Below, in pieces: positions 1-64,000 of a stretch of 64,000 nt of DNA (the stretch's first letter is position 1; the number at the start of each line of letters is the position of its first letter). The stretch is from Amoebophrya sp. A120. Lineage: Eukaryota > Protista > Dinoflagellata. Location of the stretch: NCBI GenBank assembly GCA_905178155.1, contig CAJINV010000001.1:4940747-5004746 (forward strand). Direction: 5' to 3'. Below the pieces are notes generated by a model. The model was given only the letters and a program-made list of their open reading frames with translations. It searched no databases and was not told the origin of the DNA. Position numbers and translations under genes: made by a program.

Positions 1-455
1 CGTCCTGCACGCATCGGAAGAAAAGACCAACAGAAAATTGCGTCTGTCGTAGCTTTTTTATCGAGACGAACATGATGATAGTTGGAGTCGCATCTCAGTC
101 TCTTCGTCGTTCAAGAAATTTGCGTCGTACAATGATCCGCGGAACTTCGATCATCATCATCTAAATCTATCCTAAAAAGGAACTTCGCTCCGAAAAAGGT
201 TCTGGTATTTGCCAAATTGAAATCTTTGAAAGCAGATTCTGGGCAGTAGATGATCAGTAGACAGAGTCAGTGACCACGACCCTCACCCTTCATTTCATCC
301 TTCGTGTTCGCTGTGGAGGTTAAGGCTGACGTAATATTATGCATGGCACTGTATCTCTCATAACGCTAAATCTCAACGTTTCGTGTTGTATCATGTTGTA
401 TTTTTTGTACTGAATGCTGTAGTTCCTGTTGCTCATCGATCCTTCTTGTTCTATC

Positions 456-1649
456 TTAGTACGTCCTAGACCGCGATAAGAACTTGAACTGTTTTATCAA
501 AACTACACAAGTACCTGCTTCCACCAGCAACTCTGCGTCTGGTATTGGCTCGTGGGGCGTCTCTACTACTCCTCCCGTGCTGGTGCCGCCCTTTGCCGTC
601 TCTAAATGGTTTCGAATTTCCACTAGCTTATGGTAATAGGCGACGCTGTTCGCCTTTTTCTGGCGGTCTCTTTCAGCCACAGCGCCATCCATTTGTTCCA
701 CGGGTCGGTATTTCGGGGGAGGCGGCATGACAGGCATCGCCTTTAAGCCTTTAACCGAACTACTGGACGAAGCAGAGCCCCCTGCTGCTCCACCCTGAGC
801 TGCTTCTAACAGCGTATTGAAACTGAAAGTAATGGCGGTCTTTGCGGTCGTTTGCAGCTTAGGGGAAGATAAAGGCACGCCCGTCGGAGGTTTACTACTA
901 TTTTTGCCGCCATGATTTTTACTCTGTAGTTGCATCGGCAGCAACTGCGAAGTTGTAGCCTTTTGATGTTTCGTGGGATCGTAGGTTGAGGAGCGAATCT
1001 GTGGCTTTACGTCGTCTGGAACTTGCAAGCCCTGTTCCAAGTCCCGATCGGCCCAATCAAAGATCAATGTGCGGGTCTGTCTGCCGCCCTTGGCGCACGG
1101 AACATTGTACTGGTGCAGCGCCTTTATCGCGTTCGCGGCACTCTCCACGTCTGTGTATTCGCAGAACGCGCGCCCCTTGTGCCGCATGTTCGGGTCGTAC
1201 TGCCCATTTCCAGTGGCTCCAGCGATTTTGTTTTTCTCGTTACGTTCCTTGTCGAGTACCATCCGCAGCTCCACCGCGCCCGCGGCGCTGCTGCAGATTC
1301 CCCACAGTTCCTCCTGCGTCATCTCGAAGGGGACGTTCCCGATAAAAACGCGAACGCCGGTGGTCCTTTTCTTCTTGTTCGCACCTCCGTGAGACGATAA
1401 AGGAACTGGCGGAAGGTTCACGGGTGGTTGCGGTTTTGGCATCACTTTCGGCGGATGAATTATACTAGCGCCTATCCCGAGGATCTGCTGTTGCTGCTGC
1501 CAGAGTTGTGTATTCATCAGAGTGGACGCCCGCCCATCAGGAGCTGCGCCATGGTATTGCGGGTTCGACGGATTATAGGGACTGAACTGCACACCCGGCA
1601 AACCCGGGTAGGGTGGCTGATGCCCGGGCATCATGCTGGTACTGAACAA
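456..1649 (-). CDS. RRM-domain RNA-binding protein (CstF64/Rna15-like RRM); 3' end may be spliced
   Basis: RNP2 VFIGNVPF and RNP1 KGRAFCEY, plus AANAIKAL...RTLIFDWA, in a Pro/Gln-rich ORF. Confidence 0.75.
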   Translation of the reverse strand: MFSTSMMPGHQPPYPGLPGVQFSPYNPSNPQYHGAAPDGRASTLMNTQLWQQQQQILGIGASIIHPPKVMPKPQPPVNLPPVPLSSHGGANKKKRTTGVRVFIGNVPFEMTQEELWGICSSAAGAVELRMVLDKERNEKNKIAGATGNGQYDPNMRHKGRAFCEYTDVESAANAIKALHQYNVPCAKGGRQTRTLIFDWADRDLEQGLQVPDDVKPQIRSSTYDPTKHQKATTSQLLPMQLQSKNHGGKNSSKPPTGVPLSSPKLQTTAKTAITFSFNTLLEAAQGGAAGGSASSSSSVKGLKAMPVMPPPPKYRPVEQMDGAVAERDRQKKANSVAYYHKLVEIRNHLETAKGGTSTGGVVETPHEPIPDAELLVEAGTCVVLIKQFKFLSRSRTY

Positions 1650-3335
1650 CTGTCTCTTAGGAATTTTTCGCTACGGCTACGACTGACAACGTTGGAAGAA
1701 CGATGTTGGAGCAGATATGCTGATGGTGCATTTTTCAAAATTGTAATACTGTCAATTATGTTGATGACGAGAAATACAAATGCTGATTCTTATGCGCATA
1801 GGCACACAATACGTATTCATAGATGTCGACTCTCTAGTGTCGCTGGTGGTGATTTAGAGGTACATGCTGCCACGTTGCGTCCTCGTGCTGTAGCGGAAGA
1901 CACGGTGCAAAATGTCGTGTGACTTATACATATACTGCGACAAAGGGACACTTACTACACAGACATGTTCTTGACCTTGACGAAAAGAAAAGATGAAAAA
2001 TACATTACATACTCGACAGAATCAACATGTCTCGGTTGCTGAAAATATCCTGTGCCATCGATCACGACAAGAGGCGGGTCAGGTTAGGTACAAATTCAAA
2101 TTTATTGGATCCAAAAAATTAGCGATCGCGGTCGCGCGAACACGTTCTTACTTAATCATTCTGGCTTTTGCTCTCTTACTCTTTCCGACTGAAAAGCACA
2201 ATGAAAACAAAAAGAAACAAAGAGAAACAGGAACGAACAAATCAATATGGTGGCAGGATATGAATAAATCCTGTAGAAGACACACGACTGGGACCGACTG
2301 CGAAGATTTAATGACGAGAGTAGAGATAAACGCAGTCGCTGACCAACGATCTGCAAGAAAACATAAGACGAACAAGAACAAAGAAAGAGTAGGTAACGAA
2401 CCGTAAGCAGGTCTTGACTCATCATCGCTGGGAGCCGTTACAAAGCGCGCAGCGTACTCGTCCGCACTGTGGATGCAGTAGAAACTCGTTATTTCCGCGG
2501 ATGAGGTGATCGTTGACAAGCCACGACCGGGTCGTACTAGCACAAGTAGAAAGCGAAAGTTCTGTCATGAAAACGCCAGGGCTATCGATATCCGGGCTTG
2601 CCAGTGTGCTGCGCGAAATAGAAACGACAAAGGAGAAGGTGCTACTGTTACTGATGACGTGGTTGCGCACTTATGGCACAGCACGACAAGAAGAAACGCT
2701 GCAATAAGAATTAGATAGAAAAGAAAAAGTAACAGATTCTCGTTGGTGGCCTGCTCGCCATGCGGTACAACTACCAGCTTAAAGAAGAACTGTACTTCAG
2801 CGCCACCCAGTTCCCGAAGTACTCACAAAACGAAACAAGGGTAAAGAATAAGAAGATCGCATATTTCAAGGTAAGTCAAACTCATTGAAAAAAAGGGTAA
2901 ATCAAAATAAAAGCTCTTAGTCGCTGCAAAAAGGATGCGTTTAGAATTAGAACTTACAAACTCTGTGCAGGAAAAATCACACCTACGCATTTCCGCGCAC
3001 TTCTGATGGTGCGTGTGGAACTGCGACTGTCCTCAAGAAGAGCGTGTGCGATGTCAACAGAAATTGAAACACAGAGAGAGCAGAGTGCATGTGCAGCTAG
3101 CTGCAGTTTGGAAAATTATCTTTCTCTTCTGCTCAAGAACCACATGCAGCTTTCCAGTTCAAACTCAAATCTCCTTGAAGACATTGGCATCTCCGATTTT
3201 CTTGGAAAGACCCGATGTTCTTTGCAAGGGGCAGAAGATGCATGCACGACCCTCCGGGCACAGTAATGATCCTACTTGCCTTTGGGGACGAGGACGACCA
3301 TCAAGCGTGTTTCGGACGCCGCGAGTGCCCCTTGG

Positions 3336-6300
3336 TCAGACAAATTGGCGCTCGTCGTCCGGAAACAAGAAGGTTGTGGTATCGCTGCAAAATTTAACTT
3401 TGTCCTCCATACCGGGGGGCGGCGGACTTGTCATCAACATGGCCAAGTTCAGCGTCATCCCCACAAGGTCCGCTAACGCATCGGTAATGACCTCGCGCGC
3501 CGGTTTCCAGTCGCGAACGGTGATGGTCACCAACGTATTCTCTTCCTGATCTTCTTGCTCATCTTCTTGATGCTGTCGGTTCTCCTCCTCGTGGTCCTGC
3601 TGCTGCTGCTGACAAGAAGGTGACGAGGTGCCTGCGTTTTGATCATGGCGGCTTTCGTGGTGCTCGTTCTTGGAGGAACTTCCGGCTGACGTCGGGGGTG
3701 GACTTGTTCCCGTTTTCTCACGGTCTTGCCTCTGTGGTCGTCCACCTGCTCCGGTGTTTGTTGCAGCGGTGGGAGTAGTATTTCCACCCTGCTCGCCGTT
3801 GTTCTCGTGATCAGAATTGGGTTGTGGCGTTGTACTACTTCTAGAGCAGTCCTTGCTTTGACCAGGCATCGTCGTGCTTTCCTCGTGCGTCGGTGGCGAT
3901 GCGGTGCAATCCTCGCTTCTTCGTGAAGATGAAGAAGATGTAGATGATTCTTGTCGACGTTCTCGTTCTCCTGCCCCCGCTAAATTACTGCTGGTAGAAC
4001 TACTTTTCCCGCTTTCGTGCTCTTGTCTACTTCGCTTCGTCCTGTTTCCCTTGGAAGTTCCCCCCGTTTTCTTCTTTTCCTTGACATTGACGTACATTTT
4101 CCGCAACGGGTCCACTCTTGGAATCCGCTTGCTCGCCCGGTCCAGCGAGCCGCTGGTGCGAAACACCCGCTTCGCGCGCTCCATCGCCAACTCCGCGTCG
4201 TACTGCCGGCGCTGCTGCTCGTCTTGCAACACGTCATAGGCTTTTCTGACGCGCAGAAACGCTTCGTTGCTGTCCGCGGCCTTGTCCGGGTGGGTTTCCA
4301 GCGCTCTTTTTCGATACGCCTTCCGGATTTCCGCGAGACTCGCGTCCTGGCTGACGTTCAAGACCTCGTAGTGGGATTCTTCCACCGGCGGCTCGGGCGG
4401 TTCGCTGTTCATCCCGTTCGAAGAGGATGAACCAGCAGCAGACGAGGTCGAAGAACCACCGCCGTCGTTCAGCATGGAGTTCGGAATCAGCAGCCGGATG
4501 GTCTTATGCATTGCAAAAATGTCTGGGTCTGGAAGGCTGCGAACTTGTGATGCGTGGTGCGCATCCTGCAAAAATTTGTGTTGCATGGCTTGCAAAAGGC
4601 GCCTATTTCTGACCATTCTGAGAGGGCATTTCTCATGCGGAATGGGCATCACTAAGGGGCTGCACAACCTGTGATGCTCGGTTCTGCATTTCAATCTTGG
4701 CGGAGCTTGGAAAAACTGAATGACAAATCTCGGAATCTTCCAGACCCATACATTTTTACATTTGATAGGTCTTTTCGCTCGTGCACAACCGGCGGAAGTA
4801 CGCTGGGATCTTGGCCGGGTGGAAAAACGCCATGTGGTCCAAAACGATCTTGCCGGAGATCGAATTCAGCACGAAATTCGTGACAAAGTGCGAGCACTCC
4901 TCGAGGCTGTGCCGCGGTGCCATGTTCACCTGGGTCAGGTCGACGGCAGCCAGCAACTCGTCTCGTCCGGGCCGACCATACTCCGCTCTTCGGGGAATCT
5001 GGATTTGCTCCCCCGTGCGGGCGTCGATCGGGATGAATGTCCTGTCGACCAGAAACAGATGCAGCCGCGTCAGCTCCTCATCTGACGCGAAGAAATAGTC
5101 GCGCACGGACGCCGGGGCGCAGCTGCGGACGACGGTATTCGCGTTTCGCACGGCCGTACCACAACCCATCATCGCCCAGAACGCGCGGCTGGTTAAGTTC
5201 GGCAGGGCGAGGGCAAAGTCGGAAAAGTCGTCGGCGGCGGTCGTCTCAGCAGCGGTAGAAGTACTAGAAGGCAGTTCTGACGAACTCCTTGAGCCGTTGT
5301 CCTGTCGTGCCGAGGACGAGCAAGGTGAAACAGCACCATCTTCACCCGAGTTCTTTAGGATAATTTCTCCTCGTTCATCTTGCGTTGCTGTCGTGTCTTG
5401 TTCTACTAACATCGTGCTACTCGGCCGAGGAGTTGGTGCTGCTGTTTTGTTGTTAGCACTAGCAGTTCTTGTCTCTACTTCATCTGTAGTTAGCCTTTTT
5501 CTATTCCGTCGCTCTAGGAAAGCTTTGCTAGTACTCGTTCTTGTGTCACGTACTTTTTGTACTCCGGTGGTTAGCAGGTGCAGGAGTGGTGATGATGAGC
5601 ATGTAGTACTGGCAGTCGTAGCTGCATCATCATTTTTCTCGTTGGTGGCCCTGGTCGTCGTGGCAGCAGGTTCTTCTACTTGCGGCCCAGCAGTGTGCTG
5701 GTCTAGTAATTCTTGGGAATTTATTTCATACTCATCTGTTAAATCGGGCTCAACACTAGCTTGATGTTCGTGTTCGTGCTTTTTGTCCGAGGTGGAGGAG
5801 AAACACGACGAGTCATCTTTTACTTCGTCCTGAAATCTGACAACTTTTTTCTTTACTTCCTTACGCTTCTTACTTTGTCCATTGGCACTGCTTGGCGACG
5901 ATGCGAATGCCGCGGTGGTTCCCGAGGAGGGTCGGCACTCATTCGTCTCACTTGTACTTTCTACTTCCATGTCAACATCCACGTGCTCTTCTTCTTCACT
6001 AGTTGTAATGTCGGTCGAGACGGACGAATCTATTCGAGCTTGCTCCTGTGAGGCGGCTCGTGTAGTAAGTGGACCAGCGGCGCTAGCAGCAACACCCGGA
6101 TCACCTCCACTGCCTGCGCCGGGTCGTTTCTGCTGCTCTTCATCTTCTTCATCTCGTCCCGTGGTATAATTTCTGTTTTCGATAGTAGAAGAAAAGAGCG
6201 ATCCGAAGACTAGGAAAGCGTCTGAAAAGGAAGGTGCGACCTGGCTTCTCAACACACGAGGACCATCGGGTGGCGATATCAAGTGTAAAAATGTCTGGGT

Positions 6301-6971
6301 CTGGAAGAATGCAACTTGTCAGGCTGATTTTGGATTCTAAAAATATCTGTATTGCATGAGCAGCAAAGAAAGTCCAAGTTTTGCTACACAGAAAGAGCAT
6401 TTCTCATGCGGTAAAGGCATCAGGAAGCCCTCACAAAATCTGTGATGCTAGGGCATGCATCACAGACATCAGAAGTCATGCAAAATGTGCATGACAAACC
6501 TGGCAATCTTCCAGACCCAGACATTTTTACATTTGATAGGCGAAGACGAAGTACAACTAGGAAGATGCTGGTTCGTGGTCGTCGTGCTCATGTTTTCGTT
6601 TGCAGCTTCACCGGATTTCGAGGTATCAAATGTAAAAGTGTCTGGGTCTGAGAGAGTGCATGTTTGTCATGCTTGTCTGGCATGACTCTTAAATCTGTCA
6701 TGCACATTGCCCAAGAGACGTTTTTTTTCTGTCATGCGGAGACGAAGTTTGTCATGCATAATAGGCAACACCTACAAGCTCAGAAATTTATCATGCTGAG
6801 CCAGCACTTGTGGCCTCCTCATGCTACGCCACTCAGCATCACAAGTTTCCAGACCCAGACATTTTTACATTTGATAATCTCGTCGCTGGAACTACTAGAA
6901 AGATCGCCGTCAGAGTGAGAGTGTGATGTCGCAGTGGACGGATGTTTATTTTTCTTGTTTTTCTTTCTCAT
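3336..6971 (-). CDS. Large low-complexity DnaJ-domain protein interrupted by 2-3 introner introns (start uncertain)
   Basis: J-domain SHYEVLNV...YRKRALETHPDK...AYDVLQD. Removing 4505-4767+TSD joins SEKT|IRLL, and removing 6277-6538+TSD joins SCTSS|SPPDG, both in frame. The upstream ATG at 6971 is tentative. Confidence 0.75.
4505..4767. mobile_element. Introner family A (non-canonical intron)
   Basis: TIR TATGCATTGCAAAAATGTCTGGGTCTGGAAG / CTTCCAGACCCATACATTTTTACATTTGATA; TSD GGTCT on both sides; 268-nt removal restores frame. Confidence 0.92.
6277..6538. mobile_element. Introner family A
   Basis: ~31-bp TIR, TSD GGCGA, 267-nt removal in frame. Confidence 0.92.
6624..6876. mobile_element. Introner family A lacking a matching TSD
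   Basis: Family-A TIRs; flanks CGAGG and ATCTC do not match. Confidence 0.85.
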
Positions 6972-8820
6972 TCTCACATCATCTGTGGATAGCCCGGTTT
7001 TATTGTTACTACCTGATCTGCCTTATCGCCGAACTGTCCGCCGAATACCTGCTCCGGCCGATCTCGTCTCCCCATGGTATCCTCATAATATTACCTCTCG
7101 AAATAGAACGCAGTGCTGAGGTTACCATCAGATTCTCGAGGTCGAGAGAGAGTCAGACGCATCCTTGCTATTATAGTTGTACCTCTCTACCTGTCTTCAA
7201 GTCAACATCTGAAAGTGCGTGCTTCTGCTTTCCGGGGTGCATTAAATTTAGAGATACGGTAATATCGACACCAACATAATCAGTATACGAAAACGAAGGA
7301 AATCAAATAAATTCGTCCTCCTACGAAACACGAGGTTGACGAATCGCACTAGCAGTAGCTGCCGTCTCTATACTGCCTCTGGTTGAAGGAGCGCCCTCTG
7401 AATCTTCTCTCACTCAATACTCTCTTGGACCAAGCCTGGGCGAGCCCTCAGAGGACTCTCGACTGTCGCTGCGCCACTTCGACCTCAATCCACACGAGCA
7501 ACACACCGAAGACTCTATCTTAATATTATCGAACTGAAATCATTATCATGGATGACAATCTCGTGCGGTGGATTCCGACGCGTTTGGTGGAGCAGCGATG
7601 TCCGAAGCACTAACGCGCTCGCGCGGGAGCTGTACGTAGATACAGCGCGCGGCCCGGCATGGTGGCGCCGGCGCTTCTGCCGCGAGAGGAATGCAAAATC
7701 TTGCGCCCAGCCCAATCGACTATAGGGCGATGGGGGCACCAAGCATATTTTTGGGCGACCGGCCACGCCTTGAGGACCACCCGTGTGGTAGCGGGCAGCC
7801 CTCGCGCAGCAGGTCGGGGCCCGATTGTGGTGCTCCGTGTCACGCTTGGCCCTCTCAGCGAGGCTGCCAATCAGAATCCATAGATAGAGTATCTCGAAGG
7901 TTTTGGTTTTGGGAGGTGGTTCCATGCATTTCGTTCGATGTATAAAAATTTGCTCAACTTTCACAAGGAAATGCAAAGATTAAGGTCGACATCCATATAT
8001 ATGTTTATTCGCAGCTTTTTTGTTTGCTTTTATGCAGTCTCAAAAAGTATTAATACGTTTGAAAACGACATGAAGGGCAAGTTTCCACGGTTACTACTCT
8101 AGGTTTATGGTGTTACAGTATGATTGCTGCCAGACCAAGTTCCCCTAGGCATTTCCCCGGTTTCCGCCCCAGGATCGCCGGGCTTGGGACCTGCATACAC
8201 GGGGGGGGTGCAGGACGACACAGCAGTGCCGTATCCTATCCTACAGTCGTGGGTTCCTGAGCGTACGTGCGCAGGTGCTTCCCGAGGTCACCCGCTCCGT
8301 GCGGGCGACCCCCAACGCCCATGGTGAGGCGCATTTGTCGTGATCCTTACTCGGTTTGCGGCTGCTGCATGCGGTTTTCGTCCGCGCAACGAGAGATGAG
8401 ACACAGCAACAGACATCGACGCGAACGCAAGATCGAAACGCACAGCATCGGATCATTGTGTGTCACCTCGGTGATGATCATGTGTTCGCTATCACGAGCA
8501 TGTGGGACGCCATCGCATCCGTCTCTCGAACACCAGACAGCCAGCACGCGGAGGAGATAACTCTCTCTCCAAGGACTCACGAACTCTTTTCTCGGACCAG
8601 TGCAACAAAACTTATGTATAGGTTTTTCAGAGCAGTCCTATGGCTGGGACCGCCCTGGCCGGCCTGTGGGTGGGCGCGGCAATTGCAAGTTTCCACACAC
8701 CTTAATATGGCGGCCAGTGTGACATCTGAATTTGTCGTGCCTGACATCATTAATTCTACTACACCCCACCGCAATTGTCGTATTTCTCCGGGCTCATGAT
8801 TGTAGGTCGTCCCCACTCGA

Positions 8821-11800
8821 CTAGACTTCTTGCCCTCCCTCCTCTTCCTCGGTAGTGGAGCCGTGTTCGGAGATTGGAAATTCCGCGTCCCGGACCGTCC
8901 GGAGGAAATCCAGGATCTCGTCCGCCGATTGGAGCCCCCCCAGATGGCGATACTCATGGCAAAGCCTGATGTGCTGCCACGAGTCCATTGTATCTTTGCA
9001 CCGGGGGCAATTTGTCGCGCGTATTCCTTCCTCGGTAATTTTCTTAAACCTGGTTGCCCCGGCAACATCCCCGAGCGTCTTTTGGAGCCAGCGGCCCTCC
9101 CCTCGCGCCGCTCGGTAGATATCCCTGATCTTTGCGCGGGTCAGCTGTAGGTCGTGGAATATTTCGCCGGATCGCGAGCCCTCTTCCGCCAGGCGGCGCA
9201 TTGCCTCCGCCTCCTCCTCCTCTAGTTGCGCGACCAGAGCGGCCTTGATTTCTACATGGCATGGCGGATCCATTTCCCGAACCTCCTGTGGCGTCGGTTC
9301 TCCCGCGCACGCGTGCGTGCAGATGGTGTCCGCCAGTTCGTTGGCGTCGTTGCCGCAGTGCGCCGGCACAAATACCAGCCGCACACTTTTATACCGGGCC
9401 GCCACTTGGCCCAGCATTTCCGCAAGCCTGACGTCCTGGTCGGCTCCATCAAGCGTCGTGCCAAGCATATTCGCAAGCCGCTCCACGAGGCTCAGGCTGT
9501 CCACCAGCACGAGGACCTCCGTTTGCTTGTTTCGTTTGTCTTCCCAGCTTGCCCCCCAGAGGAGTTCTGCGAGGCCGCGCTCTAGCCCCAGGCGCTCCAT
9601 AGCGTACGCGCTGCTGGTTTTTGCTCGCCTGTAGGCGCTGCACTTTGTCCGCCCTAGTGTTGCCACCACTGTGGCCGCAGCCCCTTGCTTGGTCTTGCTC
9701 GAAAAGCTTCCGTCTGTGGCCAAGAGCACTCCCCCTGCCGCCACGTGCTTCCGCCCCCGGTTTCCAATTTCGGTCGGGTCCGGGTCACGGGTTTCGAATT
9801 CTATGTTGTCTGCTTCGATCATTGGCACAGCCCGGAATGGTGCCACTGCGTCATAGCACCATCCGGTTTTGCGCAATAGTCGAACGCCATGGGATATCCA
9901 GCCCGCCTCGCTGAACTTTCCAAATTCGTCCCCGAGTTCGGGGGCGTACGAGTTGAAGCATGGCGGCGCACTTGTGTCCACGGCCGGTCTCAGGCCTGTG
10001 CCCTCCCCTTCTTTGTGGTAGTAGTACCCGGCGAAGGTTGTATCGCCCCCCATTGCGGAGAGGATTTGGTTTTCCTCCGCCCCATCCATTTTGGCGACTG
10101 GGATCTGTAGCGGGGACGCGGCTTCGACCCACTTCCCCCCCCCGGCACCCCCCTTCGCCCTCCCTGTTCTACTCAGCCGCGCCGCCAGGGTATTTCTGAG
10201 GTGTGTCTCGGGGCCCCGGAGGCTTGCGTCGATGAGGGACGCCACCCCTCGCGTGTACGCGTTTTGGATGGAGGTCGAGAGGGAAAGCATCCGCAGCGCC
10301 TCCAGCCGCATTGTCCGGACCCCGCCTATCGCGAGCCGCTGCGCAATGTTTAGCGCGTCTGTGTTCAGCCGTTTGAGGACTGGCGCCGGGGCATACGTTC
10401 CCCACCCCGCCACGCCCCATGTCACCGACTGGGTGATGAGGGCCCGGATGGTCTGCGTGAAGACGTACGGCTCGAGCCCCCACGAGTAGCTGGAGAGGCG
10501 CTTGAGGATGGGCAGCCGCCGCCGCACCTTCTCTGTGACCGCCTTGACGTGCGGCCCAAAGTGCAAAAGATGGTCGACCTGGACCCCCAACACCCGGTGG
10601 ACCGAAACTTGTTCGAACGGAAGGCCGTCGAGCGGTGTCGCCTCCCGCGGAAGGTCGACGCAGCTGGCCCCGGATGGCGTTGGCGCTTGTGCGAATTCCT
10701 TGCGGCGCGTTTCCCTGTGCTGCATCTCCTTCCCCACCAGGGTGCCATCGAATATCAGGCATTTTGTTTTGTCGGCGTCGAGGCTCAGCCCGAGGGCGCG
10801 GAGCTCCTCCCGGAGCGCGGCCGCTAGTCTCCGCAGCGCTTTGGCTAGTTTGCCCCTGCTGTCCGCCGCGACCATCAACACACCGTCATCGGCATAAAAA
10901 TGGACTTCCGCATCTGTATCCCGTCCCAGGTTCTTCTCCCTCAACCTTTTTGGGAGCCGGTCAATGAGGACGTTCCACAGGGTGGGGGATGCGATCCCCC
11001 CTTGGGGGAGACCGGAAACACATTCCCGGTATGTGGATACGTCCTCCCCGAAGCGGACCCGGAAGCTTCTGTGAATCATCCACGCATGGATGAAACGGCC
11101 GCACCCCGGTGTGACGCCCATGGCCCTGCATTCTTCCAACAACTTCCCGGCCCGGACACTATCGTATGCGCCTGTTATGTCAGTACTAATCCACCCGACA
11201 TGCTTGCCCCTTGCCAGCCGGGTGGAAGTCCAATGAAGGATCTCGGCGATTTGCTGGTCGCACCCCACATGCGGCCGGAATGCATGCTGGCTTTTTGAGA
11301 AGAGTTCCTCCCCTGCCGCATCTTGCGTGCGCATGGTTTTCTGCATCCGCCAGAGGACCACTCTCTCAAGGGTTTTGACCGCCACGGGCAGGAGTGATAT
11401 CGGCCGGTACCCAGTGGCCTTAGACCCATCCTTTCCTGGCTTCTCAAGCAAGATGACCATCGCGCGGCACAGCATCGGCGGGATCTTGGCCCCCCCGAGG
11501 ATGACCGAGAAGAGGTCAGCCAGGGGCGCGTGCGTTGCCGGGGAGTGCAGCAGCATCTCGTTTGTCACCCCGTCCTCGCCCGGCGTCTTGTTACGCTTGG
11601 CCACCTTTAGCGCGCGCTGCACCTCCCCCGTTGTGACCGGGTCCGGCGGCTCTTCTTCCCGGAGCCAGTTGCGCACTTCTGGAGTTAGCTCGGGCGCTAT
11701 GTCCGCCCTTTTGGTCGGCTTTGTGTCCACCCCGTTTTCGGCACTTTTTTCGTCCTCCCCTAGGTACTTGCGATTAAACCAAGTCGCCCAAGCTTGGGCT

Positions 11801-13176
11801 TTTTCGCGGTCTGTCACAAAGCTGGACCCGAACAGCTTTAGCGGCTCCTCTGGCGGGCGCTTGCGCCGGGGCCTTCTGCCTTCTTCTCTTGCAAGGTACC
11901 GCCATAGCGATGACGTCGTTACCTTATGATCCGCGATATACCGTCTCCATGCGTCCCCTTCAATCTGCCGGCGCAATACCCGTGCTGCCTGGCTGTTTGT
12001 CGTGCGGAGTTCCTCCCACCGCTTGATATCCGGGTGCCAGACGTTGTGCTCGGCAAAAGTTTTCTCCGTGTCCGGGTGCGCCAGCCTGCCACTGAGGGGG
12101 GCTCGGTACGCGCGAAACGCCATCTGGAGTTCTTGTAGTAATATGCCCCAGAGTCTGTCCCCTTGCTTGTTTTTCTTGGCGTCTTCCCACTCCGCCTGTC
12201 TGGCTGTCAATTTTGCAGCAATTTCGTCATTGACTCGGGCCCAGTCTGCTTTCGCCATCTTTTTCAGAAAAAACTTCTCCCCAAAATGTTCGCGCTCCCA
12301 CTGCGTGTTCTCGGGCACCGCCCTGTCAGCGAAGATTTTGCTGCATATCGGGATCGCTACTGCGGCATGATTGGAGAGGCCATCCGAGTCGACGGCCTTT
12401 CCCGGGTACCGCGCCCCTTCTTCAGGCGCCTCTGCGAATCCCTCCTCTAGAAACAGCTCAACAAGATTGTCCGGAATCTCTTCGCCCGGTGCGAAGAGAA
12501 CTTTATCAGGTTGCGTCCTGGCGAGCGGGAAGGTAACCTCGTCCGGGTGGAGGAGGTTCCAGAGGTCGTCTTTTGCTACCCAGTCGCAGAACCCCTTCCT
12601 CCATGTGCCAACATTGAAGTCCCCCAACAGGAGGCGCGAGGCCGGTGCCGGGCCGCGGTGTTCTGCGGCGGTAAGTTGCTTGAGCTGTGTGTACGTTGGC
12701 CGGGACCTGGGTGGCACATAAACACACAGCACCTCCAGGACCACTTTTCCTCCATTCCAAAATTGACATCCACAGACCTCCACTGCAGGCCGGTTTTTGC
12801 CGGGAGGCTTGCGTGCCTGGGCCAAGTTCTCGTCCGGGAGGGGGCGCACATCTGCCCCAAGCCCCATGCGGATGAGTATCGCGCATCCCCCCCCCCTATC
12901 TGCTTCGTCGCCCGCCCTTTGGGAGCTCGACACCAGGCGGTATTCTGGGAGGGACCTCGCAATCAGCTTCTTTAGCTCAGGCAACCCCATACGCACCTCG
13001 GTAAGCAGTACTGCGCCGGCGCGTTGGTCCCGGAGGTACTCCCTCAAGTATCTTCCCTTCGTCTGCAGCGAGTTGATGTTCAGATGCAGAAAAATGCACT
13101 TCTCGTCACCACCTCCTCTTCCCTTCTTTTCCTGGGCCCCCGTGGGCCCCGTCTTCTTGTTTGCGTCTTCTCTCAC
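8821..13176 (-). CDS. Retrotransposon ORF2: AP endonuclease, reverse transcriptase, RNase H and C-terminal Cys/His knuckle
   Basis: APE: HLNINSL, LLTEV, LLGDFN, SNH. RT: KTPGEDG, YRPISLL, GLPQGGIASPTLWN, FYADD. RNH: LATDGS, LVDS, FVPAHCGNDANELAD. C-terminal CPRC...HIRLC. Confidence 0.95.
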   Translation of the reverse strand: MREDANKKTGPTGAQEKKGRGGGDEKCIFLHLNINSLQTKGRYLREYLRDQRAGAVLLTEVRMGLPELKKLIARSLPEYRLVSSSQRAGDEADRGGGCAILIRMGLGADVRPLPDENLAQARKPPGKNRPAVEVCGCQFWNGGKVVLEVLCVYVPPRSRPTYTQLKQLTAAEHRGPAPASRLLLGDFNVGTWRKGFCDWVAKDDLWNLLHPDEVTFPLARTQPDKVLFAPGEEIPDNLVELFLEEGFAEAPEEGARYPGKAVDSDGLSNHAAVAIPICSKIFADRAVPENTQWEREHFGEKFFLKKMAKADWARVNDEIAAKLTARQAEWEDAKKNKQGDRLWGILLQELQMAFRAYRAPLSGRLAHPDTEKTFAEHNVWHPDIKRWEELRTTNSQAARVLRRQIEGDAWRRYIADHKVTTSSLWRYLAREEGRRPRRKRPPEEPLKLFGSSFVTDREKAQAWATWFNRKYLGEDEKSAENGVDTKPTKRADIAPELTPEVRNWLREEEPPDPVTTGEVQRALKVAKRNKTPGEDGVTNEMLLHSPATHAPLADLFSVILGGAKIPPMLCRAMVILLEKPGKDGSKATGYRPISLLPVAVKTLERVVLWRMQKTMRTQDAAGEELFSKSQHAFRPHVGCDQQIAEILHWTSTRLARGKHVGWISTDITGAYDSVRAGKLLEECRAMGVTPGCGRFIHAWMIHRSFRVRFGEDVSTYRECVSGLPQGGIASPTLWNVLIDRLPKRLREKNLGRDTDAEVHFYADDGVLMVAADSRGKLAKALRRLAAALREELRALGLSLDADKTKCLIFDGTLVGKEMQHRETRRKEFAQAPTPSGASCVDLPREATPLDGLPFEQVSVHRVLGVQVDHLLHFGPHVKAVTEKVRRRLPILKRLSSYSWGLEPYVFTQTIRALITQSVTWGVAGWGTYAPAPVLKRLNTDALNIAQRLAIGGVRTMRLEALRMLSLSTSIQNAYTRGVASLIDASLRGPETHLRNTLAARLSRTGRAKGGAGGGKWVEAASPLQIPVAKMDGAEENQILSAMGGDTTFAGYYYHKEGEGTGLRPAVDTSAPPCFNSYAPELGDEFGKFSEAGWISHGVRLLRKTGWCYDAVAPFRAVPMIEADNIEFETRDPDPTEIGNRGRKHVAAGGVLLATDGSFSSKTKQGAAATVVATLGRTKCSAYRRAKTSSAYAMERLGLERGLAELLWGASWEDKRNKQTEVLVLVDSLSLVERLANMLGTTLDGADQDVRLAEMLGQVAARYKSVRLVFVPAHCGNDANELADTICTHACAGEPTPQEVREMDPPCHVEIKAALVAQLEEEEAEAMRRLAEEGSRSGEIFHDLQLTRAKIRDIYRAARGEGRWLQKTLGDVAGATRFKKITEEGIRATNCPRCKDTMDSWQHIRLCHEYRHLGGLQSADEILDFLRTVRDAEFPISEHGSTTEEEEGGQEV

Positions 13177-13191
13177 CTTCTCCTTGAAGAG

Positions 13192-15201
13192 TCAATTTAA
13201 TGTTGCGGCCCGCCAATGCTCGGCTTCATAGAACAGCCCCAGCGCCTCCCCCCCATGGGCCCCATACCGCGACGCCCGGAGTTCGGTCGTCGGCAGCGTA
13301 GTAAACCCGGCGCACTGATGCTCTTCCGTGGGGGTGGACTGCTGTTCGGCTTCTGCGTTGTGCCATCGCGTCCACACCTTGACATCTTTTTTCAGAATTT
13401 GCGACGCAATAGTCAGCTCGAGTTCCCCTGCCCAGCTGCGGCGCTCCCGCAGTTTCTCGATGGCGTATGCATACGCTGCGCCGAAGGGGACATTGTCTGG
13501 CTTTTCTTCGTTTAGGAGGATTTGCTCGAAGGTTCTCCCCCCGATATGGGTAGTGTCTTGGTTGCCGGCGAGGAAGTCTACCACCGCATTTCGAAGTCCG
13601 TCCGGTGTCCAGGTGGTTTGTCCGTTCGTCTCCACGCTAAGCTGCCAGCAGAGACTGTTGTAGAGGCAATTCCCGTTGCTGCCGCACTCGCGAATCTCGA
13701 TGCGCGAGCCTTCTTCAAATAGCCCGTCCCTGATGTCTCGCAGCACCCACGTTGCCCGGCGGCTCATCGCCGCCTCGAGGAGGCGCCACGGGATCCCCAG
13801 ACTATCTTCGAGGTAGTTCGTAAATTCGTTGATAGTAGCAATTTCTGCTATTCGCGCCCTGTTTGTCTGGAGTTTCGTGCGGACATCCCGGATTTCTGCA
13901 TCGGAGGGTGGGTGGGCTATCCGGGCCCGCTCTTGCCATTTTGCTACTGTTTCCCCCAGGAGCTGCTTGGCCTCGCCTCCCTGTAGCCGTAGTTTCTTCT
14001 TAATGTGCGCCCCCATGGCCTGCGCATCGACCCAGATGGAGACTTCGCACATTGCGCGCTCTAAGTCTTCCTTCGTGACACCCTTGATATGCGCCTTCTC
14101 GGTTGCTGCTCGTGTCCGCTCCGTCCCAGGGGGTCGCTGGTCACCCCTGGCAGGCCTCTCTTGTTCCGACACCGGAGCAGTTTTGCGCTTGTTCTTAGTT
14201 GGCGGCGCGGCCTTTTCCGACTCGCTGCTTGAGCTGGAAGAAGATGATGAGCTTGAAGAAGACGACAACTCGATCACCTCCTGTTTCTTCTTCTTACCCT
14301 CCTTGCCGGGCGTTTTCTCCACCCGGAGCTTAGCAGTATTTGCCCGGGCCGCAGGCTTTTCGGGCGTTTTGCTGCTTTTCCTTTTTGTGGTCCTCGGCGC
14401 CGATTTTTCTGTCCTGCGCCTACTCCTGCTCCGAGCGCGCTCGGCCACTCGGGAGGGCTTCCGCGTTTCTCCGTACCGTTCCTTGGGGACGTGGTCGTAG
14501 ATGAACTTGGACACGTTTTTCCTCAAGATATTTTTCATATCCTTATGGCGAACTCCGTATTTGTGGAAAGCTTCCGCGCATAGGAAACGCCCCATGTCGT
14601 TGCGATTTGCCATCCAGACCGTTTTTGCTCGGCGCTGTAGAAAGTGCCGCAACTCCCATTCCGCGACCCAGTTACTTCCGGAATGCTTGGGCGCAGTGCT
14701 ACTGGATGTTGTCTCGCGACGACCGCTTTCCTGCTCCCGCTGCTGTTGCTTGTCTTTCCCCCGCCCAGACGGAGTGCGGTCTCGAGAGGTGGAGCGACGT
14801 CGGGATATTCGGCGAGTCTCGCGTGATCGGGAGCGGGATCTTGCAGTGGTATCCCGAGCCCGAGAAAGTTCCAGCTTTCTGCTCCTGTGACGTCTGTCAA
14901 TGTCGGTTTGTACTTCTCCCGGCGCGAGGATCGGGTAGGAGTAGGGGTGGAGTTGAGGTACGAAGAGCGGGTTTGTAGTTGGGTGCTGGTGGTGGCGCCA
15001 TAGGTCCGATGCAAAATTGGGGGGTTGGTAATGTTGGTGTGGTGTGGTAGAGTTTGTTGGCCGGCGTTGCGTGCGGGTTCCCGATGCTGACACACAGTGT
15101 GGCTGCTGTTGTGCCAGGTCCTGGATCACCTGGATCGCCCGCGCGACCAAATCCTGTTGCTGCGCGAAATCCATCTGCGGATGTTGCTGCGGCTCCACCA
15201 A
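13192..15201 (-). CDS. Retrotransposon ORF1: basic Arg/Ser/Lys-rich region plus C-terminal OTU-like cysteine protease domain
   Basis: GNCLYNSL (catalytic Cys motif), LRNAVVDFL, WAGELELTIASQIL and terminal EHW (His) match the OTU family pattern. Confidence 0.8.
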   Translation of the reverse strand: MVEPQQHPQMDFAQQQDLVARAIQVIQDLAQQQPHCVSASGTRTQRRPTNSTTPHQHYQPPNFASDLWRHHQHPTTNPLFVPQLHPYSYPILAPGEVQTDIDRRHRSRKLELSRARDTTARSRSRSRETRRISRRRSTSRDRTPSGRGKDKQQQREQESGRRETTSSSTAPKHSGSNWVAEWELRHFLQRRAKTVWMANRNDMGRFLCAEAFHKYGVRHKDMKNILRKNVSKFIYDHVPKERYGETRKPSRVAERARSRSRRRTEKSAPRTTKRKSSKTPEKPAARANTAKLRVEKTPGKEGKKKKQEVIELSSSSSSSSSSSSSSESEKAAPPTKNKRKTAPVSEQERPARGDQRPPGTERTRAATEKAHIKGVTKEDLERAMCEVSIWVDAQAMGAHIKKKLRLQGGEAKQLLGETVAKWQERARIAHPPSDAEIRDVRTKLQTNRARIAEIATINEFTNYLEDSLGIPWRLLEAAMSRRATWVLRDIRDGLFEEGSRIEIRECGSNGNCLYNSLCWQLSVETNGQTTWTPDGLRNAVVDFLAGNQDTTHIGGRTFEQILLNEEKPDNVPFGAAYAYAIEKLRERRSWAGELELTIASQILKKDVKVWTRWHNAEAEQQSTPTEEHQCAGFTTLPTTELRASRYGAHGGEALGLFYEAEHWRAATLN

Positions 15202-15959
15202 AGTCGTTAATTCAAGGTAGTGCTTGTGAAAGTCACTGCTGCTACTTGCCAGTTGTAAATCAGAAGGTTGCTGCTCAAGCTCTATATTGGTTCCTCGGAA
15301 GGAAGTAAGCGAAGGTCGGGGGATTTCTGGGTTCGCGGAGAGAGAACTGCGCGCGCCAACATGTGGATATGTGATGCTACTTGCTGGCAGAGATATGACA
15401 GAGAGGTTTGATTGCCCCTCTCCCCCCTACGTCTCTCGCTCGCGATGCCCCTCGTTCTAAACCGGTACCTCCGCAGAGTCCGGAGCCCCCAGTTAAAGCA
15501 GAAATAGTCACTCCTACTTTCTGGTCCCCTTCTCTCACCGAGTTTCTTCCTCTCTACGATTTGCCGATCTGAAAAAGTGAACGACTTCATCACGATTTTG
15601 TACGATTGCGAGTCCGATTTTGCCCTGTTTTCGCCAGTTCTCATGTACGACCGAAAGTCTGATGTCTTTCTTGTGATCTCGAACAGCATTTTCTGTTCCT
15701 GAAAACCCGAGCCATAGCCGGTTTTCTCTCCTTTCTTGCCTCTGGTTTGGCGGGAGGGAGTTTCCACGGTTGTACAACTACACTGTATCAAAAACATTCT
15801 ATTTTTAGTTTTATACGAATCGTGAGTAGAAGGAAAACCCTTGAACCAGAGACCACGAATCCATCGATATCGAAGGTAAACAAACAACTTACAGTGCGCA
15901 AGGTAGCCCTCTCTCTTCGCGTTCCTAGATAAGTAAGTAGAATCGCAATAGAAAGTCAA

Positions 15960-17238
15960 GTGGTCCAAGTTCCCAAGATGATCTTACGCATGTAACCGAT
16001 TTTAAAAATTTCGCGCCCCGGGTTGGCGCAAATGTGACAAAGCGCGTAGGCAGGTTCTAGCGCTGCTTTCCTCGCGCCTTGACATAGTGCGCCGAAGCGG
16101 ATGCGTCCGTCGCAATGGTACAAGTGCGACGCCCGGCCACTTTCTGTTGGCCACAGGTGCGCACGCAAATTCACAGGGGCCGGGCCCCCAGCAGCCCCAC
16201 ACAGTGCCACACCCGCGCCAGAAGCTCAGAAAACTTCTCGCGCAGCCGCAGCCAATCGGAACAACACTGGGCGCTCTCGGTCATGGTGCCCCCGAAGCCC
16301 GAAGTCGTGACCCAGCTTCGAACCCGCGCTCACTCAGAGCGCGGGCACAGATAAATAAGCTTGCAGGATCGGGGGCTCCCGATTTTACGAGCAAAAGCCC
16401 CCAACCTCGTCCCGGCAACATAGCGAGATCCACGAAAGCGGCCTCCCGATCTCGCTGATCTCGTGCCGATCTCCGGCCGATCTCGCGGCGATCTCCGGCC
16501 GATCTCGCACCCCCTCCCGCCGATCTCGCTGCGATATAACTCACGGCCGAAATTGATCTTACTGGCCAGCGCCCGCAGGTCGAAAATTCCTTCCCATTTT
16601 CGCTGTAGAATGAATTTCCGCTCGCGAGATCAACGAGATCGGGCACGAGATCAACGAGATCGCGGGGGAGATCAGGCGGGAGATCATGAATTTCCGCCAG
16701 CGAGATCAGCGAGATTGGGCACGAAATAAACGAGATCGCGGGGGAGATCAGGTGGAGATCATGCGATACCGATCGCTTTGATATCGACCGCACTCGCGTC
16801 GTCCCAATGCGAGATCGTAGCAGGGCCCGCGGGGGGGCGCCGGCTTTCCCAGCCGTCGAGGCCGCCGGCGTTCACGACCGATATCGCCAATCCCGGGCTG
16901 CTACTTCTACAACGTCGCGCGGCGGCCGCTTCGAAAATTTTACGCAGCGCCCCTGGTTGCAGTTACAGAGCGCCGCTGCACCGGCGCGGTCAAGCCGAAA
17001 GGCTTCAGAGAGAACCGCGGGCAGCTCTTTGGCCGTGCCATCTCTCGCGAATTTCATGACGCTGAGTCGACCAGCCGCTGCGGAGGCATGGCGCAGAACG
17101 GCCGAGAGGTTTACGCTATGCCGACGAATCCCCGGGCAGACAGACCAGGGCAACGATGGGCCTCGCGCGGTGCCCTCCAATGGGCGAAAATTTTCAAATT
17201 CCGTTATATCAGTTATATCATCATGGGAATTGGACCAC
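15960..17238. mobile_element. Non-coding TIR element (~1.28 kb) with internal CGAGATC/GATCTCG repeat arrays
   Basis: ~55-bp imperfect TIR GTGGTCCAA(G)TTCCCA.GATGAT...AAAATTT..CGCCC; no clear TSD. Confidence 0.65.
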
Positions 17239-17586
17239 ATAAAGAAAGCCTTAGTTTGAAGATATTTGAAGATGATACTGCTAAACAAGAGGGGCGAGCT
17301 GGCCTAAAACACCTCGATCCGACCGACGATCATATGTACATCGCGCTGCGAAAATACAGGTTATTTCTTCATTATGAATGTGGCACAACGCGTAAGGCTA
17401 TTGGGCAATTTCGTACCTATACTCGAATTAACGCCTCAGCCTTTACCTTTTGCTTTTAGAGCAGAAATACGATTTACAGATCAGGCGGTACACTCGTCCT
17501 GCATTGTAGCCGCGAGGACTGCAGGGCGCGCTCCATCAAAAATTGCACGTCGTGATCACCTTCTTGCAGCGTTAGCATACGCTCCT

Positions 17587-20500
17587 CTAACTATTGCGCA
17601 ACACCAGGTAGGGGTCGAAGGTCGAGGCGAGGGACGGGCCGCGATCTTCCGACGTGTTCGCTCCCGACGAGGACGTAGTGCGCCTGTCCCTCGCTTCGCG
17701 CCGCGCCTCCACGTTAACGAAGCTCGCAAAGGGCTGTGCAGTCGGTTCCACTTCACTGCCATCATCTTCCGACTCATCAAGGTCTCCCGGTGCCTCTCCG
17801 TCCCACAGGGAGCAGCTCGACTCGCTCATCTCGTCATCTTCGCGGTCGTTGTGATGTTGCACGCTCAGCCCCCTGAAATCGTCGCACAGGAAGTCAACAA
17901 CTCCTGGGATTGGCACACTTTCAGTGTCATCCCCGGACGCGCCCGCGTTGCGCTCGCGGTCTTCGACTCGCTGCGCGGCCAGCCTCTCGTCGTCCTCGTC
18001 GTGTTCAGCTGTCATCCCTTCCGGCATTTTCTTCGTCTGCTCCGCGGACGATTCAGCGTCCAACTCCTTGTCCTGGCCTAGCATTTTTATCATCTCCTGA
18101 ATGCTGCTTCGTAAATTCTCCTCGGTGTCCTCAGTGGCCTCAGGTGGTCGCATGCAGAGCATTGAGCATTTTCTCTTGGCCCCGTCAATGACATTGCGCT
18201 CCCAACCGCAGAGCTCCCCGAGAAGGTCCGCCACCTCGATGGTTTGCTGGTTTTCGCAGATCATTACATACAACGATCCCGGTAGATTCCCGATGTGGTC
18301 GCAGACCCGCACGAACCACTCCACTTGCGCCGGGAGGGTGCGTGCGTGCTCCACTACATCTATGATCACCACCGCCCGTCCGCATCTACCCTCCAGCTCC
18401 AGCACTGGGAGCATCAAGGATTTTGTCCCCGTTGAAAAGGCATTCGGGTCCCCGGGGCTCCTGCGCCGGCCCCGAAGATCCGCGCTAGCGGACGATGCCG
18501 CCGCTGAAGTAGCCCGAGCCGGTGACGAAGCCGCCCCCTGCTTTCCGGCTGGGGCAGACTGGCCGTGTCGCTTCCCATTCTTTTCGCGGTCCTCACGCGC
18601 CTGGATGATGGCCTTTCTCTCCTGCTCCTTCCGCGCTAGTGCGGGCAACAGCCCGTCCTCGAAGACCCGCGTGGTGATTCCCCGCCTGACATCAAATCCC
18701 CGCTCCCGCATCTGCGGCACCAGCTCCGAAGACCGATATCCGCCGAAAACGTGGACCATGCGACCGGCCAGTTCCGGCTGCAAAACGCGGAAAATGGTAC
18801 CGCCGAAGGCGTTATCCAATGTAAAAATTTCTGGGTCTGGAACCTTGTGATGCAAGAAAGCGAATAGTGAACTCACTATAATGCGCTGCCAAGCATGACA
18901 AGTTTTTTCCACGGCTCTGAGTTGCGTACTCCGCATGAGAAACTGCGTTTTTGTATGACAGGGAGGAGGAGCTCTTCGCGGCCATGCAACACAGAGTTCA
19001 GAGTCATGCCAGACAAGCATGACAAGTCTTGCAATCTCCCAGACCCAGACATTTTTACATTTGATAGGCGTAGGCGGGCTTCCGGCGATCGAGACCAGTG
19101 GACGCGAGGTCTGTGTCGTTCTCAGGTCGGTGATATCAACTGTAAAAGTGTCTGGATCTGGAAGAGTGCCAGACTTGTCATGCAGGTTTCCCATGACCCA
19201 TGAGGTCTGGTATGTAGGACATAGCATGACAGATTCTGCGAGAGTTCTATCATGCCTATTCTGCATGAGAAACTGCCTCTCGATTAGGTCAAAAGTGGGC
19301 AGCTTTTGGTAATCATGCAACACAGATTTTCACATGATTCAGATTTAGCATGACAAGTTGCAATCTTCCAGACCCAGACATTTTTAGACTTGATAGGTGG
19401 GGGAAGCGAGCGTTCTCATCGATGTTCTCAAACTGCGGCACGAACAGGTCAACTTTGTGTCGCCCTCCCTTTTTCTTCGGCGGCCTGTTCCGGAAGAGAA
19501 GCGTCTCGCGTCGCTCCTGTGGCAAATCTACCACAGCACGCTCTAGCTGGTTCCACTCCGTTTCATCCGGGCACGCGCAGCTCTTGTCCTGAATCTGATG
19601 GAGAGACTGGATTTTTGTGATCGCTCCCTGCAGGGCTTCACGCTGGTTGTGTTCCGCGCGCAGCATCAAGAGACACTGCCTCCACGTGTCAACGCACATC
19701 GTGATCAGCCCACCGCCATCCAGTTCATCTGTCGCATTATGTTCATCTTTCTGCGATTTGCTGCCGTTCCTGGAGACTTTTGATAATAATATCTCGTCGG
19801 ACTGAGTCATGAACGTGTTGCAGCTCAGCGCTCTGGTCGTGTCCTCGTCGTGATCATCCCCTTCGGAGTCCGGCCTTGGCGGCGGGTCAAAAAGTACGGC
19901 TTTCCGCAACATTTCCTTGAATTTAGTATGGCCTTCGCGTTCCGCTTCCGCAGTGTCGCCAGGTGAAGAACCTCCATCCTGCGCCGTCGTACTCGACGCT
20001 GGCAGCTTATCAAGTGTAAAAATGTCTGGGTCTGGAAGATTGCCAGGTTTGTCATGCATATTTTGCAATAGACAATAGACACCCATAATAGCTCGTAGAA
20101 CCCTGTCATCTTCCACCAAGTGAAACATCAATGGTGAGGTGCCCAGGGCCCCTGGAGGTGAGAAACGAGGGTGGCAAATATAGTCGACCATACCAACTGG
20201 TCAACCAGGAAATGAGGAAGTGGGTAAGGAACACAAATGTCCCGGGATAACAAAAACTGAATATCCCGCACAACCTCTGCCAACCACTGCCCATGCATAT
20301 TTTGCATAACCCATGATGTCTGTAATGCCTCCTGGCCGACCATCACAGATTTTTCAGGGGCCTTCTGATGCGTATTCCGCATGAGAAACGCGCTCTCCGC
20401 GTAGCACAAACTGAACTCCTCTTGCTGGTCATGCAATACAGATTTTTTTTACCTTTCAAAGACAGCATGACAAGTTCCAACCCTTCCAGACCCAGACATT

Positions 20501-21426
20501 TTTACATTTGATACAGCTTGCCTGTGCGGATGAATGGAGAAAAATTCGTGTGAACGAAACGCCCGAGCTCGTGCCGATCGCGGCGCGAAAGCCGCTGCAT
20601 CATCTGCAAAAGCCGGACCTCCCTTTCGTAGATGCACTTTTCCGGCGATTCCGATTTCGGCAGGGATATCGCAGAATCTGGCTTCTTGCTGCCTTGCGAG
20701 CTTGTGTCCTTCCGATCCAGGGACGACGTCCAGATAGCTTGCGACGGGCTGGTGCCGCAAGAGCTCGCGGACGAGACTATGACCTGCTCAAAGTGGCCCA
20801 GCAAATCGTCCCGCGGCCCGACCATGTTGGCGAGTTCCTCTACAAAAGCGTTTTCGTTCATAAGAGAAAAAGTCTTCTCGCAGTCCCCGCTGTTGAGCAT
20901 CACGATCCCGCAGTCCCGGTTTATTTTTTCCTGCTCGTCATCTCCCATGCTATGAAGATCACTTTTTGAACAAGAGTGATCGCCTTGCTGATCTGGACCA
21001 AAATCTTCGAGAGGGGTTGGGTCGTGTCCTTCTTGGCGGCCGCTACGAAAGCAGAGAAGTCCCGCTTTTTTGCCGAGACCGGATGCGAATGCGTCAGAAG
21101 TAGTATTTCGGCCATTAGTACTGCGAAAGCAAGAAGGCACTTTCATCCCAGGCATCTTCATGCTGGAAAGCGCCTTCGGCATCAAACTCGACATGCCGGC
21201 GCCACGCTGCTTCCTGCTGCCTTGTTTCGGCGTCTCGTCTTGCCCGGGGGAAGACGACTGCGAGGATGAGCGTTTCAAGTGCCCTATCACTGCACTTCCA
21301 GAGGACGACGACGAGGCGGTGGACGTGCTTGCCGGGACGATTGGAAAAGGCTGAGAACCATCAATGTCACTGGCTACAACGCCTGCACCTGCAGCGCTGC
21401 CGACCCCGCTGGTTTTCTTGGCATTT
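17587..21426 (-). CDS. Hypothetical protein segment with 3 introner introns; may be the C-terminal part of the GAF protein
   Basis: Joins RTGKL|PASST, RFPH|RPEND and KPAY|AFGGT are all in frame after removing element+TSD. Confidence 0.65.
18813..19066. mobile_element. Introner family A
   Basis: TIRs, TSD GGCGT, 259-nt removal restores frame. Confidence 0.92.
19134..19395. mobile_element. Introner family A
   Basis: TIRs, TSD GGTGA/GGTGG, 267-nt removal. Confidence 0.9.
20008..20513. mobile_element. Introner family A carrying a nested insertion
   Basis: TIRs, TSD CAGCT, 511-nt removal restores frame; twice the normal length. Confidence 0.92.
20068..20291. mobile_element. 224-bp nested insertion with 15-bp TSD (probable truncated retroelement)
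   Basis: CATGCATATTTTGCA at 20053-20067 and 20292-20306; homologous blocks recur at 59215-59365. Confidence 0.8.
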
Positions 21427-24192
21427 TTATTTTTTGCGCAGCAACGGCATGTGGTGCCCCCATTTTCTCTGAAGGGCTTCTGTGCTGTCCTTCTCCGAGT
21501 CCGTGTCTTCGTCGGCAACCGGTGCCCTTGCAAGGGGAGTGGATTCCTGCCCCATGTCAACTACAGTTTCCCTATCCTTTCGGGCCGAAGCTAATTCTGC
21601 CAGCTCCGCCTTCTCAGACTCCTCTTCTGCATTCAGAAGAGCCAGCAGAAGTTCGCGAAATTTCATTCCGGAAGCACACAACTTCCCCTGATTCACGCTG
21701 GGGCCCAAGATCTTGTTACCGTGCCGATCGTAAAACAGGACAGCTGGCAGAAAGAAAGTGGGTCCGAGCACCCTCTTCGCGAGCGCGAAGTTACGATCCA
21801 CATCTACCTCCGCAAAAACCACTCGCCGACGATGATAAGCGAGGCTCACGGCATAATAGAATTCGTGAAACATGGCGCACGCCTGACACAAGTTGTTGCA
21901 AAACAGCACCGCCTTGATTATTGGCGGTCCCGCTTCCGAAGTTATACCTCCATTGAAAGGAGTCGTCGGCGGAGCCGGCGCATGAAGTGGCCCCTTCGGT
22001 GGTGGAGCCGGATTGTCGTCGTAATGGATGCCAACATCTCCAGTGTGGCGGTTCTTGTACCCCGACTTGCAGTTCGCCGCGCATTGCCCTCGGGTAGATG
22101 AGCACGCAGCGCTGCTGGATGAAGCGCCGAGGAAATTTCGGAGGTCTGCCTTGCTACTAATGGCGCAAGCTGCATCCTGTGATCGGTCCAGCGCAGCGCC
22201 GGAATCTTGGCCCTGGTCGCCGCGCTTGTCGAGCACAATGCCAAGTAGCTGGTGCGCGTCAAACCCGCCATCTGCAGTCGTCGGGGATTCCTCTACGTGG
22301 TCTATCGGAAGAGCAACTTGTGGGAGGTTGGCGTTCAAAGCGTGGCGCGGTGAAGACGTATTTCCCTCCGGCTGCGGCCCCTGGGTGGGCACACTCGACG
22401 AGGACGGGGACCCCACAGCTGACACGGATCCTCCTTCTGCGGCGGCAGCTGCGTCACCAAAACGCCGGCGGCCATAAATGATGATGTCCTCTAACTGGCG
22501 AAGCGAACTGATTTCAATAATGCTGCCTTCATCGTTCAAATTCAATTTGATTTTTGGCACCACGCCCTCAGCTTGTTTTTCCGAAGCGGCCGACGCAGCG
22601 GCGTCCGGATCGTATCTCTTCACAACGCAGAACCCTCTCGCTGTTTTCTTTGTGCCCGGAATGAAATTTTGCTCTGCAAAGAAGTCCAATTCCTCCTCCA
22701 TCCCCGTCACCTTAGTCGCGAACTCCGCTTCACCGTGATCGCTCCTGATTTGGTTTTCTAGCTGTAACTGCGTGTCGATAGCGGCGGCGTGGTCCCGCGT
22801 CTTTTTTTCGGTCTCGTTGAACGTGTAGGGAAAGTGGACCACACTGCTCAGATTCTCCTCTTTTCGGTGCGGGCGAGTCTGGCATGCGGCTGGGTGCCAG
22901 CAGCAAAAAATTGGGCTGCCGTCTCTTAGTGTTGCCGAAAACACGAGTGCGCGCCCTTGTTCTGCGGAGGGTCGCGAAATGCTAAAGATGGCCTGGCGGG
23001 TCGCTTTCCAGTTCTGCACCTCGTCCAATATATCGGACAAATGCAACTTTTGTGATGCTGGAAGTGGTTCTTCATCTTCTTGTTCTTTTGCAGCCTCCTC
23101 CGCAGCGACAGCGCTAGCACTTCCACTTGATGAGGCTGCTGCACTAGCCCCAGCGCGCCGTTTAGCTGCCTCCTCGTCAAGCGCACGCATCTCGCGGGGG
23201 TCCATCTGCAGCTTGAGCTTGTGCTTGGCCTTCATTTGTTCGTCAGCGCTTCCTGTCCGTTCTTGCGCTCCTACAACGCGCGTCGAGGCAAGCAGTTTCT
23301 TCGCCACGCGGTTGCAGTACAAAACCTTTCCAAACTCATCCGGAAGACGAACAGCCGAACTGATGCTTCTCTGATCCTTTTCTCCTCCCAGTCCTTCCGC
23401 TCCCGTAGTACTGTAGGAGGACAATCCAATGTGCCCCGCCCGCGTGCCGTTGTTTGTGGCACCTGCGTCACCCAGACCATTATGGTCGAGTTCGACATCG
23501 TGATCGTAGAGCTGCTTTTCCAGCTCGTTGCCCTGTCGCAGGTCGATCAGAAAGCATGCATTGCGCAGCATGTCCAGATGCTTTTCGTCGCGGACCGTGG
23601 CGCGTCCGAGCGACGCGGCAACGATATCCGCGAAATTACACAACAACAGCGCCGCTTCGTAGGTGATGTCGACGCGCGGGACGTAGTCGATCACGCAGAG
23701 TGCCCCGAGTCGGACCCCCTCCACGATGATGGGGCAGCCGCAGTAGAAGCGGATCTCTATATCTGATTGCACTATCGGGTTGTTCTTGAAACGCGGATCC
23801 AGTCGAGCATCGGGGACATACAGAATTTCAGGGACGTCGCTGAGCAGCGTGTGTGCGCAGAAAGACTTCTGCCGGGTCATTCCACAAGCGCTGCCGGAGA
23901 GCCCGATGTTGGACTTGAACCACTGGCGCTTTTCGTCGATGATGGTCGTCAGAACGATGGGCACCCGAAACAATCCTTTGACCACTCTTGTAACTTCGTC
24001 AATCTCCAAGTCCGGCAAGTCGTCAAGGAGGAGACTGTAGAGGTACCGCAAGCGATCCTGCTCATTATCCGGGAGCCCTACGCCGTAGATTCGGGTACCG
24101 GCAGCATCGAAGCAGGAATGTCGCTCCTCCTCCTCGTTTGCCTCGTTTATCAACTCTATCTCCCTCTTCCGCCCTTCTAGTACCTGATCCAT
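21427..24192 (-). CDS. GAF-domain protein with possible PAS-like segment and thioredoxin-like CxxC domain
   Basis: GAF: QWFKSNIGL, SFCAHTL, VPDARLDPRFKNNPIV, IRFYCGCP, LGALCVID. Trx-like: LFCNNLCQAC...VFAEVDVD...LPAVLFY. Confidence 0.85.
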   Translation of the reverse strand: MDQVLEGRKREIELINEANEEEERHSCFDAAGTRIYGVGLPDNEQDRLRYLYSLLLDDLPDLEIDEVTRVVKGLFRVPIVLTTIIDEKRQWFKSNIGLSGSACGMTRQKSFCAHTLLSDVPEILYVPDARLDPRFKNNPIVQSDIEIRFYCGCPIIVEGVRLGALCVIDYVPRVDITYEAALLLCNFADIVAASLGRATVRDEKHLDMLRNACFLIDLRQGNELEKQLYDHDVELDHNGLGDAGATNNGTRAGHIGLSSYSTTGAEGLGGEKDQRSISSAVRLPDEFGKVLYCNRVAKKLLASTRVVGAQERTGSADEQMKAKHKLKLQMDPREMRALDEEAAKRRAGASAAASSSGSASAVAAEEAAKEQEDEEPLPASQKLHLSDILDEVQNWKATRQAIFSISRPSAEQGRALVFSATLRDGSPIFCCWHPAACQTRPHRKEENLSSVVHFPYTFNETEKKTRDHAAAIDTQLQLENQIRSDHGEAEFATKVTGMEEELDFFAEQNFIPGTKKTARGFCVVKRYDPDAAASAASEKQAEGVVPKIKLNLNDEGSIIEISSLRQLEDIIIYGRRRFGDAAAAAEGGSVSAVGSPSSSSVPTQGPQPEGNTSSPRHALNANLPQVALPIDHVEESPTTADGGFDAHQLLGIVLDKRGDQGQDSGAALDRSQDAACAISSKADLRNFLGASSSSAACSSTRGQCAANCKSGYKNRHTGDVGIHYDDNPAPPPKGPLHAPAPPTTPFNGGITSEAGPPIIKAVLFCNNLCQACAMFHEFYYAVSLAYHRRRVVFAEVDVDRNFALAKRVLGPTFFLPAVLFYDRHGNKILGPSVNQGKLCASGMKFRELLLALLNAEEESEKAELAELASARKDRETVVDMGQESTPLARAPVADEDTDSEKDSTEALQRKWGHHMPLLRKK

Positions 24193-24498
24193 GATGTAAT
24201 TAAATTTGGGTAGTATTTGCTATATGATATCGTGGGGCGAACACAAAATGAAACTTCTCCCCAAATCCGCAGAGCGCTGGCGCCCCTCGACGGGCTGACG
24301 GCTTTACTTCGTATGTTCGTACGGTCCCGGGCAAATTCCGATGTTGTTGCATCGGAATTCTGTGTACAAAAATGGGGCCCACAGAGGTGGTTAGCCCATT
24401 CCGGCCCGCACGGGGTTCGCGCTGAAACTGTGCGACCTAGTCCCATTTGTCGTGATGCCTAGAAGTAGAATGTGATGTCTGTAATGCGTTGCTTAGAT

Positions 24499-24996
24499 TC
24501 AGAATGAATTAGGTACCGTGTGGGCGGCAGGAGCGCACGGCGCACGATTCTTCGTGTCTTGTGTCGCATCATGCGGAGGTGCCAGAGGGCTGGTTCCGGT
24601 AGTGGTCTCCGCATCTCGTTCTCGCTCGTCACTGCCATCGCTCACCATAATTGCTGCCCCCGAGCCCATCGCGGACTCAGGCACGGCACCCAAGGAGCCT
24701 GATGTTCTAGTAGTGCCAAACAAATCCGACGGGCTCTTCGAAGGCGTTTCCGCTTGTGACGGCTGCGATGTCGCCAAGAACTTCTTCTGCGTCTTCATCC
24801 CCGCCAGCTGCGCAGCTTGCTGTGTCAGCAACAAAAGCAACGCTAGACCTGTCGTCTTCGACACTGAAGCAGCTGGAGGCCTACTTCCGCTTCTCCGTCG
24901 CTGCGGAGACGAGTTGAGCACCCCACGGAAAACGTCAACTCTTTTCGTGCAGCTGCACCCACTGCAGCTTTTCGTACTTTTTTGCCCCTCTCCCAT
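24499..24996 (-). CDS. Hypothetical protein
   Basis: ATG-initiated 165-aa ORF with a hydrophobic stretch, on the same strand as all other genes. Confidence 0.3.
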   Translation of the reverse strand: MGEGQKSTKSCSGCSCTKRVDVFRGVLNSSPQRRRSGSRPPAASVSKTTGLALLLLLTQQAAQLAGMKTQKKFLATSQPSQAETPSKSPSDLFGTTRTSGSLGAVPESAMGSGAAIMVSDGSDERERDAETTTGTSPLAPPHDATQDTKNRAPCAPAAHTVPNSF

Positions 24997-25431
24997 TTTG
25001 TTTGATTTTTTTCCACCTGTAGTGCAGTGTGGGAGAGGATGTCCTAAATGGAGGAGACAGCCGAAGCCTGCTCGAAGCGATGTCGTCTAAAGGTCGGTCG
25101 TGAGCGCGAACCTAGCCTTGCCAGTACAAAGCTGGGAAGATGTTCTTGCTTGTAAGTAGTCTTGTCCGCGCCACAGGTGATGGATGCCGCCCTCACCACG
25201 AATTTATGAGCGGGCACAGCGTTGTAGTTTCAAACTACATGACGGGGCTAAATTCCGCGAGCATTGTGTTGAAGTCGCAATTTTGAATTTTCTTCGAGTA
25301 GTCTGGGGCATCGACGGAACTTGACGCTCCGCTAAGTCTATCAAGTAGGCACCGGAGTGAAAGAACAGGCGACTGTAGGCAAAGATATGGCAAGAAATCG
25401 CTATCACTAGTAGCCACGCGGGTGTAGAGGC

Positions 25432-25488
25432 TGTAGTACATCAAAGTTAAGAAAAACAATTGTAGTACATCAAAGTTAAGAAAAACAA
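25432..25488. repeat. Two-copy tandem duplication of TGTAGTACATCAAAGTTAAGAAAAACAA
   Basis: Identical 28-mers at 25432 and 25461. Confidence 0.8.
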
Positions 25489-26244
25489 AAACTGTTGGAC
25501 TTGGATGCGGCTAGATTTACATAAACAAACGCAGTTCCGTCGGTTTCGCAAGGTCGGTATCTGCTTTGAACAACGTCAATGAATAAAATTTGTCGTGTAG
25601 CTTGTTGTCTTGTGCTCAAGAAGAAGGTTTTACTGTTTCGAGTATGAATCTTGCGTTGGGCCGAGCGATTGATTGTTCATAGATCCATATCCAACTCAGT
25701 ATTCTTGTATTGTATTTGATCCGCTTCTTGTTTCCAACAGACGCGGCGCTCGCTCTTCGGCCAGGCTGTACTTGCAATGATCCGCCTGTCAACGCAGTTG
25801 TGGGAGCCAGACGTACCAGCAACACACAACGTCAAGTAGAGAAGCAGAAGGAGAACAACGTGCATGAAGGAAAGCGGGCGCATTGATGTGCGGACCTGCT
25901 TCGCGCACTTGGTTCCTTAATGTAGCAGTATTATTCAAGGGTCGTGCACACCAGGTGAACTAACAACATCCAACTCAGTCAACTCTGAGAAAACAAGCTA
26001 ATTTCGACGCACCTCTGAAGACAAACCATAGGACCTTGCAGGGAAAAATGGCTCAACAACTAGAGATGAATCAATTATAAAATCTATTCCATGTCTATCA
26101 GACGAAACGCGGCAACGATATTCTACATTTCTTTCACGCTCATCGTCAACATCCTCATGATGTTCCTCAAATTTGCAACAATAAACAAACATTGTACAAA
26201 TAATCCATGAAATAAATAGAAATTAACAAACTGCCAAGGATCGG

Positions 26245-27207
26245 TCACAGTCGACATTGCTCCGAGATTAGTCGACGCTTTTCGACGAGATGGCGTCTGT
26301 TATTGAGTTTTGATTTTTCATTTTTTTCTAAAGAAAGTTTTGTTGAATTATTTGATGAATTACAATTATCCGGTTTTTCTTTTTCAACATTTTTTTCTTT
26401 CCGGAAATAATACGCTGACAATACGCAAACCGTTCCTGAAAAAGCGAATAGGACTAGAGAAAAACTTAAATTGGACTTACCGTCGTTTGCAGCCCGCTTT
26501 TTCGACGCCCTGCTCCGCGAAATGGCTTCTTCTTCTCCATCCTCGCTCCTGGGCTGCACTCGGCTACCGGACAGATGCGCCACGGGACGGCTCTTGATGG
26601 CCCGTTCCTTGCGGGTCTCCAGCGGCGCCAGGATTGTCAGGTCCACCTTGGTCTTCTCGTTATGCGTGTCAAATGGAAAAATATTATCGATAGTGACTTC
26701 CATCATGTCATCAACACCTCGTGGAATCTTGTTCAATGCCATTGATGAACAAGATTCCACGTCGGTATTTTTGGGTGTCTCATCTAGTACAGAGGATTTC
26801 ATCGTGATGATGATAGATGAGCAATGTGGTCACATGATCTGCATGAGCTATGCCTATGGTGCTGTTCTCGACGTCGCCCGATCTCTACCACGTCGCCCTC
26901 GAGCTCGGGGCTGCTTCATTGTCAAATCAATAAATGCATGGAAATGATGGACGCGTCTTTCACTATCAAAAGTGATGTTCATTTTTTCTCTCTCGTAGTC
27001 CAGGACGAATTTGTAGAGCCCCGTGGAGAACCGCTCGGGAGCTGCAATGCACCACAAAAGCATGAGGAAGAAGATGCTCGAAAAGGTGCAGATTCGACGG
27101 ACCCACACCAGCGTCGGTGTCTCATCCAGGGATTCCTGATTCCTTCGCGCCGCCAGGATATGCTTCAGAGCAAACTGTGTACAAGTTGAAGTGAGATGAT
27201 TTTTCAT
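26245..27207 (-). CDS. Hypothetical membrane protein (exon structure unresolved)
   Basis: Two adjacent ORFs, each with one hydrophobic segment; no family recognised. Confidence 0.3.
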
Positions 27208-28525
27208 TCATTGATTGTGTTTGACCCTTTAATTTAATAGGTGCCAGCATTTTCATATTTCTTTATGATCTCATGCTTATCCTGGCTGCAGCTAGAGTAG
27301 CAGCGGCGAAAACAAGGGACAGAATCGAAAGAAACACCAGGAAAAAAAAGAAAGAACCACTGGAATCTTGTCCTTCGCCCATTCCGGAGCAAATTCATTG
27401 GTGTGATTGCATTTCTTCGGTAACAACTCGAAGATTGTGGTCTTGCTGTTGCTCTCCCCGGTTTCAGTTTGTGCGAGCTTCCTCCCGGAAATAGCCGGTA
27501 CTAAATGCAGACCAACCAGAAGAAACGAAAGAAAAATTCGGGCCCTCGTCATCTTCCTGTTCTTGCCCTTGGTCATGGATCGGCAGATGGGTACTGGTAC
27601 TTTGGTGTTAGAATTTCCTTGAAATTCTTGACAAGCATATCAAGCTATCCTTCCACACAAGTGAAAATTTTAAAAAAAAGGCGCCGGCTACAGGTATGAT
27701 GATCATAGGAATCACCTATTTGAAGTTTTCCGGGGGTGTCTGCACCCAGAGGACTTCAACTAGTGCGAAATTTCTTTCACGATAAGACCACGGGCACGAT
27801 GTACTTCTGTTTTTTGTAAACGAGAATATATAATACCACGAAGATGAGACGACCAAAAATCAAGACCGCTTGGTTGACGAATACGACCCGGCTCCCATGA
27901 AAACTACGAATTAATTCGAGAAGGCTGAATAACAACTGATAATCACAATCGGGTACTGATGTGATACTCAATTACAGCGGAGCTACTTACTTCCTTGTTC
28001 GTTCACCACGAGCGAAAATTTCGACAATTACAATGAGATGGAGAGAGGCCGCGATATTAGAGGTGAGATGGAAATAACGACAAACATTGAGATCAAGAAA
28101 TGAAGATGGAGTCGTCAAATTTGATCCTTCATGGACGATCGATGCGTTGCAAGTCATCTTACTTTTCTAGTATCACCTCCGCCATCGACAAAGATAACAC
28201 AAGCACCACCTGACCCTCCATCGAGGCATACAACTCCTTCGTCATGCCTTCGTTTCTCAATTGAAAAAGTTCTGCGCGTTCTTGCTAAATTCGATTCCAT
28301 TGCGAAAACGGTAGGTATTGAGTCTCCTTTACAGTCGTGACTTTAGCATTTTCCTTCTTTTGCAGTTCTTATCGTACCATCCTTCACACAGACAGCTGCA
28401 CGAGCAACCAGCAACTCTATTTTTCGATGCAAAGCACATCAAGGCTGCTTTTTGGAAATTTTCATTTTGGTATTTATCAAAAAGTATCGATTCCCAATGT
28501 TGGTACCATCCCTTTATTTCATTCA

Positions 28526-31500
28526 CTACTCTTCCCCAAGCAGCATCCGTCGTTGGTCGAGCAGCTTGGCCAGGAGTTCGTTCTCCTGTTCCGCGCCCAC
28601 CAAGACCTGTCCCTGCACCGTGTGCGTGATGGTTTCCTTCTTGGAATTTCCGTCGTCCGCAAAAATTTCCACCGCGCCCTTGCCCCCGAGCTCCATTTCC
28701 TCGTCCGTGTTCAGCTGCGTCGGGTTCGTGTCCATGGCGTCCACTACATCGCTGCGTTTTATCTCTCGCCACTCCCATATAACCCGCTCAGGTGGTACAG
28801 TCTCAAGCGTTGCAATAGAATATGCAAATCTGTGATGCAGGAGTGCATGACCTAGCCAAGTCTCATAGGATTGCGCATGACAAGTTCCGGAGCCCCAAAC
28901 CTGACGACGAGCTGGCGAAACTTGTATTGCGAAAGGTGGAACGCTGTGCGAGTCTGCCATGCTCATCATGCAACACAAATTCCAGATTCTATTGTAACGT
29001 TTGAGATTGTAACGTTTGAGCAAGTCATATCCCACCGCTCCTTCTTCTTGATCTCCTTCTGCACCTCCTGGATGCGGAGATCCAACACCCGCACGCTCTC
29101 CGACAGCGCGTTGCCGCTTTGCTGCTTGGTCTTGTCCAGGTAGGTGGCGAACCCGCCCAATTGGCGGCAGTTCTCGCCGAACCGCAGACTGGCGATGCTC
29201 TCGACCGCGTTCGCGTCCTCGGCGCCGGCGCAGATCACGCACAGCAGGTTGCGGGACAGCAAGCTCGGGCGCATGATTATCCCACGAAAAAAGTGTTACA
29301 GTTACACATTTGTTGGAGTTTCTGCATCACAAATTTTCTCTGTGTGACACAGAAAACTTGTAATGCGAAGATCATAAGGGAAAACAGGAAGGAGGCGCGG
29401 CTCGTAAGCATTTCCAGCATGAGAAAGGTTGTCTGTGTTGCCGGTCTTGCATAGACTATGTGTGTAACTGTAACACTTTTTTCTTGCGATAATGATCTGG
29501 GTCAGCTTGCTGTCGTAAAACGGGATGCGGGGAAGGTCTTGTGCTATGGATTGTAAAAATGTCTGGGTCTGGAAGAATGGAAGGTCTGTCATGCTCTGCC
29601 AGCATGACCCCAAAGTCTGTCATGCACGTTACCCAAGAGCCTCGTTTTTCTGTCATGCAGAAACGCAGTTTGTCATGCAGACCAGGCAACACCTCGAAGC
29701 TCAGAAACTTGTCATGCTGAGCCAGCACTTGTGGCCGCCTCATGATACGCCAACCAGCATCACAAGTTTCCAGACCCAGACATTTTTGCATTTGATATGT
29801 TCGGTCTGGACACGACCATTCTCGTTCGTTTCTAGCAGTGCCGCGATGCAGCGCTTCAAGGAAAGGAGCCCCAAGTTGATGAAAGCCGTCTCCTGCACGC
29901 GGGTATGGAGAGAAAAAAGTTGAGACCCTGACGCTCTGAGACCTAAGCCAACGAATCACGACGGCAGCGTGGTTTTCTTGTGTTGAGAATGAGGGAAAAA
30001 AAATAAGCATAGCGTCGCGATTTCGATTTCTGGACTTTTTTGGGGGATCCGCCCGCTCCCCGGGGATCGATCCGCCCATTCCCCGGGGATCCGCCTGTTC
30101 TCCGGGGATCCGCCCGGTGCCCGGGGATCCGCCCGCTCCCCGGGGATCCGCCTTCGGCCAGGGGATCCACCCGCCCCCCGGGGATCCGCCTTCGCCCAGG
30201 GGATCCACCCGTTCCCCGGGGATCCGCACGCTCCCCGGGGATCCGCCTTCGCCCAGGAGCCCACCCGTTCCCCGGGGATCCGCCTGTTACTCGGTGATCC
30301 GCCCGCTCCCCGGGGGTCCGCACCCACGCTCCCCGGGGATCCGCCTTCGCCCCGGGGATCCGCCCGCGCCCCGGGGGTCCATCCGCTTCCCGGGGATCCG
30401 CACGCTTTCCGGGGATCCGCCTTCGCCCAGGGGATCCGCCCGCGCCCCGGGGGTCCGTCCGCTTCCCGGGGATCCGCCTTCGCCCAGGGGATCCGTCCGC
30501 TTCCCGGGGATCCGCCTGCTACCCGGGGATCCGCCCGTTCCCCCGGGATCCGCCTTCGCCCAGGGGGTCCGCCGGCTTCCCGCGGGATCCACCTGTTCTC
30601 CGGGGGATCCGCACGCCCCCCGGGGATCCGCCTGCTTTCCGGGGGATCCGCCCTGTTCCCGGGGAAATCCGCCCGGCTGAGGTAGTGCGTACCACGGGGG
30701 AAAGGGCACGACAGACGACACAAATTGGGCCAGGGGATTCCGGAGAGGATTTTGGAGTCCCCGGAGGAATCCCCTCCGGAATCCCCTCCCGAAATCGACG
30801 CTGTGCCGCCGGGGAAAGACCGCGAAGCAGGGACGGCGCGAATCCGGTCCGAGGACTCCGGAGAGGATTTTGGAATCCTCTGCGGAATCCTCTGGGGAAT
30901 CCTCTCCCGAAATCGAGGCAATGCCGTCGGGGAAAGGGCGCGAAAGAGGGCTCAACTTGGGCCAGAGGATTCCGGAGAGAATTTTGGAATCCTCTCCGGA
31001 ATCCTCTGTGGAATCCTCCCCCGAAATCGAGGTAGTGCCGTCGGGGAAAGGCCGCGAAAGACGGCTCAACTTGGGCCAGAGGATTCCGGGGAGGATTTTG
31101 GAATCCTCTCCGGAATCCTCTGTGGAATCCTCTCTCGAAATCGAGGTAGTGCCGTCGGGGGAAGGGCGCGAAAGACGGCTCAACTTGGGCCAGAGGATTC
31201 CGGAGGGGATTTTGGAATCCTCTCCAGAAACCTCTGTGGAATCCTCCCCCGAAATCGAGGCAGTGCCGTCGGGGAAAGGGCGCGAAAGGCGGCCCAACTT
31301 GGGCCAGAGGATTCCGGAGAGGATTTTGGAATCCTCTCCGGAATCCTCTGTGGAATCCTCTCCCGAAATCGAGGCCACAACATCGGGGGAAGGCCCTCCG
31401 AGGCGGACCAAATTGGGCCAGAAACGAAATCCGCGAGGCAAATTCCGCGGGAAATGTGCGCCGGTTTGCCGGGGCCGCCAGGTTGCTCGCAATCCGCAGC

Positions 31501-34500
31501 CGGCTGTGGCGATTTAAATAAGCACACGAGACGCCAACACAGACGCGGCGCGGTTGTGTACACAAACAGCAGCGGAGTCCATGCGCGCGCCGCGTTTTCG
31601 GTTGCATTGCAACACACTTTAGCACGAGCTGAGCCGAAGGTTTCCCGGGAAACCTTAAACGACCTTGCCCGAGCGGAATCTATTGATTTCTAGGTTTCAC
31701 AGCGTCACTTTCTCGAAAAGTTTGTCACAGTCACTCTCACTACCTTTCAGGTTTTGCATATACAATTTTTTCAGCATCACAGCGTTTCTTTGTATTGCAG
31801 AAACACTAGGGAAATCCCTAAGGAAGTTTGGCTGTGATGCATTTTTACGCATGGCAGGAAGTTTTGTATTGCAAAAATGCGCATGAGTGATCGCGACGAC
31901 CTTTTTTTGTTTGATAGCGGGTCCTGGACTTGTAGTACTCCTTCCAGGTAGTCTATCCCACGAAAAAAGTGTTACAGTTATACATTTGCTGTCAAATCAG
32001 CAACACAAATTTCTCTGCATGAGAGAGAAAACTTGCAATGCAGAAATCCTACGGGAAAACACCTATGAAACGAGGCTCCTACGCATATTATCCTGCATGA
32101 CAGAGCTTGTCTGTCTTTTTTTTGTCTGCAACACAATGTGTAACTGTTGTAACACTTTTTTCTCGCGATATAGTCTCCGCGTGCACCTGGTCGCCGCTCA
32201 CGAAGCCACCAGGCGCACGGACGTCCTCATGCACGCGGCTCCGCTCCAGCTTCTCGCTCCCGCCGAGATCCAGCAGAATCAGTTGCGAGCACACCGGCCC
32301 CCGCGGCGGTTTATTTTTTGGTTTCCGCAGATAATTGTCCTCAACAACTCCGGGTGCCGGGCGACGAGAGGAGGACGCAGAGGAGGAACTCTGGCTCTGA
32401 TCGACTTGATGTCCTAGAAGTTCTTGCTGCACATAAAAGGGTGAGGACTTGTTTATTGGGCAGTATCGTTCCGCCTCAGCAAGTGCACCATAATCTTCCG
32501 GCGTGCGCAGCTTTACGAGCACCACTGCGTGCGCGCGGGTGGACTTCGCGTTCATGGCGGTGGCCGCGGCGCGCTTGTGCTGTGCGCCGTCGTGCAGAAA
32601 GTGGTAAATGTCTGCGACGCTATTCAAATCCCGCTCGGTCGGTGGGTCGGAGACGAGGGAATGGACCACCTCGCCGGTGAGCAAGTCGCGGACCGTGTTC
32701 CCGAACACTTCGACGAACGAAAGCGTCAGGGAAAGCGCGTGCGGCTTGCGGCGCAGCAAGTACAGCAGCGTCTGCGGAATCAAACCGGTGGTTGCAGACA
32801 AAATCTCCATCTGCTCCGACCGCTCTGGCCCGTCGTGTAGCGGGACGACGGTATGCATTGCAAAAGTATCGTACTAGTAGTGATTGCATGACAAATTTAA
32901 TCAGCATGAGAAATGAAACTTATGATGCTGATTTACCTTGAGGAAGAGATTTGTCATGCATAATAATTGCAATTACTACGATACTTTTGCACAGGATAGA
33001 CGGGGACACGAACAAGAGCGTCTTCTGCTGTTTTTTGGTCGTGCTGGTGTTCCCGTTTTACTTGTTCACTAGGGGTTTTACAAGTATCGTTGATGTTCCC
33101 GCCCTCGTCCTCCAGGACAACAGTACCTGCGTTGTTCACCATCTTCGGCCCTCGCCCGTAGACATTGACGACGCCGGTGGGCGCGGGAAAGGCGGCGAGG
33201 GCCAGCGAACGCAGGTTTTCCAACGTGGTTTCCTCGTCCTTGCTATGCATTGCAAAAGCATCGCACTAGTAGTAATTGCAATACAAATTTCCTCAGCGTG
33301 AGAAATAAAATTTGTAATGCAGATTTGCCTTGGGAACAAGATTTGTAATGCAAGACTTGCATTTATTTCTATACGAGTACGATACTTTTGCACAGGATAC
33401 TTGCCGAACATCGTGAAGGTTTTGCCGCTGCCCGTCTGGCCGTAGGAAAAAATGCAGCTGTCTTCCCCGTTCAGAAAGGAATTGATCAAGGGAAACGCAT
33501 TCCATGCAAATATGTCTCCTGGATCTGGAAGACACATGCTGTTTTTGCATGACACGCACGGTCTGGCATGGGAGCCCGAGTACTATCAGAGGGAGAGGTC
33601 TCGAGAAAGGTTCCGCAATGCCTAATCCGCATGACAAGTCCTCCATTTTGGTGACAGAAAGTGGGAAACTTTTGTTGCCTATTTATGCATGAGAAAGTTT
33701 GTGTGTGTTGTGAAATGCGCATCACTAGTTTGCACGCTTCCAGACCCAGACATATTTGCAAGGCATACAGCGCCAGCTCAAACAATTCCCCCGTGGCGCT
33801 CTTGTCCCCAAACACAGTGTCGAACTCGTAGCGCTTCGCGCCTACGCATCCTGAGTAAAAACGTACCCACACCAGAGCTGTAATGCAGATTTGCAAAGAC
33901 AGGAAGTGGAAGACTTGTAATGCGCATCCCCATGAGAGCCATTTCCAATCGTGTTTTGGAATTTGTGATGCTGTGAACAGGATGAGCAGATGAATCTGTG
34001 ATGCGGCTGCACTTGCTAACCTGCACTACACTGCAGAGTGCATTTTGTCATGCGTGACTCACAAAACTCCTAGGTTTGTGTTGCAAAATCCCCATCCTGA
34101 CTCTGGTGTGGGTACGTTTTTACTCAGGATACCACGCCCGGACACAGCGTAAAAACTTCACTTTTCGTGTAGTTCAGGACCGACGCGCGCAGCTGGTACT
34201 TGCTCGCCGCGGTTGATGCAGAAGCAGGGCAGGAGGGCTTGTTATCATACTCACTGTTATCCTGTGCAAAAGCATCGTACTAGTACAAATTGCATTACAG
34301 ATTTTCTCAGCATGACAAATGCAATTTGTAATGCTGTTTTACTTTAGAAAGAAGATTTGTCATCATGCATATTTGCAATGAGTACGAGTACCATACTTTT
34401 GCAGTTCATAACTGTCCCCGCTCGATGCAGTTGTGGAAGCGGCGGAAAGCGCCTCGAGATCGGCGTTCTCCTGCTTCCTCGCTGCGTGCAATGCGCGCTC

Positions 34501-35310
34501 AAATTCGAGCGCTTTTTGTTGCGCTTGCAATTTGGAGTAGCCCTTTTCGCGGAGCAGCGCCACGCGCTGGTGCAGCGGAATGGTCACCTTGTTGCTTGTT
34601 GCCGTGTTTTCCGCGGTCTCCTTGAAACAGGAACTAGGGCGAAAGCGACACACTGTCTGGAGCACCTGTGGGACGACGACCACGGGGCTGGAGGCGTCTT
34701 CATCTTCCACTTTCGCATTTTCTGTGGCGATTGTCTGCTGTTTTTTCATCGTCTCTTGTTCTTTCACAGCTTGACAAGTACTGATGTTCAACGAAACTGG
34801 CTTGGTTCCAAGAGCCTTCACCTCATGATCCTCCTCCTCTTTCGGCAGCAGGGTTTCGCTGCCCTCCCCAGCCACAGCGGCGGACTGCGAGCAAAGCACG
34901 AAAGATTTTTTCGACCACCTGGACTTATTTTCCGTACTGTAGCGAAGTCCGTAGGGCGCAACGCGTTCGACGTCGACGAAGATCATACTTTCTTCGTGCA
35001 GAAAGAAGCGGTTCCGCAAGCTCCACAGCTGCCAGAAGTACTCCTTCGCGTTGCCAACCTTGATCTTGCCAAAGAACCTGCGCGGCATCAGGGTCAGATG
35101 GCGTTCCGACGCGAGGCGCATGCAGAGGAGGGACCAGAAGTCCTCAACGGTGTCGGCGTCCCACTTGCACATCAACAGACTGCCAAAGCGTTCCTCCCAG
35201 GAGCAGTACGGCAGGAGGGTGGTCCAAAACCACTCTGACCGGAACACCGCGGTCGCCGTGTGATGTTGTTCCGGAACAACAGCCATGTCCTCGCCAGGAC
35301 GCGCACACAT
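28526..35310 (-). CDS. Kinesin motor-domain protein, 11 exons separated by 10 introners; F-box-like N-terminus
   Basis: Reconstructed motifs VCRFRP, YEFDTVF, IFSYGQTGSGKTFTM, SFVEVF, NAKSTRAH, LLDLGGSE, FINLGLLSLKRCI, IPFYDSKLT and SLRFG. All 10 removals keep frame. Confidence 0.92.
28778..29029. mobile_element. Introner family E
   Basis: Short TIR TATAACCCGCTCA/TGAGCAAGTCATA, TSD TCCCA, join ERWE|WREI. Confidence 0.85.
29278..29491. mobile_element. Introner family D
   Basis: TIR TATCCCACGAAAAAAGTGTTACAGTTACACA, TSD ATGAT. Confidence 0.92.
29545..29797. mobile_element. Introner family A
   Basis: TIRs, TSD TGTGC/TGTTC. Confidence 0.9.
30040..30680. repeat. GC-rich ~20-bp minisatellite (CCGGGGATCCGCCCGCTCC-like)
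   Basis: Many degenerate GGGGATCCGC units. Confidence 0.9.
30720..31420. repeat. 114-bp tandem repeat, ~6 copies
   Basis: CTCAACTTGGGCCAGAGGATTCCGG recurs at 30951, 31065 and 31179. Confidence 0.9.
31954..32170. mobile_element. Introner family D
   Basis: TIRs, TSD TAGTC, join HAET|TWKEYY. Confidence 0.92.
32852..32998. mobile_element. Introner family F
   Basis: TIR TAT....TGCAAAAGTATCGTA, TSD GACGG. Confidence 0.92.
33244..33399. mobile_element. Introner family F
   Basis: TSD CTTGC, join FTMFGK|DEET. Confidence 0.92.
33498..33767. mobile_element. Introner family A variant
   Basis: Left end CAT; TSD AAACG/CAGCG (3/5 match); 275-nt removal joins ELAL|PLINSF. Confidence 0.82.
33847..34131. 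mobile_element. Introner family G
   Basis: 31-bp TIR (T/C)ATCCTGAGTAAAAACGTACCCACACCAGAG, TSD CTACG/CCACG. Confidence 0.9.
34258..34410. mobile_element. Introner family F
   Basis: TSD ACTGT, join SGDS|EYDN. Confidence 0.92.
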
Positions 35311-36162
35311 GGCTTTTTTTATTTTCAGGTGATGGCACTAGTACTGGGAGGTTTTCGAGTTGTTGGAATGGATGAGGGAACTACAGGAGCAAAACCCTTT
35401 GAGTATGTCAATAACTAAGCACCACTTCTCTCTTTCAGAAGTTTCAACACTATCACTAAGATCAAGATTTGCATATGCATTTATTGCAGCTGGTGGCGCT
35501 CCCGATTCTGAGGAAACTGCCCGCTATATTACTGGTCGATAATGATCCAGTTCCAGGTTTGAATCTTCTCTCGCACATTTGAAGACCTTGACGGCGACCA
35601 CGTCAAGCTTTTTTTTGAGCTCATTTGCCTGCTGCACTCGGTCGAAACTAAACAAGCAAAACCACAACCTACCACTCCAAGTTGAAAGGACTCCAACAGG
35701 AACATAAACCAACCTGTACCTGGGTAAGTAACAAGTCCCTAGTAAGGTCAACACGCAAGACGCCGTGCTCGCCTTTCTACTATTTTGTTCATTGATTCCT
35801 TTTTCTGCACTAGAATATTGATGCGGTTCAAGGTCAAACGACAACGCGTGGCACTTCTGGCGCGACATTCAAAAGCTCGGGAATGCAGGTGTGCGGGTGC
35901 TGGTATCAAATGTAAAAATGTCTGGGTCTGGAAGAATGCAAGTTTGTCATGCTTGTCTGGCATGACTCTTAAGTCTGTCATGCACATTAGCAAAGAGCCC
36001 CACTTTTCTGTCATGCAGAAACGTAGTTTGTCATGCAGAATAGGCAACACCTAGAAGCTCAGAAACTTGTCATGCTGAGCCAGCANGACTGTGACAAACT
36101 TTTCGAGAAAGTGACGCTGTGAAACCTAGAAATCAATAGATTCCGCTCGGGCAAGGTCGTTT

Positions 36163-39100
36163 AAGGTTTCCCGGGAAACCTTAAACGACCTTGCCCGAGC
36201 GGAATCTATTGATTTCTAGGTTTCACAGCGTCACTTTCTCGAAAAGTTTGTCACAGTCACTCTCACTACCTTTCAGGTTTTGCATATACAATTTTTTCAG
36301 CATCACAGCGTTTCTTTGTATTGCAGAAACACTAGGGAAATCCCTAAGGAAGTTTGGCTGTGATGCATTTTTACGCATGGCAGGAAGTTTTGTATTGCAA
36401 AAATGCGCATGAGTGATCGCGACGACCTTTTTTTGTTTGATAGCGGGTCCTGGACTTGTAGTACTCCTTCCAGGTAGTCTATCCCACGAAAAAAGTGTTA
36501 CAGTTATACATTTGCTGTCAAATCAGCAACACAAATTTCTCTGCATGAGAGAGAAAACTTGCAATGCAGAAATCCTACGGGAAAACACCTATGAAACGAG
36601 GCTCCTACGCATATTATCCTGCATGACAGAGCTTGTCTGTCTTTTTTTTGTCTGCAACACAATGTGTAACTGTTGTAACACTTTTTTCTCGCGATATAGT
36701 CTCCGCGTGCACCTGGTCGCCGCTCACGAAGCCACCAGGCGCACGGACGTCCTCATGCACGCGGCTCCGCTCCAGCTTCTCGCTCCCGCCGAGATCCAGC
36801 AGAATCAGTTGCGAGCACACCGGCCCCCGCGGCGGTTTATTTTTTGGTTTCCGCAGATAATTGTCCTCAACAACTCCGGGTGCCGGGCGACGAGAGGAGG
36901 ACGCAGAGGAGGAACTCTGGCTCTGATCGACTTGATGTCCTAGAAGTTCTTGCTGCACATAAAAGGGTGAGGACTTGTTTATTGGGCAGTATCGTTCCGC
37001 CTCAGCAAGTGCACCATAATCTTCCGGCGTGCGCAGCTTTACGAGCACCACTGCGTGCGCGCGGGTGGACTTCGCGTTCATGGCGGTGGCCGCGGCGCGC
37101 TTGTGCTGTGCGCCGTCGTGCAGAAAGTGGTAAATGTCTGCGACGCTATTCAAATCCCGCTCGGTCGGTGGGTCGGAGACGAGGGAATGGACCACCTCGC
37201 CGGTGAGCAAGTCGCGGACCGTGTTCCCGAACACTTCGACGAACGAAAGCGTCAGGGAAAGCGCGTGCGGCTTGCGGCGCAGCAAGTACAGCAGCGTCTG
37301 CGGAATCAAACCGGTGGTTGCAGACAAAATCTCCATCTGCTCCGACCGCTCTGGCCCGTCGTGTAGCGGGACGACGGTATGCATTGCAAAAGTATCGTAC
37401 TAGTAGTGATTGCATGACAAATTTAATCAGCATGAGAAATGAAACTTATGATGCTGATTTACCTTGAGGAAGAGATTTGTCATGCATAATAATTGCAATT
37501 ACTACGATACTTTTGCACAGGATAGACGGGGACACGAACAAGAGCGTCTTCTGCTGTTTTTTGGTCGTGCTGGTGTTCCCGTTTTACTTGTTCACTAGGG
37601 GTTTTACAAGTATCGTTGATGTTCCCGCCCTCGTCCTCCAGGACAACAGTACCTGCGTTGTTCACCATCTTCGGCCCTCGCCCGTAGACATTGACGACGC
37701 CGGTGGGCGCGGGAAAGGCGGCGAGGGCCAGCGAACGCAGGTTTTCCAACGTGGTTTCCTCGTCCTTGCTATGCATTGCAAAAGCATCGCACTAGTAGTA
37801 ATTGCAATACAAATTTCCTCAGCGTGAGAAATAAAATTTGTAATGCAGATTTGCCTTGGGAACAAGATTTGTAATGCAAGACTTGCATTTATTTCTATAC
37901 GAGTACGATACTTTTGCACAGGATACTTGCCGAACATCGTGAAGGTTTTGCCGCTGCCCGTCTGGCCGTAGGAAAAAATGCAGCTGTCTTCCCCGTTCAG
38001 AAAGGAATTGATCAAGGGAAACGCATTCCATGCAAATATGTCTCCTGGATCTGGAAGACACATGCTGTTTTTGCATGACACGCACGGTCTGGCATGGGAG
38101 CCCGAGTACTATCAGAGGGAGAGGTCTCGAGAAAGGTTCCGCAATGCCTAATCCGCATGACAAGTCCTCCATTTTGGTGACAGAAAGTGGGAAACTTTTG
38201 TTGCCTATTTATGCATGAGAAAGTTTGTGTGTGTTGTGAAATGCGCATCACTAGTTTGCACGCTTCCAGACCCAGACATATTTGCAAGGCATACAGCGCC
38301 AGCTCAAACAATTCCCCCGTGGCGCTCTTGTCCCCAAACACAGTGTCGAACTCGTAGCGCTTCGCGCCTACGCATCCTGAGTAAAAACGTACCCACACCA
38401 GAGCTGTAATGCAGATTTGCAAAGACAGGAAGTGGAAGACTTGTAATGCGCATCCCCATGAGAGCCATTTCCAATCGTGTTTTGGAATTTGTGATGCTGT
38501 GAACAGGATGAGCAGATGAATCTGTGATGCGGCTGCACTTGCTAACCTGCACTACACTGCAGAGTGCATTTTGTCATGCGTGACTCACAAAACTCCTAGG
38601 TTTGTGTTGCAAAATCCCCATCCTGACTCTGGTGTGGGTACGTTTTTACTCAGGATACCACGCCCGGACACAGCGTAAAAACTTCACTTTTCGTGTAGTT
38701 CAGGACCGACGCGCGCAGCTGGTACTTGCTCGCCGCGGTTGATGCAGAAGCAGGGCAGGAGGGCTTGTTATCATACTCACTGTTATCCTGTGCAAAAGCA
38801 TCGTACTAGTACAAATTGCATTACAGATTTTCTCAGCATGACAAATGCAATTTGTAATGCTGTTTTACTTTAGAAAGAAGATTTGTCATCATGCATATTT
38901 GCAATGAGTACGAGTACCATACTTTTGCAGTTCATAACTGTCCCCGCTCGATGCAGTTGTGGAAGCGGCGGAAAGCGCCTCGAGATCGGCGTTCTCCTGC
39001 TTCCTCGCTGCGTGCAATGCGCGCTCAAATTCGAGCGCTTTTTGTTGCGCTTGCAATTTGGAGTAGCCCTTTTCGCGGAGCAGCGCCACGCGCTGGTGCA

Positions 39101-40611
39101 GCGGAATGGTCACCTTGTTGCTTGTTGCCGTGTTTTCCGCGGTCTCCTTGAAACAGGAACTAGGGCGAAAGCGACACACTGTCTGGAGCACCTGTGGGAC
39201 GACGACCACGGGGCTGGAGGCGTCTTCATCTTCCACTTTCGCATTTTCTGTGGCGATTGTCTGCTGTTTTTTCATCGTCTCTTGTTCTTTCACAGCTTGA
39301 CAAGTACTGATGTTCAACGAAACTGGCTTGGTTCCAAGAGCCTTCACCTCATGATCCTCCTCCTCTTTCGGCAGCAGGGTTTCGCTGCCCTCCCCAGCCA
39401 CAGCGGCGGACTGCGAGCAAAGCACGAAAGATTTTTTCGACCACCTGGACTTATTTTCCGTACTGTAGCGAAGTCCGTAGGGCGCAACGCGTTCGACGTC
39501 GACGAAGATCATACTTTCTTCGTGCAGAAAGAAGCGGTTCCGCAAGCTCCACAGCTGCCAGAAGTACTCCTTCGCGTTGCCAACCTTGATCTTGCCAAAG
39601 AACCTGCGCGGCATCAGGGTCAGATGGCGTTCCGACGCGAGGCGCATGCAGAGGAGGGACCAGAAGTCCTCAACGGTGTCGGCGTCCCACTTGCACATCA
39701 ACAGACTGCCAAAGCGTTCCTCCCAGGAGCAGTACGGCAGGAGGGTGGTCCAAAACCACTCTGACCGGAACACCGCGGTCGCCGTGTGATGTTGTTCCGG
39801 AACAACAGCCATGTCCTCGCCAGGACGCGCACACATGGCTTTTTTTATTTTCAGGTGATGGCACTAGTACTGGGAGGTTTTCGAGTTGTTGGAATGGATG
39901 AGGGAACTACAGGAGCAAAACCCTTTGAGTATGTCAATAACTAAGCACCACTTCTCTCTTTCAGAAGTTTCAACACTATCACTAAGATCAAGATTTGCAT
40001 ATGCATTTATTGCAGCTGGTGGCGCTCCCGATTCTGAGGAAACTGCCCGCTATATTACTGGTCGATAATGATCCAGTTCCAGGTTTGAATCTTCTCTCGC
40101 ACATTTGAAGACCTTGACGGCGACCACGTCAAGCTTTTTTTTGAGCTCATTTGCCTGCTGCACTCGGTCGAAACTAAACAAGCAAAACCACAACCTACCA
40201 CTCCAAGTTGAAAGGACTCCAACAGGAACATAAACCAACCTGTACCTGGGTAAGTAACAAGTCCCTAGTAAGGTCAACACGCAAGACGCCGTGCTCGCCT
40301 TTCTACTATTTTGTTCATTGATTCCTTTTTCTGCACTAGAATATTGATGCGGTTCAAGGTCAAACGACAACGCGTGGCACTTCTGGCGCGACATTCAAAA
40401 GCTCGGGAATGCAGGTGTGCGGGTGCTGGTATCAAATGTAAAAATGTCTGGGTCTGGAAGAATGCAAGTTTGTCATGCTTGTCTGGCATGACTCTTAAGT
40501 CTGTCATGCACATTAGCAAAGAGCCCCACTTTTCTGTCATGCAGAAACGTAGTTTGTCATGCAGAATAGGCAACACCTAGAAGCTCAGAAACTTGTCATG
40601 CTGAGCCAGCA
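36163..40611 (+). repeat. Apparently exact second copy of 31637-36085 (5' part of kinesin gene, its introners and the racemase 3' end); probable assembly artefact
   Basis: Constant offset of 4526 with identical ORFs; junction has an N at 36086 followed by a perfect palindrome. Confidence 0.9.
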
Positions 40612-43600
40612 ATTGTCGCCTCCTCATGATACGCCACACAGCATCACAAGTTTCCAGACCCAGACACTTTTACACTCGATAGCTGGCACAGATAAACGAC
40701 GTTGCCCTCGTTGGTTGCGATGCCTTTTCGGTTCTCTGGCGCATCGGGACCACTTGGATTTACTGCAAAAGTGCCAGAGATTGCGGTGTTGTACAGAAAC
40801 TCATAGCTGGCACAGCGGTTGTCGGCCATCGCCCGTGTGAGATCTTCACGCCTTCGCATCTTCGCCTCCTCGCTTGTGGTCGGGAAATTTTTCAGTAGAT
40901 CTAGATGATCCGTCCACGCAGTTGTTACAGAGGACGTCGTCCCTCCTGCTCCCGAGTTGCAATCCAAAGCGAGGTCGCTCGCGAAAACGTCATACCCAGC
41001 CGGAACTGTTCCGATTGTGGCGTTTGCTGGAAGACTGGGAAATTTCAAGCAGTTTTGCATTTGCAAGCACGGGCCGTAGCGAAGCTCCTCCTTCGTAGAT
41101 TTGCGCACGTGGCTCAACGTCGTTTTCCAAGACAAAACATTCAACGGCACACCGGCGAAGCGTGTTCGTGTTGGTGTCGATCCACCTTGGTGGAGTACAG
41201 GACCTGCTCCGTTTGCGTTACTAGCAAAAAGAACCTTGTTCTTTTCCTCGTGTGACAGTGCCTCGCGTAAAATTGGCTGGTGCTGAAACTCCGACTCTTC
41301 TTTTTGCGGCCCTCCTATTTCTTGGTGCGAACGGGTGTCACGGGACACGGCATCGCCGCTTTCGTCCACAACACGAACGCGATCTAAGTCGGTCGCACCA
41401 GTACTCGGTGTCCCAGCTGTTCTTGTTTCTCCTTCCTTTTCTATCCCTTTCGGATCTTCTTCGAGGTTGAACAGGTGGAAATACCTGTCGCTCGCCAAAA
41501 CGAACAGGTCACTGTGCACTTTGTGCGCCTCCTCGACGGTGGACCGCCGCAAGTCCAGCGCTGCTCGCTGCGCCCCGTATTTTGCGATTAGACGTGCGTG
41601 TAGCGCATCGTAATGGGCGAATGGACTCGTTGTAGTACGTGCTGTCGTTCTAGTTCTTTCAGAAGTAGAAGTTCGAGCTATTTCCTTGTCGTGTTGATGT
41701 TCATCTTGTGCTACGATTTGCTTACTTTCTTGGCGCCGGTTTACTTCCTCGTCATGTATTCGTAGCTGCAACAGCTCCCGCGCCACCATTTTCCAGAACA
41801 CGCTTTCTTGCAGTACCAGGTCGATCGGGTGGTTGGTGCCGAACAAAAGCCCGCCCACACTATGGAAGCGTCACGATTGAAATCGTCAAAGTTGAAATAA
41901 TTTGTGATGCTAAACCGACCGAAGCCACTACGTGAAATAATAATAATTTGTGATGCTAAAACAACCGCACCGACATTGCCATTGTCCGGCGTAGCTGGGG
42001 AGGCAAGCCTCCGCAGGGGCCGGAGCGGCATAGGGTCAGAACCGATGCATAAAATGCAACCCAGGTAGTGCCTGTCTTGCAGAGTAGGCGAGGGGGGCAG
42101 ATTGTAAGCCTGTTGCGGGGTAGAAGTAGAGCTGCCAAACAAGTAGCATGACATAAAGCGCCTTTCTTACCCAAGCAGCGTTACAGACTGGATTTCGGCT
42201 CTACCCAAATTTGTCATGCGCCGCTTGGAAATTGGGCTTCCAACAGGTATCGAGTTTATGCATCACAAACTATTTCAACTTTGAGAATTTCAATCCTGAC
42301 GCTTCCATACACACGGACCATTTCGTACATGGTGTCGGGCCGAAACATGTTCGTCGACGAGGACGCGTGGCGGAGAATCTTGCCCGGTCCGTTCCCGAAC
42401 TCGACGGCAAATTCGTATGAGAGTGCACAACTCCCCCTCCCCCTCGTTTGTCATGCAAAATGCGTAGTTTACGCCTTGCCTCTTGGCACTATTTGCATGA
42501 CAAGTTCATCTGGGTGCCCACATAGCACTACACTCCTGTTCAAATTTGTCATGCGAGACCTGTATTCTTGTGGACGCTCGTATTGCTGTTCATACAAAAA
42601 TACAAATGATGCGGGCAGGGGAGTTGTGCACTCTCATAATTCGCGTTCCAACACCTGAATTGCTTCGTCGAACAAGTTTTTGGAAAACGCCATGGCATTC
42701 GGGTCGTAGGGGCAACACCAGTGCGTGTAAAATCCCTCCCACTGCGTATCAAAATGAAAAATCCCCCCACCCCATATCAAAACGAAGTCTGTGATGCTGG
42801 ATTTGCGTACACAAATCAGATTGGTCTTGCTGGAGAGGACTGCAGGCCCATATCAAGCCTGATCAGAGAGGTTTTGGGCTGGGCTCTTAGCATGAGAAAC
42901 GTCTGCGCTGTAGGCCCAACAGCATTACAAAGCGCCTGCATAAAGCGGCGGAGCCTGTGGAGTTGCCTTCTTGCAAGACAGAGATGATTTGTGGTCGCAA
43001 ATCAGCATTGCAAATTTTCTGCTACGTACCTTTTCGATATGGGGAGGGGGGATTTTTCCCCACAATACTGCAGCTTCCTCTCGCGGATGCCCTTTTCTAG
43101 CGGGTAGAAGTGATCAGCCAAATGGGAAACCGTTTCCTCTAAGCGAAGCCCCTCCCGCGACAGTCCCGTGTCCAGCATCGCGTGAAATTTCAGGGCCGGC
43201 GTGGACGGGGGGCGAAATATCGCGCGAAAAATGTTCTTCTTTCACTGTAATCGATCGATGATCCGAGCGTTGTGAGCGATGCGAAGCGATGATTCTCATT
43301 CTGTAACATTTGCATCACAGGTTCGCCACACCCATACACGAGAACGAACATGATCTGCAATGCATCAACTGTCTTGCTGCATATGCATTTCTGGCATGAA
43401 TATGAAAAACGCTTTTCATCTTATGTTGTAATGCAGTGAAACAGAAGCTCTTTCTGGCGATACAAAAGTCGTTCAGGTTCAAGGACAGAAGCCATTCGAT
43501 CGCCAACGCCGAGACACGGATGTGCAGCAAAGCGAGCTTACAGAGCAGGCTGGGCGCCATCACGGTGCGGTACAGTATCAAAATCGGGACGCTTTCCGGG

Positions 43601-46600
43601 ATCTTCGACTGCAAGCGAAGTGCCAGCGCCTCCTCCGGCTTTTCCACCATAAAATAGTCCACGCCGTCCTGCTTGCCGGCGTTCTGGTACAAAATTTCTG
43701 CGGCCTCGGCCAACCCATAGCTGTACGCATTTATCTTCAGAACTGCGCCGAATAACGGAACTGCTTGGCGGACCGCTCGCGCTGAAGATGCTGCCGGGTG
43801 CTCTTCGAGCAGTGCATGATCTTCGTCTGAAATTGATGAATTATGCACAGAATAGCCACTTCTATCGGCTTCGGCGCTGTCGTGTACTGCTTGCACTACC
43901 TTTCGCAGATGTGCCTTTAGTAGGGCGAGATTCCGCATGAGGGCCGTGGCTGGAACCTCGATCCAGGAGTTGTAGAGATGCTCCGGAGCGTGCAAAGCCT
44001 GCAGCTGGTCCCAGCTCGAGCCTGTCCTCCTGTCCAGCCAGGCTGGATCGATGTCATCTCGTCCGGACGAGACTACAGTGCCGTCTTGATCCGTATTTTT
44101 ACCGCTTTCCTTGGATTCGAGTACAAGCGTTTTTGCATCCAGCGGGCGAAAGACGAACTGCGGAGCACAAGCGGCACCCAGCTCCGTTGACTGCAAAGTC
44201 TGCAGCACCTGGTCCTCGATCTCGAATTCGTGGTTTTGCTCAAAGGCGCCGCCGCCTCGGCCTCCACCGGTTCTTGACTCATCTAGTACATCTTCATTTT
44301 CACGGTTTGGGAAGAGAATAAAAATGCGAAGGTGGCGCTCCTTTATCGTGCGTGCTATGTTGACTTCCCGCTCATCTACGCCCAGGCGGCGCCTATAATC
44401 GTCTGTTGTATCGCCCCCGGAAGTAGCTGTTCTTGTAGTGTCTGCTGCTGCACAGAGCGGCTGGAGAAACCTCACGAACCAATTTACCGTGTCTGCCAGT
44501 GGTGCGTGCACAACGAGGTCCACGCTGTCGGGCATCTTCTCGCTTAGATCATACAGATCTTTAGTGTGGGATCGTACGTCATGGCGAGGCTGTCGCACCG
44601 CCCTGTTCATTTCCAGCTCCCTTTTAGTACTGTCGCCGCCAAACAAAACTGGCGCAAGTATCTCTCCGACGATATCGACGTCGGCCAATTTGCCATCTCG
44701 GCGAGAAATGAGCCGCCACGGCAAGTCGGCCCCGAGCAGGTCTTGCTCGAGTAGCCGTTCGCGCTCCGGCGACCCCAGTACCACACTGACAAGCTTGATG
44801 TCACTGCTGCTGGGCGCAATAATTTCGAGCAGGCCGGCGGTGAGCGCTCGCGTGCAGTCAAATGTGGTGGTCTGCCCCTCGCCGATCTCCACGACGACGC
44901 GTGAGAACACACCGGGCTTGGTCCCGGCTGCACCACTTCCATGAAATGACCTTCTACGTCGTCGTTGTCGCGATTGACCTTGTTGACTCTGATCGTCCAG
45001 AGATGAAATAGCGGTCAGCAAAGCGGTGCTAACGGCTATGGGACAGAATGCCGGCATGGTTCGACATACCGCAGCACCGTTGGCACCACCAGTAACGAGG
45101 TCGGTCCGCAGAACGGATAAGGGATAGTACGACATGCTGGTGGAAGTTGCAGCGCTTTTCTTTTTCCGCCCAATCTTCCCTGTCGCATCTGCATCACCAT
45201 CGTCATCATTGAGCGCTGACAATTCGACTGATTCCACCGCTTTTCGTTCACGTGCTGTTGCTCCTGTATGATCGTCATCGCCTTCCTGTCCGAATGAAGC
45301 ACTCTCGTCAACAAAGTTTAGCTCGCGCATAAGTAGTACCTCAGCATCTCTTGTATCGACCAGCAGATGCAGTTTTCCCATCAACCTTCTGTCGGCGAAA
45401 AATATCCCACGAAAAAACTGTTTCACTGTGAACTTGTGATGCATGGAATGGAACACAAAACTATTTCTATTTGTCGTGCTACACATGCAAGATATTGGAT
45501 TTTTGAGGGTGTTTCCCCTTGGGAAGTGCGCATGGCAAATTTTCTGTGCCATGTGTAACACACTTGTGATGCAGATCTTGCAAAATCATAACATTAACAG
45601 TGACACATTTTTTTCCTGCGATAAAAAAAGCGGCGGCTGACTCGTACGTCCCGGCCAGTGCGTATCCTGAGTAAAAACGTCCCCACCCCATAGTCAAGTT
45701 GTGAACTCTGCAACACAAATCTAGGAGTTTTGGAAGCCGTGCATGACAAGTTCGTCTTTGTAGTGTAGTGCAGGTTAGGAAGGACAGTCGCATGACAAAC
45801 TCATCTCCTCATCCTGTTTACAGGATTACAACTGCCAAAACACGACTGGAAATGCCTCTGATGTAGATGCGCGTTACAAATGTTCCTGTCATTGCAAATC
45901 TGCATGACAACTCTGGGGTGGGGACGTTCTTGCTCAGGATAGTGCGCGGATCAGCGCGAGCCGCGCTTGCTGAACTTGAAGCGCCGCTTCCGCTAACGCT
46001 TTCCGGTCGCTTATCCTGAGTAAAAACGTACCCACACCAGAGTCAGGATGGGGATTTTGCAACACAAGCCTACAGTTTTGCGAGTCACGCATGACAAGTT
46101 GCACTCCGCAGTGTAGTGCAGGTTAGCAAGTGCAGCCGCGTCACAAATTCATCTGCTCATCCTGTTCACAGCATCACAAATTCCAAAACACGATTGGAAA
46201 TGGCTCTCATGCGGATGCGCATTACAAGTCTTCCTGTCTTTGCAAATCTGCATTACAACTCTGGCGTGGGTATGTTTTTACTCAGGATATCGCTGAGGGC
46301 GGCATCGCGGTAAAATTGTGCCGTGGAAAAGGGCCGGATCTGCTGCGGAGGATCTGCATCGGCACCGTCGCTTGAGGACCTTCTTATCTTATTTTCATCC
46401 TCGTCGTCCGTCGTGGTCGATGAAGAAACACGTAGTGCCTGGTCCAGAACCGTTTCGAAAAGCTTTCGTAACTGCAGACGGTGACCCTGACCCGTGGATA
46501 ACAAAGGGGAGGTTGATGCAATATCGTTTTGTCCTCGTCGTTGTTCATCATGTACTTCTTGTTGTGCCACTGGTTCTTGTGATAAAATGTTTCTGTCACT

Positions 46601-47353
46601 GTCTACTGATCTACTCGGAAAAGCTCCTCCTTCACCTTCTCCAGGTCCATCATTAGATAAGGAAAGCGCCCCGAAAAATGTCACGTCCGACAGAAGTTTA
46701 TTCGTTCTTCCGCGGTGTGACTTCTCGTCGCTCTTTCGTAGTTGCGGACGTTGTTCAAAAATTTGTTCCGGCTCCGTTCTGGTGATCGTGTCTGTGACTG
46801 TTCCGTGCTGCACCTTCTCTGACGTCGGCGCTGATAAGCACGCCATAGGGAACGAAATGGACTCCAGAAACGCGATGCCTTCGGGATCGTCCTCCTGACC
46901 ATCTGCTCCAGATTTATGTCGTGCATGTCTCGCGCCTCCAGGCTCTGCTTTAGTGTTGGTTTCATCTCTGTGAAACGATGATGTCGTGGTGGCTGATTCG
47001 CCATGATCGCCTTGTTGTCGAAAAAAAACCTCAGCAGCTTTCGCAGCTGCGTGGTGCTCCAGAATAAAACTTCTGTGTGGTGCGTCTGCGAGAACCTGCC
47101 ACTGCGTCACATGTTCAGTTTCAGTGTGCCCAGCAGGATGAACTCTTTCGGATGGAATCAGCAGGAACCGGCTGGCGACAACACATGACATCACAACTAG
47201 AAAAAGGCCGTGCATCTTCCGACGTTGTGTGCCACTCCCACTACTTCTGCGGCTGGAAATGACATTGATATCTTTATTTTTCCGCGGCACCGCTCCCAGG
47301 CAATAATTTTTGTTCGTGAGCCACTTGGTCCACTTCCAATTCGCCGTCATCAT
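40360..47353 (-). CDS. alr: Alanine racemase-domain protein (PLP fold type III) with long N-terminal extension; 9 exons, 8 introners
   Basis: Reconstructed in order: WIEV..ALMRNL, AVLKINAYSYG (PLP Lys), EEALALR, PILIL, KFHAMLDTGLSREG, EGFYTHW, RHASSS, YEMVRVGGLLFG, LSWKT, LRYG, IGTVPAGYD, VPRVVV*. All joins are in frame; start is tentative. Confidence 0.85.
40430..40681. mobile_element. Introner family A
   Basis: TIRs, TSD GCTGG. Confidence 0.92.
41861..42309. mobile_element. Introner family H
   Basis: ~50-bp TIR TATGGAAGCGTCA.GATTGAAAT..TCAAAGTTGAAATA, TSD CACAC. Confidence 0.92.
42416..42638. mobile_element. Introner family I
   Basis: Perfect 22-bp TIR TATGAGAGTGCACAACTCCCCT, TSD ATTCG. 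Confidence 0.93.
42747..43067. mobile_element. Introner family J
   Basis: TIR TAT......GAAAAATCCCCCC.CCCCATATC, TSD CTGCG/CTGCA. Confidence 0.88.
43218..43462. mobile_element. Introner family K (D-like ends)
   Basis: TATCGC...GCGATA ends, TSD CGAAA/CAAAA, frame restored. Confidence 0.85.
45403..45623. mobile_element. Introner, D-like
   Basis: TATCCCACGAAAAAA...TTTTTTCCTGCGATA, TSD AAAAA. Confidence 0.88.
45663..45941. mobile_element. Introner family G
   Basis: TIRs, TSD GTGCG. Confidence 0.92.
46012..46289. mobile_element. Introner family G
   Basis: TIRs, TSD TCGCT, join AALSD|RKAL. Confidence 0.92.
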
Positions 47354-48818
47354 CAATTTATATAATACGTTCCAGAACTCGAACCAGAAGGTGAAAAATG
47401 AAAATCCACACGAGAGGTAGCCAGGAAGATGAGCGACAGAACAAGAAGTAAGGAAACTAGTTGTACTAGAGCAAACCAAATCTGACGCTGCTATGATGCA
47501 GTATCAGTATGGTTATGGGCGGTTATCTATGTCTGGTAGTAAACAACCAATGACGAAAACATACAATGAAAAGCACACCCACACAGCACGACACCAAGAA
47601 GCAGACGACGGGTCACTCAGAGAAAGGCAAACATACAAAATCCAACTTCTTTCTGTACGTTATTCATTTTCGACATATTACGATGACGATCACTGCATTT
47701 ACGACAAGACAAAAAAAGTATATAAGATCCACTTCTTGTTGTTGTTTTAACCTCAGGACCACCGATCTAATCTTCAAACATCGCAAGATTTTATCTCGAC
47801 CAGAGGACGGAGACGATATCCTTATCAAATCGCATAAGTGGCACATCGAGCAGATCTTCGCCGGCATTTTGACCGCCAAACTGCAACACAAACCAATACA
47901 CAAAGCGCTTGTCACAAGAACGGATGGAGATAGATACGTCGATGAGAGGATCCACTCAGTCAATTGCTGAATCTGGAGCCAGAAAACTTTTGAATATTTC
48001 CACCTTTGCCTGCGATCAAATAATCTGCCTGCGTACTTAGTTGTGAATCTGGTTGTATTTTCTTCGAAAGGCGCTTGATGAATCTGCACCCGTATAAATT
48101 TCGGAAAAGGAGCTCACACGAAATATCAACAGAACTCGCATCATCTTTGACACAACGATCAGCTGCCTACGAGTGGATAAACAGTTCTCAACGTCATGAG
48201 CTGCCATGAGGTCAACTAATTGCTCAGGAAGAAGGCAAAATTGTCTGAAACTATTTACACGCGGCTCAATACCACGATGGCAGTATCGCTACTTCCTGCG
48301 AGTAAGCCACCATAGATAGGTTTTTATAGGAATAACGATAAGTGAAAAGTATAAATTTGATGAGGAAGTTCAGCTCTCTTTGCGGTGGAAGTATTACAGT
48401 ACTAGACGGAAGCGGTGCCCTAGTTTGCCATCGTCCTCAACATGCCTACGCTAGTTCTGAATAGTTCCAAGCACCTCTGTATCTGATAATGAAGCTCTGT
48501 CGAAGTCAAAACTGTAACTGGTATGTTCGGGCAAAAGTAAATATTACAACCAAGAGTTTCTCGTTCTATTCCATATCCTTTGCATCTTGACAAAAAAAAG
48601 CTCAGCTTGATATCATGTGTAGTAACCGTGCGCAGAACACACAGTGAGAGCACCGGCGCGGTCATCGTTACTGAATAAGTGACGGAGCAGCTGCCAAGGA
48701 GGCAATTCTTCTTCTCCACGACCTGAGTAACTACAGGATCATGCTATTTTCATCTACATCTACTTTCTTTTCGAAGATCGGCCTTCGGCACAACAGTTTT
48801 ACCTCGTCCACTGTTCCG

Positions 48819-51023
48819 TCATTCTTGTTTTTTCGTCGCTGCTGTTGGGGCCGGGCTTTTCTTGCCTACGCCTGCCTGCGGCTTGACGGGCGAAAGGTAA
48901 TCCAGTATCCTGAGTAAAAACGTACCCACACCAGAGTCAGGATGGGGATTTTGCAACACAAACCTACGAGTTTTGTGAGTCACGCATGACAAGTTGCACT
49001 CTGCAGTGTAGTGCAGGTTAGCAAGTGCAGCCGCGTCACAGATTCATCTGCTCATCCTGTTCACAGCATCACAAATTCCAAAACACGACTGAAAATGGCT
49101 CTCATGGGGATGCGCATTACAAGTCTTCCTGTCTTTGCAAATCTGCATTACAACTCTGGTGTGGGTACATTTTTACTCAGGATATCCAGCTCGAAATCCT
49201 CATCGTCATCCTCTTCGCCACTGGATCCATACGGGTAAAACATATCAAAGAAAAAAAGTTCGTCACGATCACTCATGCGCATTCTTGCAATACAAAATTG
49301 TTTGTCATGCGCAAAAATGCATCACAACCAAACTTCATTAGGGATTCCCCTAGTGTTTCTGCAATACAAGGAAAGTTTGTGATGCTGAGAAAATTTGTAA
49401 TGCAAAACCTGCAAGTTAGTGACTGTGACAAACTTTTTTCTCTCCATAAAACATGGGTTGCTGGTACTGCGAGATGTAGCTTCTCGGTAGCGCATCGGGT
49501 TGAAAACATCTTTCTGCATCGATACAACGAGGAGATGAATGTCACACCGCACATACTTACGCATACTCAGTAGGCAGTAGATGCCAAGTTCTGTATTTGT
49601 ACATGAGATGAAGCAAACTGGAAGCATCATCAAGTCCTCGGGCCTATCTCCATGATAGATTTGCAGGTCCCGGGAACGGCAATCACAAAGAGGAGTCCCA
49701 TAGGATAGTGTCGACTACGTACGATAATTAAAATTGTAATGCTTGACGCCACGATCGAATTTCAGCAATCTGCGACTGTACCAAGTTATGGCCAGTTGTT
49801 TTGATGCAGGTGTTTTCAACTCGATATAGTTCCGACTTTGGCGCCGTCATGGACTGAAACGCTAGAAAGCCAATCAAGCCCATCCCGAACCTGTGTTATT
49901 TTCGTTTTTGGTTCAGAGCGTATCGTTTTGTTATTTTTCGCTTGATTTATCACATTCACATCACACAAGAATGACCACGACATGACATGCAACAAACAGC
50001 TTGAGCTTTATACATTTTCGAGCACAGGCCGCCGAAGAGCAAGAAGCCGGTCTTCGCGACGTGAAACAGATCGTGCAGGTTGAAGGGATCGATCGTGCCG
50101 GTTGTCAGCGTTCCCGATTGCGCTGCCCCCGATATCAAGTTCCCCGCCGCGCCGCTGCTAAAAAGCATGAACGAAGTCTTCAGGTTGCTAGCACCTCCTC
50201 CGTGTGCGACGACCGATGGAATTATTGAAGCACCTCCGTCTCCTCCTGCTGCCATCGGTCCACGGCTGGAGTCATGCAAATGAAGATGTCCGTGCGGGTT
50301 CTGCCGACTGATGTGGTCAAAGTTGTAGTTTGGCAGCATGTTTTCCTGCGTTATAGAAAACGTCGAGCCCCCGCTAGACAGTTCGGGACGAGTTGTAGAT
50401 CCTTGATTTATTCCATTGTGCAAGAACGATGTCGAGGACTTGTGGTCGTTCGGGGCGACTAGAAGTATTCCACCACCGCGAGGACTACTACTCGCTGTCG
50501 TGTGATGAGCATCGTGTTTCATCGCGGAAAGTGTATCTGAATATCTAGTACTTCCGTTGAAAATATGATTCCAGGCACTCGAGGAAGAGGAGGAACTGGA
50601 TGCAGACGGATTACTAGCACTTCCGATGTCATGAAACGAGCTGCCGACGCGCTCGTGAATGTCGTGGTCGCCGCCGAACAGAAATGACGTGGCTTGATGC
50701 GAGGACGGAAGATGATTGTTCTTCCCCAGATGTTGAGCTGCAGCTGCTCCTCCGGAAACTACGGTAGAAGGTGTCCCCAGACTGCTGTGATGTGGCCCGC
50801 CATCGTCGTAGTGCGACGTCGAAGAGGAAGTGGTCAGAACGTTTGGAGATGACAAACCCGGCAAGGAGGACGAGGAGGCAGTTAGGGTTGCAGTAGCACT
50901 TGCATTGCTATGGTCGGCGCCCCACAGAAAGCTGGTGCTGCTCGAGGAGGACGTTTCTCCAAGACGTGTTGCTGACGCGGCTCTTGGACCAGGGTTTTGT
51001 AAAGCTAGCTGATCCACCCACAT
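48819..51023 (-). CDS. Hypothetical protein with Ser/His-rich N-terminal part; two introners and at least one GT-AG intron (structure partly unresolved)
   Basis: 3' exons join as ...QQPMF|YPYGSSGEEDDDEDFELD|YLSPVK...KKQE*; link to ORF 49956-51023 is assumed. Confidence 0.5.
48906..49184. mobile_element. Introner family G
   Basis: TIRs, TSD TCCAG. Confidence 0.92.
49243..49448. mobile_element. Introner family C (intact copy)
   Basis: TATCAAAGAAAAAAAGTT...AACTTTTTTCTCTCCATA, TSD AAACA. Confidence 0.92.
49514..49560 (-). other. Canonical 47-nt spliceosomal intron
   Basis: GTAAGT...TGCAG; removal joins LLSM|QRCFQP in frame and removes a TGA. Confidence 0.7.
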
Positions 51024-51507
51024 TTTGACTTTTTTCCTTGGTCGTCGCTTATTCAGCTTTTTGTTCTAAAGTGCTTACATCCACTTGCTAGAAGATGGAA
51101 AGGCAGAACTGCGACATGCGCTTTTCCTGTAATTCTACGTGTTCTTTGCGCACGACGATTATTGCGAACAACAGGTGAAGATCTCACCTATACATTCGAG
51201 CTTCTCAATGGCTATGGTACTATCTTTTCACACGATAATACAATAATCTCATGTTTGATGATGAAACATGAGAATATTTTTCGTTTTCCTTTGCTCACGT
51301 AAGTACTCTCGAGACCACGAGGCGATACAATATTCCACATAAAGATCGATACGAACCAATTTTTCGGCGCATGATACCGATTCTCACTCTGACGATTGGA
51401 TTTTGCTTTTGCTCAGTTTGTCACCTCTTGCGTTTTGTCGCTTGGATATTTTCCTTCGCCACATTTTGAAATTTGAATCTCTATTTTGTGAATTTGTATG
51501 TCATTTA

Positions 51508-54500
51508 CAAGGGAAACGGATTAATTGGCGGGCGATTCGAACTTTTCCAAAACTTTTCATTTGACTTTTCAGGATTTCAGGGTATTGAAAACGATTTGAT
51601 AAAGCGAGTCAGAACGAAAAAACGCAGTGAAGATACTCCAAGCGACAGAACAGGGGCGCCTGCGAGGTCTTGGGCGCCGACGCCTCCTCTTGTCCCGCGG
51701 GTGATCGGCGAAACCCGAGCGACCGCCTTTCCACCCGCCGAAGCGTGCGCGCGCGCCGGGTACCCGCCGACCGCACGCAGCCAACGGCTGCCGACGCGGG
51801 CGCCCTAAAGAAAAAGGCCATGACCGCCCATCACACCCACCCTCCCACCCGCCCCCCAGGCCCGGAAGGCCTACCCGGGAACGGACTAGGAGGAGGGCTA
51901 CCGACACAGGGAAGGGGGCCGGTCCGCCAGACCCTAAACCTGACGCAACCGGGCACCGGGCAGCACGCGCCCTCGCCAAAAAACGCGCGCGCCCAAGCCT
52001 CACAAACACCCGGAACCGCGGCGCCCGCCCGCGCCTCCTGCCGCCGGCGGGCCGCCACCGCGAAACGGCCCGACCCTGGCAGCTTTCTTAATGCAAAGCA
52101 ACCACCGGCCAAAAGCTGCCGGCGGTGTGTGCTGCTGTTTCGCGCTCTTCCACATGAAGAAGATCAAAGCGCGCCAGCCTGTTGGGCTTTGTTTGACTTC
52201 AACGAACCGCCGGCGCCGGGCTCTATCGGCCGCCGACTGATAATACTAACGACGCAGGAGGACCGACAAAGAAAAGGGGCGCCCCCCTGAGGCGCCGGCC
52301 GCGTGGGGTTCTGGCGATTTGGGGCGCGCAGAAGAGCGCCCCAAAAAACTCGCGGCAAATCAGAAAAGCGAAGCCGCACGACAGGGCCGGGGCTTCGTTC
52401 GGAGCATTTGGCCGGCCACGAAAGCGGCCGCCACCTTTTCGCCGGTTTCTATGCGGCGGAAGCTTTGCAAAGGGTGCCGGCGCGCAAAGAAAAAACACAG
52501 AAAAGCAAAAGCGCGCCAAGCGCGCGAGGCCAATCCCCATGCCATGGGCCCGGTTTGCCTTCGGTTTTAGGGCGCTCCACCGCGGCGCCCGGATCGGCCC
52601 CATACCGCCGGGGCTGGCTTTCGGGCAGGGGTTCTGAAAATTTGGCAAAGAGCTGCCATGCTTTCCAAAAGACGGCCAAGCCACGCGGCATGGCCATACC
52701 AAAAGCGGCACGGTGGGCCCAGAAAAAGCACGCAGTGGCTGGCCAGGGCAACGGTCGGCGGGCAAGGCAGCCAGCGGCACCGACCTCACCACCCCCGCCA
52801 CGGAGGCTATATTTGGCACGCTGGGCACACTCAGCAGCGGCTTACCGTCCGACAGCCCCACACGTAGCAAGCAAACAGGCCCCGAGGGTAAGTAAGCCCC
52901 CACGACGTCCCCTCCCCTACGTCGCACGCAGGGGCGCAGTTCCGCCCGTGCACCAACCACATCGCCCGGCGCCCCAATATGGCTCGCCCCGCCCGAAACG
53001 GTGTCGAGCGTGCCATGCGGTCCGACGTCGGACCGCACGGTATGCTTGTCGGAAAACAAAACAGCAAAGGCACAGGCCCTGACTGACCAGATAGAGACGA
53101 AACAGATCGCCCAATCCCGGCCGACAGGGTGGGGCGCAGGGCGAGCGAAGGGCGAGACGAACGATGGGTGGCAATCGGGCCGCCGGCACGTATAAAGTAG
53201 ACCCGCGGCGGCGCCGCCCGGTATTCCAGGCGGGCGCGCAGGCAGGCCGGCGGGGCCCAACATGCAGGCGCCCCCCCCACTCAGAGGGTGGGAGGCCCCC
53301 AGGCAGGCCGGCTCCGGCCGGCGGGCGCCTGGCGGATGCGGCGGAATCGCATCGGCAACCCAAAAACCCGCCTCCCCCCCCCGCCCGGGCCCGGCGGTGC
53401 ACAGGCGCCACGCCCGCGCGGCTGTTGCCGGCCGGCACACTGTGGCCGGCCCCGGTCTAGGTCGGTCGCGGGCGGGGGGGCGAAGGACTGGCGCGGCCGG
53501 GCCGGGTGTTCCTTCCGTCTATGGGTTTGGGCAAACCATCGCCAACTCCAGCGGCGCCCGGGCCCCCAAGAGCCCGCCGCCGCAAGTGTGGAGTACGCGG
53601 AGCGCATGCCCCGCACGCGCCCCGAACGGCGCAACGCGCTAAGTTCAGGGGGTCGGTAGCAACCGCCGAAGCCCGGGCGCCCTCTCTTGGTTCGCAGCAA
53701 GCAAGCTACACGCGCACCGGCGCCCCCGGGGCGTGAATCCGCTGCCCGGTGGCGCATGCGACAACGTAGCGCCGGCCGCCCGGCCCGCCGGGGCGGGGCC
53801 GGCCGCTTGCCTGGCTACGTGCGCAATAGCCGCAGGCGTTCAGGCGAACGGGCCCGGGCCAACAAAGGCGCTAACTCCCAGCCAAAAAATTGCCAATTTT
53901 GAAGATCGCGCCGGATCGGGGTGGGGGGTCGGGGATAAAAAAAAATTGTTGGCGAGACCACGTGCCCGACATGCCCCCACGCCCTATAGAAAACCCAGAC
54001 AAACCACACCCCACACATTTGCAGCAAAAAAACCCCAAAGGCGAAACCAACCCCCGGCGCCGTAGATGCAAAACCGCCAAGACCCTCGGTGGGTGTTGTT
54101 GTGTTTTCCTGGCTGCGCAAAGGTGTCCAATTGGTGTCCAATTTTGCTCCAATTGGGTGTCCAATTTTGGTCCAATTGCGTGTCCAATTGTGTGCCGCTT
54201 TTCTAAAATGGATGCTCCAATTGGACGTCCAATTGGGCGTCCAATTTTTCGCCAATTGATGCCCAACCCCAGGGGGGGTGCGAAAACGGGAACAAATCCT
54301 TTGCTTTCGCAATTGGACATCGAATTGGCGAAAAATTGCATGCCCAATTGCATGCCCAATTGCAGCATCCCGGTTTCGGGAAATCACACTAATTGGCGCA
54401 TAATTGGATGCCCAATTGGACATCGAATTGGATCATTCGCGGCGAATGATCCAACTCGATGTCCCTCAACTCCCCGTCTCCGCCACCGACCGACGACGCC

Positions 54501-57500
54501 GGCTCCCGCGGTTGCTTTCAATTTGGAACATTCCAAATGGAAAACATCCAACCAACCACAGCCTCGAAAAAAGGGAAGAATATGAGCAACAAAAGCCGGA
54601 ACACCGATCGGCCCCACACATGAACCCGACAAAACACCAGAGCCCGACCCAGGTGAACCAGCAAAATGTCGGCCAATCTTCAAAATTCCCGAAAATTTGC
54701 CACATTATTCCCCCGAAAAATGGCCCGGGCCTGTTCGCCTGAAGGCGTGCCTGCCGGGAGGCTGTGCCTCTTTTCGGGCGCAAGGCAGCCGCCCGAGGGC
54801 GGCCCGGCTGGCGGGCAGGAACAAAGGGCAGGCGCCGGGCGGCGAAACTTTTCCGACCCTCTACCGAAAACTCTGCCGGAAACTTTGCCGAGAACTTGCC
54901 GAAAACTTTCCCCCGGACTTTCCCGAAAAGTCGGCGAAAACCTTCCGCGAAACCTTCCCCAAAAATTCTCCCGTTTAAAAGTCGACCAAAAGTTACAGAC
55001 CGGGATTTGAAAAGTCAACCAAAAGTTTTCGGGTCCGAAAATGATCCCGAAGCGGGAAAGTTTCGGGAAAGTTCGGGGGAAAGTTTTCGGCAAGTTCTCG
55101 GCAGATTTTCGGCACTCAGACAGAAGATTTCGCCGCCCCCTCAAAAGCCGAAAAGCCTGAAGGCGTGGCAGGCTGCGCATCCGCCAGGCTTGCGAAGAAT
55201 CCTGCTGCCCCCCCCCTTTTTTACATGGCTGAGGCGGTCTCCCCGAAAATGGGGACAGAGCCTCCTGGGCGAACTTATTGCGCGCGCCGGCGCAGCAAGA
55301 TGTGAGGGGCGCCCCGCGCGTGCCCCTGCTGCGCCGGCGCCCTTTCTACTCGCGAAAAGCCGGCCGCGCAAGGCCGCCGCGACCGAGGCGGGGCACTCTG
55401 GAGCGTGCGGCGGCATGGTCTCGGCGCTTTGTATGTAAATGCGGGGGGGCGGCGAATATGAAAGAGAAAGGGGCAGGCCGGACGGCCTCTAGCTAGCGCC
55501 AAAAGAAGGGCGCCACGCCAAAACGTGAGGCGCAAGCAGCTCCAACGAAGCGCGCCACGCCATGCGGCCCGCAGGAACTTGCGAGGCCGGGCCGCGCGGC
55601 GTGCTGCGCCCCTACTTCAATGCGCCAAACATAGCCGCCGGGGCGGAGATAATGAGGCCGGCGCCGCTTCTTTGCCCGCCGACCTCTGCCCGCGCCACGT
55701 TTTTGCTTTTTCTGGGCCCGCCGTGCCGGGGCGGGTAAGGTTATGCCGCACGGTATGGCGGCCGGTTGGGGAAAATGGCAGTCGTTGGGCAACTTGCCAA
55801 AACGCCTTCCCGAAAGCCAACCCCGACGCTATCGGGCCGTCCCGGGCACCGCGGGGGGCGCCCAAAAACCGAAGGAAAAGCGGGCCCATAGGATGCGGGC
55901 TGGCTTCGCGCGCTTGGCGCGTTTCTTCTTTTTTGCGTTGTGTGTTATTTTTCGCGCCCGCGCCTTTTGCAAAGCTAGCGCCCCCCGCTGAGAACCCGGC
56001 ATAAGGGCGGCCGCTTTCGATTCGCGCCCGGTTTCGCGGCCCTGCCATACGGCTTCGCTGTTCTGGCTTCGGGCGAGTTTTTTGGGGCGCCCTTTTGGGC
56101 GCCCCAAGTCACACGCCAGAATCCCACGCGGCCGGCGCCTGAGAAGGGTGCCACGTTTGCCGTCCCCCCTACGTCATTTTTTCAGTCTTTCTACCGGCGG
56201 CCGACTGAGCCCGCCGGCGACTGCATTCATTGAAGACAAAAGCAAACAGGCGGGCGCGCTTGGGTTTTTTTCATCTTCAACATGCGAAAAAACGCGAGCC
56301 AACGCCCCAAGCCCCCGGCCGTTTTTGGCGGTTCTTGTCAGGAAAGCTGCAGAGATAGAGCCGGCCCACGGGGTCGCTACAGTACATCTTACAAGAGAAG
56401 GCAAACCACCCAGGCACACAGGCTCGTGCTGGAGAGCAACATACCAGAGGGGCCACGGGGCCCCCGCCCGCCGGCTCGCTTGTGGGGCGGGCCACCCGGG
56501 GGAGTTGCGTTATCCATTTCCTGAACCAAAGAACACCCCACCGGGGAAGCCCACCCAACCGGGAGAGGTCGGCCACACATCGCGACGCCCGCCGCACGCA
56601 CGGACGGCCTGGCGCGAGAGGTCGGCCCACCATCGCGCGCCATACCATGCGGTCCGACGTCGGACCGCATGGTATGCTGCCTCTCTGCTTCTCTCGTTCA
56701 AACAGTCGAAGCAGAATAGACGGGCAACAGAAATAGACAGGTGGCGCCACCACAACGCGCCACAGACCCATATCACGCGCCGGCCATCGGGGTGGCCCCC
56801 CGACCGCAGGCCCTTGACACTTCTGCCACCGCTAGCGAGTCGAGCGGAGGAGCCGCCTCTGCCCGTTGGTTGCAAAAGGGGGGCGCCTTTGGCGCGCGCT
56901 TCGGTCGCGTCGCGTAACCGCGGAAAGGCGGGCAGGATACAGAATTCCGGGGCGCGACGGCCTCTATTTTGTAAGTAAGAATGGCCAAGCGGCGGGCCAG
57001 AATGTAGGGGGCTAAAGGTACGTAGGACCGCGCGCGGCCGGCGTGCCATCCAAGGCACCGCGGCGGGGCGGCGCGCCCATTCGGGCCCTGGCAGCCAGTG
57101 CCATTGCTTATTTAAAAGGCGCTCAGGGCGAAGAGGGCCGACGCGCCCCGGCATTTCCGAAGCGCGAGGCGGCGATCAACATCCGGGCGAATACTGAAAG
57201 GCCAAAGGCCAGCGCCCGCGCACCACTTCAAAAGGTGCACAAAATGCGCACAGGGCCCCACAGCGCTCGCGAATAATCGCGAACAACCGACCACGGAGGC
57301 GCTGCCCGTCCGATGCGCGGCGGGTGGCATTTCCCGCAGCCTGCTTGGAGGCGTCGATCAAAATGGCAGGCAGCTGGCGGGCACACGCCGCGGCGAAGAG
57401 GTGCCGCCCTTTCATGCTCTGCCACTCCCAAAGTGCGGACTTACCAGCAACAGGCAGCACGGTCCAAACAATTTTCGCAAAGCATGGATTGCCGACGATC

Positions 57501-57579
57501 AAAATAGCGATTTTGCCAAAAGTCAAAGTAAAAGTTTTGGAAAAGTCGCTATCCCGTTTCAATTACCCCTTTTCCCTTG
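51508..57579. mobile_element. 6.07-kb non-coding fold-back TIR element with TA TSD (Tc1/mariner-type ends)
   Basis: TA|CAAGGGAAA...ACTTTTCCAAAACTTTT..TTTGACTTTT mirrored at the right end CCCTTG|TA; internal diverged inverted arms ~52100-52830 and ~55600-56350. Confidence 0.75.
54120..54460. repeat. CCAATTGG-based ~12-bp degenerate tandem array
   Basis: About 20 CAATT/AATTG cores near the centre of the 6-kb element. Confidence 0.85.
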
Positions 57580-59076
57580 TAAGTCATCACGAGAAGCAGC
57601 TAGAAGGACCACGAGAAGATGACAACATGAAATTACGTAGTAGACAATCGACAGGACGCGGAAGAGTCGTCACTTCTTTTCCACCAAATTTCGTTTTCGT
57701 TTCGGATCCAATACCTCCACGATACATTCCACGGCTGCTCAGCTCTGTCGTCCTCGTCTTGTTCACAGATAATTTGAACAAGATGAACAAAAGAGTTTCT
57801 CGAATCAACACAGCAAGCAATGGCGGACATAACCATCACGCTGCTGCACACGCCTGCAACAAAGAATTTTCTGTACGTTCAAAAGTTGAAGAGGAAGTAA
57901 AAATTTTGTGGAAATTCTCACACGTCGGACGGCCACCTGCATACAAACGGGCGAGGGGTGCTGCCCCAAATAATTTTTCGAGTAGTTGTTTTTCGGTTAT
58001 TGAAGCGATTTGTTCCTGCTGACATTTATTTACCGCTGTTGCAGCAGTGCAGTTTTGCTTTACGCGAGCGCTTCTCAAACCTTAAATTCGCGCACCCGAT
58101 ACCTCTTCTTCTTCTTCTTGTTCGTTTGACGTGCAGATTGTTTATTTTATTTTAGTACTACAAGCGATCTTCATGTTCATGCGAGCGGGACATTAATATA
58201 TTTAGCGTATAATTCCGTGTGCTACAAATTTGCTGGATTCTGGAGGTACTGGTTCGACGACTTATGAGTAACAAAAACTTTACATACTTCGTAGTTCTGT
58301 GGCACGGTTTTTGCCGCTTTTCTGTCGATCATGGTGCCACTTCTGCTTAATATGCATGCTACTTCTGCAGCTCCTGGAACCCTGGAATAAGTCATCCACC
58401 ACCCTCGTCTGTCAATATAGGATAAGAAAGCACGTCCACAACACACGGAGTATAGAGCAGGGGAATAAAAATGAAGGAGAAAGTAAACAAAAATTAGTGC
58501 GGTCACTAGGTCGTTCATACTTACTGGGGGGAATAGATTGAAGAAGAAACTGAGACAAGCGAAATTTTAATTTGTAGAAAACAAGCGAAATTTGGACAGA
58601 AATCTAGGATCGATAATGTACATACATGAGAAATGTGAGGGTCGTTAAAAATAAAGAGCAGAATGCGTAATGTTAAACTGTAAAACTAAACGTAAAATTG
58701 TGATAGAGCTCGATGATAGTGATAAACATATGAATGTAGTATAATCTGCGTTTTTTTTACAAAAGTCGTCCTCAAAGCACTGTTTCAATCATGATCAACG
58801 TCGGTCTGGTGAAGCTACATTCATCAACGAGAGTTTTCAAATCTGACTTCATCCTCCACAAAAAAAATGAGCGCTCCTTGTCCTTATCTGACGCTCAATT
58901 GTGGTCCTCTCATGTCTTTCGATTTATTTGTGTGTGCAGAAGATATTTGAATTTGATACACATGGGATTTGAATCGAATGAAGGTGTAATCTACTTCTAT
59001 TACACCCCGCATCAAGACAGAGAACCATCACCATCCCGTCCTCTGGAATCCTCCATCGTTGCAGCGCTCCTGCTGC

Positions 59077-59136
59077 TATGAACTGCAAATATGTCTGGGT
59101 CCGGGAGATGGCGAGATTTGTCATGCTAGTCTGGCA
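59077..59136. mobile_element. Left 60 bp of a family-A-like introner, interrupted by an insertion; right end not found in the window
   Basis: TATGAACTGCAAATATGTCTGGGTCCGGGAGATGGCGAGATTTGTCATGCTAGTCTGGCA. Confidence 0.8.
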
Positions 59137-59365
59137 CCTTGATATTCCCGATTCACACTCGGGGGGACTGGAACTTTCGCGAGACCAAACGAGATGGCAA
59201 GCGAGGTCCGCGCGCCCCCCCTGGAGGTGAGATGCGAGGGTGGCCCTGTATTGTGATCTGCAATCTGCATTAGACCACACAGGAAATGAGGAAGTTGGAG
59301 AAGGATCCTAGATGATCATGAGCGACACTATGGAACGCTCCAACAACCTCAGCCAACCACTGCCC
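59137..59365. mobile_element. Insertion homologous to 20068-20291 (extends further right; end unknown)
   Basis: Shared colinear blocks CCCCTGGAGGTGAGA..CGAGGGTGGC, CAGGAAATGAGGAAGT and ACAACCTC.GCCAACCACTGCCC. Confidence 0.75.
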
Positions 59366-61002
59366 TCGCATTCACAAGAGACCTGCCAAGGCAGACTCAA
59401 CTCCGGAGAATCTTCCCGAAGCCGACCTCTAAGTTCGGCCTGGTCGGCAACGAGGCAATGTCCTCAGGGGCCGTTAGGAACCTCCCGAAACAACCGTCAA
59501 CGAGCTCCAGCGCCAGGAAGCCGCTGACGAAAGAAACGCACAGACTGTTCCCAGTGGCAAGAACAGAAAGGCAGGGACATAGGTGAACCGACAGTGACAC
59601 CAACTCGACCAAGGTAACCCAGAGTTCCGGACCCGGGGAACACTGGGGACCACGCGGCAGAAGCGCAGCACAAAGACGCCTGAAGTGTTCCCAACCGCCA
59701 GTCAAGCAGCAGCCAAAAGTCAACGGAGGCAGCAGCAGAAGCCACTCAGGTACTCCACCGAAGACGAGAGGAGCCGCAAGACCCGGAGCAAGCTCCGACG
59801 GCCACAACAGACGCTTCTACTGTCGCAACACCACTGGGGACGAAGACAGAGGGCAAGGCAAGAGCCTCGCGCAACGGGAATTTCCCACCGAGCCATGTCA
59901 ACGACCTCACATGAGAAGGCGCACCAGGACGGCCACGAGAGGGGATAATCTAAGGCACCCCGCATTCAGCCCCGTCTACACCACCGAGGACGACGAGCAT
60001 CTCTCGTCATTATGTTCACCGGATCCATCGTCAAAATTTCACGTCGTGCACGCCGCTCTGCCTCGAGGCATTGTCACTCGTCCGCTAGACACACTCCCAC
60101 TCCACTTCGATGGAAGGCCAGACATCGCGACAACATAGCACAGCAGGGTTAGGAGTGGCTGTGCTGAGTCGCGTCTGGAGAGGGAAGCTTTAAGGAGCAC
60201 CAGGCTGCCCGATTGTCCTATTTGGGCGAGTTTTGTTGTCGCCCCCGACCGCCCCCCGTCGCGGTAGCTGGCATCACTTCTGCTCGGGGAAGCCGTCTAG
60301 CCCTCGGCCATGGCAGAGGCTTCTGTCTGTCAATCGCATACCGGGCGTCGCTTGTGTACGCGGCTAAGGTTTCCGAAGTTGCTGCGTGTCGTCTTTCGCT
60401 CGTAGCAGATAGGTTTGTAGTAAGTATGGAACTGTAAAAGGCAAGGCAGAAATGTGCTTGATCCTGATGCGAGAAGGCTGGAATTAGAGCGGCCATGGCT
60501 GAGCATGACACGACTTTCACTACATCTTCCGCAATACATGAGATGTCAGCATGACAAACCGATGTTTTTGTAGTTTGATTTTCTATAACGCATCACTTGA
60601 CATCCAAGAAAACAGAAGGAAGAGGAAGCTAGAGAAAGACCGAGCTTCTGCCTTGACTTACGCCTCAGATATTTTGTTGGATCCATCCGGCGATGCCGTG
60701 GTGGAAGCTTGCCCCCTCCACCCTGTTTCAACACTACAAGAACTTAGTGCGCCGGCCCACACAATTCGAAGTGATATACGTTGGGCTCCTGCGCTCATGC
60801 TCGTCGTCAGCGTCGATAGCTGCGAGCAACACTTATCTCATCTCCCGGATCCGTCGCCGCTCGCTCTCGACGGCACTGGCCTCCGCTCGCATCCGCCGCA
60901 TGGCTCCGCCTAGGTGTGGCCGCGCGACAGCAAGGTCAGAAAGTCTTCGCGCCGCAACCTCGTAAGCCATTCCCACATCGACACTTCTCGTGTACAGCGG
61001 CA

Positions 61003-61375
61003 GAAACTAGGCGCGGAGCCGCAAGTAGTGAGTGTCTGTTTGTCTTCAGACACGACCTGAAACTGGAAAACTGCTTCGCTGAGCTCGAGTGCGAGGTAAG
61101 CCCGGGAACGTAACCCGCCGCGAAAACTAGGCGTGGGGCCGCAAGTGACGCACGCATGTTTGTCTTCAGACACGAGCTGAAAATGGAAAACCACTGCGCC
61201 GGACTCGAGGACTACCTGGGAACTTAGCTCGCACCCCTGGCGAGGGCGAGCAGAAACTAGGCGCGGAGCCGCCAGTAGTGAGTGTCTGTTTGTCTTCAGA
61301 CACGAGCTGAAAGTGGAAAACCACTGCGCCGGACTCGAGGACAGCCTGGGAACTTGACTCGCACCCCGGGCGAGG
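61003..61375. repeat. Three-copy ~120-130-bp degenerate tandem repeat
   Basis: AAACTAGGCG.GG.GCCGC...TGTTTGTCTTCAGACACGA.CTGAAA.TGGAAAAC occurs three times. Confidence 0.85.
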
Positions 61376-62092
61376 ACGGGGGACGCGATTTAGCATTAGA
61401 AGAGGGCCTTGCTGTGGGGCTGGCAGTCGATGTCCATCAAGGCCGCGCTTGTTGCTGGATAATCTTATGGTCGCGCTCGGGATAGGAAAGCTGGCGCGTA
61501 GTGAGGTCTGTTTACTGAGGAGATATACGTTCATGTTATGCAGATCGCCGATCTGAAAAACGCATGACAGAAACACGCCAAGCACAGGGAGGCAAGGCCG
61601 AACAAGACACAACCGAGAAATAAGAAAACGGAAACCCAATACGCAAGTGGAAAGCGACATGTGCACGGACCTCACCAGCAGCTTTGAGCAGACATATCTT
61701 GCCCCAGTTGACGACGCGGAGGATGTGTATCGGTTCTCCGCGTTGCACTACCAATTGCACCCAAAAGGAGGGCGCCTCCCGTCCTGCAGCTGTACACTAG
61801 CATAGACACGTTTGCCGTAGCAACGGGATAGACACGTCTTCATTTTTTCACTGCGAGGAGTCGCCGACGGGCGCGTCCGCTTTTAAATCGCTCCTTGTCC
61901 GCTCGTGATTGCGCTCAGCTCTTGGGCTCGGTCTGGATGCGTCGGCTGTCATCTTGTCCTCATTTCAAGAACCAGATGTGTTGCCAGTGGGGTTACATTG
62001 AAGTCTCTCACGCGGAGACCAAGACAGCTCCGCTTGCGGCCACCGGGCTTGCGCCTGCGAAGAGTCTGACCCGGCTTCCGTACGTGGCAGGA

Positions 62093-62562
62093 CCTAGGAT
62101 TGGCCTGCGCCGCCCCTTGCGGGGCACTGGCTATCTCGGTGCTAATTTTTGAACCGTCGAAGCCCATGCGCAACCCGGCGACCCAAATGACCGCCGCGCC
62201 AGGGAGGCAAAGAAAAAAACAAAAAAAGGAAGGCGCAAACGCGCAAGGCCAACAGCCCAGGCCCCCCAGGCACAGAGGCATCGCGCCTATTTTTTTGCCT
62301 ATTTCGCGCCTAATTCCCGGGCTATTGGTTTTCGCAGCGAAAAAAAAAAGTCGCCGAAATTAGACAAAAAATAGGCAAGCACGGCCGGGGAATCAGACAA
62401 AAAAATAGACAGGAAATTAGGCAAAAAAATAGATACAAAATTAGACAAGGAATTAGACAAAGAATTAGCAAGGAAATAGGCAAAAAACCAAACACGAAAA
62501 CCGTAGGATAAATAGCACAGAAATAGGCGCGAAATGGCAAGGGGAGGCGCCGCCTAACTAGG
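62093..62562. mobile_element. ~470-bp MITE-like element with A-rich internal repeats
   Basis: Imperfect ~55-bp TIR CCTAG...GCGCC.CCCCTTGC...CTAT.TC.GTGCTA; AATTAGACAA-type repeats inside. Confidence 0.55.
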
Positions 62563-62825
62563 AACACGGCGACTTGTTCCCAGTTCACAGCAAGCGTTCA
62601 ACTTTAGGTCGTAGGCGGCTCGCCCAGGTGAAGATGTATAGTAGCAGACGCAGTCAACTTAAGTACAAGGGAAAGAGACATCGCTTAATCGAACCTACTC
62701 AGTGCCTTGAGGTCGTGCTCAGTGCTTTGAGGTCGTAAGCGGCTCTAATTATCAGAGACCGAGAGCACCGCCAGAAGGGAGCCCGGCTAGCCGCGTCTCG
62801 CGGATTTACGTCCACGACCATCTTT

Positions 62826-64000
62826 TCATGACCCGACTGCAGAAGGCCGGGGGCTGGTTAGCGGGCTGCCGTCACCACCCTGCGTCGCGGCCCCTTCGAC
62901 GTCGTACTCCTCCATCGGCACCACGACGACTTCTATTGATTCCGGTGGCGCTCCCTGCACAGGCGGGAGGCTAGGCTCGTTATGGGAGGCGCGTTGCGTG
63001 TTCATTTCGTCGATCTCGCTGTCCTGCGTCGCGACGTGACATAGGAACTCACTAATTGCCTGCGAGGGAGCATCGAAGGGGTTCGGAGCAACGTTCTGCG
63101 GATCCGATAGCAGCGCATCGATGCGACTGATGTCGATCAACTCGTGTAGGCCGTCATCGCTTGTACTGGCTCCCACCTCGTCCCGGAACCCTTCGTGGGA
63201 TCTCGTGATTAATGCCGCGAGAGCCCGCGCTTCTTCGTCGTCAACTGGCCGCTCTTCCCGCTCTTGGCGGGCCGGGGAGGGTGGAGGCCATTCGTCTTCC
63301 CCCAGGCCTTCTGGCCCATGAACGAGGGTCAACACTTTTCGCGCCACTCCTACTTTGTCCGCCAACCCGTGCTGGAAGTTCGGCGGCTGTATCTCGTCGC
63401 CCTTTAGGAGCTTCACCATGGCGGCGCAGCGGAAACTCACGAGGTGATGCACTATGGCCGTCCACCCCACGTCGGCCTCGCTTTCTTCTAGCGTCTCGAA
63501 CTCGTCCTCGTCCCCCTTGCGCTTCCGCTTGTTGCTCGTTTTTAGCGCGTCTATTTTACACCTACACTTTCCGCAATACAAGCGACCCATGTGCCACCAG
63601 CAACCCAATCCGGCTATTAGGTCGCTGCCGTCCCCTGGCAGTAGACTGAACGCCGTGCGTGCCCGGGCGGCATCGAGAGATTTTAGGAGGTCACGGGCAC
63701 ACCCCCACTCCGCAATTAGGGTGGAGCGCATGGAGGATGACGGGTGCGATTCCGCACGCTCTTTGAGGTCTTCACGGAGGGCTTCGCGCATCAGGTGGCG
63801 GAGCTCGTTCGCCACCACATGCACCGGCACCGTCGCGGAAAACCACCTGTCCAGGGAAATTGCGGGCAGGGCCCCCACGAGGTTCTTGGAAAGCGATTGC
63901 GCCAGATCCACCTCCCGACTTAGCGACACATCGGAGTGGCTTGGCACCCACTGCAAAAGAATCCGCACGCCGGGGAGCTTGCTTTTGATGAAGGCAAGTT
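62826..64000 (-). CDS. C-terminal part (RNase H end and Cys/His motif) of a second non-LTR retrotransposon ORF running off the window
   Basis: LQWVPSH RNase H motif, YCGKC...HHLVSFRC. Confidence 0.65.
   Translation of the reverse strand, partial: LAFIKSKLPGVRILLQWVPSHSDVSLSREVDLAQSLSKNLVGALPAISLDRWFSATVPVHVVANELRHLMREALREDLKERAESHPSSSMRSTLIAEWGCARDLLKSLDAARARTAFSLLPGDGSDLIAGLGCWWHMGRLYCGKCRCKIDALKTSNKRKRKGDEDEFETLEESEADVGWTAIVHHLVSFRCAAMVKLLKGDEIQPPNFQHGLADKVGVARKVLTLVHGPEGLGEDEWPPPSPARQEREERPVDDEEARALAALITRSHEGFRDEVGASTSDDGLHELIDISRIDALLSDPQNVAPNPFDAPSQAISEFLCHVATQDSEIDEMNTQRASHNEPSLPPVQGAPPESIEVVVVPMEEYDVEGAATQGGDGSPLTSPRPSAVGS

Follow-up and report, generated by a model that had tools for sequence, protein, structure and literature searches.

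SLACS, CZAR, CRE and NeSL-1 are site-specific LINEs of protists and nematodes that insert into spliced-leader genes and carry a restriction-like endonuclease (RLE) C-terminal to the reverse transcriptase (RT). R1, also site-specific, generates a target-site duplication (TSD) of 14 bp. The R1 clade includes R1 itself in 28S rDNA and TRAS1 and SART1 in telomeric repeats (PMC1919474), while Tx1L and Tx2L of Xenopus laevis insert into the DNA transposons Tx1D and Tx2D, respectively (Christensen et al. 2000, as related in PMC6719617 and PMC1919474). The origin of new spliceosomal introns is at present best modelled by introners. Those of Amoebophrya are the most aberrant set known: they have terminal inverted repeats (TIRs) and a 3-5-nt direct repeat, are multicopy, mobile and excised from mRNA, and their mobilisation machinery is unidentified (PMC7789003). 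Dinoflagellate retrogenes bearing the spliced leader (SL) DinoSL show, by this relic at their 5' end, the reverse transcription of trans-spliced mRNA (PMC5585692; PMC7789003).

Two introners in the window (the whole stretch of 64,000 nucleotides analysed here) are interrupted by an insert (Table 1). A self-BLAST of introner 20008-20513 against the uninterrupted copy 6277-6538 aligned bases 1-60 with 6538-6479 and bases 285-506 with 6493-6277. The two alignments share exactly 15 bp of the reference, which places a 224-bp insert (20068-20291) between two copies of a perfect 15-bp TSD, CATGCATATTTTGCA. This agrees with the original prediction, made from the window alone, of an introner broken after its 60th base. 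The second introner, at 59077, was likewise said to be broken after base 60 (59136), and comparison with its uninterrupted relative 6624-6876 bears this out; its insert, however, had been taken for a short diverged copy ending at 59365, and is actually an apparently intact, full-length LINE of 17,238 bp with a perfect 15-bp TSD. The LINE leaves the window at its end, and only 13 kb past that point do the other TSD copy and the remaining part of the introner follow. As foreseen, a second CATGCTAGTCTGGCA stands there, at G000:C1:5017121, followed by the remainder of the introner and its right TIR, although the flanking repeat of this introner is imperfect (GCTGC / CCTGC).

Table 1. Features of the two insertions. 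Positions are those of the window unless prefixed G000:C1.
Feature	Position	Strand	Remarks
Family-A introner, nested insert inside	20008..20513		TIR element, 5-bp flanking repeat CAGCT; sits in coding exon of minus-strand gene
Target box TTGTCATGC, insertion 1	20049..20057	+	
15-bp TSD CATGCATATTTTGCA, left copy	20053..20067		
LINE lineage F1 copy, 5'-truncated, 224 bp of 3'UTR	20068..20291	-	Element 3' end = 20068
15-bp TSD CATGCATATTTTGCA, right copy	20292..20306		
Uninterrupted family-A introner	6277..6538	-	Empty-site reference for insertion 1
Second introner, left arm (60 nt)	59077..59136		TIR as family A, interior as 6624-6876; remainder at G000:C1:5017136-5017389
Target box TTGTCATGC, insertion 2	59118..59126	+	
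15-bp TSD CATGCTAGTCTGGCA	59122..59136 (left copy); G000:C1:5017121-5017135 (right copy)		
Lineage F2 full-length LINE, 3.7-kb 3'UTR	59137..62825	-	Carries the conserved blocks also present in F1 and F3
ORF2 C-terminal portion, with end of RNase H and tail	62826..64000	-	ORF (2273 aa) runs on to G000:C1:5010393
Uninterrupted introner, type hit by insertion 2	6624..6876	+	Empty-site reference

The colinear blocks reported as common to both inserts are real: bases 82-108 of insert 1 match 59218-59244, the same offset in insert 2, at 93% identity, and bases 203-224 match 59343-59364. Two F1 copies elsewhere in the genome, L006 (277 bp) and L007 (344 bp), extend beyond the right end of the 224-bp insert into sequence that they share, and another copy (L066) is 99% identical to the LINE at 59137 across the 3'UTR and into the ORF. 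Off-diagonal BLAST matches also revealed repeats of ~123 bp near 61000-61370 in the F2 3'UTR, none of which was reported by TRF.

Genome-wide, we found at least 40 copies belonging to three 3'UTR lineages (F1, F2 and F3), all with an exact 3' end, situated 8-10 nt after a box, TTGTNATGC. Insert lengths range from 52 bp to the full 17.2 kb, with a constant 3' end and a variable 5' end. TSDs of 15-16 bp and precise junctions were verified in 13 events, and the verified loci with duplications of this length include L001, L006, L007, L012, L020, L021, L036, L045, L057, L025, L026 and L059. A full-length derivative, L064, has a TSD of only 7 bp, and L023 is a tandem insertion into a regenerated site.

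The geometry of the target was established from explicit lists of F1, F2 and F3 junctions. With at most one mismatch, the box precedes the junction by exactly 10 nt at 11 of the 12 independent F2 loci and in the window copy, which excludes chance, and by 7-12 nt in 14 of 17 F1 junctions; the geometry is no different in F3, with the box variant TTGYNTTGC. Three junctions (L020, L017 and L035) are without a good box. The orientation of the inserts relative to the box is constant. The targets comprise at least four TIR/introner families, hit in both arms (L002 lies in the opposite one) and at internal boxes (L009 and L043), and the flank of L003 matches no recognised introner family. In the window the box occurs 75 times, on both strands, against 2.4 expected. 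The target had originally been read as nucleotide 60 of family A; the rule is instead a fixed distance from TTGTNATGC in several families, whether the box lies in one of the arms or internally. The expected TSD of ~15 bp held; the expected placement of most copies at positions 60/61 of family-A introners did not.

The copies thus lie at a fixed distance from the box rather than at random sites, and they do not descend from a single composite, since they are unlike one another in introner family, flanks, TSD and truncation point. We considered whether one or a few LINE fragments landed by chance in an introner, the composite then being amplified by introner DNA transposition. Introners are indeed multicopy and mobile (PMC7789003), and the similarity among the family-C arms that flank F3 copies almost reaches that among the inserts. 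However, within the same introner family truncation and TSD differ (F1 copies of 142, 224, 277 and 344 bp; F3 copies of 371, 553 and 654 bp), the same LINE lineage is found in different introner families and arms, and a single introner subtype has received different sub-lineages (L032 and L037), which makes amplification of a composite very unlikely. More doubtful still is random insertion with selection retaining those copies that sit in spliced-out introners: the excision of the composite intron at 20008 (see below) fits with it, but it would scatter the insertions, whereas the junctions fall at one nucleotide relative to the box and in one orientation, and some targets carry no sign of a coding exon (59077 and L003). 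We give hardly any credence to the idea that the insert is the ancestral interior of a longer DNA transposon, short introners having arisen by deletion between 15-bp direct repeats. Such a deletion gives the same picture at a single locus, but the repeat changes between loci, in every case matching the target there, the lengths vary from one fixed end, and the interior proves to be a LINE, one end of which bears a spliced leader.

The ORF2 of the LINE at 59137 (2273 aa, no stop) contains, in this order, an OTU domain, a CCHC finger, an APE-fold endonuclease, an RT and an RNase H. Pfam recognises OTU (E = 1.2e-9) and RVT_1 (E = 1.6e-5, with 25.1 bits, below the gathering score of 29.6), while the endonuclease and RNase H gave no direct Pfam detection and were found through fold search and motif alignment. 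An AF2 model of the pre-RT region (m091cf90017c9; mean pLDDT 55, core 70-80) was matched by Foldseek to TDP2, L1-EN (1vyb, 8sp5), TRAS1-EN (1wdu) and ExoIII with probability 1.00 and E ~1e-7, and the catalytic motifs N, E, D-N, D and H are all present in the motif alignment. RNase H motifs lie C-terminal of the RT in a motif search, and the CCHC finger is invariant in the 4 aligned homologues. A phmmer search with ORF2 gave 272 matches, the best outside the genus being APE-RT-RNase H proteins, remote LINE relatives; similarity outside Amoebophrya is at most 29%, and phmmer against PDB sequences returned nothing meaningful. By BLASTP the RT shares 22% identity over 264 aa with that of the other LINE in the window. 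At least seven intact ORF2 paralogues exist at ~30% identity, and there are relatives in strain AT5. Paralogues of ORF1 (1088 aa) lie 4-5 kb upstream of the ORF2 paralogues; ORF1 itself gave no Pfam match and no usable ESM Atlas match.

The element therefore combines an RT of the non-LTR type, an EEP-fold endonuclease N-terminal of it and the hallmarks of target-primed reverse transcription (TPRT), namely TSDs, frequent 5' truncation, a constant and unique 3' end and no terminal repeats, as APE-type non-LTR elements do; its independent insertions at the same nucleotide relative to the target, in a single orientation, are those of a site-specific LINE. The inserts belong to an APE-type LINE family of an Amoebophrya-like genome, site-specific by the pattern of its insertions. 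Other classes were rejected. An RLE-type LINE (R2, NeSL, CRE) does not agree with an APE fold N-terminal of the RT and RNase H motifs C-terminal of it, nor a Penelope-like element with the APE-RT-RNase H architecture and the lack of GIY-YIG in Pfam. The 224-bp insert is no SINE but a simple truncation, colinear with the 3'UTR in longer copies; nor are the 2.2-kb non-coding copies SINEs, as these are internal-deletion derivatives keeping the SL, 5'UTR and 3'UTR of the LINE. Between the site-specific non-LTR element and the SINE that the original prediction had entertained as products of TPRT, the fixed 3' end, TSDs, APE/RT/RNase H content and SL speak for the former; the search that it suggested in the longest copies, for an RT with an RLE or APE domain, yielded an RT and a predicted APE-fold endonuclease, and no RLE.

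The full-length copy and a 2.2-kb derivative both begin with CCGTAGCCATTTTGGCTCAAG, which is DinoSL. Seven genome matches of the 5' module end at most 2 nt from the first base of the SL, five of them exactly there. As the SL forms the 5' end of both full-length and deletion-derivative copies, the template was a trans-spliced mRNA, and this 5' end proves an mRNA intermediate. For 27 extra nt at the 5' junction, 5' transduction was rejected because the SL stands between those nucleotides and the body of the element.

A transcript-like contig of run X1, which was only guessed to be RNA when labelled so, joins 20002 to 20514 and also skips two neighbouring introners. As three introners are skipped while the exons match without differences, we argue that run X1 is RNA, and the joint indicates that the composite introner at 20008 is still excised. 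Removal of 20003-20513 leaves a 136-codon frame on the minus strand that is open across the joint. The true RNA runs X9-X11 had almost no coverage over 18500-22000. With its TIRs, 5-bp CAGCT repeat, many copies and excision in the X1 contig, the copy at 20008 has the properties of an introner. The proposal that introners serve as a safe haven is supported by this composite; the support does not extend to the copy at 59077, where no open frame spans the site.

We estimate at roughly 85% the probability that an APE-type LINE clade integrates via TPRT at TTGT(C/A/G)ATGC, a box carried many-fold by otherwise unrelated TIR/introner families. The LINE would be transcribed and its mRNA trans-spliced to the dinoflagellate spliced leader. 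ORF2 would then nick the strand that bears the box, at a point 8-10 nt 3' of it and in most cases after GCA, and cDNA synthesis would be primed at the exact, tail-less 3' end of the LINE RNA, which conserved 3'UTR hairpins precede. A cut of the second strand 15-16 nt upstream, within the box (TTGT^CATGC), would produce the TSD. Incomplete reverse transcription would leave 5'-truncated copies, such as the 224 bp at 20068, while complete copies, such as the 17.2 kb at 59137, would retain the spliced leader; the 2.2-kb internal-deletion derivatives may have been mobilised in trans. The insertions would be tolerated because the boxes sit in introners that get spliced out. In this scheme the box is probably read by the endonuclease of the LINE itself, perhaps with the CCHC finger, and the two nicks presumably occur in the order given.

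An APE-type endonuclease typically recognises no more than a few bases near the nick, and here conserved bases lie 8-19 nt from the first nick. Another activity, for instance an introner transposase or a host nuclease, might thus nick or break the box, the LINE RNP using these ready-made 3' ends in an endonuclease-independent or assisted manner, and a box common to unrelated introner families on both strands is what a protein-binding site would look like. We nevertheless consider this unlikely, as the APE fold retains its full set of catalytic motifs within an open frame of 2273 codons, and the regular 15-16-bp TSDs, the precise junctions in 13 events and the constant orientation to the box contrast with endonuclease-independent L1 insertions, which are typically without TSDs and with deletions. 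Returning to recognition by the LINE, we may speculate, with considerable doubt, that every introner family depends on the box TGTNATGC as a cis-element without which these non-canonical introns could not be mobilised, or could not be spliced, and that an Amoebophrya-specific LINE clade reads it via the conserved CCHC finger and APE domain. The result would be a stable nesting of gene, introner and LINE, with SL-capped LINE mRNA and insertions still spliceable, and the LINE-bearing introners might correspond to the catalogued 'non-LTR-derived introners' of A120.

A LINE clade that homes on one box common to introner families singles out this box as a conserved functional site, and the endonuclease and finger offer a natural means of probing it. 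To the 'safe havens' of site-specific LINEs a new class is added, sequence excised by the host from its RNA. Composite LINE-in-introner copies can also mislead automated classification of introner origins, and an integrase-free insertion system, guided by 9 nt and precise to a single nucleotide, is of technical interest.

Compared with the DinoSL-bearing retrogenes, the retro-copied mRNA is here the LINE's own, which makes this LINE or its relatives a candidate source of RT for many SL-bearing dinoflagellate retrogenes. SLACS, CZAR, CRE and NeSL-1 are likewise site-specific LINEs linked to spliced leaders, but here the leader is on the LINE's own mRNA, the APE fold is N-terminal of the RT and the target is an introner box. 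With the R1 clade the family shares an APE-type endonuclease, a precisely placed 3' junction, independence of a poly(A) tail, staggered cuts with TSDs above 10 bp, and a multicopy, 'safe' target whose regenerated sites permit tandem insertions, as at L023; it differs in targeting a transposon/intron rather than a host multicopy gene or telomere, and in its 17-kb size, with an ORF1 of 1088 aa and an ORF2 of 2273 aa. Tx1L and Tx2L are, similarly, APE-type LINEs with a specific target within a multicopy DNA transposon, forming composite elements in which a parasite is itself parasitised. Sequence similarity to these elements of the Tx1 group, part of the L1 clade, is remote. Here the target is a 9-nt box that occurs in several TIR families, unrelated to each other and functioning as introns; the TSD measures 15-16 bp, OTU and RNase H are present and the RNA is SL-capped. 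The claim that no such hyperparasite had been described is therefore limited to introners as the target, as a LINE on a transposon is known from Tx1L in Tx1D (PMC6719617, PMC1919474). The family is thus of a known kind, the site-specific APE-type LINEs, including Tx1L on Tx1D, and what is new is the introner as a target class and the SL-capped template.

Two alignments relate the introner at 20008-20513 to an uninterrupted minus-strand copy elsewhere in the window (6277-6538): its bases 1-60 correspond to 6538-6479 and its bases 285-506 to 6493-6277. On this reference the alignments overlap by 15 bp, and therefore the intervening 224 bp (insert 1) are an insertion flanked by duplicated CATGCATATTTTGCA, in agreement with the 15-bp target-site duplication (TSD) noted after base 60. 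The introner at 59077, whose uninterrupted relative is 6624-6876, likewise breaks after base 60. The colinear blocks said to be common to both inserts lie in the same register, at bases 82-108 of each (93% identity), plus the last 22 bases of insert 1. We thus confirm the observation of two interrupted introners.

Insert 2 had been taken for a short diverged copy ending near 59365. Comparison of the DNA beyond the window (which spans G000:C1:4940747-5004746) shows instead that it is a whole LINE of 17,238 bp; the second copy of CATGCTAGTCTGGCA, expected beyond 64000, is present at C1:5017121, followed by the rest of the introner and the right TIR. In L066, a 5'-truncated copy elsewhere in the genome, 99% identity extends through the 3'UTR and on into the ORF, so that UTR and ORF form one element. 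Insert 2 is the only autonomous F2 copy in the genome, where six more intact ORF2 paralogues (~30% identity) are found. ORF1 paralogues sit 4-5 kb upstream of ORF2 paralogues, and ORF1 therefore belongs to the element type; Pfam and an ESM Atlas search recognised no domain in it. The 3'UTR of insert 2 also carries ~123-bp repeats, which differ in number from those of L066, and an A-rich low-complexity stretch with a 12-bp unit, AATTAGACAAAA, absent from L066.

Features of the two inserts, lineages of the LINE 3'UTR and other elements of the window
Feature	Window position	Strand	Extent	Description
Insert 1	20068-20291		224 bp	in introner 20008-20513
Insert 2	from 59137			in introner 59077; extends past window end
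ORF2 of insert 2		minus	2273 codons	open frame
ORF1 of insert 2		minus	1088 codons	upstream of ORF2
3'UTR of insert 2	ends at 59137	minus	3.7 kb	downstream of ORF2
~123-bp repeats	61000-61370			in 3'UTR
A-rich stretch	62099-62558		460 bp	in 3'UTR
F1				contains insert 1
F2				contains insert 2; has sub-lineages and a 2.2-kb internal-deletion derivative
F3				76% identical to F1; at least 12 near-identical copies
Second LINE	8821-15201	minus		apparently intact

A reverse transcriptase (RT) and an RLE or APE domain had been predicted for the longest copies, and ORF2 contains the former by a weak Pfam match and an APE fold by modelling. Pfam detected an OTU protease domain (1.2e-9) and RVT_1 under the gathering score (1.6e-5). 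Among 1.8 billion representative proteins, ORF2 matched three ~30%-identical proteins, all from Amoebophrya sp. AT5.2, and many remote APE-RT-RNase H LINE proteins. The pre-RT region, modelled from a 4-sequence alignment (mean pLDDT 55, core 70-80), matched EEP/APE-fold nucleases in Foldseek, including the L1 and TRAS1 endonucleases, with probability 1.00. The endonuclease retains its catalytic motifs (N, E, D-N, D and H), a CCHC finger immediately upstream is invariant in the aligned homologues, and downstream of the RT the motifs of RNase H (TDSG, E, D and H..D) are conserved.

A search of the genome (115.5 Mb) with both inserts returned at least 40 places in three lineages, each with one constant end and one variable end, from 52 bp (locus L057) to full length. 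The constant end adjoins TTGTNATGC plus about 8-10 nt. Of 12 F2 loci, 11 have the junction exactly 10 nt from the box, a 9-nt target motif common to several introner families, as does the window copy; in F1 the distance is 7-12 nt for 14 of 17 junctions; the geometry of F3 is alike, at a TTGYNTTGC variant with a one-base shift. The boxes hit belong to both arms of the family with the TIR of the 20008 introner (L002 being in the opposite arm), to relatives of that family with a different interior, internal boxes included (L009, L043), and to three or more families whose TIRs are unrelated. Given these diverse hosts, insertion at nucleotide 60, as predicted, is no more than the most frequent outcome of a rule that depends on the box. 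The window contains 75 boxes against 2.4 expected, which makes the target very abundant.

The TSDs of ~15 bp predicted for further copies measure 15-16 bp in 13 verified events, each identical to the local target; one derivative has a 7-bp TSD. Taken together, the box-tied junctions, the varied hosts, the single constant end with its variable partner and the TSDs matching local targets exclude three alternatives: insertion at random, the spread of one ancestral insertion with its introner as a single amplified composite, and deletion between repeats. At L023 (G000:C3:724223-727359) two F3 copies stand in tandem. The second sits directly behind the TSD copy that the first had generated, so the site regenerated by the duplication served as a target again.

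At six loci (L042-L046 and L048, e.g. G000:C15:160609 and C5:1283787), 58-106 bp of the F2 3'UTR, starting near insert base ~27, lie inside another repeat family with flanks similar between loci; the LINE 3' module may here have been borrowed by a distinct short retroposon. Within the window, box positions and introner hits repeat at an exact 4526-bp offset (~32880-36080 and ~37410-40600; e.g. 32886/37412 and 35944/40470), indicating that ~4.5 kb of a gene, introners included, was duplicated in tandem.

The dinoflagellate spliced leader (SL; e.g. PMC5585692), CCGTAGCCATTTTGGCTCAAG, stands at the start of the full-length copy and of the 2.2-kb derivative alike. When the 5' module was searched in the genome, seven hits stopped no more than 2 nt from the first SL base, five exactly on it. 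Since copies begin with the SL, the element RNA is trans-spliced before reverse transcription. At the other end, 3'UTR blocks common to the lineages contain hairpins in which changes are compensatory: covariation is seen in six of the 20 pairs predicted, and F3 variants show a clear swap (GTCGGG/CCCGAC to GTTGGGGG/CCCCCAAC). This pattern fits a LINE that lacks a tail and whose own 3' end is recognised by its RT.

Beyond the window, an additional 27 nt (G000:C1:5017094-5017120; L070:9095-9121) separate the SL of the 17.2-kb LINE from the right TSD. Their sequence is a copy of the target spanning the first nick site: it comprises a portion of the TSD and the ~17 nt that follow it, minus a small deletion. 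Such a copy cannot arise from staggered nicks, and the SL in between rules out 5' transduction; the 5' joining step may, for example, have involved a template switch to RNA or DNA of an introner. At G000:C1:5840466-5840756 and no fewer than 15 further places, the final ~270 nt of the 5'UTR together with the SL show 77-84% conservation; one of these places is 4 kb upstream of an ORF2 paralogue with only 30% protein identity. This far better conservation than that of the ORFs suggests a shared promoter/UTR module or recombination. The second LINE of the window has APE-RT-RNase H domains clearly detected by Pfam in its ORF2 and an OTU domain in its ORF1; its RT is only ~22% identical to that of the introner-homing LINE, and within the window its ends showed neither an SL nor a perfect box.

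The proposal that introners serve as a safe haven is supported only for the 20008 copy; at 59077 no open frame spans the site. The 20008 introner sits within a large minus-strand gene with a GAF domain upstream; translation after deletion of 20003-20513 leaves an open frame across the joint, and a contig of sequencing run X1 joins 20002 to 20514. This run also skips two neighbouring introners and matches the exons with zero differences; from this same-strain identity and the absence of three introners we argue that X1, whose label was guessed, is RNA. True RNA runs gave almost no coverage of the 20008 region. A separate 494-letter X1 contig (record 4, depth ~11) matches the F1 insert at 20069-20292 except at 20177 and 20178, both A>C, and runs on into different sequence; provided that X1 is RNA, transcripts include a further F1 copy.

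The constant 3' end, variable 5' end, 15-16-bp TSDs and SL start agree with target-primed reverse transcription by a site-specific non-LTR element, and the original prediction of an introner-targeting retroelement is supported. The genome has TIR-plus-direct-repeat introners, DinoSL and closest protein matches in AT5.2, features that fit Amoebophrya and most probably the A120 assembly of PMC7789003. 'Non-LTR-derived introners' have been listed for A120 (PMC12130899), and we speculate that LINE-in-introner composites might contribute to that list. We found no description in the literature of a LINE that targets introners, as had been supposed; the claim of novelty fails for LINEs on DNA transposons in general, since PMC6719617 and PMC1919474 give a DNA transposon as the target of Tx1L. 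Like R1, TRAS and SART (PMC1919474), Tx1L is a site-specific APE-type LINE, its target being a DNA transposon whereas here it is introners. Site-specific APE-type LINEs are thus already known, and introners as their target are a new variant.
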